Part shown: positions 1 to 61,350 of the stretch, piece by piece
How the letters are laid out: each line of letters starts with the position of its first letter
Position numbering within the stretch: position 1 is the stretch's first letter
From: Candidatus Moraniibacteriota bacterium
GTDB lineage: Bacteria; Patescibacteriota; Minisyncoccia; Moranbacterales; UBA1568
Assembly: GCA_037133435.1 (NCBI GenBank)
Contig: JBAXOD010000005.1
Span: forward strand, 1-61,350
Direction of reading: 5' to 3'
Length of the DNA: 61,350 nt
Made by a program: the position numbers and the translations under genes
Notes under the pieces: model-generated
Database searches by the model: none
Told to the model about the DNA's origin: nothing
Seen by the model: the letters and a program-made list of their open reading frames with translations, nothing else

Positions 1-178
1 GATGGTTAGAGATGAACCAGTGTACCCCGTTGCGTTAGAAGTTGGAAACCGCCTACAAAAACCCGCCATGCCCAGAGGGCCAGGACGGGTGGTTTTAGTA
101 CTTCGAATATCGCACATGAAATGCGCCCTGTCAATATTCTTAAAAACGCCGATGAGAACCCATTTCTGAAGCCGTTGC

Positions 179-208
179 GTCTGCCTTCGAAGGCCTTCGG
201 CGCGACAA
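179..208. repeat. 30-bp palindromic insert (CGCCGAAG...CGAAGG family) inside the wzt P-loop codons
   Basis: It encodes LVAPKAFEGR between GIIG and RNG. GTC occurs at both 179-181 and 209-211 (possible target duplication). It resembles the element at 50275-50302. Confidence 0.75.
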
Positions 209-241
209 GTCCGATGATGCCGAAAAATTCCCCTTTCTTCA

Positions 242-349
242 CCCGTCCGCAGCGATACGCCAAGCGTTTCGGGCGGGCCCGTCCGCAGCGATACGCCAAG
301 CATTTCGGGCAGGCCCGTCCGCAGCGATACGCCAAGCGTTTCGGGCGGG
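242..349. repeat. Three tandem 36-bp hairpin units inserted in-frame in wzt
   Basis: Units of CCCGTCCGCAGCGATACGCCAAGC(G/A)TTTCGGGC(G/A)GG lie at 242-277, 278-313 and 314-349. Each has 8-bp terminal inverted repeats. Confidence 0.95.
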
Positions 350-881
350 CCTCGAAGGAGACGTCGTCGAGCGCCTTGAATTCCTCGAACGTCCGTTTAC
401 CGTTCAAGGCCGACGTGAACGCACCCCGAATCGAAGACACCTTCTCGTGAAATATCCGGAAGGTCTTGGAGACGTTTTTAACGCTGATGGCGATATCTTT
501 GTCCATTGCTGTATTCTAGCCTATTTATAAGCAACTTTCTAGTATTGACAAAAAAGTCGGAATCGGTGAAAATTGGATATGACTTTCCGACTATCCTATT
601 TCTTTTCGGCACGAAGAAAATGGGGCCACTCCGGAAGGCTCGGGAGTGATTATCCTCATCTTCCGACGAACGCGGACACGATACCGCGTGATGTGCCGGC
701 CGTTTGGACCCCGATCGGGATAGGATCGCCAAGCGGTTCTACACGACAAAAAGGACCCTGCCTAGGCTTTGCCTTTGTGGGGGCCTTTTCTTTTATCCTT
801 CTGCAACGTACAATGAAATTGTAAAAGTTAGTCGAACACCGACCGTATGGCGGGTCGTCCGGATTTCCGGACTAGGCTATT

Positions 882-908
882 CCCCCTGAAAAGGGGGTTT
901 TGTTTTTT
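882..908 (+). terminator. Intrinsic terminator-like hairpin
   Basis: CCCCCT-GAAA-AGGGGG followed by a T-rich tract. Confidence 0.6.
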
Positions 909-940
909 CTGAAAAATTCCCTTTCTCACCAGCATTCTCC

Positions 941-1600
941 ATCTCCCTGCCTGTCTCCACGAGGCCCTGCGTGGCGGTCCATGCCGTTCCGTCTCCGCGA
1001 GGATTTTTGTCTTCGGAAATCCGTGGCGGTCCATGTCTTATCATCTCATTCTGGATTGCCACGCCTCGCCGACTCGTCTCGCACCCGCCTGCAACGATAG
1101 CATTTCGGGCAGGCCCGCCTGACAACACTTCGTTTAGCAGCGCGGGCTGGAAGACCGCGGAAGGGTCCGGGAACTGGATTGCCGCGGTCGCGGACTCCCT
1201 CGCAAAGACCGAGGGAACCCTCTCCCTGCCTGTCTCCGCGAGGATTTTTGTCTTCGAAAATCCGTGGCGGTCCATGTCTTATCATCTCATTCTGGATTGC
1301 CACGCCTCGCCGACTCGTCTCGCAAAGACCGAGGGAACTCTCTCTCTCACCGACCGTCTCCGTGAGGCCCTGCGTGGCGGTCCATCTCTTGACTGCTCCC
1401 CGTTCGTCTCCGCGAGGATGTACTCATCCGAGGCGGTCCAACCCCTGTCTGAATTTCCCTTGCCTGTCTCCGCGAGGATGTATTCATCCGTGGCGGTCCA
1501 GTGATTCCGTTCCCTGTTTTCTGTTCCATGTTATCTGTCATCTGTTCTTTCTGGATTGCCACGGTTGCATCCGCCAGCTGACGGATTCACAAAGTCAAAC
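941..1600. repeat. Mosaic palindromic repeat array downstream of the toxin-antitoxin pair
   Basis: Six copies of GTCTCCRYGAG-[variable core]-GWGGCGGTCCA at 953, 991, 1232, 1356, 1406 and 1466. Four copies of CTGGATTGCC...CAAAG at 1051, 1174, 1292 and 1551. Confidence 0.95.
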
Positions 1601-1623
1601 AAAGTAAAGCACGTAATCAGATT

Positions 1624-2280
1624 CTATGACGTTGTTTTGGCGGACACAAAATCGGTTACCAACCGTACAAAAAAACTTTCAATCTCCGTTTGCGCGATTT
1701 CTTCGTCGATCCAGTCCACTTCAAACACTCCGAGATCGGCAAAGTATACCAGCTGTTGCAAAAAAAGTTTTTCGTCGAAGTTTCCCCCGAATCGTCGCTT
1801 CGTTTCCGACAGCATGTCTTCGAACTTCAGACCGTTCTTGAGCAGAAAGAAAACATCCACGTAGTCCCGCCACACCCCCCTGCGACCGATCGCATATGCC
1901 TTGTTGGATCCCAGGTCCTGCAGATCGAAAAGTTTCATCGTTTCATCGCCGACACGATCATGCAGGGCGGGAAAGGGGAAATAAATGAAAGAAAGTTTGA
2001 TTTCATCGTCCAAAATCACGCTGAGCTCGTCTGCGGTATCGACGACCGGACGGACCTGATAGGCGGAAAAAAGACTATTGATCTTGTTCAACAGTTTTTT
2101 GGAAACGGGATCAGCCAGAAAAAAATCGAAATCATAAGACTTTCGATGCCGTAGCTGAAGCGCGATCGCCGTTCCTCCGCCCAAAACGAAATTCGGGAAG
2201 TTTTTTTCCAAAAGGGCGAAGACGACTTGCCTTTTTTCATCCAAGATTTCTTTGTGAAACTGTGAGATATCGTTGTTCAT
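1624..2280 (-). CDS. Nucleotidyltransferase, AbiEii/AbiGii-type toxin family
   Basis: FVLGGGTAIALQLRHRKSYDFDFF (GGTA plus DxD motif) and C-terminal KAYAIGRRGVWRDYVD. Confidence 0.9.
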   Translation of the reverse strand: MNNDISQFHKEILDEKRQVVFALLEKNFPNFVLGGGTAIALQLRHRKSYDFDFFLADPVSKKLLNKINSLFSAYQVRPVVDTADELSVILDDEIKLSFIYFPFPALHDRVGDETMKLFDLQDLGSNKAYAIGRRGVWRDYVDVFFLLKNGLKFEDMLSETKRRFGGNFDEKLFLQQLVYFADLGVFEVDWIDEEIAQTEIESFFVRLVTDFVSAKTTS

Positions 2281-2548
2281 CGATTTTATTCGTATCGCCC
2301 AGATTAAGAATGATCTTGACCACGAAATTCAAAGCCTCCGGAGAATATATTTTTTGCGGATGCCCGAGGAAAACACGTTCCAAAACCTCCGAAGCATAGT
2401 GACTCTTCAGCCACGCGATATCTTCCATCGAACCATACCGCAATACCTGGTTGATAATATATTCTTTGTCACGTTCAAAATCAAGAGTTCGTGCGTCTCT
2501 TGACCAAAGAATCCCCTGCATTTTCCTCTGTTTTTCCGCGTGTTCCAT
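2237..2548 (-). CDS. DUF6922-like small protein, putative antitoxin
   Basis: ILWSRDARTLDFERDKEYIINQVLRYGSMEDIAWL. It overlaps the toxin start. The ATG at 2548 lies 6 nt after an extended -10 (TGGTATACT). The longer listed ORF (to 3022) is read-through of repeats. Confidence 0.8.
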   Translation of the reverse strand: MEHAEKQRKMQGILWSRDARTLDFERDKEYIINQVLRYGSMEDIAWLKSHYASEVLERVFLGHPQKIYSPEALNFVVKIILNLGDTNKIDEQRYLTVSQRNLG

Positions 2549-2599
2549 ACTGCAAGTATACCATATCGGGTATAAAAAACAAGAGGAAAATAGAACTTG

Positions 2600-3200
2600 G
2601 GACGAGGTCGGTCCATCCCTTGACTGCTCCCCTGACTGTCTCCCTGCCTGTCTCCGCGAGGATGTACTCATCCGTGGCGGTCCATCCCCTGTCTGAATTT
2701 CTCTCGTTCGTCTCCGCGAGGCCCTGCGTGGCGGTCCATCTCCTGTCTGAATTTCCCTTGCCTGTCTCCGCGAGGATGTACCCATCCGTGGCGGTCCATG
2801 TCTTATCATCTCATTCTGGATTGCCACCCCGGCATACGCGGGGCAGGCTGGTCGTGGACTCCCTCGCACCCGCCTGCAACGCTGTGTAGCAATGCGGGCA
2901 GGCCCGCCTGACAACGATAGCATTTCGGGCAGGCCCGCCTGACAACACTCTTTGTGTAGCAATGCGGGCAGGCCCGCCTGCAACGATAGCATTTCGGGCA
3001 GGCCCGCCTGCAACGATAGCATTTCGGGCAGGCCCGCCTAACAACACTCTTTGTGTAGCAGCGCGGGCTGGAAGACCGAGGAAGGGTCCAGGAACTGGAT
3101 TGCCGCGGTCGCGGACTCCCTCGCAAAGACCGAAGAGGCCCTTCTCCTTTCCGCTTACCTCCCTGACTGTCTCCGCGAGGCCCTGCGTGGCGGTCCATCC
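2600..3200. repeat. Mosaic palindromic repeat array upstream of the toxin-antitoxin pair
   Basis: Four more GTCTCCGCGAG...GTGGCGGTCCA copies (2650, 2710, 2764, 3169), two CTGGATTGCC host repeats (2816, 3095) and a six-unit hairpin array at 2869-3071. Confidence 0.95.
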
Positions 3201-3258
3201 CCTGTCTGTTTCCTGCCCTTCGCAAAGGGCGGGGAAGAAAAGACCGAGAGATGCGGTT

Positions 3259-3696
3259 TTATGCCGATTTTGCTTTCCGCTTCGAATCCAAAAAAAGTTT
3301 GGCAAGGCTAACCGGAACAAACAGCACACTCATCGCAAGCGAAACCGATTCCTTGGTCGGACCCAGATTAAGAATATATCCGGCATGCTCCGGAGTAAGC
3401 ATGATAAGCACGACCGTGATTCCGAACCACACCAAAGCGAACCAAGCCCATCTACGAAACACATTATCACGAACGAAAAAGAGGAATGGAAAAACAACAA
3501 GAAGAGAAAAAGACAGAAACAATAATGGTTTGCCAATAGTTAGAGCACTTTTATCTAGACACCCACTATATGAATCAGTCCAATATATGTGATCACACAT
3601 ACCAAATATTTCTTGGTTCCTGAGAATGTATGAGACTCCCATGCCAATGCCGATAATTGCAAAAATCAAAATCCTCCACCAATATGTCTTTTTCAT
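3259..3696 (-). CDS. Small multi-pass membrane protein, paralog 3
   Basis: About four hydrophobic segments. Shares PFLFFVRD..F..W..F...WF and PTKESVS..MSVLF.PVSL with the two neighbours. Confidence 0.85.
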   Translation of the reverse strand: MKKTYWWRILIFAIIGIGMGVSYILRNQEIFGMCDHIYWTDSYSGCLDKSALTIGKPLLFLSFSLLVVFPFLFFVRDNVFRRWAWFALVWFGITVVLIMLTPEHAGYILNLGPTKESVSLAMSVLFVPVSLAKLFLDSKRKAKSA

Positions 3697-3770
3697 AACA
3701 ATTTCATCCTATCTGTTCTGATAAGGCTTTACTCTAGGCCATATATCACGAACATAATCCAACTATATTC

Positions 3771-4154
3771 CTATTCGACACTCCGCTTCGAGTCCCAGAG
3801 AAGCCAGACGAGACTGACAGGAAGAAAAAGAACACTCATCGTAAATGAGACCGACTCCTTTGTTGGGTTCATCATACTAAATATTCCGCCACCGTATTTC
3901 GGGGCAAGTGCAATAACGAATATCGTGAATCCAAACCAGATACCAGCGAATTGCATCCACTTAAGAAAAACCGTATCACGAACGAAGAAAAGAAATGGGG
4001 AAATAAATATAAGGGAAGCGGCAATAAATGCGAATGGTTTCGTATATGCATTATAGAAACCAAGATTATCAAAATTCACTGCAAGATACCAATATATCGC
4101 AACAATTAATCCGATACATATCACTCCCAGTCTCCACCAATATGTCTTTTTCAT
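3771..4154 (-). CDS. Small multi-pass membrane protein, paralog 2
   Basis: Same MKKTYWWR start as paralog 3. The upstream extension to 4202 is doubtful because its homologous copy before paralog 3 contains stop codons. Confidence 0.85.
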   Translation of the reverse strand: MKKTYWWRLGVICIGLIVAIYWYLAVNFDNLGFYNAYTKPFAFIAASLIFISPFLFFVRDTVFLKWMQFAGIWFGFTIFVIALAPKYGGGIFSMMNPTKESVSFTMSVLFLPVSLVWLLWDSKRSVE

Positions 4155-4230
4155 AACAACTTTAAATCCTATCTGTTCTGATAAGGCTTTGCTCTCGGCC
4201 ATATATCAAGAACATAACCCAACTATATTT

Positions 4231-4629
4231 CTATTCCACTTTCCGCTTCGAGTCCCAGAGAAGCCAGACGAGACTTACCGGAAGGAAAAGGGCACTCATC
4301 GTAAGTGAAATAGGTTTCTTCGTCATACCCAAAGCTAAAATATTGTTCGAATATTCCGGAGTAATCATAATAAATAGAATCGTAGACAGAAACCAAATAC
4401 CGGTAAATCTCAACCATTTAAGAAAAACTGCATCGCAAACGAAAAAGAGGAACGACGCGACGGACAAAAAAGCGAGTGATAAGTGAAATACGGTTCTCGT
4501 AAACAAGATACTATTTCCATAGAGACATTTTTGCACACTACCATCACAGGACCACAGATATGAAAAAATAACTATCGCTAATGCGAGAACTGTTAATATT
4601 ATCTTTTTCCAGTAGTTAGAAATCATCAT
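4231..4629 (-). CDS. Small multi-pass membrane protein, paralog 1
   Basis: The C-terminus MSALFLPVSLVWLLWDSKRKVE is nearly identical to that of paralog 2. Confidence 0.85.
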   Translation of the reverse strand: MMISNYWKKIILTVLALAIVIFSYLWSCDGSVQKCLYGNSILFTRTVFHLSLAFLSVASFLFFVCDAVFLKWLRFTGIWFLSTILFIMITPEYSNNILALGMTKKPISLTMSALFLPVSLVWLLWDSKRKVE

Positions 4630-4655
4630 AATATTATTGCTTTATTTTATTGACT

Positions 4656-7600
4656 TCACAAAATTTGAAAAGGGTACCATAAGCCGATTCCACAATTTTC
4701 TGAACCCCATATGGATAATATCATATTCAGAGGAAGAAATGGACTGGAAAACAGTACTCGGGTTATGGTTCGAATGATCGAAAAGAACCATGCGAGCGGA
4801 CTGTCTCCGATTTCAGGCGACGCGATATCCTGATTTATCATAGTGTCGCCACTTGGCAAAACAGCAGTATCATTGGTTGAATCCGAGGATGCCTCCGTTC
4901 CAAAAATACCCTTTCTAAGACTCTCGAGCGTGGCCGTAATACCCGTTTTATCGTGTTTCTGTGAATCCTTCGAGCCCGAAGAAGATCCGGAGGAATCCGA
5001 GGTTGAATCTGTCATCTCGTTTGCCACAACCACTTCCGGAGGTGCGACCAGAGTAGCCGTCCCGTTCATCACGGGAGCGACTTCGTATTCCCCTCCCGGC
5101 TCATTCCCGTTCAGGTCCGCCTTGAGCGTCGACAGGTGCCCCAGGCCTTCCTTGGGTACGGTAAGCGAGACCGTCGTCGTGGCAGTCACCGGCAGATCCT
5201 CGAATACCGTATGATTCACCGTCTTTTCTCCGGTCTTCGTCACGGCTACTTCCTCGAATTTCAGCGTATACGAGCCGTTGTCGTACCCGTCCAACTGAAT
5301 ATCCATTTTTGTCCCCTCGGGAAAGGAAACATATTTTCGCTCTCCGAATTGATAGTATGTGCTTCCCGGAATACCCTCCTCGATAGTCGTAAGGGTCTGT
5401 CCATCCTCCTTAGCTTCTTTCGGGCCCGTGTGATTTCCAGACGAATCGGTCACCGAGACGTCTAGAGGAGAATAGAGCGCCATACGGATGCGCGGCTTCG
5501 CATCTTTGCAATCGGACGGCCGAGAAGTCTGAATATAGTTTGGTAAATCTTTGTCGTTTTCCTTATGATCAATAATCTGTCCTAAAAAATTCAGCAATGG
5601 CTCAGCTTCTAGAAGATTCGCATGGCTACTATTAGTAGAGCTTCTATCATTGTAATTATACAAATCTACCCAATATTTCTTCACATTCGATGACGCCGAA
5701 AGCATGAGCGCGCTCGGAGCAGTTACGACCTTGTCTCCGTCCACGGTAAATTTCGGTTCATATACCGGTTCATATTCGTTTTCTGACTCGACACACGACG
5801 GAATGATTCCTCCCGCTACTGGATAACAACGGTGTTGTTTCGCTTCCGTGTAATCGACCCCGCTGACGGTATCGAGTCCCCATCCGGCGATCTGTATCGC
5901 CTCCACACCCGATGGCGGCGTCCAACGATCAAGTTCGTCCTGCGTATCTTCCGCCTGACTCAGCAGATGTTTATTCAAGACGTTCTCTTTATCAGCAGAT
6001 GTTTTTGCAGGTTTATCCCGACCATCTTTCTCGGCCGTAAGGAAGTCATCGAGCACACTACGAGAATCGACTGTGGGCCCGTAGGCGTCCAGGAAGGCCG
6101 AGCTTCGGGTGTTTTTCGACGAGAACGTGATAAGCGGATCTTCCGTCCGGTCGAAATATTTTGCCGAAGGAAGGAATCCGTATGCTCCCGGCATATTCTC
6201 GGCCAACGAACGGATATCCCCATCCGATCCGAGCAAACCCCAAAACAGATTTTCCTTGTACCCATAGAGGAGCGTGAGCATGGAAATCGGCGCGCCCATC
6301 TGCGGCGTCCCGACGAACACGACCCGATCCACCAGATTCGCTTCACCATTACTTTCCATACGTTTCAAGAGTTCCTTTGCAACCAACCCGCCGTTTGAGT
6401 GCGCGATAATCGTCACCTTCCCGGTCTTCGATGACTGTGCGAGGGTATGAAGCTGGTCCGACAGTGACACGTGGTCGTTGTGATACGGCGTGAATCCATA
6501 TGCCACGTCCTCGACGTTCATCCGCCAATCATAAGCGAATGGGACAAAGTCGTTGATAATATGAGCGTCTTTCTTGGCTTTGAGATCGGCGAGGAAAGAC
6601 TTATAAATCTTGTCCGATCCGGCAGTTTCCAGTACGTCCTTGGTATAGATATCGTTCACGCTCTTTCCATTCTCGTCGAGCGCAAGATGATCCAGATCTT
6701 TACTGAAAAAATTCGGCGGCCACAAAGTATCTTCGCTTCCGATACCATCATCCATATACAGCCGGCTCCCTTTGGCTCCCGGCAAAAAAAGCACGTTGGA
6801 CGCGCAGGTGTGGCACACGGCGAAGAGTTCCGTCTCGCTGAAGCCGTCGAGTTTCGCCGGACCTTCGATCGATTTGGAATTCCGATCCCCGTCATTATGA
6901 TCGGCATGCGGTCCCTTCGCGGAGCCGTACCAGTCGTTCGTGAGCGTGACCATCTCGCGGCAATTCGCCGGATCCTGGCAGGCGCTCGTCCCGGACATGA
7001 ACGCCGGGACACCCGAGCGACCCTTGAAATCCGATCCGGATACGGAAAACTCGGACAGTCCCCGCGCGATCCCCTGCTCGGTATCGCGGTCTCCGGTATC
7101 CAAAGGATCGGTCATCCAGATATCCGCGCCTCCGCTTCCGAAAAAAATGGAGTCGGCGATCCGGACCTTTCCATAAATGAACGTGACCGCGGACTCGGCT
7201 TGCCAGTATTCTTCCGCATGCGCGATGTTTGTGAACAGGTCGCGGAACGGCAGGAAGACCTGGTACACCTGATTGACTTTCTCCCCGCCGCGCTCTATGC
7301 GGACATGCTTGAAATCCGAGACGTGGACCTCGCTTTCCGATCCGAACACGGACCGGTCCAAAAAGCGGATCATGAAGACGGTCTCATCGTTTGCCTTCGA
7401 AAAAACGACCGGGTTTTCCTCGGTGCCGATCGCGTCCACCGTTCCCTCGTTGATATCGAAATATATCGGACCCGACTCCTCGTAGTCGCCGGAAAAGATA
7501 ATTTTCGCTCCAGGCTCGATGGTCAGCTTCGCCCCGTCCGTGATGGCTACGGACTCATCGAATTCGTGCTCAGAGCCGGCTTTCCAGGTCGTATCCTCGT

Positions 7601-7733
7601 CTATGGTCGTCCCATAGCTGTTTTCCGCGCGTACGGGCTGTGACAGTGCCCCACGTTGCCACATAAGCACGGCGGCCGCCAGAAGAACGACCGCGAAAAC
7701 CGATATGAACACCGCCTTTTTTCGAAAAATCAT
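4656..7733 (-). CDS. Large secreted or membrane-anchored alpha/beta-hydrolase (LCAT/PGAP1-like lipase) with an N-terminal beta-helix-like region
   Basis: N-terminal signal peptide (RKK plus hydrophobic stretch), LTIEPGAKIIF repeat-like segment, oxyanion-hole motif VLFLPGAKGSRL, FAYDWR, nucleophile elbow IIAHSNGG, VFVGTPQMG, and a hydrophobic C-terminus. Confidence 0.85.
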   Translation of the reverse strand: MIFRKKAVFISVFAVVLLAAAVLMWQRGALSQPVRAENSYGTTIDEDTTWKAGSEHEFDESVAITDGAKLTIEPGAKIIFSGDYEESGPIYFDINEGTVDAIGTEENPVVFSKANDETVFMIRFLDRSVFGSESEVHVSDFKHVRIERGGEKVNQVYQVFLPFRDLFTNIAHAEEYWQAESAVTFIYGKVRIADSIFFGSGGADIWMTDPLDTGDRDTEQGIARGLSEFSVSGSDFKGRSGVPAFMSGTSACQDPANCREMVTLTNDWYGSAKGPHADHNDGDRNSKSIEGPAKLDGFSETELFAVCHTCASNVLFLPGAKGSRLYMDDGIGSEDTLWPPNFFSKDLDHLALDENGKSVNDIYTKDVLETAGSDKIYKSFLADLKAKKDAHIINDFVPFAYDWRMNVEDVAYGFTPYHNDHVSLSDQLHTLAQSSKTGKVTIIAHSNGGLVAKELLKRMESNGEANLVDRVVFVGTPQMGAPISMLTLLYGYKENLFWGLLGSDGDIRSLAENMPGAYGFLPSAKYFDRTEDPLITFSSKNTRSSAFLDAYGPTVDSRSVLDDFLTAEKDGRDKPAKTSADKENVLNKHLLSQAEDTQDELDRWTPPSGVEAIQIAGWGLDTVSGVDYTEAKQHRCYPVAGGIIPSCVESENEYEPVYEPKFTVDGDKVVTAPSALMLSASSNVKKYWVDLYNYNDRSSTNSSHANLLEAEPLLNFLGQIIDHKENDKDLPNYIQTSRPSDCKDAKPRIRMALYSPLDVSVTDSSGNHTGPKEAKEDGQTLTTIEEGIPGSTYYQFGERKYVSFPEGTKMDIQLDGYDNGSYTLKFEEVAVTKTGEKTVNHTVFEDLPVTATTTVSLTVPKEGLGHLSTLKADLNGNEPGGEYEVAPVMNGTATLVAPPEVVVANEMTDSTSDSSGSSSGSKDSQKHDKTGITATLESLRKGIFGTEASSDSTNDTAVLPSGDTMINQDIASPEIGDSPLAWFFSIIRTITRVLFSSPFLPLNMILSIWGSENCGIGLWYPFQIL

Positions 7734-7844
7734 ACGACAGAACACGAATGATTATGACCCTTCATAATACACATTTCGCGCTTTTTGGCAAGCCCCATGG
7801 GCAAGAGACTCATTCTTGAGTGGTTCCTTCCGCTTTTTCCATTC

Positions 7845-8150
7845 CATTTGAGAATTTTAAATTGCCTGTTCACTGTTATCTGCTCACTGATTCCGTTCCC
7901 AACCCGTTACCTATTCTGTTGTCAGTTGTGAGTTATCAGTTGTTTGTTTCCCTTGCCACCCCGTAACCTTGGCGCAGGCTGGGTTCTATTAAAAAAATTA
8001 CAAAATGTAAAAATTAAAAATTGTCTTTGTTCTCTGTTCCAGTTTCGAAATTCGAAATTCAATCCGCCAGCTGGCGGACAAAATTGCTCTTAGTTCCATG
8101 CTCACTGATTCTGTTCCCAACCCGTTAACCCGTGAACTCGTTAACCGAAC
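7845..8150. repeat. Intergenic concatemer of 7-9-mer periodic tracts and short palindromes
   Basis: CTCACTGATT.(C/T)GTTCCCAACCCGTTA twice (cores at 7895 and 8113), GTTGTCAGTTGTGAGTT, AAAAATTACAAAAT...AAAAATTGTC, TTCGAAA repeats, and the palindromes at 7955-7983 and 8062-8078. Confidence 0.8.
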
Positions 8151-8224
8151 AACTCCCTCTTCTTTAAAAAAACAGCCCGCATCAATGTATTGATACGGAC
8201 CCCTCGTTCGAAAAACGAGACCTT

Positions 8225-8842
8225 CTATCCCGAAACGAGTGCGATGTTACGCATCAGGAACATGCCGAATTTCTGTCTGAGAATTTCTTCCCACTGCAGC
8301 CGCGACTCTTGGGTACTTCCCGATCCCCGACGGAACAATACGTCAAGAAAGTCGATTCCATCGGTTCGCGGATTTCGATGGATTTCCTCGACAGCGGAAA
8401 TATCAATGAGCGAAAGACCGATCTTAGTGTTATACGGAACGGATTCGATCCGCTTCGCCCTGGAACTGGCCGCGACACATAGATGTAGCGAACAGATTTT
8501 TCCCGAAATCGCATGGAGGAAATCCTCGGCGGCATGTGGGGAACCCTTCAGTACGGAATACACCGTTCCCTCGCATACGACGACGGCCCCGGCGCCGAGC
8601 GAGACCTTCGATTCGTTCTTACTGCTCGGCAGCTTCGCAAGCTCGTGCACGGTACGTGTCGCCATGTTTTCGGCAAGCGTGCGGCCGTATCGCCATTCTT
8701 TCATCGATCCGATTTGGACCGTCGGCTCGATATCGATATGGTCATCCACCGGCGATAATTCCGTCAGACCGAGGACGCGCCTGAACAGATCGTGCATGTC
8801 GGCGAAATGGATCTTTTCTTGCAGATTCTTCATATTCTTCAT
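8225..8842 (-). CDS. Divergent Maf-like (ITPase fold) protein 1
   Basis: LGAGAVVVCEG...HAAEDFLHAISGKICSLHLCVAA aligns by eye with Maf IGADTMVCLDG...EEAASMLRRLSGRSHSVITAVSI. SD-like GGGAG upstream and its own promoter. Confidence 0.6.
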   Translation of the reverse strand: MKNMKNLQEKIHFADMHDLFRRVLGLTELSPVDDHIDIEPTVQIGSMKEWRYGRTLAENMATRTVHELAKLPSSKNESKVSLGAGAVVVCEGTVYSVLKGSPHAAEDFLHAISGKICSLHLCVAASSRAKRIESVPYNTKIGLSLIDISAVEEIHRNPRTDGIDFLDVLFRRGSGSTQESRLQWEEILRQKFGMFLMRNIALVSG

Positions 8843-8897
8843 ACCGTTTACTCCCGTCTAATGGTTGCGTGACTTCTTGGTAAAAAACAGCCGATGT

Positions 8898-8926
8898 ATC
8901 CTATCGTATTGGAAAGACCCTGTCAA
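8898..8926 (-). promoter_or_regulatory. sigma70 promoter of Maf-like 1
   Basis: TTGACA-N17-TAGGAT. Confidence 0.75.
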
Positions 8927-8953
8927 AGCGACGGGCGTTTCTTGGGAGGCTAT

Positions 8954-8982
8954 TTGACGCAATCGCATCGAACCGGTATGAT
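8954..8982 (+). promoter_or_regulatory. sigma70 promoter of the divergent orphan gene
   Basis: TTGACG-N17-TATGAT. Confidence 0.75.
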
Positions 8983-9042
8983 ATGGCATTCTTTAACAAA
9001 AAGGCGTCTGGCAGATTCATCAAAAAAAATTGGAGGTTAGGG

Positions 9043-9723
9043 ATGGGCAATAAAAAGATTTTCTCACTCGACCCGAGAACGTTTACGGATAAGACTTTCT
9101 GGGGATATCGGGATCCCGCTCTTCTCATCGAACGTCGAATCGATGAAAAAGAAGACGGGCTGGTCCCGGGCGATCTCGTTCTCTCGCCCATGGTCCGAGG
9201 CGGGAACAGGAAACGGGTACCCATGTCGGTATCATTCCAGCATGATCCGTTCGTCGACGGACCGTCTGTCCGAACTCCGATCCTTCCGCCCGGACACAGG
9301 ATATCCGGATCGCTCGGAAGCGCGTTCCATGGGATCATCGAGTCGGTGGTCGTCCCCGGCCGGGATATGAGACATCCGGGAAAACCCGTTCCCATAAGTC
9401 TCGTGCTCATGAATGCGGAACCGGTCGAGACACGCCACGCATACCTGTACTTCCGGACCGGCAACGGAGTCATCGTGGAATCGAACAAGATCATTCACGA
9501 TCATTCCGTCCTTACGACTCTCTACCGGGATTTTCACTCCAGTGCCATCCCGAAAAAAGATTTTTTCGCGCTTCCGTTTCTCCCGAAGAAGGAAAGGGAA
9601 CAGTACATCCCGAAAGAACACCGGGACGATTGGAACAGAGGATATAGGCCGATGGATCCGAAAACCAGAAGTCGACTGCTCGATCAGGTCCGAAGAACGA
9701 CCGCGTGCTCCCGATCGATCTGA
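9043..9723 (+). CDS. Hypothetical protein (226 aa)
   Basis: GGAGGT SD 5 nt before the ATG at 9043. The listed start at 8983 abuts the -10 box. A terminator lies downstream. Confidence 0.75.
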   Translation: MGNKKIFSLDPRTFTDKTFWGYRDPALLIERRIDEKEDGLVPGDLVLSPMVRGGNRKRVPMSVSFQHDPFVDGPSVRTPILPPGHRISGSLGSAFHGIIESVVVPGRDMRHPGKPVPISLVLMNAEPVETRHAYLYFRTGNGVIVESNKIIHDHSVLTTLYRDFHSSAIPKKDFFALPFLPKKEREQYIPKEHRDDWNRGYRPMDPKTRSRLLDQVRRTTACSRSI

Positions 9724-9732
9724 ATCGCAGAT

Positions 9733-9775
9733 AAAAAAATAACAAGACTGTACAGTGTACAGTCTTGTTTTTTAT
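9733..9775. terminator. Bidirectional intrinsic terminator
   Basis: Perfect inverted repeat AACAAGACTGTACA-G-TGTACAGTCTTGTT with A/T tracts, between convergent genes. Confidence 0.85.
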
Positions 9776-9797
9776 TGACCGATACTCGGACTTCGGA

Positions 9798-10463
9798 CTA
9801 TCGAATAACTCTTTCCTTCACGCTTTCGACATCCGGCAGTTTTTGATTCGGAGCGATCAGACATCCGATTTCGTCCATTTTGCGTAGCCTCTCCAGAATT
9901 CTTGCGCAAATGAGTTCGACGTCGTCCTCCGGAGATTCGAGCAGTTCCGAAAAATATCCGGAAAACGGCTCCGACGGTCCGGATATCGCAAGTTCGGACT
10001 TCACAATCGAAATACTATCGATATCCGTTTCCAACATCACACGAACACAGAGCTCCTCCGAAAAAGTCTCGGGAGCGTTCATATTCCCGTTTGAACACAA
10101 AGCCATACCAACGACAAGATGATAATCGTCCCCGGCAAAGACATTCAGAAACCGCTGCAAATCAACAATCGTAGCGAGATCGATGATCTTCTTTTCTGTT
10201 ATATCCGTCGCTACGAACGATACACCGATTATGACGGATGTCGGCGGATGGTTATTTTCCTCGGCAAGTACGGCTTCTTCGGCGAGTCGCTGCGCTTTTT
10301 CACATGGCTTGGTAGCCGGATCGAAACGAATGATTGATGTGCCGGCTGGAACGAAATGAGCGGAAACTCTAAAAAACTTTTTCAACACTTCAAGAACACA
10401 TTCTGTTCCCTTTGTTCCGACCAAGACAACTTCCCGGACTACTGGCGTTAAAGTCATAGTCAA
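9798..10463 (-). CDS. Divergent Maf-like protein 2
   Basis: PCEKAQRLAEEAVLAEENNHPPTSVIIGVSFV resembles Maf [37 protein letters not shown] SD upstream. Confidence 0.55.
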   Translation of the reverse strand: MTMTLTPVVREVVLVGTKGTECVLEVLKKFFRVSAHFVPAGTSIIRFDPATKPCEKAQRLAEEAVLAEENNHPPTSVIIGVSFVATDITEKKIIDLATIVDLQRFLNVFAGDDYHLVVGMALCSNGNMNAPETFSEELCVRVMLETDIDSISIVKSELAISGPSEPFSGYFSELLESPEDDVELICARILERLRKMDEIGCLIAPNQKLPDVESVKERVIR

Positions 10464-10508
10464 TTCCTCCGTCTAAGTGAAAAAAAATTGTTCAACAACT
10501 GTGCCCGG

Positions 10509-10537
10509 ATAATAGCAGAATACAGCCACTCTGTCAA
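10509..10537 (-). promoter_or_regulatory. sigma70 promoter of Maf-like 2
   Basis: TTGACA-N17-TATTAT. Confidence 0.8.
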
Positions 10538-10708
10538 TCCTAACGGGCAACGAAAGGGACGGCTCACGCAAATAAGAAAAAATAATACGAGAGTTTACGA
10601 ACGCGTTGTCGTAACGGCATTCGGGACGAAATACAGAAAAGGGACCGTAAGATAATCGAAAAGGCTCATCGTTCGACGAGCCTTTCGGTTTTTATGAGAA
10701 AAGAGCCT

Positions 10709-11506
10709 TTAAGCGTTTACACCGACCTTATGTTCCGCATTCCACGCGGCCTGCCAAGCGCTTGGGGCATTTGGATCGACATGTTCAACGGCAAAATACC
10801 GCAGAGCGCGTTTTTGTGGAATATCCGCACCTTTCCTTTTCACATGATCCACAGTCGTACCGACCGGGTGCTTCATGGCGATATTCATTGATTTCTCGAT
10901 CACATTCCCTTTTCCCGTTCTCATCAATACGGCAAGTCCGTTGATCATCCTGAGCAATGCTTCACCTAGAGAACGGTTCAAAGACTCATGATCCCGGATA
11001 TAACATTCCGGATGGGTCGTATACGGATTCACCGGTCTGATGGCCGGTTGATCTGACATTTTTTTCCATACCATCTGCCGTATTCTCGTCTGGTCCGAAA
11101 TCGTGTCATATGGTCCGATCTTTGCCGTATCACTGTATATCTTGCCGTTATTGGATAAACAGACTCCGAGCCAAAAGCTCACGGAATGGTCACGCATATC
11201 CGGAGGATTCCACGCTTTTTCATTCGACAGGATTGACCCGTCGCTGAGTTCGGCAATCAGCATGACCCCGATAATCAGACTTTCCGGACTTTCGGTATCG
11301 ATATATTCGATGGCCTTGCGTAGAGCGCCCTGTTCCGCGAGAATCTGCGGCGAAAGCTTACGTTTCGCGCCGATATTCGTAAAGCGCGCGGTATTCACGC
11401 TCCGTGTCCTGATATTCGGATCAAATCCGAAATTTTGTAAAACGGGTGAAATCCGGGACAGTTGGGAATCGGTGAACCCGTAAAATCCGGCCATGATAGT
11501 CGGCAT
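10709..11506 (-). CDS. Divergent Maf-like protein 3
   Basis: SPQILAEQGALRKAIEYIDTESPESLIIGVMLIAELSDGSIL and GVCLSNNG parallel Maf and paralog 2. AAGGAG SD upstream. Confidence 0.5.
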   Translation of the reverse strand: MPTIMAGFYGFTDSQLSRISPVLQNFGFDPNIRTRSVNTARFTNIGAKRKLSPQILAEQGALRKAIEYIDTESPESLIIGVMLIAELSDGSILSNEKAWNPPDMRDHSVSFWLGVCLSNNGKIYSDTAKIGPYDTISDQTRIRQMVWKKMSDQPAIRPVNPYTTHPECYIRDHESLNRSLGEALLRMINGLAVLMRTGKGNVIEKSMNIAMKHPVGTTVDHVKRKGADIPQKRALRYFAVEHVDPNAPSAWQAAWNAEHKVGVNA

Positions 11507-11555
11507 AGTAAACTCCTTTATTTATATTTTTAAAATACGCACACGATACTCGGAA

Positions 11556-11584
11556 ACCTTATCCGATTTTCACGGAATAGTCAA
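11556..11584 (-). promoter_or_regulatory. sigma70 promoter of Maf-like 3
   Basis: TTGACT-N17-TAAGGT. Confidence 0.65.
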
Positions 11585-11701
11585 TGCGTGTGCAGAACCC
11601 GGTGTCCAGTTTCGTTCATAACTCCGTTCGCTCAAATTCCGAAGTTCCTGAAAAAAAATATCGACGGGTAAGCTTTCTCGCTTACCCGCCGACAAACACC
11701 G

Positions 11702-12382
11702 TCACGATCCCGAATTTGCCAGGAGACTTTTTCGGGAAGATGCCTTCGGAGCGGACAAGAATTCCTCGATGGCAAGCCCGACAAGACCAAAAAACCGGCC
11801 ACGTTCTTCCTCGACATCGGTAATGATCTGAGAACAGATCGGGTTCGTCAACGGGCGATTGCCCGGAGAAGCCGCCCGCGCTCCCAATGCGCCGATACCA
11901 TAGGTCAGAGTCCGGATAGCCTTTTCGGTCAGGGATTCGACATGCAATCCTATCGCGCGTTGACCCGTACCACGTTCGATAAAAATACCATTGACGAGCT
12001 TTCCATACGTCATTTCCACATGGTAGGTGAACGCTCCGCCAGCCGCCAACGCCCGATAGACGCGTGCCAACTCGGCTTCATTCATACACATCGGTATTTC
12101 CTTTCCGTCTTGTGTATGCGCCAACGCTATCGAATGGAAACCCACCACATCGAACCCTTCGAACCGGCGGATATCCTCGATGCTTTTCGCCTTCAATCGG
12201 GAAAGCTCCTGTGCAGCCTCACATGGATGATGCGGAAGATGTAGAATCTCTTCCGGATAGATTTCTTTTAGGAACCCGTTGTTCCAACCTTCCGGCACTA
12301 TCGGATCGAAGCCTCTCGCTATGAGGGCTTCCCTGAAAATCGACGCTTTCCCCGCGCCTGGCACGATGATTTTTTTCAACAT
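11702..12382 (-). CDS. Divergent Maf-like protein 4
   Basis: PCEAAQELSRLKAKSIED, SLTEKAIRT and GRFFGLVGLAI resemble Maf [27 protein letters not shown] and GDYYSVMGLPI. Start moved to MLKKII, downstream of the promoter. Confidence 0.65.
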   Translation of the reverse strand: MLKKIIVPGAGKASIFREALIARGFDPIVPEGWNNGFLKEIYPEEILHLPHHPCEAAQELSRLKAKSIEDIRRFEGFDVVGFHSIALAHTQDGKEIPMCMNEAELARVYRALAAGGAFTYHVEMTYGKLVNGIFIERGTGQRAIGLHVESLTEKAIRTLTYGIGALGARAASPGNRPLTNPICSQIITDVEEERGRFFGLVGLAIEEFLSAPKASSRKSLLANSGS

Positions 12383-12432
12383 TCGATTCCTTGATTTTTT
12401 GTTAAATAAAAATTGCCGTAAACGACCAAAAG

Positions 12433-12461
12433 AGGATACCAAACGGGTACCTTTTCGTCAA
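12433..12461 (-). promoter_or_regulatory. sigma70 promoter of Maf-like 4
   Basis: TTGACG-N17-TATCCT. Confidence 0.65.
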
Positions 12462-12501
12462 ACCAAGCAAGGTTCCCGGCACAAAAAAGCGACAGAAATT
12501 C

Positions 12502-13278
12502 CTACATCTCCTCGGCGACACGCGGGGCGAGCTTATTGTAGGAGAAGATACCGGACAGGAAGAAGAGCAGGACGGTGACGATGAAGACGGCGCTCTTCCA
12601 CGGATCCGCGAAGTGCGCGTTGATGAGTGCCTCCTTGGAAAAGTGGATGATGAAGGCGATCGGATTGATGAGGAGGATCTGCTGGGCCCAGAGCGGCATC
12701 ATCTGGAGCGAATAGAAGACCGGGGTCGCGTAAAAGAGGATCTGCAACAGGACTTCCCAGATCATCGAGAGGTCGCGGAACCGGACGAACAAGGGAGCGG
12801 TCAGGAGCGCGAACGCGAGCACGATGACATAGATGAGGACGGAGAACAGGAGAAAGAGCGCGATGGCCGGAACGGTGGGCATAAACCGGCTCCAGACGAA
12901 GAAAGCGACCACGACCACGAGGTTCATTATGTAGATCATGGCGGCGTTCAGGGTGGAGGCCGTGACGATGGTCCAGCGCGGGATGTAGATCTTCGTCACG
13001 AGCTGGGATTTGCTCACCAAAGACTGCATGCCGGCACTCGTGCCCTCGGAAAAGAAGTTGAACATGAGGATACCCACGAGGAGCTGGAGCGAGTAATGCT
13101 CCATCCCCTGCCCACGGTTCACGAAGATGGACGTGAAGACGAAATTCAGGATGGCAAAGGTCAGAAGCGGCTTGAGCAACGCCCAGATATAGCCCAAAAA
13201 GGACCCCTGATAGCGGAGTTTGAAATCGGTCTTGGCGAGCATCCAGATAAGCTCGCGGTAGTTCTCGTGTTTCTTCAT
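12502..13278 (-). CDS. wzm: ABC-2 type transporter permease (Wzm/TagG family)
   Basis: LAKTDFKLRYQGSFLGYIWALLKPL, RDLSMIWEVLLQILFYATPVFY and six transmembrane segments. Confidence 0.92.
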   Translation of the reverse strand: MKKHENYRELIWMLAKTDFKLRYQGSFLGYIWALLKPLLTFAILNFVFTSIFVNRGQGMEHYSLQLLVGILMFNFFSEGTSAGMQSLVSKSQLVTKIYIPRWTIVTASTLNAAMIYIMNLVVVVAFFVWSRFMPTVPAIALFLLFSVLIYVIVLAFALLTAPLFVRFRDLSMIWEVLLQILFYATPVFYSLQMMPLWAQQILLINPIAFIIHFSKEALINAHFADPWKSAVFIVTVLLFFLSGIFSYNKLAPRVAEEM

Positions 13279-13382
13279 ATTCCCAGTATAGCGCCCCTCC
13301 CGAATGGAAGCCAGAGGTCACCGGATACGGAAAAATATATACAAAAAACCTTTCCGGGGCTCTTCGGGCGGAATATGAGCGA

Positions 13383-13778
13383 TCAGCGGTTCATCGACGT
13401 GATCGTGAACTGAAGCGTCGTCGCAAACAGGACCCACAGAAGGTAGGGAATGTTCGCGTAGGTAATCCACCGCTCGAAGGGAAAAATCGCGATCATCGCC
13501 CACGCGAGCGTCACGAGGATCAGGAGGCAGTCCACTCCGGCCAACAGGTTATTGCGCATGCCGAACTGGATCGGCGAGAACGCCATATTGAACACGAGGT
13601 TCAGGATGAACGGTAGCAGGACGATGAACGGGATCTTGCCCGAAAAGAACAACCGGACAGCCTGACCGAAAGAAATCGCGATCAGGATATAGAGTACCGT
13701 CCATGCCGGACCGAACACCCACGACGGCGGTGCCCAGGTCGGTTTGGTGAGCGACGAATACCAGGAATATTGGTTCAT
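13383..13778 (-). CDS. tspO: TspO/MBR family protein
   Basis: WYSSLTKPTWAPPSWVFGPAWTVLY and PYLLWVLFAT. Confidence 0.95.
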   Translation of the reverse strand: MNQYSWYSSLTKPTWAPPSWVFGPAWTVLYILIAISFGQAVRLFFSGKIPFIVLLPFILNLVFNMAFSPIQFGMRNNLLAGVDCLLILVTLAWAMIAIFPFERWITYANIPYLLWVLFATTLQFTITSMNR

Positions 13779-13811
13779 ATGAATTTTTCAAAGATACGTA
13801 CGGATACCCAT

Positions 13812-13940
13812 GTCGCAGGTTCAGAGTCGTTCCCTGAACCATGCAGTTTACCGATTCATCGCAGGTTCAGAGTTGTACTCTGAACCACACAGTTTACCGT
13901 CGCAGGTTCAGATTTGTACTCTGAACCGTGCAGTTTACGA
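13812..13940. repeat. Three tandem REP-like hairpin units of about 41 bp
   Basis: TCGCAGGTTCAGA-N7-8-CTGAACC-N3-CAGTTTAC at 13813, 13859 and 13900. Confidence 0.9.
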
Positions 13941-14001
13941 TCGATGTATAACTCCGACTTGGCAAACCAGCCTCTTCAAAATTTTTCGCAGAGCAAACGA
14001 A

Positions 14002-14535
14002 TCATTCTTCCCGTCGGAATACCCGCAAGATACCGAAGGCGAGGACCGATCCGCCGAGCGCGGTCGCGAGCTGCAACCAGCCGAACATCGCAAGCACCGT
14101 GGAAAAGAGCGCGGAACCGGAAAACAGGGTCGTCGCGGATATGATCCCGACGACGGCCAGGAACACGAACTTGAGCAGGCTCCCAAGCGCGGCGGAAAGC
14201 GCGAAGTTCCCGTATTTCCGGAAGGTGAAGTGAACGGTCGCGATGAGGATGATATTGCCCGCAACGATGAACGGGATCAGCGGGATGAACGGCGTCGGCA
14301 GCTGCCCGCGAAACGCCGCGACGATGCTCGGCAGAACGGCGACGAGGAGCGCTTCGGCGCTCACGCCGAAATACATCGCGGCCAAAACAAGCGCCATGTT
14401 CACGAATACCCCGGTTATCGGTTGCGCGAAAAACAAGGGAGACACGACGACGGTCCCGACCAGAAGCACCGTCTTCAGGAGAACGGCTGTGCGATCGTTC
14501 CCGATTTCCGCGACCGCGGTTTTTTCAGAGTTCAT
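14002..14535 (-). CDS. Membrane protein resembling an ECF transporter S-component
   Basis: About five transmembrane segments and QPITGVFVNMALVLA. It overlaps the hydrogenase stop codon. Confidence 0.6.
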   Translation of the reverse strand: MNSEKTAVAEIGNDRTAVLLKTVLLVGTVVVSPLFFAQPITGVFVNMALVLAAMYFGVSAEALLVAVLPSIVAAFRGQLPTPFIPLIPFIVAGNIILIATVHFTFRKYGNFALSAALGSLLKFVFLAVVGIISATTLFSGSALFSTVLAMFGWLQLATALGGSVLAFGILRVFRREE

Positions 14536-16267
14536 AGGGTTCCTTTGAATTCTTAAGCTTTTTCACGATTCTCCGACGCTTCTTCGAGTACGAGGTATGG
14601 AGGATCTTTTTCCGCGTCTCCTCGTCGGCAAGGTGATCCCGGTAGATGTCCGCGACAGCTTTATTCTCGTGCGCCCGCCGCATCGTCTTGTCCCGGTCTA
14701 TGTCATAGAGCGCCTGTGCCCGTTTCCATATCGCTTCCTTGGAAGAGGGTATCGGCTGCCCGCCGCCGCCCACACATCCGCCCGGGCACGTCATGACCTC
14801 CACCGCGTCATACGCCTGCGGGTTTTCCCGGAGCTCATCGAGGATCATTCTCGCGTTGTGGAGCCCGCTCACCACGGCGAGCCGCACCGTTTTGCCGTTG
14901 ATGTCGATCTCTTTTCGTTTGATGCCCTCGTGCCCGCGGATTTCCCGGACCGCCCCGTCGGGAATATTCTCCCCCGTCGCGCGGAAATACGCGGTCCGGA
15001 GCGCGGACTCGAACACCCCGCCGGAAGAGCCGTAAATCACTCCGGCGCCCGACGGGTCACCGAGCGGATCGTCGGCCGGCTCCGGGTCGAGACGCCCCAG
15101 ATCGATGCCGCGTTTCTTGAACAGCCGGGCAAGCTCGCGCGTCGTGAGCACCCGGTCCACCGGGAAGAGCCCGTCGATCTTCAGTTCCTCGCGTCGCACC
15201 TCGTATTTCTTGGAAACGCACGGCATGATCGACACGACGACGATGTCTTCCGCTTTGCGACCGATGCGTTCCGGCAGGATATGTTTCACGATGCCGCCGA
15301 GCATGATCTGCGGCGAACGCGACGTCGCGAGATTGGGCAGGAATTCCGGATAGAAGAACTCGACGAACCGGACCCACGACGGGCAGCACGACGTCATCGC
15401 CGGAAGGTTCTCGCCGCTTGCGAGCCGCTCCAGGAGTTCCCCCGCCTCCTCTATGGTGGTGAAGTCCGCGGCGGATGCGGTATCGAAAACGTGATGAAAC
15501 CCGAGCGCGCGAAGCCCCGCCGAAAGCTTGTCCGTGACGATCTCACCGGGACGATATCCGAATTCTTCGCCGATGCTCGTCCGGATGGACGGAGCGAACT
15601 GCGCGACCATCACCTTGCTCCCGTCCTCGAACAGTCGCTCGAGCTCCTCGAATTCCCCCACGCCCTCGATAGCGCCCACCGGGCAATGGATGACGCACTG
15701 CGCGCAATTGATACATTCCTTACTCTTGTCGTCGGTGAGTCGCATCTTGCCGTCCTCGCGCATCTCGAGATATCCCGTCGGACAGACCAGGGTGCAGTTG
15801 CCGCATCCGATGCATTTCGTCTGGTCGAAGACGATCGCGCCCGACTGGAGGATCTCGTCTTGTTCGCGACGGATCGCGGACGGCTTCGCTTGGTATTCCC
15901 TGACCAGTTCGAGCAGATGACACTTCTGCAAGAATACGCAATCGTCGCATTCCAACAGATGATGCCCCAAAATGGAATCAAGGTTCTTCTTTCGTTCTTC
16001 GATGAGCGCCAGGGACTCGGTCGTGATGTCCATCCCCTCTTCGGCGATCGTCGCGCAGGCCCGAACGGTATCCTGGCGACCCGCGACCGAAACGACACAC
16101 ATGCCGCACGTGCCCGACGGCGGCAGATCCGGATGATTGCACAATGTCGGAATCGCGACTCCGAATCGCTTCGCGGCCTCAAGAATGGTCGTGCCCTGCT
16201 CGGTCACGACCTGTCGCCCGTTTATGGTGAAAGTGACGGTTTCCATGTGTCTTTGTTTCAACTCCAT
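14525..16267 (-). CDS. hydA: Monomeric group A [FeFe]-hydrogenase (2Fe-2S, His/Cys 4Fe-4S, 2x4Fe-4S and H-cluster domains)
   Basis: H-cluster motifs TSCCPSW, MPCVSKKYE and EVMTCPGGCVGGGGQP. Accessory cluster motifs CxxCxxCxxxCP (twice), HxxECDDC and IPTLCNH. The listed extension to 16621 is probably non-coding. Confidence 0.93.
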   Translation of the reverse strand: MELKQRHMETVTFTINGRQVVTEQGTTILEAAKRFGVAIPTLCNHPDLPPSGTCGMCVVSVAGRQDTVRACATIAEEGMDITTESLALIEERKKNLDSILGHHLLECDDCVFLQKCHLLELVREYQAKPSAIRREQDEILQSGAIVFDQTKCIGCGNCTLVCPTGYLEMREDGKMRLTDDKSKECINCAQCVIHCPVGAIEGVGEFEELERLFEDGSKVMVAQFAPSIRTSIGEEFGYRPGEIVTDKLSAGLRALGFHHVFDTASAADFTTIEEAGELLERLASGENLPAMTSCCPSWVRFVEFFYPEFLPNLATSRSPQIMLGGIVKHILPERIGRKAEDIVVVSIMPCVSKKYEVRREELKIDGLFPVDRVLTTRELARLFKKRGIDLGRLDPEPADDPLGDPSGAGVIYGSSGGVFESALRTAYFRATGENIPDGAVREIRGHEGIKRKEIDINGKTVRLAVVSGLHNARMILDELRENPQAYDAVEVMTCPGGCVGGGGQPIPSSKEAIWKRAQALYDIDRDKTMRRAHENKAVADIYRDHLADEETRKKILHTSYSKKRRRIVKKLKNSKEPYEL

Positions 16268-16355
16268 TGTACTCCGGCGACCAGGCGAGGTAAAGCATAT
16301 ATTCGAGAATAAGGAAATGTCGGGAAGAGATCGACAAAAAACCGGCACCGTGATT

Positions 16356-16688
16356 TCACGATGCCGCTCCGACCGATTTTGATTTTCTGCGTTTCGCAAG
16401 CCGATATGTCTTCTCAAGAGAGATACTCTCTGAACCCTTGAGAGTTTCCGGAAACAGGAGCTGAAGTGCCCGCACCCGTTTAACGGAAGAGGCATACTGA
16501 CGTCTGATACCCGCAAGACAATGATGCGAATGGTCCGGGATGGCACAATGCCCGATTTCTCCCGAAAACATACACCGACTCTTCCATCCCCGCATGGCGA
16601 CCCGTTCTTCCATCTCGGCAAAAAGCCAGTTGCGATGCTTCAGCGCCACGATAAGCTCATGCTTCCCTTGTTCCGATATCTGTCCCAT
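16356..16688 (-). CDS. Hypothetical 110-aa protein with a Cys/His cluster
   Basis: ATG preceded by GGGGG. Contains CMFSGEIGHCAIPDHSHHC. Co-oriented with hydA. Confidence 0.45.
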   Translation of the reverse strand: MGQISEQGKHELIVALKHRNWLFAEMEERVAMRGWKSRCMFSGEIGHCAIPDHSHHCLAGIRRQYASSVKRVRALQLLFPETLKGSESISLEKTYRLAKRRKSKSVGAAS

Positions 16689-16848
16689 GGTGCCCCCGTT
16701 TTTTGACCTCGTGTTTTGAAAGTTCCGTTGTATCCCTATCTTAGTGTATATACAACAATATGTCAAGCGTGTACGGGAGAGCGTCAATACGCGAAAAAAA
16801 AGAGCATTACGAATTCGTTCCGTAATGCCCCGTTGATACTTTCTCCGA

Positions 16849-17667
16849 TCACTCACGCAGATAGACGACCGTCGGTCGGTCGGTAAGCGATATATTGATG
16901 GTTGTTCCGGGATGGGCTTTTGCTCTCGCGAAAAGCGCGTCCGGATCTTTCCCGTTCTGCCGAAGGAAAACTTTCATATTCAAGGTTATGACCGGATCTT
17001 TCCCTCGAACACAACCGGTCGACAAACGATTTTCCCTTCCATCGCGTATTTCCGCCTGGTGCGCTTTGGTGGTGGCATGCATACCGAGATCGGTAATCTT
17101 CTTCCCGCGAAATGAAAACACGAAATACAGCTTCATCTTTCCAAGCGGATTGTCCTTCGCTCCGGGAAGAATCTCCTTCGGCGGCTTCTGTCCCTTTGCT
17201 CTTGCACGTTTTATCATTTCCGGCGTCGGGGTCCATTTCGGATTCAGGGCGACCATGTACACCTTCCCCTCGACACCGTACGGCAAGTCATCCGACTGTT
17301 TTCCCCGTGTCGCGGTCGCGACCGAAAATACCCTGATGACTCGCGTCCCGTTCTGATCGGAACCGATAATCCGCGCCTTGCAGGATTCGACCAGGATCTC
17401 GATACGATCGATCCGGGAGAACTCCTCTTGTCCGTAAACGGATGATCGGATCTTGTCCAATGCTTCGAAACCCGGTTCCGTTCCGGGGATCGCCCCGCCC
17501 ACATTTCCCGTTCCTTCGGATGGCATCGAGGACACCCTTTCCGATCGCGTTTCACGAAAACCGACTGCATCGTGCACACCGGTCGTTCGGGTCGAAGAGC
17601 AACCCGAAAAACATGAGAATAAGAGAAATAGTAACGCGAACATCCCGAAAAGTTTTCTTGCACGCAT
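16849..17667 (-). CDS. L,D-transpeptidase (YkuD family) lipoprotein
   Basis: Lipobox-like LFSCFSGC, IYM-type ALNPKWTP, NPLGKMKLYF and catalytic HAT...STGCVR. Confidence 0.85.
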   Translation of the reverse strand: MRARKLFGMFALLFLLFSCFSGCSSTRTTGVHDAVGFRETRSERVSSMPSEGTGNVGGAIPGTEPGFEALDKIRSSVYGQEEFSRIDRIEILVESCKARIIGSDQNGTRVIRVFSVATATRGKQSDDLPYGVEGKVYMVALNPKWTPTPEMIKRARAKGQKPPKEILPGAKDNPLGKMKLYFVFSFRGKKITDLGMHATTKAHQAEIRDGRENRLSTGCVRGKDPVITLNMKVFLRQNGKDPDALFARAKAHPGTTINISLTDRPTVVYLRE

Positions 17668-17819
17668 GGCGACCCCCTTGTCATTTTTTGGATATTGGTA
17701 AGGCACGTAACATGGAATGGTACCAAAAATTTCCTTTTTGTCAATAATAACCGCCTGTTTCCATGACAAAAAAACCGGCCTCATCCGGTTTTTCGCAATC
17801 CTCCATGAATATCTTATTG

Positions 17820-17890
17820 TCGGGCTGTCGGGAATCGAACCCGACCTACGTGCACCCCATGCACGCGTACTGCCGATATACTACAGCCCG
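17820..17890 (-). tRNA. tRNA-Pro(GGG), CCA not encoded
   Basis: Acceptor stem CGGGCTG/CAGCCCG, anticodon arm CGTGC-ATGGGGT-GCACG and T-loop GGTTCGATTCC. Confidence 0.95.
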
Positions 17891-18181
17891 GAACTCAGAC
17901 AATTCTTAATTTTTGTAATTTTTGAATTTTGTAAACCCTCCACCTAAACACTCCGCCTTTCGCATCCTATCATCACCTTCACCTTCGTAACGCTCTCACT
18001 TTTTCCGGGCGAACCCGATCTACGTGCTCCAGGGCGTCTCTTTTTCCTCGGAGACCTCGGGGTGGAAACGCCCGCAAAACGTGAACCTTCACGTTTCGCC
18101 CCCATGCATGCGTACTGCCGATATACTACAGCCCGGAACTCAGACAATTCTTAATTTTTGTAATTTTTGAATTTTGTAAAC
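17855..18181. repeat. 82-bp direct repeat (17855-17936 and 18100-18181) covering the tRNA 5' half and its upstream sequence
   Basis: The two copies differ by one base and are offset by 245 bp. Confidence 0.95.
18006..18135 (-). pseudogene. Disrupted second copy of tRNA-Pro(GGG)
   Basis: The 5' half is intact. A 72-nt double-hairpin insert follows the anticodon loop. GCACGTAGATCGGGTTCG is then fused to CCCG, an 11-nt deletion in the T-arm and acceptor stem. Confidence 0.8.
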
Positions 18182-18620
18182 ATTCTCTCATTGCGTGTTC
18201 GCTACTGATTCCTTATCCTCGGAGCTCTTGGAAATCTTCGCGAAAATAAGCGTGAGCTGATGAGCCTCATTCCAATGTTTCCTGCATTCGCCCTTATAAT
18301 CCTCTTCGGCGACAGCTATCATCCTGAACCAATGTTTGCTTTCGTTCGCCTCCTTCTGACAAATCCGTATCTTATTCCTAAAATCCTTTTTGGAACATGC
18401 CTGATTGGCTTCCATGTAATTCGCGCCGACACTCGTCGAGGACCGTATCAATTGATTTATGAGCGGTCGAACGACATCGTTCCTTCTGACTTTCTTGCAA
18501 AACAGTATCGTTTCTTCACCGAACTTCGCACACCGCTCTTCCAAGTCGTACTGCATAGCGTTACAATTTATAATTTCTGTGCTATTTTGATCTGTAAAAA
18601 TTACAAAATTAAAAATTGTC
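18139..18620 (-). mobile_element. IVS-like unit: four-helix-bundle gene flanked by AT-rich inverted arms
   Basis: GACAATTCTTAATTTTTGTAATTTTT (from about 18143) is the imperfect reverse complement of AAAAATTACAAAATTAAAAATTGTC (ending about 18620). Confidence 0.6.
18188..18556 (-). CDS. Four-helix-bundle protein (23S rRNA IVS protein/bAvd-like family)
   Basis: LEERCAKFG...QLIRSSTSVGANYMEA...KDFRNKIRICQKEANESKHW. Confidence 0.93.
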   Translation of the reverse strand: MQYDLEERCAKFGEETILFCKKVRRNDVVRPLINQLIRSSTSVGANYMEANQACSKKDFRNKIRICQKEANESKHWFRMIAVAEEDYKGECRKHWNEAHQLTLIFAKISKSSEDKESVANTQ

Positions 18621-18621
18621 C

Positions 18622-19239
18622 CTATTCAAGTATCCCATCCATATTCACGTCATACAGGATCGCCTCCTGCAAGTGACGGTAATTCAGGAGTTCTTCTTCA
18701 CGGAACCAGATCGGTGTCTCCTTTTCCGCTTCCTCGGGATTCCCCGACGCATGAATCAGGTTGCGGATCGAACGGTTGTCCGAGTCGGAAATCTGATAGG
18801 AATCGATGGTGAAATCCCCGCGGATCGTTCCCACGTCGCTCGTCATCGGCTCGGTCGTTCCGGTGATCTTGCGCACGACTCCGACCGCCCCGTTCCCTTC
18901 CCAGACCATCGCCACGACCGGGCCCGAGGAAAGATACGTCGCGTTCGCTTTCAGGATGGCGAGACCGTTCTCACGATATGTCGCGTACGGCGATTTCTGG
19001 CCTTTTCTGGCATACGAATCGGCGCCCTTCTTCCCGACGCCCTCCAGCCATTCCTCGCCGCCGACCATGTAGTGCTCCGTCGCCATCTCGGGGGTCGGAA
19101 TGAGCATCTTCGAGGCGATAAGCTTGAGGCCCGTCCGCTCATAACGCGAGATGATCTCGCCCACGAGCGAACGCTGGACTCCGTCCGGTTTGACGATGAC
19201 GAGGGTCCGTTCCTTTTTCGGATGCGTTGTTTCAGCCAT
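18622..19239 (-). CDS. ndk: Nucleoside-diphosphate kinase
   Basis: TLVIVKPDGVQR, GTIRGDF and NLIHASG. Confidence 0.97.
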   Translation of the reverse strand: MAETTHPKKERTLVIVKPDGVQRSLVGEIISRYERTGLKLIASKMLIPTPEMATEHYMVGGEEWLEGVGKKGADSYARKGQKSPYATYRENGLAILKANATYLSSGPVVAMVWEGNGAVGVVRKITGTTEPMTSDVGTIRGDFTIDSYQISDSDNRSIRNLIHASGNPEEAEKETPIWFREEELLNYRHLQEAILYDVNMDGILE

Positions 19240-19424
19240 ACTTCGATGATAGTGATTACGTCCTGTCTTCCCTTTGTAGCACGGGCAAAGGAAGAAATCA
19301 AACGAACGCCGGTCGTCAAAGTACCTCTTAAGAAAAATAAAATCCTGCCGGGAGGTTTCCGGCAGGATTGAAAAAGACTCGTTTCCACGTTCGTTTCAAT
19401 CTGCGTCGCCTGATACGGAAACGC

Positions 19425-19841
19425 TCAGCCCGCCACCTGAAAACAAGCTGCGTTCGCCACGGGTGTTTCAAGATACGTCTTGATACGTTCGGGGGCATCC
19501 AATCCCCTGATATAGCAATGACATCCCGCTTCTTCGATCATTCTTTTTCCGATTTCCTCCACAGCACCTATTCCGAAAATGGGAATATGAGGATATTTAC
19601 CCCGGATCTTCTTGATGATTCCAAGAGTATTCAATACGCGATACGGATAGTGAAGAGGCGCTTCTTTCGATGTCTGCACGAAAGACGAAACCGCGATAAG
19701 GGACCAGTCAGTTTGCGACTCAAGCAATTTCGATCCGTCTTCTTGAGTAACCGAAAAATTCAGGGAATACGAACGATCAAGATTCTTCACCCAATAAGCG
19801 TGTATCCAGGTATCCCCTCCGATAAACAGGATCCTTTTCAT
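19425..19841 (-). CDS. Degenerate response-regulator receiver-like domain
   Basis: MKRILFIGGD...IKKIRGKYPHIPIFGIGA...EAGCHCYI follows the receiver (REC) pattern. The phospho-acceptor Asp and conserved Lys are not evident. Confidence 0.55.
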   Translation of the reverse strand: MKRILFIGGDTWIHAYWVKNLDRSYSLNFSVTQEDGSKLLESQTDWSLIAVSSFVQTSKEAPLHYPYRVLNTLGIIKKIRGKYPHIPIFGIGAVEEIGKRMIEEAGCHCYIRGLDAPERIKTYLETPVANAACFQVAG

Positions 19842-19923
19842 TGAAAATGAGTTTGATTGTTAACGAAGACTTCAAGACAAGTACACCGTACTGTAATACA
19901 CACCGCGCGTCAAATAATTTGCC

Positions 19924-20778
19924 TCACTTCGCCACCCCGGCAAACGTACACCCCGTCGCCTCGGAAATACACCGATATACGATGTCCCCGTCGCGGTCCG
20001 TCCGGCGAATGATCGCCCCGGCATCGGTCAACCGGGCGATGACTCCCGCGTCCGGATGACCATAGCTGTTTTGCCCCACGGAGATGACGGCTTCCTTCGG
20101 CCGCACCAGATCGAGGAATGCCTGACTCGTGGCGTACTTCGATCCGTGATGGGAAACTTTGAGGACCTCCGCCTCCCCGATATTCGGGAGAAACTTTTCC
20201 TCGTCGGGCAGATCTCCGGTCAAGAGGAAGTCCGTCTCACCGAACGAGAACCGGGATACGATGCTACCCTCATTGGAAGCCCCGCTATCGGACACCGTGT
20301 CGGGATAGAGCACCCGGAGCGTCCCACCCCTGGGAAACGTGATGGAAAGCTGTCGTCGCGTGTCGATCGTCGTCGTCAGGCCGGGGTTGCCGAGTGATTT
20401 CTTGAGCAGCTCGAAAACCTGTGACGAGGACGCGGCGCCGGTCGACAGGTAGTCGGGTACGCGATACATCGTGGCGAGATCCGGTATCCCGCCGATATGG
20501 TCCGCGTCCGGATGTGTCGTGATGACCGCCTCGATCGTCCGGTCCCAGAACGGGATATGACGCGCCACGGCCGAAAGCAGTGTCTTACCGCTGCGTCCCC
20601 CGTCGATGAGGATCTGGTTCGATCCCTGCGAGATGAGGATCGCGTCGCCTTGGCCCACATCGAGAAAGACGATTTTCGTCTCGCGTCCGTTCGTCCATGC
20701 CTGATACGCGAATACCCCGCCGATGACGGCGGTCCCGAAAAGCGCAAGGAAGAATATCCGGAACAGGAGCGATCTCAT
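19924..20778 (-). CDS. ComEC/Rec2-related metallo-beta-lactamase fold protein
   Basis: FLDVGQGDAILI, THPDADHIGG, LLTGD and LKVSHHGS. Confidence 0.93.
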   Translation of the reverse strand: MRSLLFRIFFLALFGTAVIGGVFAYQAWTNGRETKIVFLDVGQGDAILISQGSNQILIDGGRSGKTLLSAVARHIPFWDRTIEAVITTHPDADHIGGIPDLATMYRVPDYLSTGAASSSQVFELLKKSLGNPGLTTTIDTRRQLSITFPRGGTLRVLYPDTVSDSGASNEGSIVSRFSFGETDFLLTGDLPDEEKFLPNIGEAEVLKVSHHGSKYATSQAFLDLVRPKEAVISVGQNSYGHPDAGVIARLTDAGAIIRRTDRDGDIVYRCISEATGCTFAGVAK

Positions 20779-20843
20779 ATGCCGTTATCGTTGTTTTCCT
20801 ATCTTCCCACAAACCCGAAAAAATGAAAAATCAGGCCGAATAA

Positions 20844-20872
20844 TTGACAAACAGGAAGATTTCCTGTATCCA
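20844..20872 (+). promoter_or_regulatory. argB promoter with a palindrome in the spacer
   Basis: TTGACA-N17-TATCCA. ACAGGAAGATTTCCTGT at 20851-20867 is a near-perfect inverted repeat. Confidence 0.6.
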
Positions 20873-20920
20873 AAGAAGTATTCCTTACCAATTTTCATCA
20901 ACGATAAACGGAGAGAAGAC

Positions 20921-21784
20921 ATGCCGGACAAGCAAACCGAATCCTTTTTGAAGACCGTTCCTGAAGCGCTTCTGGAAGCGTTGCCTTACATTCATAAATT
21001 CAGCGGCGCAACGTTCGTGATCAAATATGGAGGCGCGGCTATTAAACAAAACGGTCTCAGAAGTTCATTCGCGAAAGAACTCGTGCTCCTCCAAAAAGTA
21101 GGGATACGAACGGTCCTCGTCCACGGTGGTGGCGACGCGATTAGCGAAGCGACAGAACAACGAAACCTGAAGCCAAAAAAAATCGACGGGAAACGCGTAA
21201 CGACGAAAGAGATTATGGATATCGTCCGAGAAGTCCTCGGTGGCAGGGTAAATCAGGATATTGTGCAACTGCTCATATCAAACGGAGGAAAAGCCTGCGG
21301 AGTAAGTGGACTCTCAATGGATCTGATCCACGTCGTACCTTGTCAAAACGCGGCTCTGCTCGGTTACGTCGGCGACGTCGAATCTATAAATGTCGAGAAT
21401 TTACTCTATCTTCTCGAACGATTTATCCCGGTCATCGCCCCGCTCGGAATTGGGCCGGACGGAGCACTCTACAACATCAACGCCGACGATGCCGCGAGTG
21501 CCATCGCAACGGCGCTCAAGGCGGAAAAACTCATTTACATGAGCGATGTCGATGGGATACTGGACAGCGAAAAGACAACTATTCAGGCCGTTTCTGAAAA
21601 AATGGCTTCAACGATGATCCAGGAGGGGGTTATCAAGAGCGGAATGATTCCGAAAACATTGTCCGGTATCCAGGCTTTAAAAAAGGGGGTCGGAGCAGTT
21701 CACATGATAAATGGGAACCTTCATTCGCTACTCTTGGAAATATTCACCGACCGTGGAGTCGGCACGAAGCTCACTCTCCTTTGA
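20921..21784 (+). CDS. argB: Acetylglutamate kinase
   Basis: EALPYIHKFSGATFVIKYGGAA, VLVHGGG, RVTT, YNINADDAA and GMIPK. Confidence 0.92.
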   Translation: MPDKQTESFLKTVPEALLEALPYIHKFSGATFVIKYGGAAIKQNGLRSSFAKELVLLQKVGIRTVLVHGGGDAISEATEQRNLKPKKIDGKRVTTKEIMDIVREVLGGRVNQDIVQLLISNGGKACGVSGLSMDLIHVVPCQNAALLGYVGDVESINVENLLYLLERFIPVIAPLGIGPDGALYNINADDAASAIATALKAEKLIYMSDVDGILDSEKTTIQAVSEKMASTMIQEGVIKSGMIPKTLSGIQALKKGVGAVHMINGNLHSLLLEIFTDRGVGTKLTLL

Positions 21785-21804
21785 ATTTTATTATCGGATC
21801 AACA

Positions 21805-23316
21805 TCATTCCGGAAGAGCCTCTGTTTGGTTCTTCCGGATTTTATTTTTTTCGTTACCGAATTTCCGCTTAAGAAAAAAGAAGATCGGGAAGACGACCGC
21901 GTACCAGGCTATCGTCTCCGCCCAACCGAAATGATCCCATACAATGGCGGAATCCCGGAAGGATGCGGCGAAATGCGCGCCCGCGATGATCGGAGCGAGC
22001 GTGGCGTATGCGGGGAACGCGAAGACCGCTCCGAGCGGGGCAGACACGGCCCCGGCGACGCCCGCGACGAACGAGAACAGCATGGCAAGCGGTATCGCGG
22101 GCAGGAGCACCGCATTCGCTACGATCGCGATGGGCGCGAACTTCCCGAAATTCGCGAAGATCACCGGCATCAGGAACGCGTTGGCCGACACGGTAAGCAA
22201 AAGCGCCTCGAGAAACGACTCGATCGCATGCGGAGCCTTCCGAAGCACGGTTCGCACGATCGGCGACGAGACGATGATTCCCGCGGTCGCGAGAAAAGAT
22301 AATTGGAACCCGACGTCGTACAGAAGGAGCATCGGATTGAGCGCGAGCATCACGGCCGCGACGAAACAGAGCGCCCACAGATTCGCATACCTCCTGCCGA
22401 TCCACTGCGCGAGAAGCATCGTGGACGCCATACCGAGCGCGCGCACCGCGGATGCGGGAGCCCCGGCGACGAAGACGAACGCGGTCGTTCCCACAAGCGC
22501 GAACGGCACCGCCTTGCGACGTGGCAGAAACAGTACGATGCCGAGCAACAGGAAGTATTCCGCGATAATCGAGATATTGTATCCGGACACGGCGACGATA
22601 TGGGTAAGCCCGGCGGCACGGAAATCGTCCCGGACCGAAGCCGGCAGCTGGCCGGAGCCGCCGATCAGGAGTCCGATCGCGAAACTCGATTCCGGTTCGG
22701 GCAACGCGTGCGCGATAGCCGACTCGAAACCCGAAGAGATGCCGAGCAGAGCGCGTCGGATCGGCCGGGTCTCCCCCGTTTTCCGCCAGACCGGTTCACG
22801 GCAACGATACGCGATCCCGTCCTTCGCGTAATATGTTTTCCATGTCGCGTCCGGCGGTTCAAGCGCGCACGAGAACGTACCTTTGTCCCCGTACGATATA
22901 TCCGTAAGGAGCGGGAATCGGACCAATACGAAATCGGCCGGACAGGGTCCGGCCTCGCACGAGGAAAGCGTGACGACGGCTTCACGATATGTCTCCGAAA
23001 CCGCCGGCTTGCGGATGATTTCGGCAGTGCCGGAAACGGTCTGCGGCGGCCGTTCGGATAGCCAATAGGATACGGAGTGCGCGGCCAGAAAACATCCGGC
23101 AGCGCACGCTATGAGAATACACGATATGAAAACGGTCCGACGTTCCTGCCAGATCCCGATCACGGCCACGGCGAACGAAAGCAGCGCGAGGGGAAAAATC
23201 GGGGTCGCCTCCGGAAACGAAGAACCGACAAAAATGCCGACAATAAAAGCGATGACGGAATACCGGAATACCGACGCGGGAGTGACGGGAAAACGGATCG
23301 AAGACGCGACATCCAT
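21805..23316 (-). CDS. comEC: ComEC competence protein (membrane domain)
   Basis: AGLTHIVAVSGYNI, ASAVRA and DVGFQLSFLAT. Confidence 0.95.
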   Translation of the reverse strand: MDVASSIRFPVTPASVFRYSVIAFIVGIFVGSSFPEATPIFPLALLSFAVAVIGIWQERRTVFISCILIACAAGCFLAAHSVSYWLSERPPQTVSGTAEIIRKPAVSETYREAVVTLSSCEAGPCPADFVLVRFPLLTDISYGDKGTFSCALEPPDATWKTYYAKDGIAYRCREPVWRKTGETRPIRRALLGISSGFESAIAHALPEPESSFAIGLLIGGSGQLPASVRDDFRAAGLTHIVAVSGYNISIIAEYFLLLGIVLFLPRRKAVPFALVGTTAFVFVAGAPASAVRALGMASTMLLAQWIGRRYANLWALCFVAAVMLALNPMLLLYDVGFQLSFLATAGIIVSSPIVRTVLRKAPHAIESFLEALLLTVSANAFLMPVIFANFGKFAPIAIVANAVLLPAIPLAMLFSFVAGVAGAVSAPLGAVFAFPAYATLAPIIAGAHFAASFRDSAIVWDHFGWAETIAWYAVVFPIFFFLKRKFGNEKNKIRKNQTEALPE

Positions 23317-23401
23317 GTTCTTTCAGAAACGACAGATAAGGACCGGCGGGAAAACCATTTCTCCTTTTCCTTCCTGTTTTTCGTTTTCTGTTTTTTGCTT
23401 C

Positions 23402-23460
23402 GCCACGCCGTAGCCTTGGCAGAGGCGGGTTCGCCTCGCCGTAGCCATGACGCAGGTGGG
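23402..23460. repeat. Two tandem copies of the CCACGCCG...AGGCGGG palindrome family
   Basis: Copies at 23402-23429 and 23433-23460. Relatives at 7955-7983, 50275-50302 and 179-208. Confidence 0.75.
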
Positions 23461-23596
23461 ATCCCGGTTCAATGCTCTCTGTTCGTTCAATTTGGAAATT
23501 GTGAATTGGAAATTGATCATTGACACCCTGTTCCCAACCCGTTATCAGTTCCTTTTTTTGTAAGTTGTCAGTCGTAAGTTGTCAGTTTCTTCATTG

Positions 23597-24043
23597 TCAT
23601 TCCAGATTTTCGATCGCCTTTTTGAAACGTTCGACACTCCCGAAAGACTGGTAGACGCTGGCGAACCGGATATAGGCGACCTCGTCGGCCTCCTTGAGTT
23701 TTTCGAGGACGATCCGACCGATCTCCTTGCTCGTCACTTCCGGCGAATGTTTGGCATGCAGATCGTACTCGATCTCGTCGAGGATCCGATCGATTTTCTC
23801 TTCGCTCCCCGGCCGTTTCTCGAACGCCCGACGGAGTCCGGCCTCGATCTTCTTGCGGTCGTAATCCTCCCTCCGACCGTCCTTTTTCACGACGGAAATC
23901 GCGACGATTTCGGCCTCCTCATAGGTACTGAAACGCGCCGAACAACGCTCGCATTCGCGTCGTCTGCGAATCGCCCGACCCTCCTTCGTTTCGCGGGAGT
24001 CGACGACCTTCGTATCGGTATTGCCGCAATACGGGCAAATCAT
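23597..24043 (-). CDS. nrdR: Transcriptional repressor NrdR
   Basis: MICPYC...RRRRECERCSARFSTYE, ATP cone and AYIRFASVY. Confidence 0.97.
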   Translation of the reverse strand: MICPYCGNTDTKVVDSRETKEGRAIRRRRECERCSARFSTYEEAEIVAISVVKKDGRREDYDRKKIEAGLRRAFEKRPGSEEKIDRILDEIEYDLHAKHSPEVTSKEIGRIVLEKLKEADEVAYIRFASVYQSFGSVERFKKAIENLE

Positions 24044-24152
24044 AGGAATATATGTGGCACAGTGCCTTCACGGATACTATATACCACATTCATGGAAAAA
24101 GAAAAGGGGGTGGTCAACCCCACCCTCTTCGGACACTGCGGTTTCGACGGAA

Positions 24153-25406
24153 TCAATCCTTTTTCATTTTCCGCCGGATGAATGCCGGAATCTCAAGATC
24201 CTCGCTCTCGTCGATGATATCCTTGGCACTGTCGCGAGCCTGCGACGGTTTCGGCTGGATCTTTTCCTCGATGATCATGCCGGGATTCTCCACCATCCGC
24301 CGCGTGCTCTCGAACGCGGAACGGGTGAACGCCTCGTCGAGATCCGTTTCCGGTTCCTCCAGACGCTCCGTGAGTTTCGCGATGGAGGGCGAAGGCTTGG
24401 ACGAAGGCTGAACCCTCGTGACCAGGCCGGATCGACTATCCTTAATGCGGTCCGCGTCGAAACCGGTCGCGACGACGGTGATCTGAATCTCACCCTTGCG
24501 AATCTGATCGTCCACCACGGCACCGAAGATGACCTTGGCGTTCGGATCGATGTTCTCGGTGATGATATTCGCCGCCTCGTTGATCTCGAGCATGCCGAGA
24601 TCGGCCGAACCCGAAATATTGATAAGTACTCCCTTGGCGCCATCGATGGACAGTTCGAGCAACGGGCTGTTGATGGCCGCCTTGGCCGCTTCCTCGGCCC
24701 GGTTGTCGCCGGAAGCGATACCGATGCCCATCAGGGCCGATCCACTGTCCTCGAGGATCGCGCGTACGTCGGCGAAGTCGACATTGACGATACCCGGCTT
24801 GGTGATGAGGTCGGAAATGCCCTGCACACCCTGTCGGAGCACGTCGTCGACGATACGGAACGCGTTGATGAGCGAGGTTTTCTTGTCGATGATGGAAAGA
24901 AGGCGATCGTTCGGGATGGTGATAAGCGAATCGACGCGCTCACGAAGACTCTCGAGCCCCTCGGCCGCGATGGAACGGCGCTGGGCGCCCTCGAACGCGA
25001 ACGGTTTCGTCACGACGCCGATGGTCAGCGCACCGAGCTCCTTGGCGGTCTCCGCCACGATCGGGGCCGCTCCGGTACCGGTGCCGCCGCCGAGCCCGCA
25101 CGCCACGAACACCATGTCCGCTCCCTTGAGGACTTCCTGGATCTCGTCGCGATTTTCCTCGGCCGCCTGCCGACCGATCTCCGGATTCATGCCCGCTCCG
25201 AGTCCCTTGGTCAGGTTCTTGCCGATATGGATTTTCTCCGCCGCCTTCGAATGATGCAGTGCCTGCGCGTCGGTATTGATCGCCACGAATTCGACCCCCT
25301 TGATCTTGGAGTCGATCATCCTGGAAATGACATTGCCACCGGACCCTCCGACGCCGACGACTTTGATCTTCGCGAACGTCTCGATATCTGGTTTGATCTC
25401 TGCCAT
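24153..25406 (-). CDS. ftsZ: Cell division protein FtsZ
   Basis: [21 protein letters not shown] and NVDFADV. Start set at MAEIKPD. Confidence 0.98.
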
Positions 25407-25603
25407 ACGAATAGGGGCACTAAAGAATAACGACGCATTCGGGCGGTAACGGCTTTCCCTTTTCGAAGTCTTACTGTAGCACGCCGAAAAAGCCCGTGTC
25501 AAGCAGTATTTTTTCTCTTCGTGTTGGTTTTTAGCCTTTCTATCGGTGTTTTTTTCTGCCATCTCCGCGGGCACCGCACGAAATTTCCATCCGATCATTC
25601 CGT

Positions 25604-26869
25604 TCAATCCATCGGGAGAAATTTCCGCAGCCATTCCTTTGTCGTTTTGAAGGAATGGGTCGCCCACTCCGGGAGTCTCTGATTTCCGCCGATATGGAAC
25701 CGTCCCTTTCCGGAATGCGTCCGTTCCTGCAACAAGAGCGCCAATCCCACCGCCGACGCGAAGTCCGGTCCGTCGACTTGATCGAGGATTCCTCCGAGCG
25801 GTTTCGGGTAGCCGACATGCGACGGGAGTCGGAGTGTCTCCTTGGCAAGTTCCACCGCGCCGGGCAAAAGCGCACCGCCTCCGCAGAGCACGACGCCCGC
25901 CGGCAACATCCCCTCACGTCCCGATGTGCGGAGCTCCTCGTTCACCAGATTGAATATCTCTTCCATCCGTGCCTGTATGATCTCGGCGACATGATGTCTC
26001 GACACCGATTCCGTCTCGTGCGGATCGAGCGTCGCAAGGTCGATCTCTTCACGTTTGCCGACTTCGGAAACCGACGCGGTCCCGAAGCGCAGTTTCACTT
26101 CTTCCGCCGTCTCGATGGAGACCCGGAGACCGATGGCGATGTCGTTGGTGATGTGCATTCCCCCGACCGGAAGCGCCGCCATATGGACGAGTTCACCCTC
26201 CTCGAACACGATGAGCGAGGTCGTACTTCCGCCGATGTCGATCAACACGACGCCGAGTTCCTTTTGTTTCGCGTTCAGTACGGACTCGGCCGCGAGGATC
26301 GGTTCGACGGCATACACGGACGGGGTCAGGCCGACGAGTTCGGCGATCCGCGTGAGACCCTTCATCTGCCGTATGCTCGTCCCGACGACGAACGCCTCCG
26401 CCTCGAGCCGGACGCCGCGCATGCCGATCGGATCCTTGATATTCGACTGGTCGTCGAGACGGTAGCTTTTGGGGATCACGTGCAGTACCTCGCGGTTTGC
26501 CGGAAGCAGCACGCGCGACTCCACTTCCTCCATCGCGCGTTCCACGTCGCTTTCGGAAACCTCGCCGTCCGAGCGTCCCACCGCGACCACCCCAAGCGCC
26601 TTCTGACAATAGATCTCGGTCCCGGAAACGCTGAAACCGACCGCGCGCGCCGCGCCGCCGGCCATCCGTTCCGCATGCTCGACCGCCTTCTCGACCGCCT
26701 TCGCGACCGCTTCGGGATCGACGACGCTCCCGCGACGCATCCCCTCGGACGGCATGGAGACGGCACCAAGAACCCGGAGCATGTCTTCGCCCGCGACTTC
26801 CTGCACCATGACGGCGCGGATATGCGAAGACCCGATATCGATAGCGAGCAGATTTTCCGTTTTTGACAT
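25604..26869 (-). CDS. ftsA: Cell division protein FtsA
   Basis: [23 protein letters not shown] and VLCGGGA. Confidence 0.97.
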
Positions 26870-27449
26870 ACAGACAAAGCCAAGGACTCACCCCGGAACG
26901 ACCGTTTCGTTGTTATGTCGCGTATTATACCCCGAAAACGACAAGAAGACAAAATGAAGGAGTGAGAAGTGAGGAGTGAGGAGTGAGGAGTGAGAAGTTT
27001 CGACGATAATCTAAAAAAGATACGTCAATCGCGAATATAAAAAAGAGAGTGAATGATGTGGTACTCCGGTCGATTTGACCACATCATCCCTCTCTTACCA
27101 ACTTTGCTATGGCGCACTCTTTAGCAGCTGGATTTTCTTGCCCTGTTATCCAACGAAACCACCAGACAGGCAGTTCACATCGGCGTCGACGGTTGTACGG
27201 TAACCGCCAACCTCTGGAGAACGTTTTCGCATACCAACCTCGCTTTTTTATTGGAAATCCCAGACAAGCTCCGGGCCGCTTGCAAACATTTTAAACAACA
27301 GATGATTGCCCGCATACTATATATTATGTCCGCTTCATGCGTCAAGATATCGGATATCCATGTCAACGGAAAAGACATAATCAAAAAAGCGACAGCCCGA
27401 TAACGGGGCCATCACTTCAAGGCTGATATGAAAAAAGGAGGATTGGAAA

Positions 27450-27809
27450 TCACGAAAACAGTGCGACGATATACGGACCGAAAATGATGATGCCGATGAC
27501 GGCCGCGGAAAAGGATACGAGAAGCACCGACCCGGCTGCAAGGTCCTTGATGATCTTCACCCGGGCATGAAACTGGGGGCTCAGCATGTCCATGAGGTGT
27601 TCGAAAGCCGTATTCATGAGCTCGAACGCAAGCACCGTACCGATGACCAGGCAGACGACGGTCCGCTCGACAGGTGACAACGGAAATATGACCGTCAATC
27701 CGATCGCAAGCACGGCCAAGAGAAGTTCGATGCGAAAGTTGCGCTCCGTCCGTGCGGCATGATGAATCCCGTCCACCGCGTGTCGGAAACTTTTCGAGAA
27801 TTTTTTCAT
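27450..27809 (-). CDS. dgkA: Diacylglycerol/undecaprenol kinase (DgkA family)
   Basis: ERNFRIE, ELMNTAFE and KIIKDLAAGSVL. Confidence 0.92.
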   Translation of the reverse strand: MKKFSKSFRHAVDGIHHAARTERNFRIELLLAVLAIGLTVIFPLSPVERTVVCLVIGTVLAFELMNTAFEHLMDMLSPQFHARVKIIKDLAAGSVLLVSFSAAVIGIIIFGPYIVALFS

Positions 27810-27838
27810 AGAAAAAATAAATGTGATCGTTTCATTCA

Positions 27839-28147
27839 TTAATCATCAAGGAGGAGCTCTATCTGTTGGATGAGAAAATCGATATGGATTCTCGTCACAT
27901 TGTCGCCATCCTCTTCGTAGATCCGTACACCGCTTCCGAGCAACGTCGTCTTTACAGACTCGTCGATATCCGAACGCTCGATTGCCTGACAGAGATCCGA
28001 CAATGCGCCGACCATGTCATTCTCAGCGAGACTTTTCTCTGCACACGAGACGATGGATGTGACTGCTTCGGAAACATGTTTCGGGTCCGCATTGAAATTC
28101 CCCGACTCAAGGATATTCATAGCATGCATATACGATGACCGCATCAC
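27839..28147 (-). CDS. Hypothetical acidic protein
   Basis: An ORF fills the gap between ybeY and dgkA. The start is uncertain. Confidence 0.55.
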   Translation of the reverse strand: MMRSSYMHAMNILESGNFNADPKHVSEAVTSIVSCAEKSLAENDMVGALSDLCQAIERSDIDESVKTTLLGSGVRIYEEDGDNVTRIHIDFLIQQIELLLDD

Positions 28148-28195
28148 CTTTGGACAGTATATGACTTTTTCCTATCTTGATGCAATGATGGTCTG

Positions 28196-28645
28196 TTATC
28201 GGCTCACTTTTTCCGTCACGTCGTCTTGGATCCGAAACATCTCGGGCGAATGATCGAGACCCAAGAGGTGCAGGATGCCGTGCGAACACACGAATGCGAG
28301 TTCCTTCCTGAACGGAACGCTGTCCCCTTCCGCCGCTCGGGCGACGAAGTCCGGCGCGATCACGAGATCGCCGAGAAACACCGCGCCCGTCCCGTCGGGA
28401 CGTATTTCCTCCCCATCATACTCCGCGAACGAAAGCACGTCGGTCGGCGCGTCCTTTCCGCGATACGTCCGGTTGAGTTCGCGGATTTCCGAATCGGAAA
28501 CAAGCGCGATGCCGACTCCGACCCGCGAAGAAACAGAAAGAGACGGGATCCCGCTTCGGGAAACCGTCTCTTTCACGACCGCGAGGAGGAGGTCGTCCTC
28601 CGCCTCGCAGTCCGCATTCCTCACGATGTCGATGTCGAATTCCAT
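28196..28645 (-). CDS. ybeY: rRNA maturation RNase YbeY
   Basis: LNRTYRGKDAPTDVLSF and HGILHLLGLDH. Confidence 0.96.
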   Translation of the reverse strand: MEFDIDIVRNADCEAEDDLLLAVVKETVSRSGIPSLSVSSRVGVGIALVSDSEIRELNRTYRGKDAPTDVLSFAEYDGEEIRPDGTGAVFLGDLVIAPDFVARAAEGDSVPFRKELAFVCSHGILHLLGLDHSPEMFRIQDDVTEKVSR

Positions 28646-28649
28646 GGGA

Positions 28650-29102
28650 CTATGCAAGCGCTTCTTCCACGAACGGTTTGATCGCGTTTCCGTCGGCACG
28701 TCCGGCCGCCTTCTTCACCGCGGCACCCATCAGCTTCCCGAAGTCCGCTTTCGAGGACGCGCCGGTCTCGATCTTGGCATCCGCGACGATCGCGCGCAGC
28801 TCGTCTTCCGAAAGGGCGACGGGCAGATACGACTCGAGGATGGCGAGTTCCCGTTCTTCCTTCTCGGCGAGGTCGGCCCGTCCGCCCGCACGATATCCTT
28901 CCGCACTCTCGCGACGCTGCTTGCAGAGCCGGCGCACGATCGCGGTCACTTCCGCTTCCGCAAGTTCGGCCACCGGCTTGCGCAGCTCGATCGACTCGTT
29001 CTTGAGCGCGCTTTCCAGCATGCGCAGCGTATCGCGCCGTTCGGTCTCGCCGGACTTCATCGCCGAGATAAGGTCCGTATGTATCTGTTCGAAGGGTGCC
29101 AT
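28650..29102 (-). CDS. GatB/YqeY domain protein
   Basis: KQRRESAEGYRAGGRADLAEKE and ADFGKLMG. Confidence 0.93.
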   Translation of the reverse strand: MAPFEQIHTDLISAMKSGETERRDTLRMLESALKNESIELRKPVAELAEAEVTAIVRRLCKQRRESAEGYRAGGRADLAEKEERELAILESYLPVALSEDELRAIVADAKIETGASSKADFGKLMGAAVKKAAGRADGNAIKPFVEEALA

Positions 29103-29111
29103 AGCGTTCAT

Positions 29112-29369
29112 TTAGGAACGGTTCATCTTTTTCTTGATCTCCTTGAGCGAATCGTCGTCGAAACTGCCGAATTTCTTCGCGCGGTCGATTTCCTTGCGGA
29201 TCTTCGTCTTGTAGATCGCCTCGTTACGACGCTCGGACTTGCTCTTCTCGTCGTTTCGGAACCGTATGCGCCGGGCGCGCTTCAGGATGCCGCTCTGATG
29301 GACACGACGAGAAAAACGACGGAGCATGCTCTCCGAGGTCTCTTTCTCCTTTCTCTTTACCTGTATCAT
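29112..29369 (-). CDS. rpsU: 30S ribosomal protein S21
   Basis: MIQVKRKEKETSESMLRRFSRRV. GGAGG SD upstream. Confidence 0.88.
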   Translation of the reverse strand: MIQVKRKEKETSESMLRRFSRRVHQSGILKRARRIRFRNDEKSKSERRNEAIYKTKIRKEIDRAKKFGSFDDDSLKEIKKKMNRS

Positions 29370-29456
29370 AGTATCCAACCTCCTTTCCTCGTGATCCGGT
29401 TCAAAATCCCCCCTTCGCTTCGGCCCCTACGGGCGTTTCCTGATATGTGATTGACC

Positions 29457-29816
29457 TTATTGAAGCTCTTTCGCGGGTCGTATGTCTTCCGCAAGCTGTG
29501 CCCCGCCGATGAGGTGCAGATGGATATGCGGTATTTCCTGCCCACCGTCATGACCGACCCGATACAGCAGTTTATACCCTTTCTCGGAAATATTCAAGTT
29601 CCTGGCGATATCGCGTGCCGCGAGCGCCATTTTTCCCATCAATGCCCCGTCTCCGTCCTCCAGGTCGTTTATCGAGGCGATGCGCTTCTTGGGAATGATG
29701 AGTATGTGGACCGGTGCGAGCGGATGGATATCGTGGAATGCCAGAATCTCATCCGTCTCAAGGACGATGTCGGCGGGAATTTCCTTGCGGATGATCCGAT
29801 CGAACACGGTTTCCAT
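29457..29816 (-). CDS. HIT family nucleotide-binding protein
   Basis: GGQEIPHIHLHLIGG. Confidence 0.96.
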   Translation of the reverse strand: METVFDRIIRKEIPADIVLETDEILAFHDIHPLAPVHILIIPKKRIASINDLEDGDGALMGKMALAARDIARNLNISEKGYKLLYRVGHDGGQEIPHIHLHLIGGAQLAEDIRPAKELQ

Positions 29817-29825
29817 AGGAGGTTC

Positions 29826-31247
29826 TCAGATCTTCTTGGGGTGCACGAGCGTCACGTTCGCCTTCAGGATCTTCTTCACCGCGTCGACGAGCTTCTCGCG
29901 TGTCACGGTCTCTTGTGTTCCGGATACCATATCCTTCACGATGGCGGTATCGTCGAGCGCTTCCTTCTGTCCGAGGATGACCGTCACTTCGGATCCGAGC
30001 CGGTTCGCGACGCGAAGCTGCGCCTTCAGGCTTCCGCGACCGAAACTTTCCGCCGCCAAAATACCGTGCTTCTCCAGATCGGAAAACAGCCGGAGACTCT
30101 TTTTCTTCGCGAGATCGCCGAGCTGGGCGATAAACACTCGGGGCTTCGCCGCCTCATAGGGACGCACCTGCATACGCTTCATCTCGAGCACGATCCGGTC
30201 GAGACCGAGGGCGAACCCGATGGCCGGGGTCGATTCCCCGCCGAGCTCGCGGATCAGTCCGTCGTACCGGCCACCACCACCGAGCGCGTACTTCTTGCCC
30301 TCGCGATCCGAAGACCAGATCTCGAAGACGGTCCGGGTGTAATAGTCGAGTCCGCGCACGAGACGCGTATTGATGGAATACGGGATCTCGAGCTCGTCGA
30401 GATACTCCAGAAGCGACTTGAAGTGGGCGCGGCTTTCGTCGTCGAGGAAATCGATCGCCTGCGGCGCGGCGGCGGTCAGCTGCATGCATTTGTCTTCCTT
30501 GCAGTCGAGCGTCCGCATCGGATTCGTCACGAGCCGCTCACGGCAGTTCTGGCAGAGCTTCTGCTTCTGCGACTCGAGGAACCGGACGAGCGCCTTCTCG
30601 TATCGTTTCCGTGATTCGGGCGACCCGATGGAGTTCACCTGGAATTCGATATTCTTGAGTCCGAGTTCCTGCACCACGCGATAGGCGAGCTGGATGACCT
30701 GCGCGTCGAGGATCGGATCGTCCTCACCGTAGATCTCGAAGTTCCCCTGCCACAGTTCACGATACCGGCCTTCCTGCGGTCGATCATACCGGAACACGGG
30801 ACCCATGGAGAACAGTCGGATCGGCTTCGGCAGGACACTCATGCCGTGCTGGATATAAGCGCGCGCCACCCCGGCCGAAAACTCGGGCCGCAACGCGACA
30901 CGGTCGCCTCCGCGCGTCTCGAACGAATAGATCTCCTTGTCGATGATGTCCGTTCCGGCCTTGATCGAACGGATATAGAGATGCAGATATTCCACGGTCG
31001 GGACGTCGATGCGCTGGAATCCGTATTCCTGTGCGGCGTTGGAAAGGCTCCGGCGCACCCGCTCCCAATACGGCTGTTCGTCCGGCAAGATATCGCGCAT
31101 CCCGCGAAGGGACTGCAGGAGGATCTCCTTCTCGGAAACGATCGATGAGGACGGGGTCGATACTTTCTTCGCGGCCGGTTGTACGGACGGCTTCTTCGTC
31201 GGCTTCGCCACACTCTTGTTCTGTGCTTGCGGTTTCTTCTGCGTCAT
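29826..31247 (-). CDS. hisS: Histidine--tRNA ligase
   Basis: RGMRDILP, FRYDRPQEGRYRE, LVRGLDYY and GGGRYDGL. Confidence 0.98.
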   Translation of the reverse strand: MTQKKPQAQNKSVAKPTKKPSVQPAAKKVSTPSSSIVSEKEILLQSLRGMRDILPDEQPYWERVRRSLSNAAQEYGFQRIDVPTVEYLHLYIRSIKAGTDIIDKEIYSFETRGGDRVALRPEFSAGVARAYIQHGMSVLPKPIRLFSMGPVFRYDRPQEGRYRELWQGNFEIYGEDDPILDAQVIQLAYRVVQELGLKNIEFQVNSIGSPESRKRYEKALVRFLESQKQKLCQNCRERLVTNPMRTLDCKEDKCMQLTAAAPQAIDFLDDESRAHFKSLLEYLDELEIPYSINTRLVRGLDYYTRTVFEIWSSDREGKKYALGGGGRYDGLIRELGGESTPAIGFALGLDRIVLEMKRMQVRPYEAAKPRVFIAQLGDLAKKKSLRLFSDLEKHGILAAESFGRGSLKAQLRVANRLGSEVTVILGQKEALDDTAIVKDMVSGTQETVTREKLVDAVKKILKANVTLVHPKKI

Positions 31248-31271
31248 AAGGGGGCATTAATGCGATACGGA

Positions 31272-31913
31272 TCAACGGAACCAGCTGGCATGTGTGAGCG
31301 GCCAGGCGCGCAAGAGCACGTGACCCACGATAGCCTCTTTCCCGACCGGTCCGAAGATACGGGAATCGAGACTGTTCATCCGGTTGTCACCGAGCAGGAA
31401 ATACTGGTTGTCGCCGAGCGTGATCGGCTTGGTATCCGTCGTCACGACCGAAGGGGCGAGATAGGCGCTCTCGTCGAGCGTGAAACCGTCCGGATGTCCC
31501 GCGTTCGTCACGATGATTTTCGAATTCCGTACCTCGACCGTCTCACCGGGAAGCCCGATGACGCGTTTGATCAGATACTGTCCCGCCGTCCGGGGCGAAT
31601 GGAACACGACCGTTTCCTGCCGGGTGAGGTCCCGGAACGGCATGACGGAAAACAGCGTCCGATCGCCGATTGCCAGCACGGTTTCCTTGTATCCGAACTC
31701 GTTCACGATCAGGTACTCCCCGTTCTCGAAGTTGGGCATCATGCTGGCGCCCTCCACGAAGAACGGCTGGAAGAGAAAGGTACGAACTGGTATGATGATG
31801 ACGGCCGCAAGGAGAAAAATCTTGACCATCTCGAAAAAGAACTGTCCCGCTGAAAGATCGTCGGCTTCGTCGCGACGGGGCGACGGCGTTCCGGCCGGTG
31901 AAGACATAGGCAT
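31272..31913 (-). CDS. lepB: Signal peptidase I
   Basis: VEGASMMPNF, IKRVIGLPG and GDNRMNSLDSR. Confidence 0.96.
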   Translation of the reverse strand: MPMSSPAGTPSPRRDEADDLSAGQFFFEMVKIFLLAAVIIIPVRTFLFQPFFVEGASMMPNFENGEYLIVNEFGYKETVLAIGDRTLFSVMPFRDLTRQETVVFHSPRTAGQYLIKRVIGLPGETVEVRNSKIIVTNAGHPDGFTLDESAYLAPSVVTTDTKPITLGDNQYFLLGDNRMNSLDSRIFGPVGKEAIVGHVLLRAWPLTHASWFR

Positions 31914-32035
31914 GTTCGTGGAGCGGTTGCTCCAGATTACAAGAAATTCCACAATAAACAGTACGATTCTAACACGATTCCATCGTCAAATCAAGCGGGA
32001 AAAAATGCCCGATGGAAGCCGAAAAAGGAAAAATT

Positions 32036-33481
32036 ATGCGTTACCCGGGATTCAAGACCGTCGCCATCGTCGCCATTGCCGTTATCTTGCTTTTCGGCGG
32101 ATTCATCGGCTGGAAGATTTTCAGTACCGCCAAAAAGATCTCCATAGGAAACGACGACGCGAATTCGCATGCCCTCTCGGATATTCTCCCGGGCGGCGCC
32201 CACGATCCCCTTCGCGGTGAGCAAAACGGCCGGATCAACATCCTCCTCCTCGGCCGGGCCGGCGCGCACTACCCCGGCCAAAACCTGACCGACACCATCA
32301 TGCTCGCGAGTATCGACCTTGCGAGCAAGCGGACCGCGTTCTTCTCCATACCGCGCGACCTGTTCGTCCCGATCCCGGGCACGAACCTGTCCACCAAGAT
32401 AAACTCGCTCTACCAGCAGGGTCTCTCGCGCGGGGAAGACGCACAGACGATCGTCCGATCGATGGAGGACATCACGGGACAGGATATCCCGTATTACGTC
32501 ATCTTGGATTTCGACGGCTTCGAGAAGATCATCGACGAGGTGGGCGGCGTGACCGTCTTGTCCGAACGCGATATACTCGACACCCGCTATCCCGGCAAGA
32601 ACTACAGCTACGAGACGTTCCAGATGTCGGCCGGCTGGCATACGCTCGACGGCGCGACCGCGCTCAAGTACGCGCGCGAACGGCATGACGATCCGCAGGG
32701 CGATTTCGGTCGGGCAAAACGCCAGCAGCAGATCATCAAGGCGTTCCAGGAAAAGGTATTGTCCGCCGGCACGCTCCTCAACGCCGTCACCGTAAACCGC
32801 ATGCTCGACACGCTCGGCGAAAGCGTCAAGACGAACCTCTCCGTGACCGAAATGATGAGTCTCGCCGATCTCGTGAAGACCGTCGACTTGCGGAACGCGT
32901 CCACGGTCGTCGTGGATGCCTGGAAACCCACGAGCCTCCTGCGGGTCTCGCACGTCGACGTGGGCGGCATCCAGGCGTTCATACTGCTGCCGCGTACCGG
33001 CAACTGGAACGAGGTCCGCGACCTGGCCTCGCACGTCTTCGAACAAGACGCCATCGCGAAGCGCCGCGACGCGATCACGCAGGAATCACCCTCGATCCTG
33101 ATTGTCTCGCGACCACCGGACGCCCAGGTCGCCAAGCGGCTCGCACAGGCACTCAAAGATACCATACCCGGAGGAACGATCGACACGCTGACGAATGCCG
33201 CGACTCCCGAGCGTGACAAGAGCGGCATAGCGACCGAGGGCGGCGCCGAAAAATTCCAGACACAGGATGAACTGCTCCGGCTGTACCAGCTGGAACGTCT
33301 TTCATCCGTACCGTCGCAGTTCGGAACCGCCGACAAGGTGAAAACGTCCGATTTCGTCATCGTCCTCGGCAAGGATATGGACAAGATGCTCCTTTCCGAA
33401 GACGCCACCACCACCGAAAACGGACATGACCTGCCGGAAATCGATCCCTTCTCCGAATACTTCCCGCCACAGGCACGATGA
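32036..33481 (+). CDS. LCP (LytR-CpsA-Psr) family protein
   Basis: Single transmembrane segment, TDTIML, SIPRDL and DFGRAKRQQ. Confidence 0.93.
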   Translation: MRYPGFKTVAIVAIAVILLFGGFIGWKIFSTAKKISIGNDDANSHALSDILPGGAHDPLRGEQNGRINILLLGRAGAHYPGQNLTDTIMLASIDLASKRTAFFSIPRDLFVPIPGTNLSTKINSLYQQGLSRGEDAQTIVRSMEDITGQDIPYYVILDFDGFEKIIDEVGGVTVLSERDILDTRYPGKNYSYETFQMSAGWHTLDGATALKYARERHDDPQGDFGRAKRQQQIIKAFQEKVLSAGTLLNAVTVNRMLDTLGESVKTNLSVTEMMSLADLVKTVDLRNASTVVVDAWKPTSLLRVSHVDVGGIQAFILLPRTGNWNEVRDLASHVFEQDAIAKRRDAITQESPSILIVSRPPDAQVAKRLAQALKDTIPGGTIDTLTNAATPERDKSGIATEGGAEKFQTQDELLRLYQLERLSSVPSQFGTADKVKTSDFVIVLGKDMDKMLLSEDATTTENGHDLPEIDPFSEYFPPQAR

Positions 33482-33625
33482 ACAGGCAACAGAGAACATC
33501 GAACAATCAATAGAAAGAACACGTTAACTCGTTAACCCGTTAACTGATTAACGTCAGGAAAAGCGGAAGAAACTTGGCCGCAGAACCGGTAACGATGGTA
33601 TGATATTCTTGTAACGAAACAATTT

Positions 33626-34147
33626 ATGATTCTCATCGTCGGACTCGGAAATCCCGGAAAGCAATATGAACGGACCCGCCACAATGTCGGATTCGCGTTT
33701 CTCGATTTTCTCGCGACGTCATGGGGATTCCCCTCGTTCGAACAGTCTCCGAAGTGGAAAGGATCGGTCTCGGCCGGTACGCGTGACGGACAAAAAGTCA
33801 TTCTCCTCAAACCCGAGACATTCATGAACCGTTCCGGCGAGTCGGTATCGGCCCTCATGTCGTTCTTCAAACTCACGTCGGAAGCTCTTACCGTCATCCA
33901 TGACGACCTCGACATCGCGGCTGGAACGTTCAAGATCGCGAAGGGTTCAGGAGCCGCCGGGCACAACGGCGTCGCGGACCTGATCGGCAAACTCGGCACC
34001 AAGGACTTCACGCGTATCCGCATCGGCATCGGCCGCCCGCCCGAAAACGTCCCCGCCGACGCTTTCGTTCTCTCGCCATTCTCGGATGAGGAATATGAAT
34101 CGCTTCGGGAGACGTTTGCCGATATTGAGAAGACATTGAAATCCTAG
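33626..34147 (+). CDS. pth: Peptidyl-tRNA hydrolase
   Basis: VGLGNPG, TRHNVG, KPETFMNRSG and GHNG. Confidence 0.97.
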   Translation: MILIVGLGNPGKQYERTRHNVGFAFLDFLATSWGFPSFEQSPKWKGSVSAGTRDGQKVILLKPETFMNRSGESVSALMSFFKLTSEALTVIHDDLDIAAGTFKIAKGSGAAGHNGVADLIGKLGTKDFTRIRIGIGRPPENVPADAFVLSPFSDEEYESLRETFADIEKTLKS

Positions 34148-34169
34148 AAAACATTTGATTCCTACTATT

Positions 34170-35053
34170 CCCAATCCCCCTCAGTCCCCCTTTGGGCCAA
34201 AGGGGGAAGTAATATATATGTATGCCCGGTGATATACTTTGGAAAACGTCATAAGACCGCTCTCTCCCATTGTCCCAAGGGGAGAGATATTCATGTCATT
34301 CGCGAACGATGAGGCAGGAGGGGTTGGAATAGAATACTATACGATAAGAATAAACAACGCTTCCTATCCCAATATCCCTGATTCCTTACTCAGACGGAAC
34401 CAGTCCCTCTTCGGGTCAAAGAGGGAAACTCGGGATACTATACCATCGAAAACAGAACGTTCTCTCCCCTTGTCCCAAGGGGAGGACAGGAGGGGTTGGA
34501 GGAAAGGAAAGTTACGAAAGAAAATATCGAAGACCTATGCCAGCCGACAGGAAAACGATCCTGAAGTCTCGCGCGCGAACGCTTCGAAAAACCATGACCG
34601 AAGCGGAAATTCGGATATGGAACCGGCTTCGGAGAAGACAGATCAACGGGCTCCGTTTTCTCCGCCAACATCCGCTCGGGAAATATATCGTCGACTTCTA
34701 CTGCCCATCCGAAAAGCTCGCCATCGAAATCGATGGCGGCCAACATTACGAATCCGGAGAAAGCGTCGACAAGGATCGTGAGCGCGACGACTTTCTGTTC
34801 CGCGAATACGGTACCCGCACCCTCCGGTTCACGAACACCGACGTCATGCAAAACATGGCTTCCGTCATTGATCGGATTCTCGAGGAGAGTCTGTAAATTA
34901 GCCATCTTACACGCCTCTACTGAACCCAATCCCCCTCAGTCCCCCTTTGGGCCAAAGGGGGAGGTTATACAAGTATGCCATGCGATATTCTTTGGAAGAC
35001 GCAATAACCACGTTCTTTCCTCTTGTCTCAAGGGGAGAGACAGAGAAGGGTTA
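34170..35053. repeat. BIME/REP-like array of three A...B inverted palindrome pairs around the DUF559 gene
   Basis: A 38-bp A element is identical at 34170-34207 and 34925-34962, with a degenerate copy at about 34400-34426. B elements lie at 34261-34327, 34461-34500 and 35013-35053. Confidence 0.9.
34537..34896 (+). CDS. DUF559 (Vsr-like) endonuclease domain protein
   Basis: RARTLRKTMTEAEIRIW, FLRQHPLGKYIVDFYC, AIEIDGGQH and LRFTN. Confidence 0.95.
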   Translation: MPADRKTILKSRARTLRKTMTEAEIRIWNRLRRRQINGLRFLRQHPLGKYIVDFYCPSEKLAIEIDGGQHYESGESVDKDRERDDFLFREYGTRTLRFTNTDVMQNMASVIDRILEESL

Positions 35054-35144
35054 GAAGAAAAGAAAGTCTCAAAAAACAACGGGACCTAATCGCGCACAGC
35101 AAAAAAAAGCTTACTGAGCGAAAAGAGTAGAAATGCCCTTATTC

Positions 35145-35792
35145 TTACGCACCCGCCACTTCCGGTGTGTTCCTCGGCTCAAGTATCTTCGTTTTCATCA
35201 CTTCGCACATCCTATCAATAATCGCCTGCTTGATTTCCTCTATGTCTTCAGTCGTAATTTGAAGAAAGTCCAATTCATAAATTCTTAATTCTCCGGCCGA
35301 CGGGGAGTCCACGTAAATTTCATCCTTGCCATCATGTATATTTATTTTGTGGTTGTCTCCTAGCTTGATCGCAGAATCGTCAAACATATCTTTTCTAGGA
35401 GCATTCACTTTACCCTCTCCGAATATGCCGTAGATGTAATGCTGCAGTCTTTTCTCAAGCAACTCTTCCTTATAATCCTTACTTTCATCTTTCGGCCACA
35501 CGAACCGATAAAGCTTGTCATCATTTTTAGGATCTTCAAATAAGGTCCTCATCTCGTTCGGTTCCGATAACAACTCCAGATAAATCTTTTCTGAAATCGC
35601 CTCCATGATTTCCCTTTCGTGGGTATCGCTAATTTCTTTGATCTGTTTATCCGTCACTCTAAGCCTCGGTTCAGTAGATTCATCATCCCGTACATACTCC
35701 GCACCCCCTTTGACCAGCCCATGGTCAGACACTTTCCGTTGAGCTTCCATAGCCAACTGTTCCGGCGTCACCATCGAAATATTCTCTTTCAT
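35145..35792 (-). CDS. Hypothetical acidic protein, AT-rich
   Basis: 215-aa ORF with an upstream promoter. Confidence 0.75.
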   Translation of the reverse strand: MKENISMVTPEQLAMEAQRKVSDHGLVKGGAEYVRDDESTEPRLRVTDKQIKEISDTHEREIMEAISEKIYLELLSEPNEMRTLFEDPKNDDKLYRFVWPKDESKDYKEELLEKRLQHYIYGIFGEGKVNAPRKDMFDDSAIKLGDNHKINIHDGKDEIYVDSPSAGELRIYELDFLQITTEDIEEIKQAIIDRMCEVMKTKILEPRNTPEVAGA

Positions 35793-35829
35793 ATATGCGC
35801 GATTGTTATCGGAAACGGATTACACCCTC

Positions 35830-35860
35830 ATTCTACCCCCCCCCATCATATGACGGTCAA
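35830..35860 (-). promoter_or_regulatory. sigma70 promoter with a G9 tract in the spacer
   Basis: TTGACC-N19-TAGAAT. The C9 run on the plus strand is at 35836-35844. Confidence 0.65.
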
Positions 35861-35862
35861 AT

Positions 35863-35887
35863 AAAAACCTCCGCCGTAGCGGAGGTT
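35863..35887 (-). terminator. Intrinsic terminator
   Basis: AACCTCCGC-N4-GCGGAGGTT followed by a U tract on the minus strand. Confidence 0.75.
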
Positions 35888-35911
35888 ATGTACGATATCA
35901 GTTGATAGAAT

Positions 35912-36244
35912 CTACCGGATACCCTGGAAACTCGCGTCACCGAGGACATAGTGTTCGGAATGGGCGATGCCGCTATCCGATATCGAAACGGTACGGGTCT
36001 TCTTGAGTGCGGCCAATTCGTCCTCGATTGCCTTTTGTTCCAAGGCGTCCTGGACCGCTTTCGTCGCCAATTCCAACTTCAGGGTATTGAGATCGCTTCT
36101 GGTGGCGCTGATCTCGCTTTGAGTCCCGGTAATGGCCGTCCAAACGTCCTCAAACGAATTCCCGCTCGTGACCGTTCCTGCCAAAGCTACGCCCGCCATA
36201 GTAAACAGGCTCGCAAACGCGACCCCGAAAAGAAATTGCTTCAT
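35912..36244 (-). CDS. Hypothetical secreted coiled-coil protein
   Basis: Signal peptide MKQFLFGVAFASLFTMAGVALA. Confidence 0.7.
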   Translation of the reverse strand: MKQFLFGVAFASLFTMAGVALAGTVTSGNSFEDVWTAITGTQSEISATRSDLNTLKLELATKAVQDALEQKAIEDELAALKKTRTVSISDSGIAHSEHYVLGDASFQGIR

Positions 36245-36307
36245 AACGCTTCGAAACGCTCAATATGGTAACTCGGAACCATATGTGATAAATGCCTTTT
36301 TGTCAAG

Positions 36308-36336
36308 AAAAAAACCACCCTACAGGGTGGTTTTTT
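36308..36336. terminator. Intrinsic terminator after efp
   Basis: AAAAAAACCACCC-TACA-GGGTGGTTTTTT. Confidence 0.8.
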
Positions 36337-36476
36337 CGCTCTTCTCTATTCTTGATCCTTCCTTCTTTCTTCCGAATTCCGTTCCCTCACCCGTGAACGC
36401 GTAAACCCGTTCACTGAGCAACGCTCTTTCTCTCGTTCACTGTTGTTGGTTGTAAGTTGCAAGTCGTCAGTTTGTC

Positions 36477-37034
36477 TTACGCCCTCGACACGTACGCGCC
36501 CTTTTCCGTATTCACGATGACCCGGTCACCGGCGGAAACGAACAACGGGACGGTCAGTTTGAGTCCGTTCTCAAGCGTGACGACCTTGTCCCCGCCCGAG
36601 GCGGTATCGCCCTTGAGCCCCGGAGGAGCATCGGCCACCGCGAATTCCATCTTCACCGGAAGTTCCACGTTCACCGCGTGACCGTCGTAATTCAACACGG
36701 TCACTTCGGTTCCCTCGATGAGATATTTTGCGGCATCGCCGAGCGTCCCGGACGGCAATGCGAACTGCTCGTAACTCTCGGAATCCATGAAATGATATTC
36801 GTCCCCTTCCGGATAGAGGTACTGCGCGGTCGATTTGGACGTCTCCGCTTCCTCGAACTTGTCCTTGTCCTGGAAGGTGTATTCGATGGTCGACCCGGTC
36901 AGGATGTTCCGCAGTTTCGTACGCATGACCGCTCCGGCACGACCCGTCTTGGAATGCTGATAATCGAGCACGACGAACGGCTGTCCGTCCCACACGATCT
37001 TCTTTCCGGTTTTGATGTCACTGAGTCCGAGCAT
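36477..37034 (-). CDS. efp: Elongation factor P
   Basis: HSKTGRAGAVMRTK, PGLKGDTASGG and VPLFV. Confidence 0.97.
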   Translation of the reverse strand: MLGLSDIKTGKKIVWDGQPFVVLDYQHSKTGRAGAVMRTKLRNILTGSTIEYTFQDKDKFEEAETSKSTAQYLYPEGDEYHFMDSESYEQFALPSGTLGDAAKYLIEGTEVTVLNYDGHAVNVELPVKMEFAVADAPPGLKGDTASGGDKVVTLENGLKLTVPLFVSAGDRVIVNTEKGAYVSRA

Positions 37035-37244
37035 AGAGCATTGAACAGTTAACAGTAATCAGACAACATATAACAACCAGCAGATAACATGGAACAGTCA
37101 ACATTGAACAGGAAATGAATAAGCAGATACCATTGAACAGAAATCGGGCGGTCTTACAAAAAAATTGCCTTCTGACCTCGCTCCCGCTTTATGTTATCTG
37201 ATATATGTTAGCTGCTTTCTGATCTTTATTATCTGCTCCATGAC

Positions 37245-37439
37245 TTACTTCACCACGAACGGGATGAGTCCCATGAAGCGGGCCCGCTTGATGGCAAGCG
37301 AGATGTCCTTCTGCTGCCGTGCGGACAATCCGTACCGCTTCGGCGGATAAATCTTGCCCTGTGAGTTCAGGAACCGACGAAGGAAATAGGCATCCTTGTA
37401 GTCGAGGTTCTCGAGCTTTTTCTGCATCGCGTCTTCCAT
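37245..37439 (-). CDS. rpsR: 30S ribosomal protein S18 (Cys-free form)
   Basis: LDYKD...GKIYPPKRYG...AIKRARFMGLIPF. Confidence 0.95.
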   Translation of the reverse strand: MEDAMQKKLENLDYKDAYFLRRFLNSQGKIYPPKRYGLSARQQKDISLAIKRARFMGLIPFVVK

Positions 37440-37524
37440 AGTCGTACAAAATAAATGATATCTGCACCGACATCCGTTCCGTTCTTCCAGTTGTGAGTTG
37501 TAAGCGGTCGGTTGTCAGTTGTCC

Positions 37525-38037
37525 TTAGAACGGCACATCCTCGATCCGCACCTCTTCCTTCTCGTCGTCGAGGTTGATGGTCGGGATCTCCTCCTCGATC
37601 GGGGCTGCGGCCGCGGGCCGCGAAGCCTGATACGGCGCTCCCTGAGGACGCGCGGCCGGAGCCGGACTTCCTCCCTGACGCGGAGCGTATCCGCCCTGTC
37701 CCTGTCCCTGTGAACGGGAGCCCATCTGCATCGACTCACCGACGATCTCGGTCGTCTTGCGCTCTATGCCGTCCTTGCCCACGAATGAGCGGGTCTGGAG
37801 GCGTCCCTCGATGAAACATTCCGCACCCTTCGTGAGATACTGCCCGGCGATCTCGGCCAGACGTCCCCACAAAACGACGGTATGGAATTCGGTCTTCTCC
37901 TGCTTCTGTCCGGCCTTATCCGCCCAGGAATGATTGGTTGCCATACCGAGCGTCGCGACTGTCTGACCCGACTGCGTCGTGCGTACGTCGGGATCGCGCG
38001 TCAACCGTCCCACTATGATGACCCTGTTCACGTTCAT
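37525..38037 (-). CDS. ssb: Single-stranded DNA-binding protein
   Basis: VNRVIIVGRLTRDP and C-terminal EDVPF. Confidence 0.98.
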   Translation of the reverse strand: MNVNRVIIVGRLTRDPDVRTTQSGQTVATLGMATNHSWADKAGQKQEKTEFHTVVLWGRLAEIAGQYLTKGAECFIEGRLQTRSFVGKDGIERKTTEIVGESMQMGSRSQGQGQGGYAPRQGGSPAPAARPQGAPYQASRPAAAAPIEEEIPTINLDDEKEEVRIEDVPF

Positions 38038-38207
38038 AATATTTTCGGTTACCCGATTAGATATTGTCGCGTTATTGCCACGCTATCGCATTGTCATATT
38101 CTCTCTTCTCCTCTGTTCTGACCTTACAGACCTGATAGACCTTCGACTTTTCACTTCCCCGTCCCCGTTCCCGATTTTACATTTTTCACTTTCAACTTTT
38201 CACTTCC

Positions 38208-38753
38208 TTAGATATCGAGCACCTCTTCCAACTGCTTGTCGAGCTTGCTCTGCTCCACCGGGCGCTCGGCCACTTCCTTGCCCTTCGTATCGCTCTCCCG
38301 TCCTGCGACCGGACCGCGATCGGTCGTCCGTCTCGCGGGTGTCGCCCGACGCTCGCTCCCGCGACGTTCCTGCCGGGTCCGCTCGACGCGCGGAATCGCC
38401 TTGAGTTCCGGAAGGCGTTCCGCCCGAAGCACCATGAACCGGAGGATCGGCGCGTGCAGGCGAAGCAGCCGGCTGATGCCGTCGATCGGATTCTCCGTCT
38501 CTTCCTTCTTCTCGACGAATGCCTCGTCCCCCGCCATCGGGATCGAAAACCGTCTCGCGACATACGTCCCGCGATTCTCCTTGCGGATCTCATAGGCGAG
38601 ATTCCGTTTCTCCTCGGTCTCTTCCGGAAGGAAGGTCCCGCCGAAACCCGTCACGACTTTCTCGACTTCCTCTCGGACCTTCGGGAGCTCCGCATCGCGG
38701 GACTCTCCGACGAGATACAGGATCTCATACACCGCCACATCCTTTGCTGCCAT
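38208..38753 (-). CDS. rpsF: 30S ribosomal protein S6 with a long charged C-terminal tail
   Basis: YEILYL, KRNLAYEI and ILRFMVLR, located directly upstream of ssb-rpsR. Confidence 0.88.
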   Translation of the reverse strand: MAAKDVAVYEILYLVGESRDAELPKVREEVEKVVTGFGGTFLPEETEEKRNLAYEIRKENRGTYVARRFSIPMAGDEAFVEKKEETENPIDGISRLLRLHAPILRFMVLRAERLPELKAIPRVERTRQERRGSERRATPARRTTDRGPVAGRESDTKGKEVAERPVEQSKLDKQLEEVLDI

Positions 38754-38933
38754 ATCTGTTCCATTAGACGAATTACTGCCCCGCGAAAACACAAAACCGC
38801 CAAAAGAGAGCCCCCTGTGCGGTTTGGGCCCGCCCTAATCTTCCTCAAGGGAAGCGGGGCGAGCGTCGGACTTTCTCTCTTGTTGCCTTATCCTATCAGG
38901 GTTTCTTGATTCTGGCAAGACTCGCGCGATGCG

Positions 38934-40166
38934 TCAATTATTCTCGTATCCGCTCGCCAGACTCTGGACATTTTTCGCGTAATTGTTGCAGGCCGTCTTG
39001 ATGGCGGCGCTTGCGGGTTTGGTCGTCCCGCAATAATAAAGCATCGACGCGTTGTACTCGCCTTTCTTGCTCGTCGCCCCGCCGTTGGCCAATTTTTTCG
39101 CCATACCCATCACGCCATCGGTCACGCTCCACGGATCCGGCGGATTGTGACCGGTCGCCCCGGAAATGTACGATTTGTATCCGAGCCACGTCGTCGGCAT
39201 GAACTGCGCTATACCCATGGCGCCGCCGTATCCTATTTTTCCCGCGCACGAGATTTTCTTGCTGTTGAGGTCGTATCCGAGTTCCTTCATGATGCCCTTG
39301 AATGCGGTCGCATCGGCCGCTTTCACTCGCGTATTCTTGTACGTACAGCCGCCGGTATACCTTCCGAGTCCGCTCTCCTGGGTCAGCTCGGCCAATATGA
39401 AGCTCTTCCGGACTCCGGTCGCGTCGGCCGCGATCCCGGCCGCCTTCTTCACGTCGTCCGTACTCACGACCGTACCGAGCAAAGAAGACAGGTCGCTTTT
39501 CAATTTTTGCAGTTTTTGCTGCAACTCCGCGATAGTCACCGTCTGTTCCGCAAGGTCGGCCTGCGTCGACTGCTGGTCGGCGGTCAGCACCTGTTTCTGA
39601 TCGATCTTCTCGCTCAGGATCGCCTCGTGGGTCTGCTTCAACTGTTCAAGGCTCTGCCGCTCCACGACCGTCTGATCCTGGGAGGAATGGATATCGGACA
39701 ACAAAGCGCTCACACGGCTTTCGATCGCCAGCCGGCGGTCTTCGGCATTGAGCGCCAGCGTCACCTCGTCGCCGGAAAGCAACGCGTCGAGAAACGGCTC
39801 TCTCGATGCGGTCTGGATTTCCCGGATCAGCCCCGCGAGCACGAGCCGATTCCCCTCGATCCGCTCCTGGATGAGATCGATCTCGGCCTGTTTGCGATCG
39901 ATATCGTTCGCCGCCTGCGCGATGCGGATCTTCGCGGCGGCGATCGCCTGTTGGGTCGCCGAAAGCGAGGTGTTGATCTGTTTGAGGTCGTTGGCAAGAG
40001 ACGCCTGCAGGTCCTGCGCTTTCTTCAGCTTCTTGCTCAAAGCCGAGATGCTGTCCTGCACGTCGCTGATGGTGGCCTCTGCGTACACGACCAAAACCGG
40101 TGTGAACAATACACCGGACATGACGAGAACAAGGGAAAAGGCGAGCGCCCTGAATTTCCGTTTCAT
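38934..40166 (-). CDS. Secreted coiled-coil protein with a C-terminal lytic transglycosylase-like domain
   Basis: Signal peptide, long coiled coil, ELTQESGLG and YGGAMGIAQFMPTTW. Confidence 0.85.
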   Translation of the reverse strand: MKRKFRALAFSLVLVMSGVLFTPVLVVYAEATISDVQDSISALSKKLKKAQDLQASLANDLKQINTSLSATQQAIAAAKIRIAQAANDIDRKQAEIDLIQERIEGNRLVLAGLIREIQTASREPFLDALLSGDEVTLALNAEDRRLAIESRVSALLSDIHSSQDQTVVERQSLEQLKQTHEAILSEKIDQKQVLTADQQSTQADLAEQTVTIAELQQKLQKLKSDLSSLLGTVVSTDDVKKAAGIAADATGVRKSFILAELTQESGLGRYTGGCTYKNTRVKAADATAFKGIMKELGYDLNSKKISCAGKIGYGGAMGIAQFMPTTWLGYKSYISGATGHNPPDPWSVTDGVMGMAKKLANGGATSKKGEYNASMLYYCGTTKPASAAIKTACNNYAKNVQSLASGYENN

Positions 40167-40220
40167 ACGAGATATCATACCACGGAAACCATTCCGTCAG
40201 AAGGCGTACGAAGACCGAAA

Positions 40221-40247
40221 CGGGCCACCCTGTTTATGGGTGGCCCG
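40221..40247 (-). terminator. Hairpin after recA
   Basis: CGGGCCACCC-N7-GGGTGGCCCG. Confidence 0.65.
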
Positions 40248-40271
40248 TGATTCCGTACGTGCAACGGTTTC

Positions 40272-41312
40272 TTACAGGAGCGCCGCCGCGTCCTCTTTCG
40301 CCTTCTTCATGATGGCCTTGCCGATTTCCGCGGCAACTTTCGGATTTTCCTTGAGGAACGTCTTGGCGGTCTCACGGCCGACACCGAGTTTCGTCTCGCC
40401 GAATATGTATGAGTTCCCCGATTTCTTCACGGTCTCGAGCCGGACACCCGTATCCAAGAGGTCACCGTTGGCCGAGATGCCCTCGTTGTACATGATGTCG
40501 AACTCGGTCGTCCGGAACGGTGGGGCGACCTTGTTTTTCACGACCTTCACCTTCACGCGGTTGCCGACCACGTCCTCGCCCTTCTTGATCTGCGCGGCGC
40601 GACGGATCTCAAGCCGGACCGAGGAATAGAACTTGAGCGCCTGTCCGCCGGACGTCGTCTCGGGATTGCCGAACATGACGCCGATCTTCATGCGGATCTG
40701 GTTGATGAACACGACCACCGTGTTCGACTTGGACATGATCGGGGTGAGTTTGCGCAGGGCCTGCGACATGAGCCGCGCCTGCCGACCGACGTGCTGGTCC
40801 CCCATCTCGCCCTCGATCTCCGCGCGCGGGACGAGTGCCGCGACCGAGTCCACCACGATCACGTCGAGCGCGTTCGAACGCACGAGTGTCTCGACGATGT
40901 CGAGCGCCTGTTCACCGGAGTCCGGCTGCGAAATGAGCAGATCGCTCGTACTGACCCCGAGCTTCTTCGCGTATTCCGGATCGAGCGCGTGCTCCGCGTC
41001 GATAAAGGCCGCCGTACCGCCCATCTTCTGCGCGTTCGCGATGATGTGCAGCGCCAAGGTCGTCTTGCCGGACGACTCCGGCCCATACACCTCGATGACC
41101 CGACCACGCGGCACCCCGCCGATGCCGAGTGCCATATCGAGCGAGACGGATCCGGTCGGAATCGCCTCGATATCCACCTTGCGGACTTCTCCGAGCTTCA
41201 TGATGATCTCGTCGCCGAACTTTTCCCGGATCGCCCCCATGACGGTATCAAGCCCGTCCTTGCCGCCCCGCTTCTCCGACTTCGCGTCTTTTGCCGCCTC
41301 TTTTGCTGCCAT
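40272..41312 (-). CDS. recA: Recombinase RecA
   Basis: [19 protein letters not shown] and [12 protein letters not shown]. Confidence 0.99.
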
Positions 41313-41393
41313 ATGATTACGGTGATTAATACGAGGTTATTCCGTATCCCGATCGGCTACCAGTATAACATATTCCCGACCGATACAAGGATA

Positions 41394-42374
41394 CTATGAT
41401 CGTCCACCAACGCCGAAAGACGCCTTGGCGGGACCGTTCCCGTCGGAAAGCGGCGCCTCGGACCCGTTCACCGACCGGGCGAGTATCGCAGAGCCGCTGT
41501 CGGCCGATACGGTCACATCCTTCTCCGCCTCGAAATCAAGCGAAAGACCCTTGGTCGCCTCGCCGTTCCAGACGATCTGACCATCGGCCCGGACGGACAG
41601 ATTGGTCTTCGCGACCGCACGGACCGTAACCCGGACCGCCTTCTGTACCGGAATCTCGGCCTGCGGGGCGGACTGGTCCGCTGTCGGGGTTTCGGGAATA
41701 TCCGCATTCACGGAAATCATCCGTTCCCGTTCCTTTCCGAAACGGTTCGTCGAAGAAACGGTAATCTCGTTGAGGCCGCTTTTCAACGTGAGCCGTTCGG
41801 AAAAACCGCCATCCTCGTTCACGACCGTCTCTTCGCCGTTGATGAGGACCTTCGCGCGCGGATCGGTCTCCCCACTGACGACCGTCTCCGATCCGGTCAC
41901 GGTCTCGCCCTCGACGGGACCCGTGATGGACAATCTCGGTTCCGATACGAACGATCGCAGTTCGAGTGAAAGATACACGAAAAAACCGATAGCGACGAGA
42001 AACCCCGCAGCGACCGCGATCGATTTCGGTGAGACCGACAGGAAAAAACGTATCGGGGCGGCCGGTTCGAACCGGAACGTATCCACCCGGCCGAGATTCT
42101 TCTGGATGTTCCGCTCACGTTCGTAGAGTCGCAAGATGACGTCTTCCGGCACTCCGAGATATCCGGCGTAACTCCGGAGGAATCCGCGGACATAGACCTC
42201 GGCCGGGAGCTTGTCATACTCGCCGTTCTCGATCGCCTCGAGATACTTCACCTGGATCTTCGTCGAGCGCGACACCTCCCCGAGAGCGATCCGCCGATCG
42301 TTTCGTATTTTCCGGAATTTCTCCCCGAGCGTCATCGAACCGACTTTTTTTCTGGTGAAATTCACGGCATTCAT
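41394..42374 (-). CDS. RodZ-like helix-turn-helix membrane protein
   Basis: TLGEKFRKIR...YLEAIENGEYDKLPAEVYVRGFLRSYA, a transmembrane segment and an Ig-like region. Confidence 0.88.
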   Translation of the reverse strand: MNAVNFTRKKVGSMTLGEKFRKIRNDRRIALGEVSRSTKIQVKYLEAIENGEYDKLPAEVYVRGFLRSYAGYLGVPEDVILRLYERERNIQKNLGRVDTFRFEPAAPIRFFLSVSPKSIAVAAGFLVAIGFFVYLSLELRSFVSEPRLSITGPVEGETVTGSETVVSGETDPRAKVLINGEETVVNEDGGFSERLTLKSGLNEITVSSTNRFGKERERMISVNADIPETPTADQSAPQAEIPVQKAVRVTVRAVAKTNLSVRADGQIVWNGEATKGLSLDFEAEKDVTVSADSGSAILARSVNGSEAPLSDGNGPAKASFGVGGRS

Positions 42375-42504
42375 ATGTTCCACTCTACCATACTTGGTAT
42401 AAACAAAAAAGTCTCCGATATTCCCGTATCCAAGACTTTTTTTGTTTGTTTTTGAGAGAAAATGAGGGTGTTTCTTCGATCGTTCCCTTTCTTTTTTTCG
42501 TTTT

Positions 42505-42846
42505 TTATTTCTCCTCCCCGGACGTCAATTCATTCTCTTTCCGAAAAGGCGGAGAATTTACCAAAACCGCAGTGAATGTTCCCTCGAAACGATATTCCGT
42601 ATCCGCTGGTATGAATACGACATCGCCGGTTTCGGCGACAGATTCCCCGTCCACAATGAGCTCCCCTTTCAGTATATAGTATGCCCGATCACTCGTTGTT
42701 TTCGTCGTTTCGACATGATCGTTCGCGATACCGACTGCGATACTGACACGATTGCTCTCTTCCGCAGTCAACAGATTCAGGACGGAATACGAATCAGAAA
42801 TCTTTCTTTCTGCACTCTCTCGAGATCGAATGATCTTGATATTCAT
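42505..42846 (-). CDS. Cupin domain protein
   Basis: YYILKGELIVDG...GDVVFIPADTEY. Confidence 0.85.
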   Translation of the reverse strand: MNIKIIRSRESAERKISDSYSVLNLLTAEESNRVSIAVGIANDHVETTKTTSDRAYYILKGELIVDGESVAETGDVVFIPADTEYRFEGTFTAVLVNSPPFRKENELTSGEEK

Positions 42847-43147
42847 AATCATTTGAATCAATTCACTGCTCCGTTCCCTTTTCTTTCTTTTCGATCCCAA
42901 CCTGTTAACGCGTTAACCCGTTAACCAAGTAGCGTCCGTTTTATGGACTTTATGGACCCCGTAAAATCTCATTGACTCAATCACGGGGCATGCTTTACGG
43001 ACCCTACAGACCCCGAATCCCGTTGTCAGTTATGGGCAGTAAGTTGTGAGTTGTGAGTTGTGAGTTGTGAGTTGCCCGATCGTCCTTGCGAGCCGGTCCG
43101 ATCACTCTGCGAAGCGGAGATGTATCGGATAAGTTATCTGTCCTTTC

Positions 43148-45634
43148 TCACACCTGCCACTTGTCGCGGGAGCTCTGATCCGCCATCGGGTCGTCGTATG
43201 CCGCCTCGCCCGTCTCACCGGCGTGTTTGCCCACGAGGACGACCCGCCCTCGGTTCCTCCCTTCGGCCGGACCGATGACCCCCTGTTCCTCGAGCATATC
43301 GAGGAGCTTCGCCGCACGACCGTACCCGATAGACAGTTTCCGCTGCAAAAACGTCGTCGCGGCGCGACCGGTCTCGACCACGACCTGTTTCGCTTCCTCA
43401 TACCGCTCATCGTGTTCGGACATGCCATCGTCGGAAGAAGCGGAAAAATCATCGCCGGACGGGAACGAACCAGGACCGGCATCCGCCGCCGTCTCGTGCC
43501 CGCCGAAGTCCTCGCCGATCTCCTGTTCACCGTGACGGAGCTGTTCATCGATCAGGAACTTGACGATATCCTTGACCTCGCGATCGTCGACAAAGACACC
43601 TTGGATCCGTTTCGGTTGCGAAGCTCCCGGTGCGGCATAGAGCATGTCGCCCTTGCCGATCAGTTTGTCCGCGCCTCCCGTGTCGAGGATGATGCGCGAG
43701 TCCATTTGGTTCGAGACCGAGAACGCGATCTTGGCCGGGACGTTCGACTTGATGAGTCCGGTCACGACGTCCGAGATCGGTTTCTGCGTCGCCAGGACGA
43801 GGTGGATGCCCACCGCGCGAGACATCTGTGCGAGTCGTACGATCGCGGCCTCGACTTCCTTGCCGTGCGCCATCATCAGATCCGCCATCTCGTCGATGAC
43901 GATGACGATATACGGGATCGGTTCGAGATCCTCGCGATGGGTGTGACCCTCCGAATCCGTCACGGTCCGACGCTCGCCGAGCAGGTACTTTTCCCGATAG
44001 GAGGCGAGGTCGCGTGCATGGACCGACTCGAAAATCCGCAGTCGGCGTTCCATCTCGCCGACGGCGTATTTGAGCGCGTTCACGACGTGCTTGGGCTCCG
44101 TGATGACCTTACCGCCCTTGAGGTACGGGATCTGGTTATAGAGCGACAACTCCACGCGCTTCGGATCGACCAGGATCAGCTGCAGATTCTCCGGCGTGTT
44201 CTGAAACAGAAGCGAGAGCAAAACCGAATTGATACAGACGCTCTTGCCCGATCCGGTCCGGCCGGCGATCAAAAGATGCGGCATCGATTCGAGGTCGGCG
44301 ATCTCGTACGTGCCGGATACCGTCTCACCGAGTATGATCGAGAGGCTCGACTTCCGGTTCTTGAATTCGCGGCTCTCGAGGATGTCGCGCATGCGCACGG
44401 CGGCCTGTGTCACGTTCGGCACCTCGATACCCACGAGCGACTTCCCGGGGATCGGGGCCTCGATGCGGATAGGGTGCCGGGCGAGCGCGAGCGCGAGATC
44501 GTTCGAAAGCGAGACGATCTTGGACAGCCGGGTCCCGAACGCGGGACTGAAGGTATACTGCGTGACCGTCGGTCCGACGGTGGTCTCCCCCATCTCGCCG
44601 GATATGTTGAAATATTTGAGCGTGCTCTGGATGATCCGCTGCGTGTCCTCGGTATCGCTCGCCGATCCCTTCTGCGAACGACTCGTGAAGATGCCGATGT
44701 CCGGCGTGCGGAACCGTCCCACGGATTTCCTCCGCCGGGGAGCGGGCGCATCCTCGGTCTCTTCCGCATCGTGCTCATCCGGATCGTCTCCGCCGATCGC
44801 CACTTCCGCGACATTCGCCGAAGCCTCGTCCTCGGTTTCCGGCTCGTCCGGGAAATTGATCTCCTGGATATTGTGCTGTCCGAGCGGATCGGCCATGCCG
44901 ACCTCATTCGACGAAGCGGCCTCCGGTTCCTGTTCCGGAATGAACGGGCTGGGGATCGGTTCGGCTTTCGGCTGCAGATGAAACGATTCGATGACCGGAG
45001 ACGCGTCATCCGTCTTCGGTTCCCCCCGGAGCGAAACGACGGATCGCTTCAACCATGACAGGAAGTGCATGAGTGACACGTTGAACGCCGCCACCGCGCC
45101 GGACAAGAGGAGCGCCGCAAGGATGACCGCGGCCGCGGCCCGGCCGGTATACGTGAACAAAAACGCGGCGACTCCGTAGCCGACATACCCGCCGCCGGAC
45201 CCCTTCTTGGCCACGGTCAGCATTTCCTTCGCACTATCCCCGAGGAACAGGTGGAAAAACCCGAGTAAGGAAAGAAACACGAGAAACAATCCGGAAAATT
45301 TCACGACGTCGGCAAAAGTGGTCGTCCGACGACGGAGGAGAAAATATGCCCACACCACCAAGAGAAGCGGGAACAGCCATTTTCCCCATCCGAAAAGCCA
45401 TCCGACCCCGTTGTCGAGCCAGAGTCCGAGCGTCCCGCCGATGCCGAAGAACGCCAAGAGAAACAATATCGAGAACATGACGAGTACGATCGCCGCGATG
45501 CTCCGTTTCGCATCCCCTCCCAGCGCGTCGCCCCATCCCGATTCCTCATCGATATCTTCCTCTTCGATCTCGACCTCGACCTCTTTCTTCCGACGACCCC
45601 GTTTCGGTTTCTCTTCCGGTTTTTTTCTCCCCAT
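43148..45634 (-). CDS. ftsK: DNA translocase FtsK/SpoIIIE
   Basis: Four N-terminal transmembrane segments, PHLLIAGRTGSGKS, VVIDEMADL and a gamma domain. Confidence 0.97.
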   Translation of the reverse strand: MGRKKPEEKPKRGRRKKEVEVEIEEEDIDEESGWGDALGGDAKRSIAAIVLVMFSILFLLAFFGIGGTLGLWLDNGVGWLFGWGKWLFPLLLVVWAYFLLRRRTTTFADVVKFSGLFLVFLSLLGFFHLFLGDSAKEMLTVAKKGSGGGYVGYGVAAFLFTYTGRAAAAVILAALLLSGAVAAFNVSLMHFLSWLKRSVVSLRGEPKTDDASPVIESFHLQPKAEPIPSPFIPEQEPEAASSNEVGMADPLGQHNIQEINFPDEPETEDEASANVAEVAIGGDDPDEHDAEETEDAPAPRRRKSVGRFRTPDIGIFTSRSQKGSASDTEDTQRIIQSTLKYFNISGEMGETTVGPTVTQYTFSPAFGTRLSKIVSLSNDLALALARHPIRIEAPIPGKSLVGIEVPNVTQAAVRMRDILESREFKNRKSSLSIILGETVSGTYEIADLESMPHLLIAGRTGSGKSVCINSVLLSLLFQNTPENLQLILVDPKRVELSLYNQIPYLKGGKVITEPKHVVNALKYAVGEMERRLRIFESVHARDLASYREKYLLGERRTVTDSEGHTHREDLEPIPYIVIVIDEMADLMMAHGKEVEAAIVRLAQMSRAVGIHLVLATQKPISDVVTGLIKSNVPAKIAFSVSNQMDSRIILDTGGADKLIGKGDMLYAAPGASQPKRIQGVFVDDREVKDIVKFLIDEQLRHGEQEIGEDFGGHETAADAGPGSFPSGDDFSASSDDGMSEHDERYEEAKQVVVETGRAATTFLQRKLSIGYGRAAKLLDMLEEQGVIGPAEGRNRGRVVLVGKHAGETGEAAYDDPMADQSSRDKWQV

Positions 45635-45789
45635 AAAGAAAGATTGAATATGTCACGATACGATCGTACCTCGATTCATCCCGTATTATAGCACCGGAGC
45701 GGAAAGACGGAAAACCGGCGTTTTCGGGCGAAAAAGACAAATACCCATGGTCGGCTGACGCACGGGTATTCGGTTCCATTCTTGTTCCA

Positions 45790-46221
45790 TCAGTTCGTAA
45801 AGGAAACCTGCCCTCCGAACAAATGAACGGACAGCGGAATTCGGTTCTCTTGGCACGGTTCGAGGGCGACTTCCTTCGGAAACGGAAGCAAAAACACGTT
45901 TCCGTGTATTTCAATCTGCTCCGCGATCCACTGGGATACGTACCGTTTCGTTTTAATACTCGATGAACCGTCCCTGATATCACGCGATAGTTCAGCGACC
46001 GATTTTTTAAACGCTTCATCTCCAAGAAAAGGATGTTTCTTCGCGAGCGCACGTCGGCATAACTCCACGGTTTGAGAATCCGGATTTCTTACGGATACAC
46101 GAAGCATGGAAGATATGATCGGCGCGAATCGGAAGCTTTCTTTTTCGGAGTAGATCTCGAAACCCAGCATGAAAATCACGAGATCTCCGAGTCGACAGCT
46201 GTCTGTTGTTTTTTTCCGCAT
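45790..46221 (-). CDS. Hypothetical protein
   Basis: 143-aa ORF in an AT-richer tract. The start is uncertain. Confidence 0.5.
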   Translation of the reverse strand: MRKKTTDSCRLGDLVIFMLGFEIYSEKESFRFAPIISSMLRVSVRNPDSQTVELCRRALAKKHPFLGDEAFKKSVAELSRDIRDGSSSIKTKRYVSQWIAEQIEIHGNVFLLPFPKEVALEPCQENRIPLSVHLFGGQVSFTN

Positions 46222-46361
46222 GATTGGTAAGGTTCTGGTTCCCGCGGAAGCCCCGCAGTCGGCATACTTCCTTTCACATGTATCTCATTCGTACCGCATA
46301 CGCAAACACGTGTCAATAAAAAACAAGGCTCGTTCTTTCAAGCCTTGTCGTCGATGTTCTT

Positions 46362-46949
46362 TCACGGCACGCACCTCGGTATGCTGGACATCGTTTTAAA
46401 AGTCGCGGGTGCCGCATTCTCTTCGTTCAGGAATCTCAATCCGATCTTTCCGCGATAGGGTTCGCGTGAGAAAAAAACGGGGTTCACACGAGCCGGATCT
46501 GTATTGGGAAAGTCTTTTTTCCGGATCTTGAACAGGCTCCTCACCCCTACCAGGGAACAGCCGACCGTATTCCCGATATAGAAGGACAGCCCGCCTTTTT
46601 TCGAATGGAATCCGGAAAAGGATTCCGCCTCCGAGGGAGCGTTCCCCCGTTGCTCATAACACTCGGGAAGTGTGACATAAGATTTCGGTAGGGATGCCCC
46701 CTTCGGAATGGGAAATCTCAGTCCGAGCCCGATGACCGGTTCACTCCCCTTCGCGCCGCTGCGTTTCAGCAAGACGACCAGGATCACGTCCTCATCCTTC
46801 AGTTCCGGAAATTTCTTTTGAAGTTTTCGGAGTTCCGGAATGATCCGTTTTTTCATGGTCTTCTCGGTACACGCCAGACCCCGACCGATAATGAATCCGA
46901 ACCCTTCGTTCGTGGCATTGAACTTTCTTACTTTTGATTTTATTCCCAT
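46362..46949 (-). CDS. Hypothetical basic protein
   Basis: 195-aa ORF with AAGGAGAGG SD-like sequence upstream. Confidence 0.7.
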   Translation of the reverse strand: MGIKSKVRKFNATNEGFGFIIGRGLACTEKTMKKRIIPELRKLQKKFPELKDEDVILVVLLKRSGAKGSEPVIGLGLRFPIPKGASLPKSYVTLPECYEQRGNAPSEAESFSGFHSKKGGLSFYIGNTVGCSLVGVRSLFKIRKKDFPNTDPARVNPVFFSREPYRGKIGLRFLNEENAAPATFKTMSSIPRCVP

Positions 46950-47207
46950 TGATACCCTCTCCTTTTCTAATGGTTGATTATTTCACACGACTTGGTAAAG
47001 AAAGCACCACAATATGAAAGCACCTCCGCCGGATTCCGTCAATGGAAGATGATTGACACGTTTAGACTAAACTGCTATGATATGCTGTTTTCAGAAAAGA
47101 TCAGTTTTGTTCAATTAAAAACTTTTAGGAGCATTATGAAAATCGTCGCTAAACCAAGGGTATTCATCCCGAATCCGAAACTTTAAGGGAAACATCGTAT
47201 CATTTCG

Positions 47208-47486
47208 ATGAGAGCCCTAGATGGGAAAACAATTTTCACCCTCCGAAGAGGAGGCCGGTATACCGTCATTGAAGTCAATGACGCGACGCTCGAATCCATA
47301 AAGATGCCGCTTCATTTCGATCCGATCAATGATGACTATGTCCTAGAGTACGTCGAGGATGGCGCCGTAAAGACACTAGACATCCATCTCTCCAGAAGAG
47401 GCAGAGAGGAGATCGATGAGATCGACAACCATTCCGAGGGCGTCCGAAATCCGGGCCCGCCACTCGCCGGGCCGATGTCGAAATAA
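47208..47486 (+). CDS. Hypothetical protein
   Basis: 92-aa ORF followed by a terminator. Confidence 0.6.
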   Translation: MRALDGKTIFTLRRGGRYTVIEVNDATLESIKMPLHFDPINDDYVLEYVEDGAVKTLDIHLSRRGREEIDEIDNHSEGVRNPGPPLAGPMSK

Positions 47487-47517
47487 CGCGACATTGCCAA
47501 CGCCGATCAAAAACAAC

Positions 47518-47549
47518 AGAAGCCGTAAAATTCATGCGGCTTCTTTTTT
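47518..47549. terminator. Terminator between convergent genes
   Basis: AGAAGCCG-N11-CGGCTTCT followed by a T tract. Confidence 0.7.
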
Positions 47550-47564
47550 ATGTGAAAGAATACT

Positions 47565-48185
47565 TTATCGCCACAAAAGATACCCCACGCTCCCAATTAC
47601 CGACTTGAGCGCGAAAAGCGCGAGCAGGACCGCGAGGAATTTGTAGGTCGCGGAGACGAGATTCTTTTTTCGAAGCAGTTCGCGGAAGCGCGAAAAGATG
47701 AAACCGAAAGAAAGCATCGCAGCGAGCCAGCCGAGTTCGAAGACAAGCAGGAACAGGAATTTCCCGAGGGGAATAAGGGTATCGAGCGAGAACGCGCGCG
47801 GCACCGCGACCGTGATCCAAAAGATCCAGAATCCGCCGTTGAGTATCGTCAGGACGAAGATTTTCGCGAACGTGAAGACCTCTTTCGATTCCCCTTCGAC
47901 CGCGGATATCTTCCACACCTGGAGCGCGAGCCACACGAGCACCGCCGCGCCACTTAGCGAGATGACCTGGAACGCGTATTCCGGCAGGTTCAAAAACGAG
48001 AAGAAAAGCAAAACAAACAGCGCCACGATCGATTCCGCCGCGAGTGCGCGGAACACGACCGAAAGACTCTTCGAAAATCCGCTGCGAAGCGTTTCGGCGA
48101 AGACCGACGTCATGATCGGCCCCGGCACCGCTCCCCCGACCACCCCGAGGAGGAATATTTCGATGAGTGTATTGAGAGTTGTCAT
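47565..48185 (-). CDS. LysE family translocator
   Basis: GAVPGPIMTSV, LNGGFWIFW and six transmembrane segments. Confidence 0.85.
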   Translation of the reverse strand: MTTLNTLIEIFLLGVVGGAVPGPIMTSVFAETLRSGFSKSLSVVFRALAAESIVALFVLLFFSFLNLPEYAFQVISLSGAAVLVWLALQVWKISAVEGESKEVFTFAKIFVLTILNGGFWIFWITVAVPRAFSLDTLIPLGKFLFLLVFELGWLAAMLSFGFIFSRFRELLRKKNLVSATYKFLAVLLALFALKSVIGSVGYLLWR

Positions 48186-48344
48186 ATAGCTCTTCGCAGG
48201 AGCGGGGTTGTACCCTGCTCCGGATTGTCATTTTCCATTCCAAGTCGGAGCCTTAGCAGAGACCATCTTCTAACATCGATCGTAAACCGTGTGGTTCAGG
48301 GTACCCTCCAAAGGCGGGCAGGCAATCCTGAACCTGCATCAAAA

Positions 48345-49370
48345 TTACTTCCACCCCTGGTCGATGACGCGGGTCATGATCTGTTCCTGCTGGACGTTCA
48401 TGACGCCCTGCGGGGTCTGCTGCGCCACGACCTGCTGCGTCTTCTTGAATTCCATCTTGATAGCGAACCGGTTGGATATGCCGGCGCTCTCGATCGCGGC
48501 GATGATATAGTCCTTCTTGTTCTCCGCGCGGAACTCGCCACACTCGGCTTCGGGGTTCCACTGTCCGTGGAGCACCATTTCCTCGCGATACGATTCGTAA
48601 AACGAGGTGAGAAGCGTCGCGATCTCGCCATCGGCATACGAGACCGTCCGTATGCCGAGGTCTTCCTTGGCCTCGCGCCGGCCGATGATGTACTGGTGCG
48701 AATAGAGTTTCTCGGTCAGGGCGTCGATGATGCCGTCGATCGCTTTCTCGTCGAGCTTTGATTGGTGACTGCCAAGAAGGCGCTTGGCGAGGAGCCGGAT
48801 GAGCTTGTACGTGCGGTTCACATTGCCGAGCGCGAGCGGATGCACCGAAGGCATCGCATCGGCAAGCTTATTGAAGATGCGGGTCAGGTATTCGTCGCCC
48901 TTGATGCCCACGCCTTCTTTCGCCAGGTCGAAGTACGCCATCACCTCCTCGACCGAAATCGGGATCCGGGACTGCGGGTTCTGCGGATCGGCCGGATTGA
49001 AGACATTCGCGGTAGAGGGATCGATCGGGGTCAGCTCGCCCATGTCCGTCATCACGATCTCGTCGGCCCCAAGCGCGATCATCGTCGCGGCGCTGTGCGC
49101 CTTGTACGGTACGAGGACCGAGAACGTATCGCAGTATTCGCGGATCATGGAGACCAGCCGCCACGGCACCATCGTGTCCCCGCCCGAACTGAAGAGCACG
49201 AGGTCGATTTTTTTCACCTTGCCGATCGCGCGAAGCTGCTCGCTCATGAGCGGAATCACGTCCATCGCGATCTTGGCACTCACCGGACCCTGCCGATCGC
49301 TCGTCACATACGTGATGACCTTCGAGCCTCTCGATTTTTCGATTTTCTGCAGAAGTTCGGTACGTTCCAT
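48345..49370 (-). CDS. SDH family (ClpP-fold) serine protease-like protein
   Basis: IDLVLFSSGGD, VPYKAHSAATMIALGADEIVM and GELTPIDP. Confidence 0.87.
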   Translation of the reverse strand: MERTELLQKIEKSRGSKVITYVTSDRQGPVSAKIAMDVIPLMSEQLRAIGKVKKIDLVLFSSGGDTMVPWRLVSMIREYCDTFSVLVPYKAHSAATMIALGADEIVMTDMGELTPIDPSTANVFNPADPQNPQSRIPISVEEVMAYFDLAKEGVGIKGDEYLTRIFNKLADAMPSVHPLALGNVNRTYKLIRLLAKRLLGSHQSKLDEKAIDGIIDALTEKLYSHQYIIGRREAKEDLGIRTVSYADGEIATLLTSFYESYREEMVLHGQWNPEAECGEFRAENKKDYIIAAIESAGISNRFAIKMEFKKTQQVVAQQTPQGVMNVQQEQIMTRVIDQGWK

Positions 49371-49540
49371 AGTTTTAGTTCATTTTAGTTCAATGCGGTT
49401 CAACGCCCCCATCATACACCTGGAAAACCCCTCTGTAAAGCCTCCAAGCAACGATACTTGTCGACTACCTCCACCACGAAATACTTCCGATCCCAGTCAG
49501 GTTTCCGGACACAAGATTTCCGGACAAGATTTCCGGACGG

Positions 49541-49569
49541 TTGACGGAACGGGAAAAATTTGCTACAAT
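49541..49569 (+). promoter_or_regulatory. sigma70 promoter preceded by three TTTCCGGAC direct repeats
   Basis: TTGACG-N17-TACAAT. The repeats are at 49502, 49517 and 49530. Confidence 0.75.
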
Positions 49570-49629
49570 ACACCGTTATAGTAGTATTTACATTCAACTC
49601 AAACCAGGGCCCAGGAACGGGTTTAAATA

Positions 49630-49995
49630 ATGAAAAAAACTCTACCGAGCAGTAAACCGGTTAAAAAGGTTGAAGAATTCAAAGTGGGCGGGTATTATAG
49701 TTTCAGATACTATTCACCCATGGGAAGTCCCACCGACCTTCACCACTTCTTTGTTATAGACATTTCAAAAGGAGTGATGACCAACATGAATGCCGCTACG
49801 GCAACAGAGGAAGTGGGGCCGCTTGAAAATTTTGCTCGTTGCATGAGGCCTAATGGCGGCTTCAATTATTATCACTCCAACAAAAAAGCGTTTGTTGGAG
49901 AATTTCAAAACTGTATCTCCGAGAAGGAACGAGAAGGCATGCGGCTTCTCGTGGAAGCAGCCGGGCTCAAACATTATGTGAAGACTCTGCCGTAA
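49630..49995 (+). CDS. Hypothetical protein, AT-rich
   Basis: 121-aa ORF downstream of a consensus promoter. Confidence 0.7.
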   Translation: MKKTLPSSKPVKKVEEFKVGGYYSFRYYSPMGSPTDLHHFFVIDISKGVMTNMNAATATEEVGPLENFARCMRPNGGFNYYHSNKKAFVGEFQNCISEKEREGMRLLVEAAGLKHYVKTLP

Positions 49996-50063
49996 CGAAA
50001 AGGCCAACGAAGAACAATAGAGATTCCCATATAAGGAGTTCCATCCAACAGGAGCTCCTTTTC

Positions 50064-51665
50064 TTATTCCCCCAAACCAAGCTTCTCGATGCGGGAACGA
50101 ATACTGCCCGGCTGGCGACCGAGCATATGTGAGATGGATTTGATATCCGCTCCGCCGTTATGCAATGTCTGGAGCCATTTATCCTCATCTTCCTTCCACG
50201 GCATGTACGCATGCGGATATTTCTTTCTGATTTCGTCGTATCGTCCCGGTTCACCCGGTGATTTTTTTTTATTACCACGCCGAAGCTTTAGCGAAGGCGG
50301 GCTTAATTGTTCACCCATTTCACCCTTTTGTTCCACCTTACTCCGTGCCCCGCAGACAATCAAAAACGCCTCCTCATCCTTGTTCCTCTCCTCCTCGCTT
50401 CGGGAACCGTACGAAAATTCCGCAGCGGCGCTTTCCTCGCGGAAAAGCCGGTCGCGCTCGCGCACGTCGGGATGCGTCATGAACGCCCGATCGGAAATCC
50501 CGGTAAGCGAGATGCCGGAGAGCGTCCGCACCCGCGAGAGCGCCACGTACCCTTGCCCGAACTCGAACACGCGCGACAAATCCATGACCGCCGCGTCGAG
50601 GCTCACGCCCTGGCTCTTGTGGATCGTCATCGCCCAGGCGAGTTTGAGCGGAATCTGCCGGATCCGTGCCACGATCTCCTCGCCTTCTTCCACGGCCCAA
50701 TCGGCCGGCTCGACCGTAATCGAATCACCATCTCGTGTGCGCACGACCGGAAACTTCGTCGACGGAGAAAACCCGGTGATCGTACCGATCGTCCCGTTCA
50801 CATACCCCTCGTCGGGATTGTTCTTCGTAAACATCACCGTCGCTCCCTCCTTGAGCTCGAGCTGTTCCGGCGAAAGGCATCCGCGGATAAGCGACGTGAG
50901 CGGCTTCTCGGACCCGCGCGTCGCCATACGGAAGACATGCGCCTTGCCGGGAAGCCGCGCGAGCGCCGCGGTATTGATCATGTCCACGTCGGCATTGTGC
51001 GTGAAAAGCCGTGGCAGATCCTCGTCGGGAACATCATCGGGACCGAGGATCCGTGCCTGTACGAGCTCGCGGTGCATCTCTGTCACCTCGTCGCGACGTA
51101 TCGCCGAGAGGATCTCGAGGAACGCCGCATCCTCCTGCCGGTGTTGTTCCGACAGATAACAGACGACCGGGTCGAGCGCCGCCCATGCGGAGGACTCGAA
51201 CGCGAAATGTGCGTCCTCGCCGCGTGAGACCGGCGGCAATTGGAAGAAATCCCCCACCAAGACGACCTGCAACCCACCGAAAGGAAGCGTCGAGCCGCCC
51301 TTGGCCGCCCGGCACATGCGTTCCACGAGCGAGAGCGTCTTCGCATCGAGCATCGAGACCTCGTCGATCACGAGCACCTTGGCGCTTCTGATCCGCTTGA
51401 CCGCGACCCGGTTCTTCAGGAGATGTTTGAATCCGTCATCATCGATATCGCGCTCCACGCCGATCCCGCTCCACGAATGGATGGTCATACCCTTCAAGTG
51501 CGTGGCGGCGATACCGGTCGAGGCCGTCATCGCGTACGATATGCCGCGGGAACGCAGATACTCCGCATATCGGTTCACGACATGCGTCTTGCCCGCGCCC
51601 GCCTCCCCGGTAAGGAAGACGTTCGCGCCGGTCCGAAGTATCGATAGGGCCTGGTCCTGGGTCAT
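50064..51665 (-). CDS. PIF1/RecD-like ATP-dependent DNA helicase with a C-terminal HTH-like domain
   Basis: GEAGAGKT, TIHSWSG, VIDEVSM, GDFFQLPPV, AWAMTIHKSQG and YVALSR. Confidence 0.95.
   Translation of the reverse strand: MTQDQALSILRTGANVFLTGEAGAGKTHVVNRYAEYLRSRGISYAMTASTGIAATHLKGMTIHSWSGIGVERDIDDDGFKHLLKNRVAVKRIRSAKVLVIDEVSMLDAKTLSLVERMCRAAKGGSTLPFGGLQVVLVGDFFQLPPVSRGEDAHFAFESSAWAALDPVVCYLSEQHRQEDAAFLEILSAIRRDEVTEMHRELVQARILGPDDVPDEDLPRLFTHNADVDMINTAALARLPGKAHVFRMATRGSEKPLTSLIRGCLSPEQLELKEGATVMFTKNNPDEGYVNGTIGTITGFSPSTKFPVVRTRDGDSITVEPADWAVEEGEEIVARIRQIPLKLAWAMTIHKSQGVSLDAAVMDLSRVFEFGQGYVALSRVRTLSGISLTGISDRAFMTHPDVRERDRLFREESAAAEFSYGSRSEEERNKDEEAFLIVCGARSKVEQKGEMGEQLSPPSLKLRRGNKKKSPGEPGRYDEIRKKYPHAYMPWKEDEDKWLQTLHNGGADIKSISHMLGRQPGSIRSRIEKLGLGE
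50275..50302. repeat. Palindromic element inside the helicase linker
   Basis: CCACGCCGAAGCTTTAGCGAAGGCGGGC, translated as SPPSLKLRRG. Confidence 0.75.
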
Positions 51666-52122
51666 GGTTCAATGGTAGCAGACTAAGCATCTATCTCAAA
51701 TTTCACCCTTCTTATAAGCCATAAAATCACACTTTCTAGCTGAAATCCAAAACTTTCTGCTACCTGTCCGAAACGCTTCGCGCAACGATTCTGGCGGACA
51801 AATCCTTCAAGTTTCGTCGGATTACGGCAGCAGGACACTCATTTCCTTCGGATACCCGTCCTCCATTTTCAGGGTTTTTCACCGAGATCATGACCAACCT
51901 CTGGTTGGCGCTCAAACAAATTTTCAGATTTACAGCTCGATATGAGGTTTGAGAGAGATACTCGACCAACATGGGAACCGCCTACGGAAAAGAACGATTA
52001 TACGGTTAACGGGTTAACGTGTTTACGGGTTGAAAAAATCATAAAAAGGTACGTCATATAAAAACGAAAAAGGAGGCTAAGATTTGTTCCTAACCTCCCC
52101 TTAACATTTCCACCGATATTTA

Positions 52123-52677
52123 TCAGACATTCCGGATTGCGTCACGTATCTTGTTCGCGGCGACATGTTCAATCGCAAGGAACGCCACGAGCAGGATCGA
52201 AAGCACAAAACCGATAATAATCCTATCGGTAATCACAAGAACGGCAATCATGAGAATCATCACCGACTTGTGGAACGTGTCCTCGAACGGTTTCAGAAAA
52301 TACTCATACGCGTTTAACACCGCATCCCGATCCAGTGTCACCTTCGGCTTCCGAAAATACCGCCGCAGCGTTTCGCTTATCATGACGACATGGGTACCGG
52401 CATAGAATACCCAAATGATCGCCTCCGCCCCTCGGGTCACCCTTTCCGGAAAGCCATTGCCGAACTCATCAATAATGAGCACGAACGACAAGGCCGCGGA
52501 AATGAAGGATATGCAGATCGCGAGAGCTATCCGCCAACCATACTGATCCAGTCGCCATTCGGTCCGTGGCTCGAATGCGAACAATTCTCTCATCTTCTCT
52601 TCCGCTCGGTCGGTGAGTCCGACGGAGGCTTTGAAGTACGCGATGACTTTCTTCTCATATGGAATGAGCTCTCTCAT
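52123..52677 (-). CDS. Hypothetical membrane protein
   Basis: 184-aa ORF with about four hydrophobic segments and a GGAGGGG SD. Confidence 0.75.
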   Translation of the reverse strand: MRELIPYEKKVIAYFKASVGLTDRAEEKMRELFAFEPRTEWRLDQYGWRIALAICISFISAALSFVLIIDEFGNGFPERVTRGAEAIIWVFYAGTHVVMISETLRRYFRKPKVTLDRDAVLNAYEYFLKPFEDTFHKSVMILMIAVLVITDRIIIGFVLSILLVAFLAIEHVAANKIRDAIRNV

Positions 52678-52825
52678 ATGCCCCTCCGTATTTTTAAAGG
52701 ATTAACAAAAATATTTTTTCCATTCGATGAGATACTATCGCCGAGGGGCTTTCACGTCAATATTTGCCCGCGATCAAGAACTGAAGACGGATAGATGCTT
52801 TTCAAAAAAATACTTTATTTATACC

Positions 52826-52854
52826 AAAACCCCGCCTCTGGCGAGAGGCGGGGT
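52826..52854 (-). terminator. Terminator after rpoC
   Basis: ACCCCGCCTC-N6-GAGGCGGGGT followed by a U tract on the minus strand. Confidence 0.8.
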
Positions 52855-52880
52855 CCGGGACATGCATGTCGGGACTGTCG

Positions 52881-56528
<3,648 letters not shown>

Positions 56529-56557
56529 ATGGTTGTCTTTAGAAGAGCGATTAGGGG

Positions 56558-59992
<3,435 letters not shown>

Positions 59993-60344
59993 ACGAAAAT
60001 TCCCATCGCCGCTTCTTGTTGTTTCGGCCGGGGCCGACGGGAGAACAAGTAGGGACTGATGGTTATGATTATTTATGAAATTATACCGCCAATGAGGTAG
60101 CGAAACATTCTCCTTTGCGGAAAAAAGAAGAAACATGACGTAGAAAGCCGCGACAACGCGCGGTTTTCGTTTCACCCCGATGAAAAGCCCTCTATAGCGG
60201 ACTTTCTATGCAAGTAGCCCTATGGTAACAAGGTTCCGGTCCGCTGTCAAGTTCCGCAAAAAGATGCCCCTTTTCGGCCCCCAGCCCCCTCCAGATAAAG
60301 TCCCCCGACTTTCCAGATTACACACCTTTTTGACCTTACGGACT

Positions 60345-60785
60345 TTATGGACTTTTTTGGCCGAATGTCATCTTCACGCAGGAGTCGAGTTCGGGAATGA
60401 GCGGAAGCCTCAGTGCATCTTCGGGCGTAACCCACCGGTGATCCTGATGCTCCTCCGGATTGGTCATGACTTCAAGCCCGTCGGGAGCGTCCATCCGGAA
60501 CATATGGTAGACGAAGTCATACGTCTCATACCGGACAAACAGGGTCGTCTGATAGACCAGATCCTTTTCCAAAGCCGCTAGCCCGGTCTCTTCGAAGATC
60601 TCCCGTACCATTGCCGATTCCATCGACTCCCCGTCATGCATTTTCCCCGCAGGAACTCCCCAGGTATTCCCTTCGGACTTCCACGGCTGTCGATGAAGCA
60701 GCACGAACTTCCCGTCCCGCTCAAGCCAGCAGGCGACGATTTCGAATTTCGGATCGAACACTTCCGGTTTTTCCAAATAGTACAT
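60345..60785 (-). CDS. NUDIX hydrolase
   Basis: Nudix box PAGKMHDGESMESAMVREIFEETG. Confidence 0.93.
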   Translation of the reverse strand: MYYLEKPEVFDPKFEIVACWLERDGKFVLLHRQPWKSEGNTWGVPAGKMHDGESMESAMVREIFEETGLAALEKDLVYQTTLFVRYETYDFVYHMFRMDAPDGLEVMTNPEEHQDHRWVTPEDALRLPLIPELDSCVKMTFGQKSP

Positions 60786-61350
60786 ACGGCGAGCAACTTT
60801 GTAGATGAGTATCGTTTTCTTCGTTGTAACGACTCACCGATCATATGTCAAATCATTCTTTCATCTGGCAGGGGCAATACTCATCTTTCATGACGAATCA
60901 TAAAAAAAACCGCGGCCAATTGATCTGACTGCGGTCTTGACGGATTGTCTATCCTTTAAAGGATGACGTATAATAGCAAATTTGCGGAAGTTGTCAACGA
61001 CGATAATTGCCAGTGTTATTTAAAATTAGAAACCGACAATAATTGCCAGGTAACGCAGGCGGACAAAGAAAAAAGAGGCTCGGAGTTTATCCATGCCTCT
61101 TTGTATCACACTCCTTTCCGACGATGTTCTCTCAGAGTTTCAGGAATTGCGAGACGGCATCGATTATCGCGGTTGAAAATTCCCTCGTTACCATGAAACC
61201 CGCAGGCCATATCGACAACAGAAGATTTAATCGGACCAGGATATTTACCGATGCGTCATCAATTCCGTTTCCACGAACTATTCGAAGGAATATTATGATC
61301 TTAGGTTCAGACTTCTATTGCAACAAGGGCATTGAATTTTTCTTTCGGCG

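What the first reader, a model, noticed from the sequence alone, without database searches (positions are those of the whole stretch)
179..349. Palindromic elements have invaded a protein-coding gene in-frame, one at the P-loop
Seen: removing 242-349 (3x36 bp) and 179-208 (30 bp) restores the canonical Wzt text DDVSFE-VKKGEFFGIIG-RNG. Both inserts are multiples of 3. The 36-bp unit is the 30-bp hairpin of the 1084 and 2869 arrays plus 6 bp (CGCCAA). The 30-bp insert resembles the element in the helicase at 50275. Established: Rickettsia palindromic elements insert in-frame into genes. Inference: two independent micro-element families hit the same gene, and one of them expanded in place.
Basis: partly seen in the sequence, partly recalled or inferred. 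Interest (0 to 1): 0.65.

Follow-up and report, generated by a model that had tools for sequence, protein, structure and literature searches.

The report
Palindromic repeats inside a dead wzt remnant
Short GC-rich palindromic repeats really were inserted, in frame, into this ORF, but the ORF is a dead 5' leftover of the wzt transporter gene, so this case says little about protein evolution; the 36-base repeat does belong to a widespread family that sits in frame inside working housekeeping genes elsewhere.

Summary
Window 242-349 is three tandem 36-nt units and 179-208 is a 30-nt insert. Removing both restores the canonical Wzt text, and intact Moranbacteria orthologues lack them.

ORF 6-506(-) is not a working wzt. 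It is a ~120-codon 5' remnant that has lost the Walker A lysine, has no ABC_tran hit, and ends at a promoter plus conserved hairpin. In related genomes that element precedes an NYN or PemK-like gene and then the intact wzt.

The 36-nt unit belongs to a widespread palindrome family (consensus CCTGCCCGAAATGCTNCGCATAACGNTGCAGGCGGG). The 30-nt intergenic unit is a rare shortened derivative of it, not its precursor. In metagenomes, 32 of 73 family copies with lengths divisible by 3 lie inside long ORFs, against 1 of 17 other lengths. Of 30 such ORFs, 24 are recognisable genes such as topA, recG, pheT and RNase R.

Copy number at this site is 3 here, 1 in a strain ~97% identical over the 3' half of the remnant, and 0 in other remnants. 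The frame is kept because the element's standard length is 36 nt, not because this ORF works.

The parts
6..506 (-). wzt 5' remnant ORF (166 aa) that runs into the cassette sequence and stops at 6-8
   Evidence: ORF list and translation. No Pfam family for the ORF as it stands. Similar short remnants P0002-P0005 exist in relatives.
351..506 (-). Codons 1-52, canonical Wzt N-terminus (MDKDIAISVKNVSKTF...DDVSFE)
   Evidence: dN/dS against intact orthologues is 0.04-0.16, the same as intact versus intact. Remnants show patchy highest identity to the resident intact wzt.
242..349 (-). Three head-to-tail 36-nt palindromic units (242-277, 278-313, 314-349), read as ARPKRLAYRCGR / ACPKCLAYRCGR / ARPKRLAYRCGR
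   Evidence: TRF. Repeat family D10. ssDNA hairpin -10.3 kcal/mol, z -2.1. Same family as 65 36-nt metagenome copies. Logan unitig 250-351 is exact.
210..242 (-). VKKGEFFGIIG codons between the two inserts
   Evidence: 0 nonsynonymous and 3-4 synonymous differences against intact orthologues.
179..208 (-). 30-nt insert (LVAPKAFEGR) after the first Gly of Walker A. It holds two overlapping perfect 12-nt palindromes, GCCTTCGAAGGC and CGAAGGCCTTCG.
   Evidence: Absent from intact wzt; shared by remnants of L082, L085 and P0003. No other copy in the window. Not a significant ssDNA hairpin, z +0.5.
126..178 (-). Degenerate Walker A and helix (RNGFRNGFSSAFLRILTG): Gly to Arg, Lys to Asn, plus a 9-nt insert
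   Evidence: DNA alignment with intact wzt. pN 0.29-0.32.
106..134 (-). Promoter-like TTGACA-17-GATATT (TG-extended) at the wzt/cassette junction
   Evidence: Consensus scan. The boxes are conserved and the spacer is not in L082, L085, L087 and L088.
58..98 (-). Conserved hairpin plus T-run (CTAAAACCACCCGTCCTGGCCCTCTGGGCATGGCGGGTTTT). In relatives it lies in front of an NYN or PemK-like gene.
   Evidence: BLAST against loci. z -3.3. One stem pair covaries CG/GC/AU.
1..53 (.). Contig-end sequence that leaves the L082-type arrangement and overlaps high-depth contigs (56x in X1, 30x in X2): an assembly break
1084..1113 (+). Intergenic 30-nt derivative unit of the same palindrome family
2904..3040 (+). 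Intergenic head-to-tail array of 30-nt and 39-nt derivative units
743..807 (-). Relic of an NYN gene 3' end (…LQKDKRKGPHKGKA*) plus downstream hairpin, upstream of the remnant
   Evidence: 97% identical to L085 7704-7768, the end of NYN gene 2 in front of that genome's intact wzt.

Best explanation
ORF 6-506(-) is a non-functional 5' remnant of wzt. In related Moranbacteria the same kind of remnant lies upstream of a small cassette (promoter, conserved hairpin, NYN or PemK-like gene), and the intact wzt follows. The layout is that of an insertion that duplicated the first ~75 wzt codons. Here the contig ends just behind the hairpin.

The remnant has collected short GC-rich palindromes:
1. One copy of a widespread 36-nt palindrome entered between codons E52 and V53. 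This most likely happened before the window, L082 and L087 remnants diverged. In this strain it was amplified head-to-tail to three units, by slippage, unequal exchange or exchange with the neighbouring 30-nt arrays (inferred).
2. A 30-nt double palindrome entered after the first Gly of Walker A. Four remnants share it.

The frame stays open because the element's standard length is 36 nt and it carries no stop in that frame. At family level, copies divisible by 3 are the ones that survive inside genes. This ORF does not need to encode a working protein.

Patchy gene conversion from the resident intact wzt (inferred from identity patterns) keeps the stretches between the inserts looking canonical. 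It probably also removes inserts again, which would explain the 0/1/3 and presence/absence differences between near-identical remnants.
For: Remnant status:
- No ABC_tran hit. The Walker A lysine is lost. wzt homology ends at LRILTG, inside a TTGACA box.
- Relatives show remnant, then hairpin, then NYN or PemK-like gene, then intact wzt.
- Several loci hold 2-5 wzt 5' copies, two of them frameshifted or stopped.
- wzm lies 12 kb upstream.
- An NYN 3' relic lies upstream of the remnant.

Insertions:
- Intact orthologues, and metagenome contigs that skip 108-109 nt, lack them.
- L082/L084 has 1 unit; P0003 and L085 have none. P0003 is otherwise near-identical but carries two other inserts.

Family:
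- 120 metagenome stretches were found, and 65 canonical copies are 36 nt.
- 32 of 73 copies divisible by 3 are intragenic, against 1 of 17 others (Fisher p=0.004).
- 24 of 30 spanning ORFs have Pfam domains, many on both sides of the element.
- 25 of 33 start at codon phase 0.
- The stem covaries, and host contigs range from 31 to 68% GC.

Conversion: remnants are most similar to their own genome's intact wzt in patches. dN/dS of codons 1-52 is 0.04-0.16.

Array and transcription: Logan unitig 250-351 is exact, and an RNA contig covers 306-492.
Against: - The contig ends at the cassette, so neither the downstream gene nor an intact wzt copy of this genome was seen.
- All 11 hairpin-type inserts counted in five remnants are multiples of 3. 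This could also mean selection for an open frame.
- Low dN/dS in the 5' 52 codons and in VKKGEFFGIIG is also what a still-translated, constrained peptide would show.
- Amplification in place versus repeated insertion next to an existing copy cannot be told apart. Unit 2 carries two changes toward the intergenic 30-nt family.
- The 30-nt insert was not shown to belong to any repeat family.
- Support for the array comes from assembler contigs, not raw reads, and 54-249 has no exact independent contig.
Confidence: 0.8

Rival explanations
1. One reading: a working wzt gene was invaded in frame by two palindromic elements, one inside the P-loop, and the protein tolerates them (RPE-style).
For: Both inserts are multiples of 3 and free of stops, and the flanking text is canonical. 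An RNA contig covers 306-492. Intact wzt genes of other Moranbacteria do carry in-frame hairpin inserts: L002 +57 nt, L009 +42, L006 +60, and L015.
Against: The Walker A Lys and Gly are replaced and 3 further codons are inserted. There is no ABC_tran hit. Nothing downstream of the Walker A helix is wzt; the ORF runs into a promoter-hairpin element and stops. Relatives carry the same remnant in front of an intact wzt. The unit is read in a frame seen in 1 of 33 intragenic copies.
Confidence: 0.05
2. The remnant ORF is kept open by selection. Translation from the old wzt start might be needed in cis for the downstream cassette gene (coupling or protection from polarity), so only in-frame, stop-free inserts survive.
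For: All 11 hairpin-type inserts in five remnants are multiples of 3. The remnant stop lies 4 nt before the NYN start in L082 and overlaps it (ATGA) in L087. dN/dS is low in the 5' part. A promoter-like site lies upstream (541-513) and there is an RNA contig.
Against: The cassette has its own conserved promoter inside the ORF's 3' end. The ORF tail is read in different frames in different genomes (LKPPVLTLWAWR versus TKTTRPDSLGMAGF), so conservation there is at the nucleotide level. Remnants with a frameshift or stop exist (L006, L087a). The protein search only returned ORFs of 91 aa or more, which biases the sample toward open frames. The 36-nt length is standard in intergenic copies too.
Confidence: 0.12
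3. The three-unit array is an assembly artefact: a collapsed or expanded repeat, or a chimera of two remnants.
For: The contig has 8.7x coverage and the array lies 240 nt from a contig end. No contig at 97% identity or more covers 54-249 in X1 or X2. The X2 allele has one unit.
Against: A Logan unitig, assembled separately with a different assembler, matches 250-351 exactly and fixes A-tail/B/A. Another joins the last unit to 350-1046, and an RNA contig spans the B/A junction. X1 may be the sample the window was assembled from, so this is not independent reads. P0003, from another metagenome, joins the same N-terminal type to the same C-terminal type. The one-unit allele belongs to a different strain, with 6 differences in 58-241 and a different 5' part.
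Confidence: 0.04
4. The 30-nt insert is not a mobile element but a local product: a palindromic or tandem 10-nt duplication (GCCTTCGAAG/GCCTTCGGCG) made by template switching during repair.
For: There is no other copy in 61 kb. It is not a significant hairpin. Internally it is two overlapping 12-nt palindromes, or equally a 10-nt near-repeat. It is flanked by GAC on both sides (sequence).
Against: Similar arms (CCGAAGG...CCTTCGG) occur as a 19-nt palindrome, once or twice, in wzt of L006 at another site and in two metagenome loci. A related motif sits in the Pif1 helicase linker.
Confidence: 0.3

Closest known systems
Intragenic REPs (Di Nocera, De Gregorio and Rocco 2013, PMC3733652), including RPE-4 and RPE-6 of Rickettsia conorii
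   Same: These are 20-40-nt GC-rich imperfect palindromes. They are mostly intergenic, but some copies are read through inside genes as singles, dimers or clusters that add 12-80 residues, and many sit in replication and repair genes. The 36-nt family found here sits in topA, recG, SMC, RNase R, pheT and others.
   Different: The canonical unit has no GTAG or CGTC tetranucleotide at either end. No RAYT gene was seen. The hosts are mostly unidentified metagenome contigs of 31-68% GC, and here a Moranbacteria (CPR) genome. The copy in this finding lies in a dead gene remnant.
Rickettsia palindromic elements, RPE-1 type (Ogata et al. 2000, 2002, as reviewed in PMC10969869)
   Same: Selfish palindromic repeats that insert in frame into unrelated housekeeping genes and are tolerated as extra surface peptides.
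   Different: RPE-1 elements are about 100-150 bp and specific to Rickettsia. This element is 36 nt with no sequence relation, and it shows a strong preference for one reading (PARNAxHNxAGG).
REP/BIME clusters and REPINs mobilised by RAYT transposases
   Same: Short hairpin repeats in head-to-tail or mosaic clusters between genes, with unit number varying between strains (arrays at 1084 and 2904-3040, and the 3-unit array).
   Different: No Y1 (RAYT) transposase was found in the window or in the fetched loci. Units here are in direct, not inverted, orientation.
Insertion with long target duplication
   Same: In relatives a small gene cassette is bracketed by a duplicate of the first ~75 wzt codons and the intact wzt.
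   Different: In this window only the left half is visible (remnant, promoter, hairpin). The duplicate has decayed and been patch-converted.

Membership tests
Functional Wzt / ABC transporter ATPase | Walker A motif GxxxxGK[ST] | tested here: not met
   The ORF reads G[LVAPKAFEGR]RNGFRNGFSSAF. No GK[ST] is present in any frame of 126-209.
Functional Wzt / ABC transporter ATPase | Complete ABC_tran domain (Q-loop, signature motif, Walker B, H-loop) | tested here: not met
   No Pfam hit for the ORF. After removal of the inserts only profile positions 1-22 match, E=0.025. Orthologues continue for about 180-380 more residues.
Rickettsia palindromic elements (RPE) | Repeat family with hairpin potential present in many copies | tested here: met
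Hairpin z about -2.
Rickettsia palindromic elements (RPE) | Copies inserted in frame in functional protein-coding genes | tested here: met
   Met for the family: 32 intragenic copies, and 24 of 30 host ORFs have Pfam domains, several with the element inside the domain. Not met for the copy in this finding, whose host is a dead remnant.
Rickettsia palindromic elements (RPE) | Element of ~100-150 bp belonging to the RPE sequence families of Rickettsia | tested here: not met
   The unit is 36 nt. The host is Moranbacteria-like. RPE size is taken from PMC10969869.
GTAG/CGTC-tagged REP superfamilies | GTAG or CGTC tetranucleotide at one end of the palindrome | tested here: inconclusive
   The canonical unit begins CCTGCC and ends GGCGGG, with no tag at either end. 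The window's variant has CGTC at bases 3-6 of the + strand unit (CCCGTCCG). The family definition was read in PMC3733652.
REP/REPIN-RAYT system | Cognate Y1 (RAYT) transposase gene flanked by the repeats | not testable with these tools
   None was noticed among the window's large ORFs.
Tandem-repeat (VNTR-type) locus | Head-to-tail units whose number differs between close strains | tested here: met
   3 units here, 1 in L082/L084 (97% identical over window 55-278), 0 in P0003 and L085 remnants.
NYN cassette with long target duplication | Cassette gene flanked by a duplicated segment of the target gene | tested here: inconclusive
   Met in relatives L082, L085, L087 and L088. In the window the contig ends after the hairpin, and no NYN gene is present in 61 kb.

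The most novel reading that the evidence does not exclude
The 36-nt palindrome may be a coding-adapted mobile element with no known transposase, effectively a 12-codon mini-RPE. It would spread horizontally among very different genomes (31-68% GC) and enter or survive in genes almost only at codon phase 0, as a PARNAxHNxAGG loop. Dead gene remnants such as this wzt stump and nearby intergenic arrays would then be the places where it amplifies in tandem and diversifies (36 to 30 or 39 nt).
Probability: 0.2. Interest if true: 0.7.

Novelty: new member of a known kind. Interest (0 to 1): 0.42.

Why it matters
Taken alone, the case is ordinary: repeats accumulating in a dead gene fragment. It still matters in three ways.

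1. It corrects an attractive but wrong reading, namely a P-loop that tolerates a foreign peptide.
2. It ties the local repeats to a widespread 36-nt palindrome. In public metagenomes this palindrome is read through inside topoisomerase I, RecG, SMC, RNase R, PheT, RpoA-adjacent regions and other core genes, with a marked frame preference. I found no paper describing palindromic elements inserted in frame in Patescibacteria, though the text searches were limited.
3. The remnant shows how fast such elements are gained, multiplied and lost. Three presence/absence differences separate near-identical remnants. They can also sit next to patch-wise gene conversion from the intact paralogue. Both points are useful when reading MAG annotations, where such stumps are called 'hypothetical proteins'.

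Tried and rejected
I therefore could not count elements genome-wide or find this genome's intact wzt.
- Rfam on 1-3400 at E up to 1: only two chance miRNA hits.
- Hypothesis that every length variant of the palindrome family is a multiple of 3: rejected. Copies of 37, 35, 38, 40 and 41 nt exist, but 16 of those 17 are not intragenic.
The regex is weak, so this is not a refutation.
- Whether 50279-50298 is an insertion in the Pif1 helicase: homologues at about 50% identity are unalignable in that linker, so the result is inconclusive.
- The strongest local hairpins inside other window ORFs (for example 28535-28614): the spanning ORF looked non-genic, and I did not pursue it.
- What lies beyond window position 1: window 1-60 matches none of the fetched loci, and there is no NYN-like sequence in the window.
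- Contig chimera at the array: considered and rejected because P0003 joins the same end types and the Logan unitigs agree.

Full report
**1. What is at the coordinates**

The window is essentially one metagenome contig (ENA ERZ4200879, NODE_254, 61,349 bp, coverage 8.7). On the minus strand, 6-506 is a 166-codon ORF.
- Tandem Repeats Finder reports 242-351 as 3.1 copies of a 36-nt unit. Units 1 and 3 are identical and unit 2 differs at two bases.
- In frame, the array adds ARPKRLAYRCGR / ACPKCLAYRCGR / ARPKRLAYRCGR between DDVSFE and VKKGEFFGIIG.
- The 30 nt at about 179-208 add LVAPKAFEGR between GIIG and RNG.
- A scan of one genome per species found 419 relatives of the cleaned 66-aa text. 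The best are Moranbacteria MAGs (up to 82% identity), and they read DDVSFEVKKGEFFGIIGRNGSGKST without interruption.
- Metagenome contigs of relatives skip exactly 108-109 nt at the array.

The observation therefore stands, and both stretches are insertions relative to orthologues.

**2. The host ORF is not a working wzt**

- The ORF as it stands hits no Pfam family. With the inserts removed, only the first 22 positions of ABC_tran match, at E=0.025.
- Walker A reads RNGFRNGFSSAF where orthologues have RNGSGKST. The DNA alignment shows Gly to Arg, Lys to Asn and a further 9-nt insert.
- wzt homology stops after LRILTG (the LKILAG of orthologues). What follows is not wzt.
- A protein search found the same kind of ORF, 137-149 aa, in four other assemblies (P0002-P0005), all without Pfam domains. 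Their contigs show the context:
  - remnant, then an NYN-domain gene 4 nt later or overlapping by ATGA, then an intact 252-414-aa wzt (L082/L083/L084, L085/L086, L087);
  - remnant, then a PemK-like gene, then an intact wzt (L088).
- tblastn of a Wzt N-terminus against all fetched loci shows 2-5 wzt 5' copies in many Moranbacteria loci. Two of them carry a frameshift or stop (L006 1107-1629, L087 3184-3533).
- In the window, wzm (12502-13278, ABC2_membrane) lies 12 kb upstream. AbiEii and DUF6922 genes sit next to the remnant.
- Window 807-743 encodes the last 14 residues of an NYN protein. It is 97% identical to the end of the NYN gene that precedes the intact wzt in L085. This is a relic of an earlier cassette.

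**3. What ends the remnant**

All remnants end in the same element: TTGACA, a 17-nt non-conserved spacer, a TATAAT-like box, and then CTAAAACCACCCGTCCTGACCCTCTGGGCATGGCGGGTTTT.
- In the window the promoter-like site is 134-106 and the hairpin is 98-58 (z = -3.3).
- One stem pair covaries CG/GC/AU across five copies.
- The ORF tail is read in different frames in different genomes (LKPPVLTLWAWR versus TKTTRPDSLGMAGF). Conservation is therefore at the nucleotide level.
- After GGCGGGTTTT (window 54) the window departs from the L082 arrangement. Window 1-53 overlaps contigs of much higher depth in two runs, so this is an assembly break.
- I could not see which gene follows, or this genome's intact wzt.

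**4. What the 36-nt unit is**

I scanned JGI metagenome contigs with GCCCGAAAYGCT-N(1-25)-TGCRGRCGGG.
- Among hits with the family's CCY prefix, 65 are exactly 36 nt. The consensus is CCTGCCCGAAATGCTNCGCATAACGNTGCAGGCGGG, and the two N positions covary G-C, A-T, T-A.
- Host contigs range from 31 to 68% GC.
- The 30-nt form of the window's intergenic arrays is rare: 2 of about 90. L127 carries a copy identical to the window's 30-nt unit.
- The 36-nt unit is thus the standard form and the 30-nt unit a 6-nt shorter derivative.
- In the window's 36-nt unit the extra bases lengthen the apical stem.

**5. Do family members in genes have lengths divisible by 3?**

- I counted a copy as intragenic if an ORF of at least 150 codons spans it with at least 15 codons on each side.
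- 32 of 73 copies with lengths divisible by 3 are intragenic, against 1 of 17 copies of 32, 35, 37, 38, 40 or 41 nt (Fisher p = 0.004).
- Pfam found domains in 24 of 30 spanning ORFs. They include SMC/RecN, RecG, topoisomerase I, PheT (twice), RNase R (twice), class II aminoacyl-tRNA synthetases, M17 peptidase, YebC, RmuC, TatD, FtsJ, TrmD, TsaE, RpoA and S9. In several the domain lies on both sides of the element.
- 25 of 33 intragenic copies begin at codon phase 0 (p = 7.5e-7 against 1/3). Of these, 21 read PARNAxHNxAGG.
- The window's units are read in sense phase 1 (RPKRLAYRCGR). Only one other intragenic copy shares this frame, and that copy has no Pfam hit.
- Most 36-nt copies (37 of 65) are not in long ORFs. 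Length 36 is therefore a property of the element, not evidence that this particular ORF is under selection.
- The disfavoured frame fits insertion into, or persistence in, a sequence whose product does not matter.

**6. History of the inserts (partly inferred)**

- The 36-nt unit sits at the same site and in the same frame in the remnants of L082 (1 unit, identical to the window's units 1 and 3) and L087 (both of its remnants). It is absent from L085 and P0003.
- WIN, L082, L085 and P0003 share the 30-nt insert and the Walker A lesions.
- P0003 is nearly identical to the window's ORF at both ends. It lacks the array and carries two other inserts (LAEALCAGGP; SSFLLPFLRGGQGGVS). Three presence/absence differences thus separate near-identical remnants.
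- In patches, remnants are most similar to the intact wzt of their own genome. In codons 1-31, L082 is 82% identical against 58-68% for other genomes, and L087 is 88% against 54-69%.
- Codons 1-52 of the window's remnant show dN/dS of 0.04-0.16 against intact orthologues, like intact versus intact. The Walker A part has pN of about 0.3.
- I read this as patch-wise gene conversion from the intact paralogue. It keeps the text between the inserts canonical and can erase inserts.
- The triple array is most simply a local amplification of the single ancestral unit. Unit 2's two changes match the neighbouring 30-nt family, so exchange with those arrays is possible. This step is inferred.

**7. Support for the array**

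Only assembler contigs (Logan) were available, not raw reads.
- In run X1 a 102-nt unitig matches 250-351 exactly, and a 725-nt contig matches 322-1046. Unit 2 is distinguishable, so this fixes A-tail/B/A/right flank. X1 may be the sample the window was assembled from, so this is a second assembly rather than necessarily independent data.
- A metatranscriptome contig from the same sample matches 306-492.
- No contig at 97% identity or more covers 54-249. The left junction therefore rests on the original assembly and on the agreement with P0003 and L082.

**8. The 30-nt insert and the helicase**

- The insert has no other copy in the window and is not a significant single-strand hairpin (z +0.5).
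- It consists of two overlapping perfect 12-nt palindromes.
- Similar arms (CCGAAGG...CCTTCGG) form a 19-nt perfect palindrome that occurs twice, in frame, in the intact wzt of L006 and once in its remnant.
- The motif shared with 50279-50298 is real, but the pattern was defined from the two sequences themselves.
- That stretch lies in a linker of the Pif1 helicase that cannot be aligned among homologues, so I cannot say whether it is an insertion.

**9. Comparison with what is known**

- Read-through REPs of 20-40 nt inside genes, as singles, dimers and clusters, are described for several bacteria, including RPE-4 and RPE-6 of Rickettsia (PMC3733652). RPE-1-type elements of about 100-150 bp are the classic case (PMC10969869).
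- Full-text searches found no paper describing palindromic elements inserted in frame in Patescibacteria.
- The family works like intragenic REPs and RPEs. It is not an RPE by size or sequence. It lacks an end tag of the GTAG or CGTC kind in its canonical form, and no RAYT was seen.
- Earlier notes of this scan, used as leads only, had already reported a 36-nt palindrome in ileS, glyQS and atpA of this genome, the 'dead wzt', the arrays at 953-3197, and NYN cassettes with long target duplications in other CPR genomes. My results agree with these where I tested them.

**10. Verdict**

- The specific case is repeats piling up in a gene stump.
- The broader behaviour of the family is real, but it is a new member of a known kind.

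Noticed in passing
window 58-134 (-); L082 6330-6434; L087 5340-5424 and 1860-1942; L088 620-706: A conserved unit made of a sigma-70-like promoter (boxes conserved, spacer not) and a ~40-nt hairpin with a T-run. One stem pair covaries. It always lies right behind a wzt 5' fragment and in front of an NYN or PemK-like gene. It matches no Rfam family. In L087 a second copy follows a wzt stump of only 9 codons.
   Followed up: partly
window 743-807 (-): This stretch encodes the last 14 residues of an NYN protein plus a downstream hairpin. It is 97% identical to the end of the NYN gene in front of the intact wzt of L085. It is a relic of an earlier cassette upstream of the present remnant, which suggests serial stacking of cassettes at wzt.
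   Followed up: partly
L003, L006, L008, L009, L015, L023, L085, L087 (loci): Many Moranbacteria genomes carry 1-4 extra wzt 5' fragments (9 to about 160 codons) upstream of the intact wzt. Some are frameshifted or stopped. The wzt 5' end looks like a recurrent docking site for small toxin-type genes.
   Followed up: partly
L002 3001-3300, L009, L006 3240-3310, L015 3001-3270: Apparently intact wzt genes of other Moranbacteria carry their own in-frame hairpin inserts. Most lie in the loop after GIYQxD (+57, +42, +60 nt; L006 has a perfect 19-nt palindrome twice). L015 has them in the N-terminal strands.
   Followed up: partly
metagenome loci L089-L208: The 36-nt palindrome is read as PARNAxHNxAGG in 21 of 33 intragenic copies. 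It occurs in contigs from 31 to 68% GC with covarying stem positions. 37-nt variants (one extra loop base) were found only outside long ORFs.
   Followed up: yes
window 1-53: The first 53 bases overlap contigs of 56x (X1) and 30x (X2) depth, against about 5-7x for the rest. They match nothing else fetched. This is either a repeat or a sequence shared with a more abundant relative, and it is the reason the contig ends here.
   Followed up: partly
L082 6455-7040: The NYN ORF of L082 stops at TGA, but the frame continues with a plausible C-terminal sequence (KTDETILLTKEDIKTFETPLLLV). This may be a recent nonsense mutation in the cassette gene.
   Followed up: no
window 34175-34207 and 34930-34962; 34261-34287 and 34464-34484: Two further short hairpin repeats (TCCCCCTTTGGGCCAAAGGGGGA and CTCCCCTTGTCCCAAGGGGAG) occur in pairs around 34.2-35.0 kb.
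   Followed up: no

Follow-up and report, generated by a model that had tools for sequence, protein, structure and literature searches.

Introduction

The described systems closest to the repeats analysed here are the REP, BIME and REPIN elements of Enterobacteria and Pseudomonas, with their RAYT (Y1 HUH) enzymes; we use REP, BIME and MITE as defined in PMC3184786. REP-type elements are short, G+C-rich imperfect palindromes with many extragenic copies. They occur as two inverted unit types separated by a short fixed spacer (cf. the Y and Z units of E. coli), leaving one readable unit per strand, and they form tandem clusters and mosaics with other motifs. The hairpin formed by each unit is bulged or mismatched and has conserved bases at its flanks; the unit begins with a GTAG box, and its stem is conserved within a genome.

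Other repeats offer partial parallels. Correia elements (CREE/NEMIS) of Neisseria and other MITEs have inverted ends, lack a coding gene, fold into long hairpins, carry outward −10-like boxes, and are dispersed and polymorphic between genomes. The BOX elements (A-Bn-C) of Streptococcus pneumoniae are modular and intergenic, with a variable number of tandem modules. Integron attC sites, which are thought to be recognized as folded single strands, combine conserved ends with a variable central hairpin and extrahelical bases.

Bacteria of the candidate phyla radiation (CPR) combine very small genomes with a presumed scarcity of mobile elements, which makes a rich intergenic mosaic of hairpin repeats unexpected there. 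Here we analyse such a mosaic in a Candidatus Moraniibacteriota contig (JBAXOD010000005.1); the window, meaning the whole stretch of DNA analysed, comprises 61,350 nt. Its units share the REP and BIME traits listed above except for the 5′ box, which is GTCT or GTCA, and the conserved part: arms and a 4-bp helix are conserved, the arms across very distant lineages, and the main stem is free. No RAYT was found in 331 kb. This design, invariant arms around a free stem, reverses that of classical REPs. The units are modular and intergenic like BOX elements and likewise vary in tandem module number (here An followed by B), but the sequences are unrelated, and no BOX module is a hairpin unit whose core can be exchanged. 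They also share the attC features named above.

A ten-copy repeat and its inverted partners

The window contains exactly 10 matches to the pattern GTCTCCRYGAG-N(5-25)-GWGGCGGTCCA, all on the + strand and spanning 953-3197 (Table 1); 100 dinucleotide-preserving shuffles contained none. Either arm alone is confined to this locus, save for a one-mismatch chance match at 55006. An additional covariance-model match at 47626-47657 lies inside a coding region and was dismissed as chance. The search thus reproduces all ten copies and the single orientation reported in the first-pass annotation, and the three core classes are as described there: GCCCTGC in 29-nt units (n = 4), GATGTAYYCATC-type in 35-nt units (n = 4) and GATTTTTGTCTTCGRAAATC-type in 43-nt units (n = 2).

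The family comprises two types, and the ten copies all belong to type A. Type B has the form GTCTTTGCGAG-core-GNNGCAATCCA and is the reverse complement of the adjacent 'TGGATTGCCRC...CTCGCAAAGAC' repeat. Inverted sister units of this type lie at the same locus (B in Table 1); the first-pass annotation had not connected them to the A units.

Table 1. Repeat units and associated features of the locus, with positions in the window
Feature	Position	Strand	Basis
A unit, 29 nt, core GCCCTGC, 5′ arm G7>A	953..981	+	pattern match, covariance model
A unit, 43 nt, core GATTTTTGTCTTCGGAAATC, 9-bp P2 including two G.U pairs	991..1033	+	pattern match, fold
B unit, inverted partner of A at 991, 18-nt spacer	1052..1083	-	read from sequence
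B unit, 35 nt; + strand reads TGGATTGCCGC-GGTCGCGGACTCC-CTCGCAAAGAC	1175..1209	-	sequence comparison
A unit, 43 nt	1232..1274	+	pattern match, covariance model
B unit, 37 nt; - strand reads GTCTTTGCGAG-ACGAGTCGGCGAGGC-GTGGCAATCCA	1293..1329	-	covariance model
Three-A tandem array: 1356-1384 (29 nt), 1406-1440 (35 nt), 1466-1500 (35 nt)	1356..1500	+	pattern match
Degenerate B unit closing the left array	1552..1596	-	read from sequence
Toxin-antitoxin pair: AbiEii nucleotidyltransferase toxin 1624-2280, DUF6922 protein ~2240-2551	1624..2551	-	
Orphan A-unit 3′ arm GAGGtCGGTCCA, then the usual spacer	2604..2615	+	read from sequence against 1374-1405
Three-A tandem array: 2650-2684 (35 nt), 2710-2738 (29 nt), 2764-2798 (35 nt)	2650..2798	+	pattern match
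B unit, two-hairpin core CCCGGCATACGCGGGG + GTCGTGGACTCC, partner of A at 2764, 18-nt spacer	2817..2868	-	
Separate 30-nt tandem family CCCGCCTGCAACGATAGCATTTCGGGCAGG, interleaved with A/B units, higher-order periods 69 and 99 nt	2883..3068	+	
B unit, 35 nt, paralogue of 1175-1209	3096..3130	-	sequence comparison
A unit, 29 nt	3169..3197	+	pattern match, covariance model

The units at 1232-1274 and 1293-1329 form a canonical A> <B doublet with an 18-nt spacer. The two A arrays are paralogous, with a period of 54-60 nt and 87% identity over 82 nt; in the left one the spacers measure 21 and 25 nt, and unit 1406-1440 has the 3′ arm GAGGCGGTCCA. Several units are altered. The G7>A change costs unit 953-981 one pair of its basal helix, P1. 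In both B units 1052-1083 and 2817-2868 the 5′ arm breaks off after CTCGCA and continues as cccgcc, in the former case cut by the 30-nt tandem-repeat family; the composite core of the latter is present in identical form in other MAGs. The degenerate B unit at 1552-1596 retains TGGATTGCCAC intact, and its opposite arm reads TTCACAAAGTC, not CTCGCAAAGAC. Further copies of the 30-nt family lie at 1084-1121 and, in a 36-nt version, at 242-351.

Between the two A arrays sits the AbiEii/DUF6922 pair, which is context and no member of the repeat family. The orphan 3′ arm at its upstream edge indicates a breakpoint inside a unit. Other genes near the arrays encode an LCAT-like protein, an ABC-ATPase-like ORF and a small membrane protein without a Pfam match.

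Fold of the units and variation of the central stem

Each unit is a hairpin-forming imperfect palindrome of 29-57 nt with a core of 7-35 nt. Between a 5′ tail GUCU and a 3′ tail UCCA stands the 4-bp helix P1 (YYGC/GCRR), joined through a small internal loop to a variable hairpin P2; the minimum-free-energy fold consists of P1 plus P2 under RNA and DNA parameters alike. P1 is CCGC/GCGG in type A and UUGC/GCAA in type B; the CC/GG and TT/AA forms occur in a ratio of 54:31 with zero mixed cases, the two differences always co-varying. In the internal loop GA lies opposite G-N-R, best interpreted as one A.G pair and one G:N pair plus a bulged purine, and by inspection the loop fits neither a k-turn nor a sarcin-ricin loop. 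The 3′-arm positions opposite G9 vary among U, C and A, all able to pair with G.

This fold modifies the initial description of 11-bp arms around a swappable core. The arms are indeed constant, but the final G of the 5′ arm and the C preceding the 3′ arm belong to the central stem. Nor are the arms purely unpaired flanks, as CCGC of the 5′ arm pairs with GCGG of the 3′ arm. The view of the swappable core as a hairpin needs qualification for the 29-nt form, whose core is only a 2-bp/3-nt mini-hairpin and folds no better than shuffles.

The arms are fixed, and the sole requirement on P2 is that it be a hairpin. We counted 69 distinct cores (44 A-type, 25 B-type), many of which differ by compensatory changes, and identical cores occur within A arms and within B arms. 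Across the 69, folding exceeded that of shuffles with a mean z of −2.8. In 89 covariance-model hits, 95.6% of cells were paired and double changes occurred in 10 of 13 pairs, as high a level being reached in 0 of 500 shuffles; these covariation counts come from a model-fitted alignment and tend to favour the model. RNAalifold on the gappy model alignment returned only a shifted 4-bp helix of negligible energy and no independent support for P2. Because copies share descent, such family statistics are not independent samples. Comparison of orthologous copies gives 1 difference over 126 arm positions against 8 over 64 positions in the P2 stems, where one clean swap converts CCGCC/GGCGG to CCACC/GGTGG. 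Compensatory changes thus preserve the stems, which is the outcome of the covariation check proposed for the folded units.

Stems contain 20 G.T pairs versus 5 A.C pairs, and the more stable fold belongs to the forward strand in 44 cores and to its complement in 15 (p = 2e-4). Such strand asymmetry is expected of a single-stranded form and agrees with the early suggestion of extruded single-stranded DNA.

Distribution of the arms

At least 10 Moranbacteria-like MAGs carry the same arms; RpoB of the window is 88% identical to that of a Moranbacteria MAG. Arms are identical between genomes with PolA identity of only 42%, and in both a doublet lies upstream of polA. GATTT..AAATC cores recur in at least 7 MAGs, and the GGATG/CATCC stem is also found in a B unit (locus L056). 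The proposed design of fixed arms around an exchangeable central stem is therefore present well beyond this locus, and the cores are not products of local decay.

Type A was found in Moranbacteria-like MAGs only, and a search of IMG/VR for phage carriage of A units gave 0 matches. Repeats of the form GTCATTGCGAG-core-GAAGCAATCCA, with B-like arms, are present in Alphaproteobacteria, in Helicobacter canis prophages and on many IMG/VR contigs. These have the same architecture and almost the same arms as the B unit, and two loci (L001 and L103) carry even GTCATTGCGA...GTGGCAATCCA. Like the Moranbacteria units they form inverted doublets, with spacers of about 5-30 nt, and their minimal form of 28 nt (11+6+11) parallels the 29-nt form of the window; their cores are mostly short (CGAAGC, GAGCGAAGCGAC). 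Unlike in Moranbacteria, a doublet here joins two units of one type and has no CC/GG partner. A literature search with sequence fragments, typical spurious peptides and keywords found no description of the Moranbacteria units or of the GTCATTGCGAG-type repeats.

Arrangement, neighbouring genes and signs of mobility

The dominant form of the family is a convergent doublet, A> <B, with a spacer of 12-21 nt; the window differs in its tandem A arrays flanking the AbiEii pair. Unit clusters all lie between ORFs, in an intergenic context that looks random (22 tandem, 7 divergent, 6 convergent), and A units show only a weak bias toward the C-rich (replication) strand (28 v 15, p = 0.07). They form mosaics with other repeat modules, such as the 30-nt tandem repeats of the window. 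This dispersed, extragenic, inverted-doublet and mosaic arrangement fits the REP-like logic proposed in the first-pass annotation. As read from the sequences, the sole recurring neighbour family in Moranbacteria loci is a protein of ~380 aa with a P-loop ATP-binding motif, the remaining neighbours being housekeeping genes; the recurring neighbours in viral contigs are mainly phage-structural-looking proteins, and several of the other recurring clusters there are of low complexity or without identity.

In other MAGs, longer elements of 160-246 bp are bounded by the motif ATACCATTTC/GAAATGGTAT; of 20 occurrences near a unit, 19 are placed 16-26 nt outward of it. Many elements also have, 16-26 nt outward of units, an extended −10-like TGGTATNAT with GGGAAY 17 nt upstream of it. 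In length, in their inverted ends ATACCATTTC...GAAATGGTAT and in the further traits given above, these elements resemble Correia elements and other MITEs. They differ in that the conserved part is internal (the A/B units) rather than terminal; the terminal motif is absent from the window arrays and from many doublets. Moreover, the flanks of 10 bounded elements contain no direct repeat that would mark a target-site duplication, and among the sampled loci there was no parent insertion sequence with the same ends.

Copies turn over between related genomes. Near-identical copies occur at unrelated loci (about 96% identity over about 150 nt between L055 and L023:4400, two loci of the same MAG with unrelated flanks); an orthologous site is filled by a doublet in L091 and empty in L066, where the alignment has a 106-nt gap; and between L055 and L076, whose flanks are about 90% identical, cores and spacer are entirely different. 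Together, these near-identical copies, the filled and empty site and the wholesale core replacement argue for mobility.

Searches for an enzyme and for known families

A scan for RAYT/Y1 (HUH/Y) motifs across 331 kb (the window plus 39 loci) returned none, and tblastn of the same 331 kb with E. coli RayT (query 100% identical to annotated rayT) gave nothing significant (best E-value 0.48). The neighbour genes suggested at the outset (HUH/RAYT, GIY-YIG, DUF559) were not found in this unit-bearing DNA. Alphaproteobacterial plasmids with the related repeat carry no RayT homologue. Genuine RAYT genes in Chloroflexota and cyanobacterial plasmids are flanked by REPs that start with GTAGG and are not A/B units; the A/B units lack a GTAG box and start with GTCT (types A and B) or GTCA.

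At Rfam gathering thresholds, tRNA was the only match. Scans at E ≤ 10, which took in the window, one Moranbacteria doublet and one alphaproteobacterial doublet, yielded only sub-threshold, chance-level matches, mostly to miRNA-precursor models, and no ribozyme or bacterial repeat family; the Rfam ribozyme models (hammerhead, twister, pistol, hatchet, HDV-like) did not match the units. A CRISPR array was rejected because the spacers are themselves repeated; the repeats also differ in length, and no cas-like ORF lies nearby.

Competing explanations

The reading we favour, with confidence about evenly balanced, is that the A units are part of an A/B family of small non-autonomous REP/BIME/REPIN-like elements, MITE-like in their longer versions and probably read as single-stranded hairpins. 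Copying or movement would pass through a single-stranded intermediate, most likely DNA, with the arm structure of the strand reading GTCT...TCCA as recognition and cleavage site of a putative trans-acting enzyme. With A and B inverted, each DNA strand would carry a single readable unit, like the strands of a REP pair. The tandem A arrays of the window may have a local origin, through slippage or unequal recombination between 11-nt arms 54-60 nt apart, and the toxin-antitoxin pair may have landed in, or recombined into, a repeat hot spot. Transcribed hairpins probably affect mRNA too, as a secondary consequence. The points against a mobile element are that no candidate enzyme was found in 331 kb, that GTAG box and target-site duplication are lacking, that the strand bias of A units is weak, and that arm conservation is deep. 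Conservation of this depth (42% PolA identity, other phyla) would not be expected if the repeat were selfish and lineage-specific, and it hints at a function in the host. As for the first-pass interpretation as a whole, its swappable stem and REP-like logic are supported, and its attC reading and suggested neighbour genes are not.

It is conceivable, if unlikely, that the units are instead a structured RNA motif, in which a conserved RNase or RNA-binding protein cuts or binds the conserved arm region with its P1 helix, bulged purine, A.G pair and GUC/CCA tails. The hairpins would then control mRNA stability, processing or termination, and host selection would keep the copies. Compensatory changes in P1 and P2, the preference for G.U pairs, the better folding of the forward strand, the pair-capable U, C and A opposite G9, and the conservation of unpaired nucleotides and of the position upstream of polA over deep divergence all favour such a motif. 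However, A and B always lie on opposite strands, so any transcript contains one unit forward and one reversed; orientation to flanking genes and intergenic type look random, divergent-gene sites included; and mobility is the better fit to the orthologous sites, of which one shows presence/absence and another wholesale replacement. No Rfam family, ribozymes included, appeared even at E ≤ 10. No U-tract follows the hairpins; of seven terminator-like scan hits, one (3189-3206) overlaps the 3′ arm of unit 3169-3197, and its tail has 5 T in 8 bases and no T run.

Rather improbable, in our judgement, is that the conserved arm structure is the cis-site of a novel cross-phylum enzyme system that acts on single-stranded DNA or RNA, copying the units and swapping central hairpins like cassettes. 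Such a system would span Alphaproteobacteria, Helicobacter prophages and CPR bacteria and would read a GUC tail, a 4-5-bp helix, a bulged purine with the A.G pair and a CCA tail; the CC/GG versus TT/AA asymmetry of Moranbacteria would mark the two ends.

We give still less credence to the idea that a host protein (a nucleoid-associated protein, a regulator, or gyrase/topoisomerase as at E. coli BIMEs) recognizes the units as double-stranded or cruciform DNA, the doublet serving as an operator or insulator immediately upstream of promoters that face outward. BIMEs bind IHF, Pol I and gyrase (PMC3184786), the TGGTATNAT and GGGAAY motifs keep a fixed distance outward of the units in many elements, and doublets lie directly upstream of polA in distant lineages. 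Yet an inter-arm distance of 7 to 35 bp is ill-suited to a rigid double-strand site unless the core extrudes, and strand-asymmetric G.T pairs make no sense for duplex recognition. The outward promoter-like motif runs antisense into a gene 3′ end in several elements and is absent from the window arrays, and a sigma-70 consensus scan calls none of these sites.

Cassette boundaries of the attC or Xer/dif kind, with the AbiEii pair as a captured cassette, are largely refuted and very improbable. They would account for the paralogous arrays flanking the pair and the orphan 3′ arm at its edge, the 11+7+11 layout of the 29-nt form is reminiscent of dif-type sites, and constant ends around a variable hairpin are the attC layout. 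But the units lack RYYYAAC...GTTRRRY (R''/R') boxes and attC-type R/L boxes in general, their outer tails GTCT and TCCA are unpaired, and only 4-5 bp of the arms pair. As a Xer/dif core site they fail equally: the arms agree at 5 of 11 positions in inverted alignment, with a centre of 7-35 nt. Most units stand singly among ordinary housekeeping genes and bound no cassettes, and the ORFs scanned beside the arrays include no integrase. AbiEii relatives occur in 18 metagenome loci without units, and we therefore also rejected the toxin-antitoxin pair as a unit-bounded mobile cassette.

Simple local duplication and decay of one ancestral repeat, with the cores as degraded versions, explains the copy number within the window, where arrays 1356-1500 and 2650-2798 are clearly local paralogues, but as a full explanation it is refuted, since conserved arms are present in at least 10 other genomes, and the cores, which other genomes also contain, are well-paired alternative hairpins and not decay intermediates.

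Implications

The persistence of the arms at 42% PolA identity, and of their B-like form across phyla, means that they must be read by some conserved machinery, whose identification might uncover a new hairpin-specific transposase, recombinase or RNA-processing activity. A cross-phylum enzyme system, if real, would constitute a new class of hairpin-directed mobile elements, distinct from REP-RAYT, IS200/IS605 and integrons. For the genomes that carry them, the units generate spurious ORFs, likely break assemblies, and mark variable regions in which defence genes accumulate, such as the AbiEii pair of the window.

Ten A units and their chromosomal setting

The window, a piece of chromosome, includes rpoB/rpoC and further housekeeping genes; its RpoB shares 88% identity with the RpoB of a Candidatus Moranbacteria MAG. 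The A unit, in which fixed 11-bp arms enclose a variable core, has exactly ten exact matches there, all on the + strand between 953 and 3197, and none in 100 shuffles; either arm alone is restricted to the same locus. These counts reproduce the ten-copy pattern of the first-pass annotation, together with its three core classes. The repeat-rich intergenic stretches that hold the units (table) lie on either side of two - strand genes, one for an AbiEii toxin and one for a DUF6922 protein, and contain two more repeat families, 'CTGGATTGCCRC...CTCGCAAAGAC' and 30-36-nt tandem units. Counting the inverted sister type, the B unit, the locus reads A A B (truncated); B; A B; A A A B (degenerate); the AbiEii/DUF6922 toxin-antitoxin pair; the orphan 3' arm of an A unit followed by A A A B (truncated); the tandem repeats; a single B; a final A. 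The three-unit A arrays, one on each side of the gene pair, are paralogous. Because the orphan arm sits at the edge of the AbiEii/DUF6922 pair, it suggests a recombination or insertion breakpoint within a unit.

Elsewhere in the window, the gene at 6-506 may be disrupted or tolerant of insertions. The + strand region 545-905 may encode a small RNA; it has no Rfam match, the sensitive scan having spanned 850 onward.

Coordinates of features in the window (or in the sampled locus of another genome, L, where named)
Feature	Position	Strand	Observation
ORF	6-506	-	Looks like an ABC-transporter ATPase N-terminus on visual inspection; Pfam search negative at E<=0.01; palindromic insert near Walker A region
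Three in-frame 36-nt tandem repeats of this ORF (CCCGTCCGCAGCGATACGCCAAGCGTTTCGGGCGGG)	242-351		Related to 30-nt intergenic repeats, 2883-3068
Sigma-70-like promoter	545-573	+	Good match, TTGACA-17-GAAAAT
Two intrinsic-terminator-like hairpins after this promoter	771-797, 879-907		No convincing ORF between
Repeat-rich stretches holding the ten A units	507-1623, 2552-3258
Orphan A 3' arm GAGGtCGGTCCA with usual spacer	2604-2615		Exactly at upstream edge of AbiEii/DUF6922 pair
Three tandem paralogous genes, small membrane proteins (~130-145 aa)	3259-4629	-	No Pfam match for 3259-3696, the one scanned; homologue adjoins LCAT-like gene in L058
Repeated intergenic DNA among these genes	3706-3863, 4166-4323		87%
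GTTGTSAGTTGTGAGTT-like short intergenic repeats	7918, 23564, 36442, 37490, 43022-43091		These and the next recur beside A/B doublets in other MAGs (L063, L079, L083, L082)
AACCCGTTAACYCGTGAAC-like short intergenic repeats	8119, 33518, 36388, 42899
Three tandem 41-nt units (GGTTCAGAG...CTCTGAACC)	13813-13940		One hairpin each
Duplicated 5' part of tRNA-Pro(GGG) with upstream DNA, 82 nt	17855-17936, 18100-18181		245 nt apart, 99% identity
Third palindromic module GTCACCGTCGTTCGCGAACGACGTGAC	L033 860-960; L063 6785-6812; L076 spacer; L007 after 6754		Inserted in some doublet spacers
Fourth palindromic module CCCCGGCATGCGCGGGG, positions listed together with those of the third			Within unit cores, also standalone
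GTCATTGCGAG...GCAATCCA repeat	L249 15003-15076; L250 2503-2530; IMG/VR loci L142-L246		Unannotated; flanked by phage structural genes in many viral contigs

Two unit types share one fold

A relaxed search also caught a 'TGGATTGCC...' repeat on the opposite strand, which on its own strand reads GTCTTTGCGAG-core-G(T/C/A)(G/A)GCAATCCA and constitutes the B type. It shares the architecture of the A unit and differs at two positions per arm. In a search that permitted mixtures, these differences co-varied without exception, CC with GG in A (n = 54) and TT with AA in B (n = 31), which defines a 4-bp helix, P1 (YYGC/GCRR). Single-sequence folds, with RNA and DNA parameters alike, give a tail, P1, a small internal loop, the core hairpin P2 and a second tail. 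The variable 3'-arm positions (U/C/A opposite G9, then a purine) would form a G:N pair and one bulged purine beside an A.G pair. Most of the distinct cores (44 A and 25 B) form clean hairpins, and they fold better than shuffles (mean z -2.8; z < -2 in 42 of 69).

A covariance model built on fifteen 43-nt units returned 89 matches, of which ~84 were judged true units. In the alignment of these matches, which was fitted to the model itself, 95.6% of cells are paired and 10 of 13 pairs show both-sided changes, values that neither shuffles nor slid registers approach; RNAalifold by itself found no more than a displaced 4-bp helix of negligible energy. The per-sequence folds and orthologous copies are therefore the stronger support for the structure. 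Between L001 and L103, loci whose PolA proteins are 84% identical, the arms are the same, the B stem has changed from CCGCC/GGCGG to CCACC/GGTGG, and loops and spacer vary freely. Six orthologous pairs differ at 1 of 126 arm positions and 8 of 64 P2 stem positions.

P2 stems on the GTCT...TCCA strand contain 20 G.T pairs versus 5 A.C pairs, and this strand is stabler than its complement in 44 cores and less stable in 15 (p = 2e-4). Together, the G.T excess and the stability difference indicate that the predicted folded form is single-stranded and strand-specific. RNA and single-stranded DNA fit equally well, and the strand bias of A units is weak (28 versus 15) and leaves the two undecided.

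Doublets, longer elements and turnover

Units usually occur as a convergent doublet, A> 12-21 nt <B, and the palindromic symmetry frequently continues for some bases into the spacer. Outside the window, many elements also carry an outward-facing GAAATGGTAT motif 16-26 nt beyond each unit. This motif is shaped like an extended -10 box, and GGGAAY precedes it by 17 nt; near units it points outward in 19 of 20 copies, and exact copies are nearly absent elsewhere. Complete elements bounded by it measure 160-246 bp, and no target duplication was seen at them. Since several copies point antisense into a gene end, we take the motif to belong to a longer, MITE-like form of the element and not to be a gene's own promoter; a sigma-70 consensus scan made no call at these sites. 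The window differs from the usual element in having tandem A runs and no GAAATGGTAT motif.

Placement looks unselective, with elements in tandem (22), divergent (7) and convergent (6) intergenic regions, and the only gene families that recur beside them are housekeeping genes and one that encodes a ~380-aa protein carrying an ATP-binding P-loop motif. Copies at L055 and L023:4400, in one MAG, are ~96% identical over ~150 nt between unrelated flanks; L091 has a doublet in an orthologous intergenic region in which L066 has a gap of 106 nt; and flanks ~90% identical between L055 and L076 enclose wholly different doublet cores and spacer. These three comparisons indicate turnover. Identical cores occur with both A and B arms: the GGATG/CATCC stem of window A units recurs in one L056 B unit, and a two-hairpin core ending CCCCGCGCATGCCGGG is found in both types. 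Core replacement and this sharing therefore make the cores interchangeable, as first suggested, on an evolutionary scale.

Distribution in Moranbacteria and relatives in other phyla

Scanning one genome per species placed the A pattern, arms with a free centre, at no fewer than 39 loci in at least 10 MAGs, with 7 Moranbacteria/Moraniibacteriota and 3 'uncultured bacterium' labels among the matches listed. The listed matches also include single ones in high-G+C genomes, e.g. Streptomyces and Haloferax, most of which look like chance, although cores that are identical or near-identical across several Haloferax and several Streptomyces genomes indicate conserved orthologous DNA in those groups.

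A B> <A doublet lies just upstream of polA in both L001 and L033, loci whose PolA proteins are only 42% identical; the A-type arms are identical and the B 5' arm differs (GTCATTGCGAT versus GTCTTTGCGAG). Searched with a looser B-type pattern, IMG/VR contigs yielded a widespread relative, GTCATTGCGAG-core-G(A/C/T)(A/G)GCAATCCA, with GTCA as the four unspecified upstream bases in 72 matches and many matches arranged as inverted doublets. Megaplasmids of the Alphaproteobacteria Novosphingobium, Methylosinus and Methylobacterium carry it too, as do Helicobacter canis prophages, in all cases without annotation. Its shortest form, 28 nt (11+6+11), is a parallel to the 29-nt A unit of the window. Among the matches listed, the A type belongs to Moranbacteria-like MAGs only, and the IMG/VR search found none in viral contigs.

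Nature of the A/B family

A CRISPR array is ruled out because the spacers are themselves repeated, and no Rfam family matched at any threshold tried. The attC reading of the first-pass annotation fails, as does a dif site: the expected boxes are absent, pairing between the arms is limited to 4-5 bp, the centre measures 7-35 nt, the ORFs scanned beside the arrays include no integrase, and genes related to AbiEii at other loci carry no units.

The proposed REP-like logic survives in part. Classical REP-RAYT membership is rejected, the 5' box being GTCT/GTCA; genuine RAYT genes that we inspected are flanked, in contrast, by GTAG-type REPs, and the 331 kb sampled (window and 39 loci) contain no RayT homologue. 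The A/B family is structured, two-typed, doublet-forming, dispersed and subject to turnover; the evidence best supports a REP/BIME/REPIN-type repeat that is non-autonomous and has longer, MITE-like forms, by the definitions of PMC3184786. The arm structure on a folded single strand would be the site read by a putative enzyme, and the inverted A/B layout would present one readable unit per DNA strand. Local slippage or unequal exchange may have produced the window's tandem A arrays, and the toxin-antitoxin pair may have entered a repeat hot spot.

An RNA or host function of the units is kept alive by arms that are conserved very deeply, by their conserved location upstream of polA and by the failure to find an enzyme. 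It is a minority possibility that the family marks unrecognised hairpin-directed machinery. No description of A/B elements was found in Rfam or the searchable literature. As a REP/BIME/REPIN-kind repeat, the element is of a known kind; its design is new: the stem varies freely between fixed arms, there is an A/B asymmetry, and B-like arms are shared across phyla.

Follow-up and report, generated by a model that had tools for sequence, protein, structure and literature searches.

Short hairpin units nested in REP-type repeats of a Moranbacteria-like contig

One end of a contig assigned to Candidatus Moraniibacteriota carries a repeat that is empty in some copies and filled with two or six short hairpin units in others, always at the same junction. 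The question raised by this locus is how the units came to be nested there. The window analysed is the whole 61,350-nucleotide stretch (JBAXOD010000005.1, positions 1 to 61,350); it is the end of a short-read contig with ~8.7x coverage by contig name (ENA ERZ4200879 NODE_254). A first-pass annotation had proposed that units are added one after another at a fixed site. The reading preferred here, with a probability of about 0.7, is that of a REP-in-REP nest in a Candidate Phyla Radiation (CPR) chromosome: a single insertion was copied together with its host repeat, the arrays were resized, and a sister copy lies elsewhere.

The features are listed below; a slash within a motif marks a junction, and the hairpin units are referred to as H.

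6–506, minus strand: remnant of an ABC-transporter ATPase gene with a TagH-like N-terminus (ORF translation), broken by a 108-bp hairpin array and degenerate after GIIG
242–349, plus strand: third hairpin array, 3 x 36 bp, CCCGTCCG...CGGGC(G/A)GG (period 36, 3.1 copies, 94%)
952–1595, both orientations: left REP cluster, six A-type and four B-type copies
~952–982, 990–1034, 1231–1275, 1355–1385, 1405–1441 and 1465–1501, plus strand: A-type copies of the left cluster
1051–1156 (interrupted), 1174–1210, 1292–1330 and 1551–1595 (degenerate), minus strand: B-type copies of the left cluster
1051–1156, minus strand: B-type REP holding the 2-unit array, split at GTCTT/TGCGAG (plus strand: TCGCA/AAGAC)
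1084–1150, plus strand: 2-unit hairpin array, 30 + 37 bp
1624–2280, minus strand: AbiEii-family nucleotidyltransferase toxin gene (Pfam PF08843, E 2e-12), between the two REP clusters
2237–2548, minus strand: DUF6922 putative antitoxin gene (Pfam PF21956, E 2e-11)
2649–3198, both orientations: right REP cluster, A-type and B-type copies
~2649–2685, 2709–2739, 2763–2799 and 3168–3198, plus strand: A-type copies of the right cluster
2816–3077 (interrupted) and 3095–3131, minus strand: B-type copies of the right cluster
2816–3077, minus strand: B-type REP, two-hairpin variant, holding the 6-unit array at the same position
2869–3071, plus strand: 6-unit hairpin array, 34, 31, 39, 30, 30 and 39 bp

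AbiEii homologues are found mostly in Patescibacteria. The public contig, matched through a cluster representative of 94% identity, is the same one as here and not a second strain; its C run is shorter by 1 nt at window position 1788, within the AbiEii gene. Neither the AbiEii nor the RpoC protein of the window has an exact database match. The gene caller's 261-aa version of the DUF6922 protein extends spuriously into the repeats, an example of the false ORF extensions that H arrays yield, besides breaking short-read assemblies.

The host repeat and its family

The host repeat has the form (C/T)GTC-T-YYGCGAGG-(variable hairpin)-GTGGCRR-TCCAG, in which a variable inner hairpin is flanked by an outer stem. 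A search of the window and eight Moranbacteria metagenome-assembled genomes (MAGs), with a pattern that left the base preceding GTC free and made TCCA obligatory, yielded 66 copies of the family. Their 5' tag was TGTC in 33, CGTC in 24, GGTC in seven and AGTC in two, and TCCAG formed the 3' end in 50. TCCA is invariant also independently of the search pattern, in the 10-mer CTGGATTGCC and in GTGGCGGTCCA, and this 3' tail is unpaired in folds. The first two positions of the outer stem covary, being CC..GG in 38 of the 66 copies (A-type), TT..AA in 27 (B-type) and mixed in one. The fold has a covarying outer stem of 4 bp, within which lie an internal loop and one or two inner hairpins of variable length, for a total of 30–60 bp. 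Among 65 copies there are 54 distinct interiors, most of which fold as hairpins, and the median folding z-score of the family is -2.4; unlike most family members, the B-type copies of the window, whose interiors are GGGAGTCCGCGACCGC and ACGAGTCGGCGAGGCGT, have little tendency to fold (z -0.1 and +1.0).

What had been described as the host repeat is the B-type, the reverse-oriented half of this family. The A-type, GTCTCCGCGAGG...GTGGCGGTCCA, is the same element in the opposite orientation, with ten copies on the plus strand of the window. Matches to the family pattern number 12, against 0.00 expected. At three places in the window an A copy is followed 16–20 nt on by a reversed B copy, with the tags outside, and such inverted pairs also occur in the loci L045, L060, L062, L072, L080, L086, L101 and L121. 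The two-hairpin B-type variant recurs, uninterrupted, in other genomes (L045, L060, L072 and L054). The two further palindromes noted at 1569 and 2827 are not window-specific insertions, since nearly every family copy has its own interior and the form at 2827 recurs elsewhere.

The host repeat is a reverse-oriented member of a lineage-wide REP-type family, which usually forms inverted pairs and clusters in intergenic DNA. CPR genomes, including those of Moranbacteria, are thought to be streamlined; REP-type repeat clusters are present even in these. No report of REPs in Patescibacteria was found in the literature searched. A spurious ORF reading through the repeats, used as a query for further Moranbacteria REP clusters, gave no match, and the 21 matches of the REP pattern in viral contigs were almost all chance matches, without covariation.

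The hairpin arrays and their relation to one another

The units have exactly the coordinates and lengths first assigned to them: 1084–1113 (30 bp) and 1114–1150 (37 bp) in the 2-unit array, and 2869–2902 (34 bp), 2903–2933 (31 bp), 2934–2972 (39 bp), 2973–3002 (30 bp), 3003–3032 (30 bp) and 3033–3071 (39 bp) in the 6-unit array. The pattern CCCGCCTR-N10-30-GGGCWGG is matched eight times in the window, against 0.02 expected (100 shuffles). Both arrays lie exactly between TCGCA and AAGAC. The host repeats at 1174, 1292 and 3095 are indeed empty, each with an intact TCGCAAAGAC, and a diverged copy stands at 1551. Comparison of the empty TCGCAAAGAC with the filled TCGCA-H-AAGAC bears out the view that the units are discrete, entire foreign segments, cleanly inserted at a single exact point in the host repeat, and target duplication is absent. 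The empty paralogue at 1292–1330 is identical in its left-hand sequence to the interrupted copy at 1051–1156.

A different Moranbacteria MAG carries a single unit at the same position and in the same orientation in a B-type copy (L109), and another in an A-type copy (L047), at GTCTC/CGCGAGG. A site preference of H within the REP is partly supported; exchange among REP copies by gene conversion might be mistaken for separate insertions. The recurrence of one REP position in A- and B-type copies is not accounted for by a target motif, none being conserved in the 5' flanks of 51 arrays.

Judged by their sequences, the 2- and 6-unit arrays are paralogues, copies of one old insertion and not a growing record: they share ~45 nt of sequence to their left and ~75 nt to their right, and the two units of the shorter array align with the final two of the longer. 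Each array ends in GCGCGGGCTGG, as had been noted, but this shared ending reflects common descent and not a special terminal unit: a last unit ending in CGGGCTGG occurs in just one of the ~59 arrays tabulated outside the window. All 11 window units align as one sequence lineage. The units do have the conserved ends ascribed to them; their middles, described as variable, are versions of one sequence that differ by indels. Higher-order periods in the 6-unit array are 30 bp (96%), 69 bp (96%) and 99 bp (92%), of which the latter two are a typical sign of block duplication.

A further array, at 242–349, had been missed. Its unit can also be written CCCGTCCG...CGGGCGGG. It is exactly 108 nt long and adds 36 in-frame aa to the ABC-ATPase remnant, separating DVSFE from VKKGEFFGIIG; it is outside any host repeat. 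With the 36-aa insert removed, residues 4–63 of the remnant align gap-free across the junction with TagH (9cfl_B, E 6e-4) and with VSFEVKDGEFVALLG of 2yyz_A. Since this array stands in a gene remnant, and the H arrays of 92 other contigs are flanked by unrelated sequence, the insertion site is not invariant, contrary to what had been supposed.

These observations bear on the idea of a dedicated micro-element system that adds single units at a fixed site beside a conserved terminal unit, polarised like a CRISPR array or an integron. Such a system would explain why the same site and orientation recur in four REP copies, of three subtypes, in two genomes, and why the head-to-tail junctions are exact. 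We nevertheless consider it very unlikely. Polarised growth fits poorly with paralogous arrays, and independent acquisition with a single unit lineage that bears the periods of block duplication. Array paralogy is the very case that the first-pass annotation had named as fatal to its proposal, one ancestral insertion copied by segmental duplication. Pfam searches of the 59 window ORFs revealed no cas or integrase gene, in agreement with that annotation, and no transposase, Nop or HUH gene either.

Assembly artefact at a repeat-rich contig end might also be suspected, whether behind the disparity of 2 vs 6 units or behind the arrays themselves. Besides the coverage of 8.7x, the repeats start right at the contig end, two of the 30-bp units are identical, and the 203-bp array exceeds a typical short read, so that the unit counts in this array may be mis-assembled. 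This explanation is unlikely, given that H arrays of 2–6 units are present in ~90 independent assemblies from many projects and that single units occupy the same REP site in an independent MAG. The array flanks also differ in REP interior, which indicates two loci.

According to the preferred reading of a REP-in-REP nest, one H unit would have entered a B-type REP between outer-stem base pairs 1 and 2 (CGTCTT/TGCGAGG). The composite of REP and H would then have been copied with its flanks to either side of the AbiEii/DUF6922 toxin–antitoxin cassette, as REP clusters recombine easily. Tandem duplication and deletion of units and blocks, by replication slippage or unequal recombination, may have produced the 2 and 6 units seen, while a sister copy of H would have landed in the ABC-ATPase gene and been triplicated there. 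VNTR behaviour is present, in that unit number differs at paralogous sites (2 vs 6) as well as at orthologous ones.

The hairpin family outside the window

H is a widespread family. A metagenome scan returned at least 120 loci, of which the 92 with GC <0.58 were kept for analysis; these contain 110 distinct units. Units are 19–54 bp long and have the form CCCGCCTG-(3–38 nt)-CGGGCAGG. The host repeat is absent from all 92 kept loci. H occurs in at least two phyla, being present in the Moranbacteria-like window and in a Chitinophagaceae-related contig. In keeping with the first description of the units as novel, neither an account of the family nor its junction sequence was found in the literature searched. 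The H array pattern matched four viral contigs; the 42 viral matches of a 16-mer junction were chance-like and were discarded.

The H stem is 10 bp long and comprises the fixed imperfect arms, with a C.A mismatch at position 3 and a T.G wobble at position 7, followed by two covarying pairs and a free interior. The first inner pair is CG in 40, AU in six and UG in one of 57, and the second is CG in 23, AU in 14, UG in five and GU in two of 57. The covariation score is 0.382, compared with 0.155 for shuffles (0/500 as high) and <=0.156 for slid registers. Single units fold better than shuffles, though only to a moderate degree (z from about -0.7 to -2.3), and it is therefore covariation, not energy, that argues for the structure. 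A register in which hairpins form across unit boundaries was rejected, as covariation of the inner positions is seen inside units, and adjacent units may bear no relation to each other.

All H arrays are head-to-tail, with exact CAGG/CCCG junctions. Most have 2–4 units, which are often identical; 33 of 65 adjacent pairs are at least 80% identical. In 10 of the 65 the interiors are unrelated, which tandem duplication alone does not explain and which hints at insertion beside existing units. Unit number also varies between orthologous sites (two units in L151 and three in L207, with the same flanks; at least three in L140 and four in L193).

H is located in intergenic DNA, beside tRNA genes and in frame within long reading frames. 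Read-through ORFs with >=60 codons on each side span 14 of the 92 arrays, with H on the same strand as the host reading frame in eight and on the opposite strand in six. By our reading of the flanking residues, the hosts appear to include ClpX-, IF-2- and Fmt-like proteins. Leucyl-tRNA synthetase (LeuRS) is confirmed as a host by Pfam domains and source names; one of these hosts is a relative of Chitinophagaceae. Two close relatives carry the LeuRS unit, and orthologues <=78% identical lack it; the unit lies directly after GGGCAGG, which matches the 3' end of H itself.

The unrelated neighbours and the LeuRS unit, whose position would suit insertion beside unit ends, count in favour of a system adding single units. 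The small size of most arrays, the frequent identity of their units and their presence within genes count against it. No gene was found to recur near the arrays either: an all-against-all BLASTP of 1,373 ORFs from the 92 loci returned only housekeeping genes from near-duplicate contigs.

Alternatively, both the H units and the host repeats could be functional RNA structures, such as terminators or processing and stabilising hairpins, that are under selection in transcripts and are not mobile DNA. Both families show conserved pairing with covariation, the clusters are placed between minus-strand genes or downstream of them, arrays directly adjoin tRNA genes in L126, L136 and L201, and REP action at the level of RNA is known (PMC3733652). 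Even so, we give this account little likelihood. H occurs in both orientations relative to host frames, and in long reading frames a terminator would be harmful. Furthermore, the same fixed 8-nt arms with the same mismatch are found in the Moranbacteria-like window and in the Chitinophagaceae-related contig, suggesting that the sequence is recognised or copied, and not the fold alone. Rfam searches (gathering threshold on the whole window, E<=1 on positions 1–3400) yielded only one tRNA and two chance miRNA matches. A role in RNA would in any case account for maintenance, not origin, and is compatible with mobility.

On the preferred reading, H may also be a non-autonomous element, mobilised in trans in folded single-stranded form by an enzyme whose gene lies elsewhere, such as one of HUH/Y1 type, which would prefer the bases of hairpins and the 3' end of H itself. 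A bolder proposal, which we regard as possible but doubtful, is that H represents undescribed, gene-less hairpin micro-elements in more than one phylum that are copied as folded single strands and inserted in a structure-directed manner. H would then enter at the foot of other hairpins (the first REP stem base pair) and beside its own 3' end, and head-to-tail arrays would arise partly from self-targeted insertion. The Moranbacteria REP site would be a genuine recurrent target, hit independently in A- and B-type copies. If the mover were found, H would be a compact system for single-strand, structure-directed DNA insertion. As it stands, one short hairpin with the same imperfect arms recurs across numerous unrelated contigs from metagenomes, expands head-to-tail and is tolerated when it lies in frame within long reading frames, that of LeuRS included.

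Comparison with known systems

The host repeat resembles the CGTC-tagged REP superfamily, which includes Neisseria dRS3 and Rickettsia RPE-4/-6 (Di Nocera, De Gregorio & Rocco 2013, PMC3733652). These REPs have an unpaired terminal CGTC (TGTC or CCTC variants are allowed), an 8–9-bp stem with complementary A/T at its first and second positions, a 4–5-nt loop and a short unpaired 3' tail fitting CCA, and mostly form head-to-head inverted dimers; head-to-tail arrays are absent or rare (PMC3733652). Patescibacteria are not among the phyla listed for them (PMC3733652). The host repeat shares the terminal CGTC/TGTC tag, the palindromic body, the CCA(G) tail, the inverted head-to-head pairs and clusters and the lack of a dedicated transposase nearby. 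B-type copies (27/66) also have T-A in the first two stem positions, whereas A-type copies (38/66) have CC..GG. Stem and loop size differ, since the host repeat has a 4-bp outer stem, an internal loop and one or two free inner hairpins, and at 30–60 bp almost every copy is different. Its ...AATCCAG end presumably resembles the end of Neisseria dRS3, which offers a lead.

H itself resembles the REP, BIME and REPIN-RAYT elements of Proteobacteria in being an imperfect GC-rich hairpin (19–54 bp) to which a fixed mismatch gives polarity, dispersed and clustered, non-coding, without a gene in cis and probably moved in trans as a single strand. REPs and REPINs are marked by GTAG at one end of the palindrome, by inverted doublets and by a RAYT (Y1/HUH transposase) gene carried by the same genome and flanked by repeats. 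In H, by contrast, GTAG is found only inside some interiors, the arms are CCCGCCTG and CGGGCAGG with diverse flanks, all arrays are head-to-tail without inverted doublets, and the same arms occur in the Moranbacteria-like window and the Chitinophagaceae-related contig. No RAYT was found among the 59 window ORFs or the proteins recurring near H arrays. With Rickettsia palindromic elements (RPE) and other intragenic REPs, H shares in-frame palindromes in protein genes, essential ones included, that are tolerated as peptide segments. Classic RPE-1 is ~100–150 bp long and Rickettsia-specific, whereas H is 19–54 bp long, forms tandem arrays and occurs in at least two phyla.

Other systems differ from H in their defining features. 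The units of integron attC sites have R''/R' core sites (RYYYAAC...GTTRRRY) and are served by the IntI integrase; here GCCTAAC occurs in one unit only (3036–3042), the 3' ends are CGGGCAGG and not GTTRRRY, and there is no integrase. The miniature elements derived from IS200/IS605 (PATE) require a fixed 4–5-nt target directly 5' of the left end, and the 5' flanks of 51 distinct H arrays hold no consensus target motif; 'cagg' occurs in them nine times and probably marks decayed upstream H units. CRISPR arrays have identical 24–48 bp repeats, unique spacers of similar size, cas genes and a leader, whereas H units abut directly, with related or identical interiors and no cas gene. TIGR units consist of alternating edge and loop repeats with two 9–12-nt spacers, are 36 nt long and need an adjacent Tas (Nop-domain) gene (Faure et al. 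2025, PMC12045711). Like TIGR and CRISPR arrays, which are common in CPR bacteria, H arrays are tandem short units with conserved edges, and the CPR host, the units of ~30–39 nt and the one array with the 36-nt period typical of tigRNA might suggest a TIGR-type or other guide-RNA array. This is extremely improbable, as TIGR identity is refuted by the absence of a loop repeat and of any Nop-domain protein among the 59 window ORFs. There is no alternating second repeat and no fixed-length spacer, interiors of 3–38 nt are often identical between neighbours, no Tas or Cas is encoded, and arrays lie inside genes.

Finally, H arrays behave like minisatellites or VNTRs, for example mycobacterial MIRUs, in their tandem duplication and deletion, their higher-order periods and the copy numbers that differ at orthologous sites. 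H differs in that its units are hairpins with fixed arms common to unrelated loci and genomes, and it must therefore also disperse, unlike a purely local minisatellite.

A repeat patch around a toxin–antitoxin pair

Short repeats are packed into the initial 3.2 kb of the window. They keep one orientation throughout (A-type copies on the + strand, the host repeat being the reverse form) and lie on both sides of a minus-strand toxin–antitoxin pair, AbiEii/DUF6922. The host repeat starts with CTGGATTGCC, and the 2-unit and 6-unit arrays of the hairpin family, H, both sit between its TCGCA and AAGAC, at junctions with no duplicated bases.

Features of the repeat patch
242-349: third H array, of a sister variant (CCCGTCCG...CGGGCGGG), three 36-bp units
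1084-1150: 2-unit H array, units of 30 and 37 bp
1174, 1292 and 3095: intact copies of the host repeat
1551: diverged copy of the host repeat
1624-2280, minus strand: AbiEii toxin gene
2237-2548, minus strand: DUF6922 putative antitoxin gene
2869-3071: 6-unit H array, units of 34, 31, 39, 30, 30 and 39 bp

The pattern CCCGCCTR-N10-30-GGGCWGG finds eight units in the two arrays, against 0.02 matches in shuffled sequence, and the coordinates and unit lengths in the first-pass annotation proved exact, as did its TCGCA/AAGAC placement and its three intact host-repeat copies. The public counterpart of the window is the end of ENA ERZ4200879 NODE_254 (61,349 bp, coverage 8.7), and the unit numbers, taken from this one assembly, are provisional. 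Over the 7.3 kb compared, the two are identical except for a C-homopolymer indel at 1788 and a substitution at 4946; the extra C in the window, within a C-run inside AbiEii, gives a product of 218 aa versus 207 aa in the public call.

A second repeat, GTCTCCGCGAGG and CGTGGCGGTCCA separated by 5, 11 or 19 nt, has ten + strand copies in the window and is the host repeat's element on the opposite strand. The A-type reads GTCT-CC-GCGAGG...GTGGC-GG-TCCAG and the B-type, the reverse complement of the host repeat, GTCT-TT-GCGAGG...GTGGC-AA-TCCAG. Among 66 copies the outer two positions covary nearly perfectly (CC..GG 38, TT..AA 27, mixed 1), the base preceding GTC is T in 33, C in 24, G in 7 and A in 2, and the 3′ end is TCCAG in 50. 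There are 54 distinct interiors in 65 copies, most of them hairpin-forming (median folding z of -2.4); two further palindromes that the annotation had placed inside host copies are ordinary variable interiors of this kind. The two-hairpin form at 2827 occurs uninterrupted in four other loci. Its extra hairpin (2826-2848; also in L045, L060, L072 and L054), CCCCGGCATGCGCGGGGCAGG, is loosely similar to an H unit of short length, with arms CCCG... and ...GGGGCAGG; one speculative reading is that H inserted here long ago, at a second REP position, and gave rise to a stable subtype.

The A pattern was scanned as a single pattern against one genome per GTDB species, and the survey is therefore of loci with an A-type copy. 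Aside from apparent chance matches in high-GC genomes, it was confined to contigs from eight MAGs, in whose loci A and B copies occur together; the label of six is Candidatus Moranbacteria or Moraniibacteriota, and that of the other two is 'uncultured bacterium'. A viral contig of GC 0.34 (L255, 2875-2914) carries a REP-like unit, CGTCT-CTGC-GAGAGGGTCGTACCGACCCTCGTG-GCAG-TCCA, with a third covarying outer pair, CT..AG; this type of family may extend beyond Moranbacteria. The CGTC-tagged REP superfamily, to which Neisseria dRS3 and Rickettsia RPE-4/-6 belong, is marked by its tag, a CCA tail, A/T pairs at the stem foot, head-to-head pairs and no nearby transposase (PMC3733652). The A/B family shares the tag, the tail, the head-to-head pairs and the lack of a nearby transposase; at the stem foot, B-type copies have the A/T pairs (TT..AA) and A-type copies CC..GG. 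It does not fit the superfamily's published stem and loop sizes, and is therefore classed as REP-type and similar to the CGTC superfamily, not as a member of any of its four families.

Other repeats and genes were seen in the window. Three tandem ~41-bp units (13812-13938), distinct from the H arrays, lie just past the 5′ end of TspO, a minus-strand gene at 13383-13778, and each contain a near-perfect hairpin, GGTTCAGAGTTGTACTCTGAACC. The 8-mer AACNCGTT, which contains GTTAAC palindromes, forms short tandem runs at 8119-8146, 33518-33545, 36396-36411, 42899-42926 and 52004-52031 (9 matches when up to 2 mismatches are allowed, versus 0.03 expected); such a repeated motif might bind a protein or have a regulatory role. 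Three paralogous genes in tandem (3259-4629) encode small membrane proteins of 145, 143 and 132 aa with no Pfam match; they lie between the right REP cluster and a gene for a 1,029-aa LCAT-like alpha/beta hydrolase.

Origin and insertion sites of the arrays

The 2- and 6-unit arrays had been read as polarised growth behind a conserved terminal unit. Comparison of their sequences indicates instead that they are not independent, because they share a left flank (the 3′ end of an A copy, then gtcttatcatctcatt as linker, and CTGGATTGCCAC) and a right flank of ~75 nt (AAGACCGNGGAAGGGTCCNGGAA and a complete B copy), and because the last two units of the larger array align with the smaller array, its GCGCGGGCTGG end included. 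Moreover, the eight units, the three in the ABC-ATPase gene and two from another MAG form one aligned sequence with a central indel, and the 6-unit array repeats at 30 bp (96%), 69 bp (96%) and 99 bp (92%), a pattern characteristic of the duplication of single units and of blocks. The two arrays are paralogues, which explains their common terminal unit, and elsewhere the CGGGCTGG end occurs in 1 of about 59 arrays. Paralogy and tandem duplication account for the apparent polarity, and for the window the evidence points to a single ancestral insertion copied by segmental duplication, the alternative that the annotation had itself set against independent events.

An invariant insertion site is contradicted by the third array, which lies outside the host repeat in the remnant of a TagH-like ABC-ATPase gene, so that the site varies even within the window. 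The insert separates DVSFE from VKKGEFFGIIG by exactly 36 codons; once it is taken out, alignments of the remnant with TagH and with another ABC ATPase show no gap at the junction. Whole units were inserted cleanly. In the P-loop region, directly following GIIG, a 33-bp palindromic segment (170-205, core CGAAGG|CCTTCG) encodes LVAPKAFEGRR in frame and may be another small insertion; the gene is degenerate beyond it.

Among ~50 REP copies from other MAGs, only two carry an H unit, both in MAG MJ130702B_bin-524: a B-type two-hairpin copy (L109) at TCGCA|AAGAC and an A-type copy (L047) at GTCTC|CGCGAGG, with position and orientation the same as in the window. In the predicted fold the site falls between base pairs one and two of the REP outer stem. 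As the A-type junction differs from the window's on both sides (C|C versus T|T), the simplest reading is a second insertion event, though the unit may have arrived by gene conversion between REP copies. What stands of site-specific insertion is a clean insertion at a recurrent REP site in two genomes; the site is not invariant, and polarised growth is not supported. No common flanking motif was seen at H arrays elsewhere, and any preference is therefore more likely to be for structure than for sequence.

The H family in other genomes

Metagenomes were scanned with a single pattern, the array junction and the end of the following unit, so the survey is of arrays with exact arms. It gave at least 120 loci; among the matches listed, the 92 with GC below 0.58 were taken on, most being evident H-type arrays and none having an A or B repeat. 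Both arms, CCCGCCTG and CGGGCAGG, are constant, as is, in 47 of 57 cases, the first unit's 5′ arm, which the pattern did not constrain. Units measure 19-54 bp (peaks at 27, 36, 39 and 42-43), with interiors of 3-38 nt that are mostly unrelated between loci. When the arms pair in register, position 3 is a C.A mismatch and position 7 a T.G wobble; two positions just inside the arms covary (n = 57; first pair CG 40, AU 6, UG 1; second CG 23, AU 14, UG 5, GU 2), with a score of 0.382 versus 0.155 in shuffles (0/500 as high) and at most 0.156 in slid registers.

H arrays are dispersed to unrelated sites and genes. Among the matches listed, ORFs with at least 60 codons on each side read through 14 of the 92, in either orientation; ClpX-, IF-2- and Fmt-like proteins are among them, on our reading of the flanking residues. 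Only four viral contigs carry H arrays. On three low-GC metagenomic contigs, tRNA genes are found some 10 nt or less from an array.

H arrays beside tRNA genes
L126, 3773-3899: tRNA (Arg)
L136, 2000-2130: tRNA (Leu)
L201, 202-330: tRNA (Thr)

A LeuRS gene (L189), whose nearest named homologues are from Chitinophagaceae, Puia and Sphingobacteriales, contains a 27-bp unit directly after GGGCAGG. Its two closest relatives have the unit too; orthologues at 78% identity or less lack it, with a short remnant or nothing at the site. Across the set L189, L270, L271 and L272, some relatives keep the remnant GGCCAGGC or GGCCTGGC and distant orthologues are empty; upstream of its gene, L272 also carries a variant with perfect arms (CCTGCCTG...CAGGCAGG). 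Many of the LeuRS homologues listed (P0124, P0128 and others) are 1,080-1,270 aa long, with DUF559 / PF18741 endonuclease-like domains inside the synthetase, the named ones being from Chitinophagaceae and related Bacteroidota. From the survey and the LeuRS case, H is a widespread REP-like hairpin repeat, independent of the Moranbacteria host repeat.

Units multiply head to tail: in arrays elsewhere half of the neighbouring units (33/65) are at least 80% identical, and copy number changes, orthologous sites differing by one unit. Unrelated interiors in 10 of the 65 neighbours, together with the LeuRS unit following GGGCAGG, hint that some growth occurs by insertion beside an existing unit end, which is what remains of the original array-growth idea.

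Possible mechanism and relation to known systems

The annotated absence of cas and integrase genes was borne out: the 59 window ORFs include no transposase, integrase, Cas, Nop-domain or reverse-transcriptase gene. Among the matches listed, no protein family was found to recur near H arrays. H units may be moved in trans, as folded single strands, by an enzyme whose gene lies elsewhere, and arrays may grow locally by slippage or unequal recombination. REP clusters could serve as recombination substrates, by which the composite may have been duplicated to both sides of the toxin–antitoxin cassette.

CRISPR, TIGR-Tas (as defined in PMC12045711), integron attC and IS200/IS605-type miniature element identities each fail on defining features. 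Within the literature covered, no paper was found with the H junction sequence or on REPs in Patescibacteria; a hairpin family that is widespread, and of which we found no description, is the one noteworthy by-product. Its closest known kinds are REPs/BIMEs, which it resembles in architecture and in having no gene in cis; RPEs and intragenic REPs, in its in-frame insertions; and minisatellites, in its array dynamics. Unlike typical REPs, H has no tag, forms head-to-tail arrays, which are absent or rare in a published REP survey, and has identical arms in the Moranbacteria-like window and a Chitinophagaceae-related contig. The feature is one of REP-like repeats nested in REP-like repeats.

Follow-up and report, generated by a model that had tools for sequence, protein, structure and literature searches.

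A linked LCAT/LPLA2-like hydrolase and four-helix membrane partner with matched polymorphic loops in Patescibacteria

Some loci encoding T6SS Tle lipases carry tandem immunity paralogs, and the immunity proteins of pore-forming colicins are small inner-membrane proteins with three or four transmembrane helices. In Staphylococcus aureus, TslA is a secreted T7SS phospholipase A toxin which attacks the monoderm membrane from outside; an immunity protein at the cell surface neutralises it, and the TilA immunity genes vary in copy number (PMC10730906). Previous work has also shown that tandem immunity paralogues recombine at conserved sequence blocks (PMC9484751).

Here we describe a locus in a tiny bacterium of the episymbiotic type (Patescibacteria), found in a 61,350-nucleotide stretch of DNA (the window), which combines a hydrolase gene of a different fold with three genes for small membrane proteins, termed P1, P2 and P3.

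Anatomy of the locus

The hydrolase gene and the three paralog genes (3259-4629) are co-oriented on the minus strand, and the 1025-aa exported-type hydrolase with its AHSNG elbow and the three paralogs of 127-145 aa were all present as the original prediction had described them. The hydrolase ORF extends over 4656-7745 when read from a GTG (1029 aa), while the ATG at 7733 gives 1025 aa. It matches the LCAT family PF02450 over residues 401-712 (E 6.4e-14, 52.4 bits against a cutoff of 21), and its homologues are assigned likewise. With the AF2 model of the hydrolase (pLDDT 83), the top 11 Foldseek matches are all LPLA2 or LCAT (target-normalised TM 0.61-0.72, E down to 4.5e-11), the best PDB match being LPLA2 4x92 (E 4.5e-11, TM 0.70), followed by LCAT. 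Tle4 from the Tle4-Tli4 complex (PDB 4r1d) is a weaker relative (Foldseek E 1.8e-7, TM 0.36; profile E 0.0047), and the lipase-foldase complex 2es4 is among the weak Foldseek matches. Membership of Tle1-5 was rejected, as there is no Tle-family match in Pfam or NCBIfam and the Tle4 similarity is weak. According to Pfam, Foldseek and the invariant triad, in which Ser446 lies at the elbow and Asp667 and His704 would be catalytic by analogy, the enzyme is LCAT/LPLA2-like and not a T6SS Tle. Its fold and family predict that it deacylates phospholipids, as a phospholipase A and/or a transacylase, with lysolipids as products.

N-termini that resemble signal peptides and bear AXA sites are found across the hydrolase family, and in the present protein cleavage would fall after VRA, at the junction of MIFRKKAVFISVFAVVLLAAAVLMWQRGALSQPVRA with the following E. 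Homologues of the beta-helix region are assigned to Pfam Beta_helix, NosD or Beta_helix_4, there is a weak match of the family profile to alginate lyase 7o84 (E 0.0013), and the modelled domain is a probable glycan-binding or adhesin-like module. Comparison of C-termini showed that the tail type varies among homologues. The specificity patch around the catalytic histidine coincides with a local GC3 trough of 0.38-0.50.

P1, P2 and P3 share 42-46% overall identity, and alignment revealed conserved C-terminal halves and variable first loops, with a Cys pair in that loop in P1 and P3 and not in P2, in agreement with the original description. The AF2 model of P1 (pLDDT 86) is a four-helix bundle with helices at residues 6-27, 42-61, 66-89 and 104-130. 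By the positive-inside topology, the variable Cys-pair loop would be extracytoplasmic. A Lif-type partner was rejected, since the extracytoplasmic loops are short, at 14-32 aa and about 14 aa. For P2, a longer ORF of 143 aa opens at 4202, but it is probably spurious: the corresponding spacer ahead of P3 contains a stop.

The paralog genes are AT-rich, as had been noted (GC 0.38-0.41, GC3 0.41-0.43, compared with GC3 0.72-0.84 in the housekeeping genes of the window), and the DNA at their junctions is indeed duplicated, 3706-3863 being 87% identical to 4166-4323 over 158 nt and 3674-3704 being 97% identical to 4132-4162. This junction block is likely to be a recombination anchor. Logan unitigs end at the junction repeats. 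No signal of the module was found in two small metatranscriptomes of the source sample. The coordinates of all features are listed in Table 1.

Table 1. Features of the hydrolase-partner locus (positions in the window)
Feature	Position	Strand	Basis or remark
P3, 145 aa, loop-1 class A (GMCDHIYWTDSYSGCLD)	3259..3696	-	
P3 variable cassette	3529..3672	-	alignments
Junction block copy 2	3674..3863	.	P2 3' end, spacer and P3 5' end; 87-97% identical to 4132-4323
P2, 127 aa, loop-1 class without Cys (NFDNLGFYNAY)	3771..4154	-	
P2 variable cassette	4035..4130	-	alignments
Junction block copy 1	4132..4323	.	P1 3' end, spacer and P2 5' end
P1, four-helix membrane protein, 131/132 aa, loop-1 class C (SCDGSVQKCLYGNSIL)	4231..4629	-	
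P1 variable helix-1/loop-1 cassette	4492..4602	-	alignments; equivalent to the cassette replaced between strains
Multidomain LCAT/LPLA2-like hydrolase, putatively exported, 1025 aa	4656..7733	-	ORF, Pfam, AF2, Foldseek
Disordered Ser/Thr-rich tail leading to Trp-rich hydrophobic segment, residues 903-1025	4659..5027	-	pLDDT <50
Beta-sandwich domain, about residues 745-895	5049..5501	-	AF2 strands 748-893, pLDDT mostly >85
Polymorphic specificity patch: pre-His loop, catalytic His and about 43 residues to AKP	5493..5660	-	
Alpha/beta-hydrolase catalytic domain, about residues 310-725	5559..6806	-	LCAT/LPLA2-like fold match
His704	5622-5624	-	invariant, 75 homologues
Pre-His loop YNYNDRSSTNSS	5625-5660	-	translation
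Asp667	5733-5735	-	invariant, 75 homologues
Elbow motif IIAHSNGGL	6384-6410	-	confirmed by translation; S446 in AHSNG
Ser446	6396-6398	-	invariant, 75 homologues
Right-handed beta-helix domain, about residues 40-300	6834..7616	-	AF2 strands 42-298
Predicted Sec signal peptide, residues 1-36	7626..7733	-	N-terminal K/R, hydrophobic helix, AXA-like site; AF2 helix 3-30

Partner family and its linkage to the hydrolase

The partner belongs to an undescribed family of four-helix membrane proteins comprising about 1285 clusters at 50% identity, for which there is no Pfam model and for which no fold match was found. Conservation is strongest at residues that lie within the membrane or on its cytoplasmic side. 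The locus features are far beyond chance, because the small-protein profile finds homologues with E down to 1e-59 and the gene pair occurs in more than 100 other loci. In total, genomes and metagenomes gave about 120 loci in which an LCAT-like gene is directly followed by a partner gene, in one to four copies, which bears out the expectation of a variable paralog number.

The linkage was recovered from both directions. In an LCAT-seeded survey of 80 loci from species-representative genomes, the partner is directly downstream in 67, the contig ends at or within the LCAT gene in 10, and the remaining three have a divergent small multi-TM ORF in the partner position. Conversely, an LCAT gene is directly upstream in 7/7 small-protein-seeded contexts, and among 34 small-protein-seeded metagenome loci with upstream DNA an LCAT ORF lies directly upstream in 31 and farther upstream in three. 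No partner without an LCAT-like gene was seen among the small-protein-seeded loci with upstream DNA, so the lipase-independent paralogs that would have spoken against an effector-immunity layout did not appear in the surveyed loci. Between the LCAT stop and the start of the partner gene the distance is mostly -4 to +30 nt, with frequent overlap. The module recurs across Parcubacteria-type Patescibacteria as an operon-like, two-component unit; it is present in at least 563 species-representative genomes and is surrounded by housekeeping genes in most loci.

The original prediction had pointed out that the window holds no T6SS genes, and neither there nor in the other loci were T6SS, T7SS or other dedicated secretion genes found. 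The larger ORFs of the window are housekeeping genes or have no Pfam match, and the gene tables and Pfam annotations of the small-protein-seeded contexts list no secretion-system genes. No relatives were found on viral contigs.

Where several paralogs occur in one genome, their C-terminal halves are homogenised (66-87% identical) and their loops are unrelated. Such arrays of two to four copies hold different loop classes, which elsewhere accompany other LCAT variants as their only partners.

Coupled polymorphism of the enzyme loop and the partner loop

The new finding of this analysis is that the LCAT pre-His loop and the partner loop-1 cassette switch together in near-identical strains. In such strains the LCAT core is 98% identical and the flanking DNA 100% identical, and only two patches are replaced, namely the LCAT loop immediately preceding the catalytic His, which is the sole LCAT segment to be replaced, and the helix-1/loop-1 cassette of the partner. 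Loci L002 and L094, for example, show 100% DNA identity over 2 kb outside two troughs, which fall at the LCAT His region and the partner cassette, and the same two-patch pattern is repeated in L024/L021, L001/L014 and L029/L031. Among the 11 pairs to which the comparison was limited (LCAT core identity of at least 0.74), both patches are swapped in nine and both are unchanged in two, with no discordant pair.

Matched loop classes also recur in distant lineages, giving a diagonal table of motif against class. The pre-His motif SNK(I/L)FT occurs with partner class D (5/5), NKGxxIDR occurs with class F (5/5), and xxYND pairs with class C. The Chi-square test gives p ~2e-8 (n=28) for classes defined post hoc, and such p-values are indicative only because the classes were set after viewing the data and the loci are not phylogenetically independent. 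A partial Mantel r of 0.22 was reached in 0/5000 permutations, and the strongest co-varying LCAT window is the His region. The matching is many-to-one with exceptions: class A occurs with several pre-His forms, and in L017 the matching class is that of the second partner copy. The co-variation shows specific coupling, not inhibition.

At the present locus, P1 is the putative cognate of the LCAT protein, because other loci combine class C with pre-His loops of the xxYND type. P2 and P3 are presumed from their loops to be extra, non-cognate types. The nearest loop type to that of P2 is P0006, which apparently shares a 6427-bp contig with an LCAT of pre-His loop WDYSKKHVFNLN, and class A, to which P3 belongs, is elsewhere mostly paired with short pre-His loops. 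The loop classes are old, discrete and common to other lineages, and the three paralogs, initially described as diversifying, are not products of recent local diversification. The proposed variability itself is real and is concentrated in the predicted extracytoplasmic loop, the one that co-switches with the hydrolase loop beside the catalytic His.

Interpretation and comparison with known systems

We lean, with moderate confidence, towards a specificity-matched, polymorphic phospholipase effector-immunity pair with extra immunity types. Under this proposal, the enzyme of about 1000 aa, with its beta-helix, Ser-Asp-His LCAT/LPLA2-fold and beta-sandwich domains, would be exported by Sec, and the small N-in/C-in four-helix membrane protein encoded immediately downstream would serve as its immunity protein. 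The first extracytoplasmic loop of the partner would bind the enzyme at the loop preceding the catalytic histidine and block it at the producer's own unshielded membrane. Both loops would fall into discrete, mutually matched classes that recombination exchanges at conserved flanking blocks, and extra partner genes of other classes would guard against the enzymes of neighbouring strains. Here, P1 (class C) would match the class of the enzyme's pre-His loop, and P2 and P3 would represent additional classes. The co-switching of the loops is as predicted for a specificity-matched immunity repertoire. Of the initial interpretation, the effector-immunity layout stands, while the Tle/T6SS type of effector gives way to an LCAT/LPLA2 fold with a Sec signal, the Tli-like immunity proteins to integral four-helix membrane proteins, and nothing in the analysis backs a contact-dependent attack. 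The effector-immunity reading is weakened by an occurrence in so many genomes and in housekeeping surroundings, unusually universal for an accessory competition system, by the most conserved partner residues not facing the enzyme, and by the shortness of the exposed partner loops (14-32 aa).

The same co-variation and the strict one-to-one linkage would also fit if the four-helix protein were a membrane receptor on which the secreted enzyme docks and not an inhibitor, an explanation that we hold to be unlikely. Lysolipids or fatty acids from host membranes would then be delivered into the producer's membrane, the matched polymorphism would limit delivery to kin, and the extra paralogs would accept enzymes of other strains. 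A contact beside the active site suits product transfer, and TM2-TM4 of the partner are 85-100% identical where LCAT is only 80-91% identical, which points to an intrinsic membrane function. The pair is universal, with housekeeping genes around it in most loci, and in CPR bacteria lipid synthesis is reportedly missing while lysolipids are enriched, the responsible gene not being named (PMC7242380). However, so small a lipid acceptor or flippase has no known precedent, the partner has no fold match, and allelic classes that switch in near-clonal strains, together with non-cognate arrays, are a classic footprint of conflict and unusual for metabolic hand-over. The module may bear on membrane handling by lipid-dependent Patescibacteria.

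It is improbable that the partner serves the enzyme as a non-specific anchor, as a helper in maturation or as a membrane stabiliser and that both loops vary under outside pressure from phages or host defences, without mutual recognition. The two patches are both surface-exposed, variable surface proteins are frequent in CPR, and the gene order resembles that of lipase and foldase, in line with the weak 2es4 match; yet concordant switching in 11/11 pairs is not expected from independent variation, the same class pairings recur between lineages that share only 40-45% identity in the LCAT core, the partner lacks an extracytoplasmic domain able to chaperone a lipase, and viral contigs yielded no relatives. 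Joint replacement by mere proximity in one recombination tract, or by an assembly chimera, is very improbable. Although the patches are at most about 1 kb apart and chimeras at repeats are possible in metagenome assemblies, the L002/L094 troughs are separated by ~850 nt of 93-100% identical DNA, the pattern is seen in independent assemblies from different projects, and the contig sequence of the window was recovered identically from two runs.

Among described enzymes, LPLA2/PLA2G15 and LCAT (PF02450) are closest: the Pfam match is above threshold, Ser-Asp-His is invariant here, and the AF2 model can be superposed on the complete 375-aa structures (TM 0.61-0.72). By analogy, phospholipid would be the acyl donor and lysolipid would be released. 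Unlike them, the module enzyme is bacterial, ~1000 aa long and ~16% identical to the solved structures, adds an N-terminal beta-helix, a C-terminal beta-sandwich and a disordered tail, and has a polymorphic pre-His loop and a linked membrane partner. As in Tle-Tli (Tle4-Tli4, PDB 4r1d), the gene of an alpha/beta hydrolase predicted to attack membrane lipids adjoins that of a candidate protective partner. However, a Sec signal takes the place of VgrG/PAAR delivery, T6SS genes are absent, the enzyme fold is closest to LPLA2 and not to Tle, and the partner spans the membrane with four helices, whereas Tli is a periplasmic protein or lipoprotein.

The module shares with TslA-TilA a (here predicted) phospholipase A-type enzyme and a membrane-side partner of variable copy number (PMC10730906), and its junction blocks and cassette swaps resemble the tandem immunity families EsaG, TsaI and TipC (PMC9484751). 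TslA differs in its T7SS route with helical partner proteins and in its lipase fold context, and TilA is a DUF576 lipoprotein with no sequence relationship to the polytopic partner described here. In pore-forming colicins, as proposed here, a small polytopic protein is encoded beside a secreted membrane attacker, and colicin immunity gives type-specific protection; the colicin toxin is a pore former and not an enzyme, colicin modules are plasmid-borne while this one is chromosomal, and no homology was detected. LipA-Lif (PDB 2es4) likewise has a secreted lipase gene followed by a gene for a membrane-anchored partner, but Lif has a single TM helix and wraps the lipase with a large helical domain in the periplasm, whereas the module partner combines four TM helices with almost no mass outside the cytoplasm. 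As in polymorphic toxin-immunity systems in general, the partner gene is immediately adjacent and linked, and the LCAT pre-His loop and partner loop-1 vary in match.

Gene layout and surroundings of the locus

The large gene, which encodes a 1025-aa LCAT/LPLA2-like hydrolase predicted to be exported (hereafter LCAT), is followed by three small membrane paralogs, P1, P2, and P3, which share pairwise identities of 42-46%, with a conserved C-terminal two-thirds and a variable early loop, whose Cys pair is found in P1 and P3 and is absent from P2. A block of ~190 nt, comprising the 3' end of one paralog, a spacer of 74-76 nt, and the first codons of the next paralog, is present in two copies that are 87-97% identical. 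The ORFs, identities, and repeat copies bear out every detail of the layout from which the original prediction started, namely a large exported hydrolase gene, three small paralogs, and a duplicated junction. A longer, 143-aa reading of P2 is probably spurious, because a stop is present in the homologous spacer before P3. Since a promoter-like site lies 5' of the LCAT gene and no convincing terminator was found between the four genes, they plausibly form an operon. No array variants were seen in the populations of the source lake metagenomes, where contigs just break at the junction repeats. The intergenic stretch upstream of LCAT shows 3-5x higher contig depth in the same metagenomes, together with alternative joints (skips and back-joins), and is probably another repeated or variable element.

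Coordinates of the features in the window and domains of the LCAT protein
Feature	Position	Strand	Remarks
ORF with in-frame repeat	6-506	minus	ends resemble ABC-ATPase N-terminus
36-nt unit x3.1	242-351		in frame within ORF 6-506
GC-rich repeat block	880-1560
DUF6922 + AbiEii toxin-antitoxin-like pair	~1624-3022
GC-rich repeat block	2600-3230
P3	3259-3696	minus
Duplicated block, copy	3674-3863
P2	3771-4154	minus	alternative longer reading, 143 aa
Duplicated block, copy	4132-4323
P1	4231-4629	minus
LCAT ORF	4656-7745	minus	ATG at 7733, 1025 aa
Pre-His loop of LCAT	5625-5660		YNYNDRSSTNSS
Promoter-like site	7791-7764		5' of LCAT gene
Probable repeated or variable element	7870-8150		intergenic, upstream of LCAT
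Four genes without Pfam match	8225-12442		upstream of LCAT
[FeFe]-hydrogenase large subunit	14525-16621	minus	698 aa
LCAT N-terminal helix (signal peptide)	protein start		AlphaFold2
LCAT beta-helix	residues ~40-300		AlphaFold2
LCAT alpha/beta hydrolase	residues ~310-725		AlphaFold2
LCAT beta-sandwich	residues ~745-895		AlphaFold2
LCAT disordered tail	residues 903-1025		AlphaFold2

The other window genes include the housekeeping genes rpoB, rpoC, recA, ftsZ, ftsA, ftsK, hisS, comEC, and a LytR-family gene, as well as a [FeFe]-hydrogenase large subunit with ferredoxin-like domains in a genome segment that is otherwise minimal-looking; genes for a T6SS, a T7SS, or another dedicated secretion system are absent from the window. 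The window sequence is present in freshwater and lake metagenomes, and the nearest homologues of LCAT are labelled Candidatus Moranbacteria or Moraniibacteriota (top identity 61%); these hits suggest that the window belongs to a Moranbacteria-like Patescibacterium. Housekeeping genes have a GC3 of 0.72-0.84, whereas that of the three small genes is 0.41-0.43; the LCAT gene is a mosaic that begins at 0.7-0.8 over its first 300 codons, dips to 0.38-0.50 at codons 570-750, and has 0.45 in its tail. This contrast and the mosaic point to imported DNA. The four genes upstream of LCAT have intermediate GC3 (0.49-0.63), and the left 12 kb of the window looks like a lower-GC region that is possibly imported. 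The toxin-antitoxin-like pair is flanked by two blocks of composite short repeats with high GC (0.56-0.62), whose units, such as GCGGGCAGGCCCGCC and GTCTCCGCGAGG...CCGTGGCGGTCCAT, occur in 3-9 copies each; these blocks and the 36-nt repeat lying in frame in an ABC-ATPase-like ORF suggest a REP/MITE-like element that inserts into genes.

A predicted exported enzyme and its membrane partner

Residues 401-712 of the enzyme match the Pfam LCAT family PF02450 above threshold (E 6.4e-14), and an alignment covering 75 homologues shows no variation at Ser446 (AHSNG), Asp667 (DGD), or His704. The AlphaFold2 model built from this alignment is confident (mean pLDDT 83), and Foldseek against the PDB retrieved first lysosomal phospholipase A2 (4x92, E 4.5e-11, TM 0.70 over the whole target) and then LCAT, with a weaker match to Tle4 of the Tle4-Tli4 complex (E 1.8e-7, TM 0.36). 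The sequence profile got no further than an alginate-lyase-like beta-helix (E 0.0013) and Tle4 (E 0.0047). The N-termini of the enzyme and its homologues resemble cleavable Sec signals with AXA-type sites. The HMM match, triad, and fold establish membership in the LCAT/LPLA2 family, and with the Sec-like N-termini they led us to conclude that the protein is an acyl hydrolase or transferase of LPLA2/LCAT fold that is exported, with a putative activity on phospholipids by analogy with its family and fold. The original prediction had drawn a comparison with T6SS effectors of the Tle type; membership in that group was rejected, as the fold is LPLA2-like with Tle4 behind it and T6SS genes are missing. 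The system belongs to neither T6SS nor T7SS.

Neither Pfam nor NCBIfam gave any match above threshold for the small proteins, a family undescribed in both. A profile search with them recovered 65 clusters at 90% identity, and an exhaustive HMM search 1285 representatives at 50% identity, nearly all of 120-150 aa, with a few tandem fusions. Of the longer family members, among them P0201, P0220, P0310, P0317, L053_1, L061_1, and L088_1, some are fused tandem duplicates (265-294 aa, two profile matches each) and others have extra C-terminal TM helices (244-316 aa). The AlphaFold2 model of the partner consists of four TM helices (6-27, 42-61, 66-89, 104-130; pLDDT 86), and a fold search against the PDB gave nothing significant (best E 1.1). 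Because of the positive-inside rule applied to the K/R-bearing segments (the N-terminal MKKTYWWR, the turn FFVRDxVFLKWLRF, and the C-terminal K/R residues), both termini are predicted to be cytoplasmic, and the variable Cys-pair loop (loop 1) and a second, more conserved loop (PxYxGG...PTKE) to lie outside. A role as lipase foldase was rejected, as the partner is without an extracytoplasmic domain. Rosetta-stone fusions gave no further clue, since the longer homologues at L053 and L061 add only TM helices and no Pfam domain. A phage origin was also rejected, with no relatives of LCAT or partner found on viral contigs.

The two genes are consistently linked. Seven independent small-protein-seeded contexts all have an LCAT-family gene (996-1195 aa) directly upstream; the neighbouring genes are unrelated between contexts and are housekeeping in most. 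Relatives of LCAT were found in at least 563 species-representative genomes, and all named ones are Patescibacteria of Parcubacteria type. Among 80 loci kept from this LCAT-seeded scan, 67 have a co-oriented small-family gene directly behind LCAT, ten end at or within the LCAT gene, and three carry a divergent multi-TM ORF of 98-147 aa at the partner position. With the small protein as seed, metagenomes yielded 34 loci that include upstream DNA; an LCAT ORF lies directly upstream in 31 of these and further upstream in three, so that the occurrence of paralogs independently of lipases, which would have counted against the original prediction, was not seen in either small-protein-seeded set. The gap from LCAT stop to partner start is typically -4 to +30 nt, and the partner is mostly present in one copy, sometimes in two, three, or four. 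Some genomes carry two complete modules, either in tandem (L050, 2247-9812) or at separate loci of one MAG (L040 and L049); L018 (2080-5400) and L135 (1476-4310) contain a second, degenerate LCAT-like paralog that keeps the beta-helix and has a weak hydrolase match. Several MAGs with the module (L020, L024, L034, L038, L047, L058, L070, and others) are titled 'uncultured Bdellovibrionales', 'Micavibrio' or 'Candidatus Saccharibacteria', which probably reflects misassigned taxonomy rather than occurrence outside the group. Two metatranscriptomes gave no signal for transcripts of the module; both are small and hence uninformative.

Linked variation of enzyme and partner loops

Closely related loci differ by replacement of a partner cassette. 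In the pairs L024/L021, L001/L014, and L029/L031, LCAT identity is 91%, 80%, and 86%, respectively, and partner helices 2-4 are 85-100% identical, while helix 1 and loop 1 share ~20% and differ in length; DNA identity of ~90-100% falls to 25-60% over ~150-180 nt at the cassette and then recovers. A diversity-generating retroelement was set aside, as the cassettes vary in length and share no sequence relationship, unlike the products of adenine-specific mutagenesis. The loop-1 types, too divergent to align with one another, are discrete, and the same classes reappear in distant lineages: class A (GxCDxxYxxxxYxGCLD), class C (PCDxxxxxxCLGGNS), class D (YxCFxxxxxCxFD), class E (FYPYKxGxC...C), class F (ELxxCxxxxxCxFxY), and Cys-free forms. 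In arrays with several copies, homogenisation is seen in the C-terminal halves (identity 82% in L046, 87% in L043, 73-81% in L058, 66% in L017) and the loops are unrelated.

Loop class does not track the whole-protein LCAT phylogeny, on which four sister pairs each split into class D and a second loop type (class F in later typing). This lack of tracking had seemed to count against immunity, until fine mapping showed the co-variation to be confined to a patch before the catalytic histidine. Between L002 and L094, 40 of 1043 LCAT residues differ, 28 of them in one 75-residue stretch around this histidine and none in the first 550; their DNA has exactly two troughs, the His region and the partner cassette, ~850 nt apart with 93-100% identity between them. 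The variable enzyme element consists of the pre-His loop, flanked by the conserved KKYWVDL and the histidine (e.g., YASKKS versus WTYGKKQIVGKT), and of ~40 residues after the histidine, as far as RIRM. Eleven close pairs (LCAT core identity >=0.74) were compared: in nine, partner loop and pre-His loop are both swapped, and in the other two both are unchanged.

In a set of 51 non-redundant modules, particular pre-His forms go with particular partner classes: SNK(I/L)FT with class D (5/5), NKGxxIDR with class F (5/5), xxYND with class C (five cases, plus four missed by the regular expression), xSYD(D/T) with class E, and short forms mostly with class A. For the 28 modules classified, the chi-square p of ~2e-8 is indicative only, as classes were defined after inspection and loci are related. 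In a partial Mantel test with LCAT core identity as the control variable, r was 0.22, reached by 0 of 5000 permutations, and of 85 windows along LCAT that at residue 696 shows the strongest co-variation with the partner loop. Exceptions are class A, which occurs with several pre-His forms, and L017, where the matching class is the second gene. L013 and L016 carry modules of different classes and come from bins with the isolate-name prefix MJ130702B in common, which would fit a co-occurrence of classes.

The pre-His loop of the window enzyme has the xxYND form, and the adjoining P1 is of class C, the partner class of xxYND enzymes elsewhere; its loop 1 is 65% identical to that of L058_1. The Cys-free loop of P2 resembles that of P0006, which comes from a contig of 6427 bp, as does the LCAT P0072 (pre-His loop WDYSKKHVFNLN); judged by this shared length, the two are presumably paired on one contig. 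P3 is of class A, the sole partner of short-loop enzymes such as L001, L002, and L007. Because loop classes recur in distant lineages and loops within arrays are unrelated, P1-P3 are, judged by sequence, three old classes and not a product of recent local diversification, so the description of the paralogs as 'diversifying' in the original prediction does not hold.

Possible roles and known parallels

The best-supported reading of the sequence data is a specificity-matched enzyme-partner pair, in which the exposed loop of the partner would contact the enzyme beside its catalytic histidine. An immunity role of the partner is modestly favoured. Three loci with an intact partner have an interrupted LCAT gene, by a TAG replacing a conserved Gln in L035 (2227-2229) and by frameshifts in A-runs in L064 (~4401-4432, the same as L124) and L115 (~3478-3487), and the reverse case was found at no locus examined; these could be a toxin-loss signature or assembly errors, and with only three loci, all exposed to assembly error, the asymmetry of a lost toxin and a kept immunity gene was set aside (the LCAT split in L058 is a scaffold gap only). 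The main rival, in which the same lock and key would serve kin-specific docking and hand-over of harvested lipid, draws on the near-universal presence of the module, its position among housekeeping genes in most loci, and the very strong conservation of the partner membrane core, and we regard it as rather improbable beside the immunity role.

Patescibacteria account for a large part of bacterial diversity. They have been proposed to scavenge lipids and reported to be without lipid synthesis and to have membranes rich in lysolipids (PMC7242380), and a secreted phospholipase was proposed as an aid to lipid acquisition (PMC8080830); the literature searched on Patescibacteria/CPR and lipases, phospholipases, or LCAT gave general proposals only, with no conserved gene system found named. 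It is a tentative idea, on balance doubtful, that LCAT and partner are the missing lipid-acquisition machine of Parcubacteria-type Patescibacteria, their matched polymorphism serving inter-strain membrane attack or kin-limited lipid delivery. The enzyme would then remove acyl chains or lysolipids from the membranes of hosts, which would account for the reported abundance of lysolipids in the membranes of these bacteria and would build self/non-self recognition into a nutritional enzyme. The module, an exported LPLA2/LCAT-fold enzyme with an unannotated membrane family (~1285 clusters at 50% identity), is a concrete, widely distributed, and experimentally tractable candidate, and its co-varying patches pinpoint the residues to swap for specificity. 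Its matched, recombining polymorphism may be direct sequence evidence that uncultivated strains interact via the enzyme, by antagonism or kin recognition.

The favoured immunity role has known parallels. Discrete allelic classes, cassette replacement in near-clonal strains, conserved flanking blocks able to guide recombination, and arrays of presumably non-cognate classes are traits of polymorphic toxin-immunity systems as well. In the tandem immunity families EsaG and TipC, recombination has been reported to occur at conserved blocks (PMC9484751), and TslA-TilA of the monoderm S. aureus combines a secreted phospholipase A toxin with surface immunity proteins in variable copy (PMC10730906). 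Plausibly, a phospholipase exporter without an outer compartment for a soluble inhibitor would need a membrane-embedded one. What appears to be new is a widespread, unannotated, Sec-dependent polymorphic module, lipase-immunity-like and with a polytopic partner, which would extend the lipase-immunity theme to a Sec-dependent system without a specialised secretion machine in monoderm-like ultra-small bacteria.
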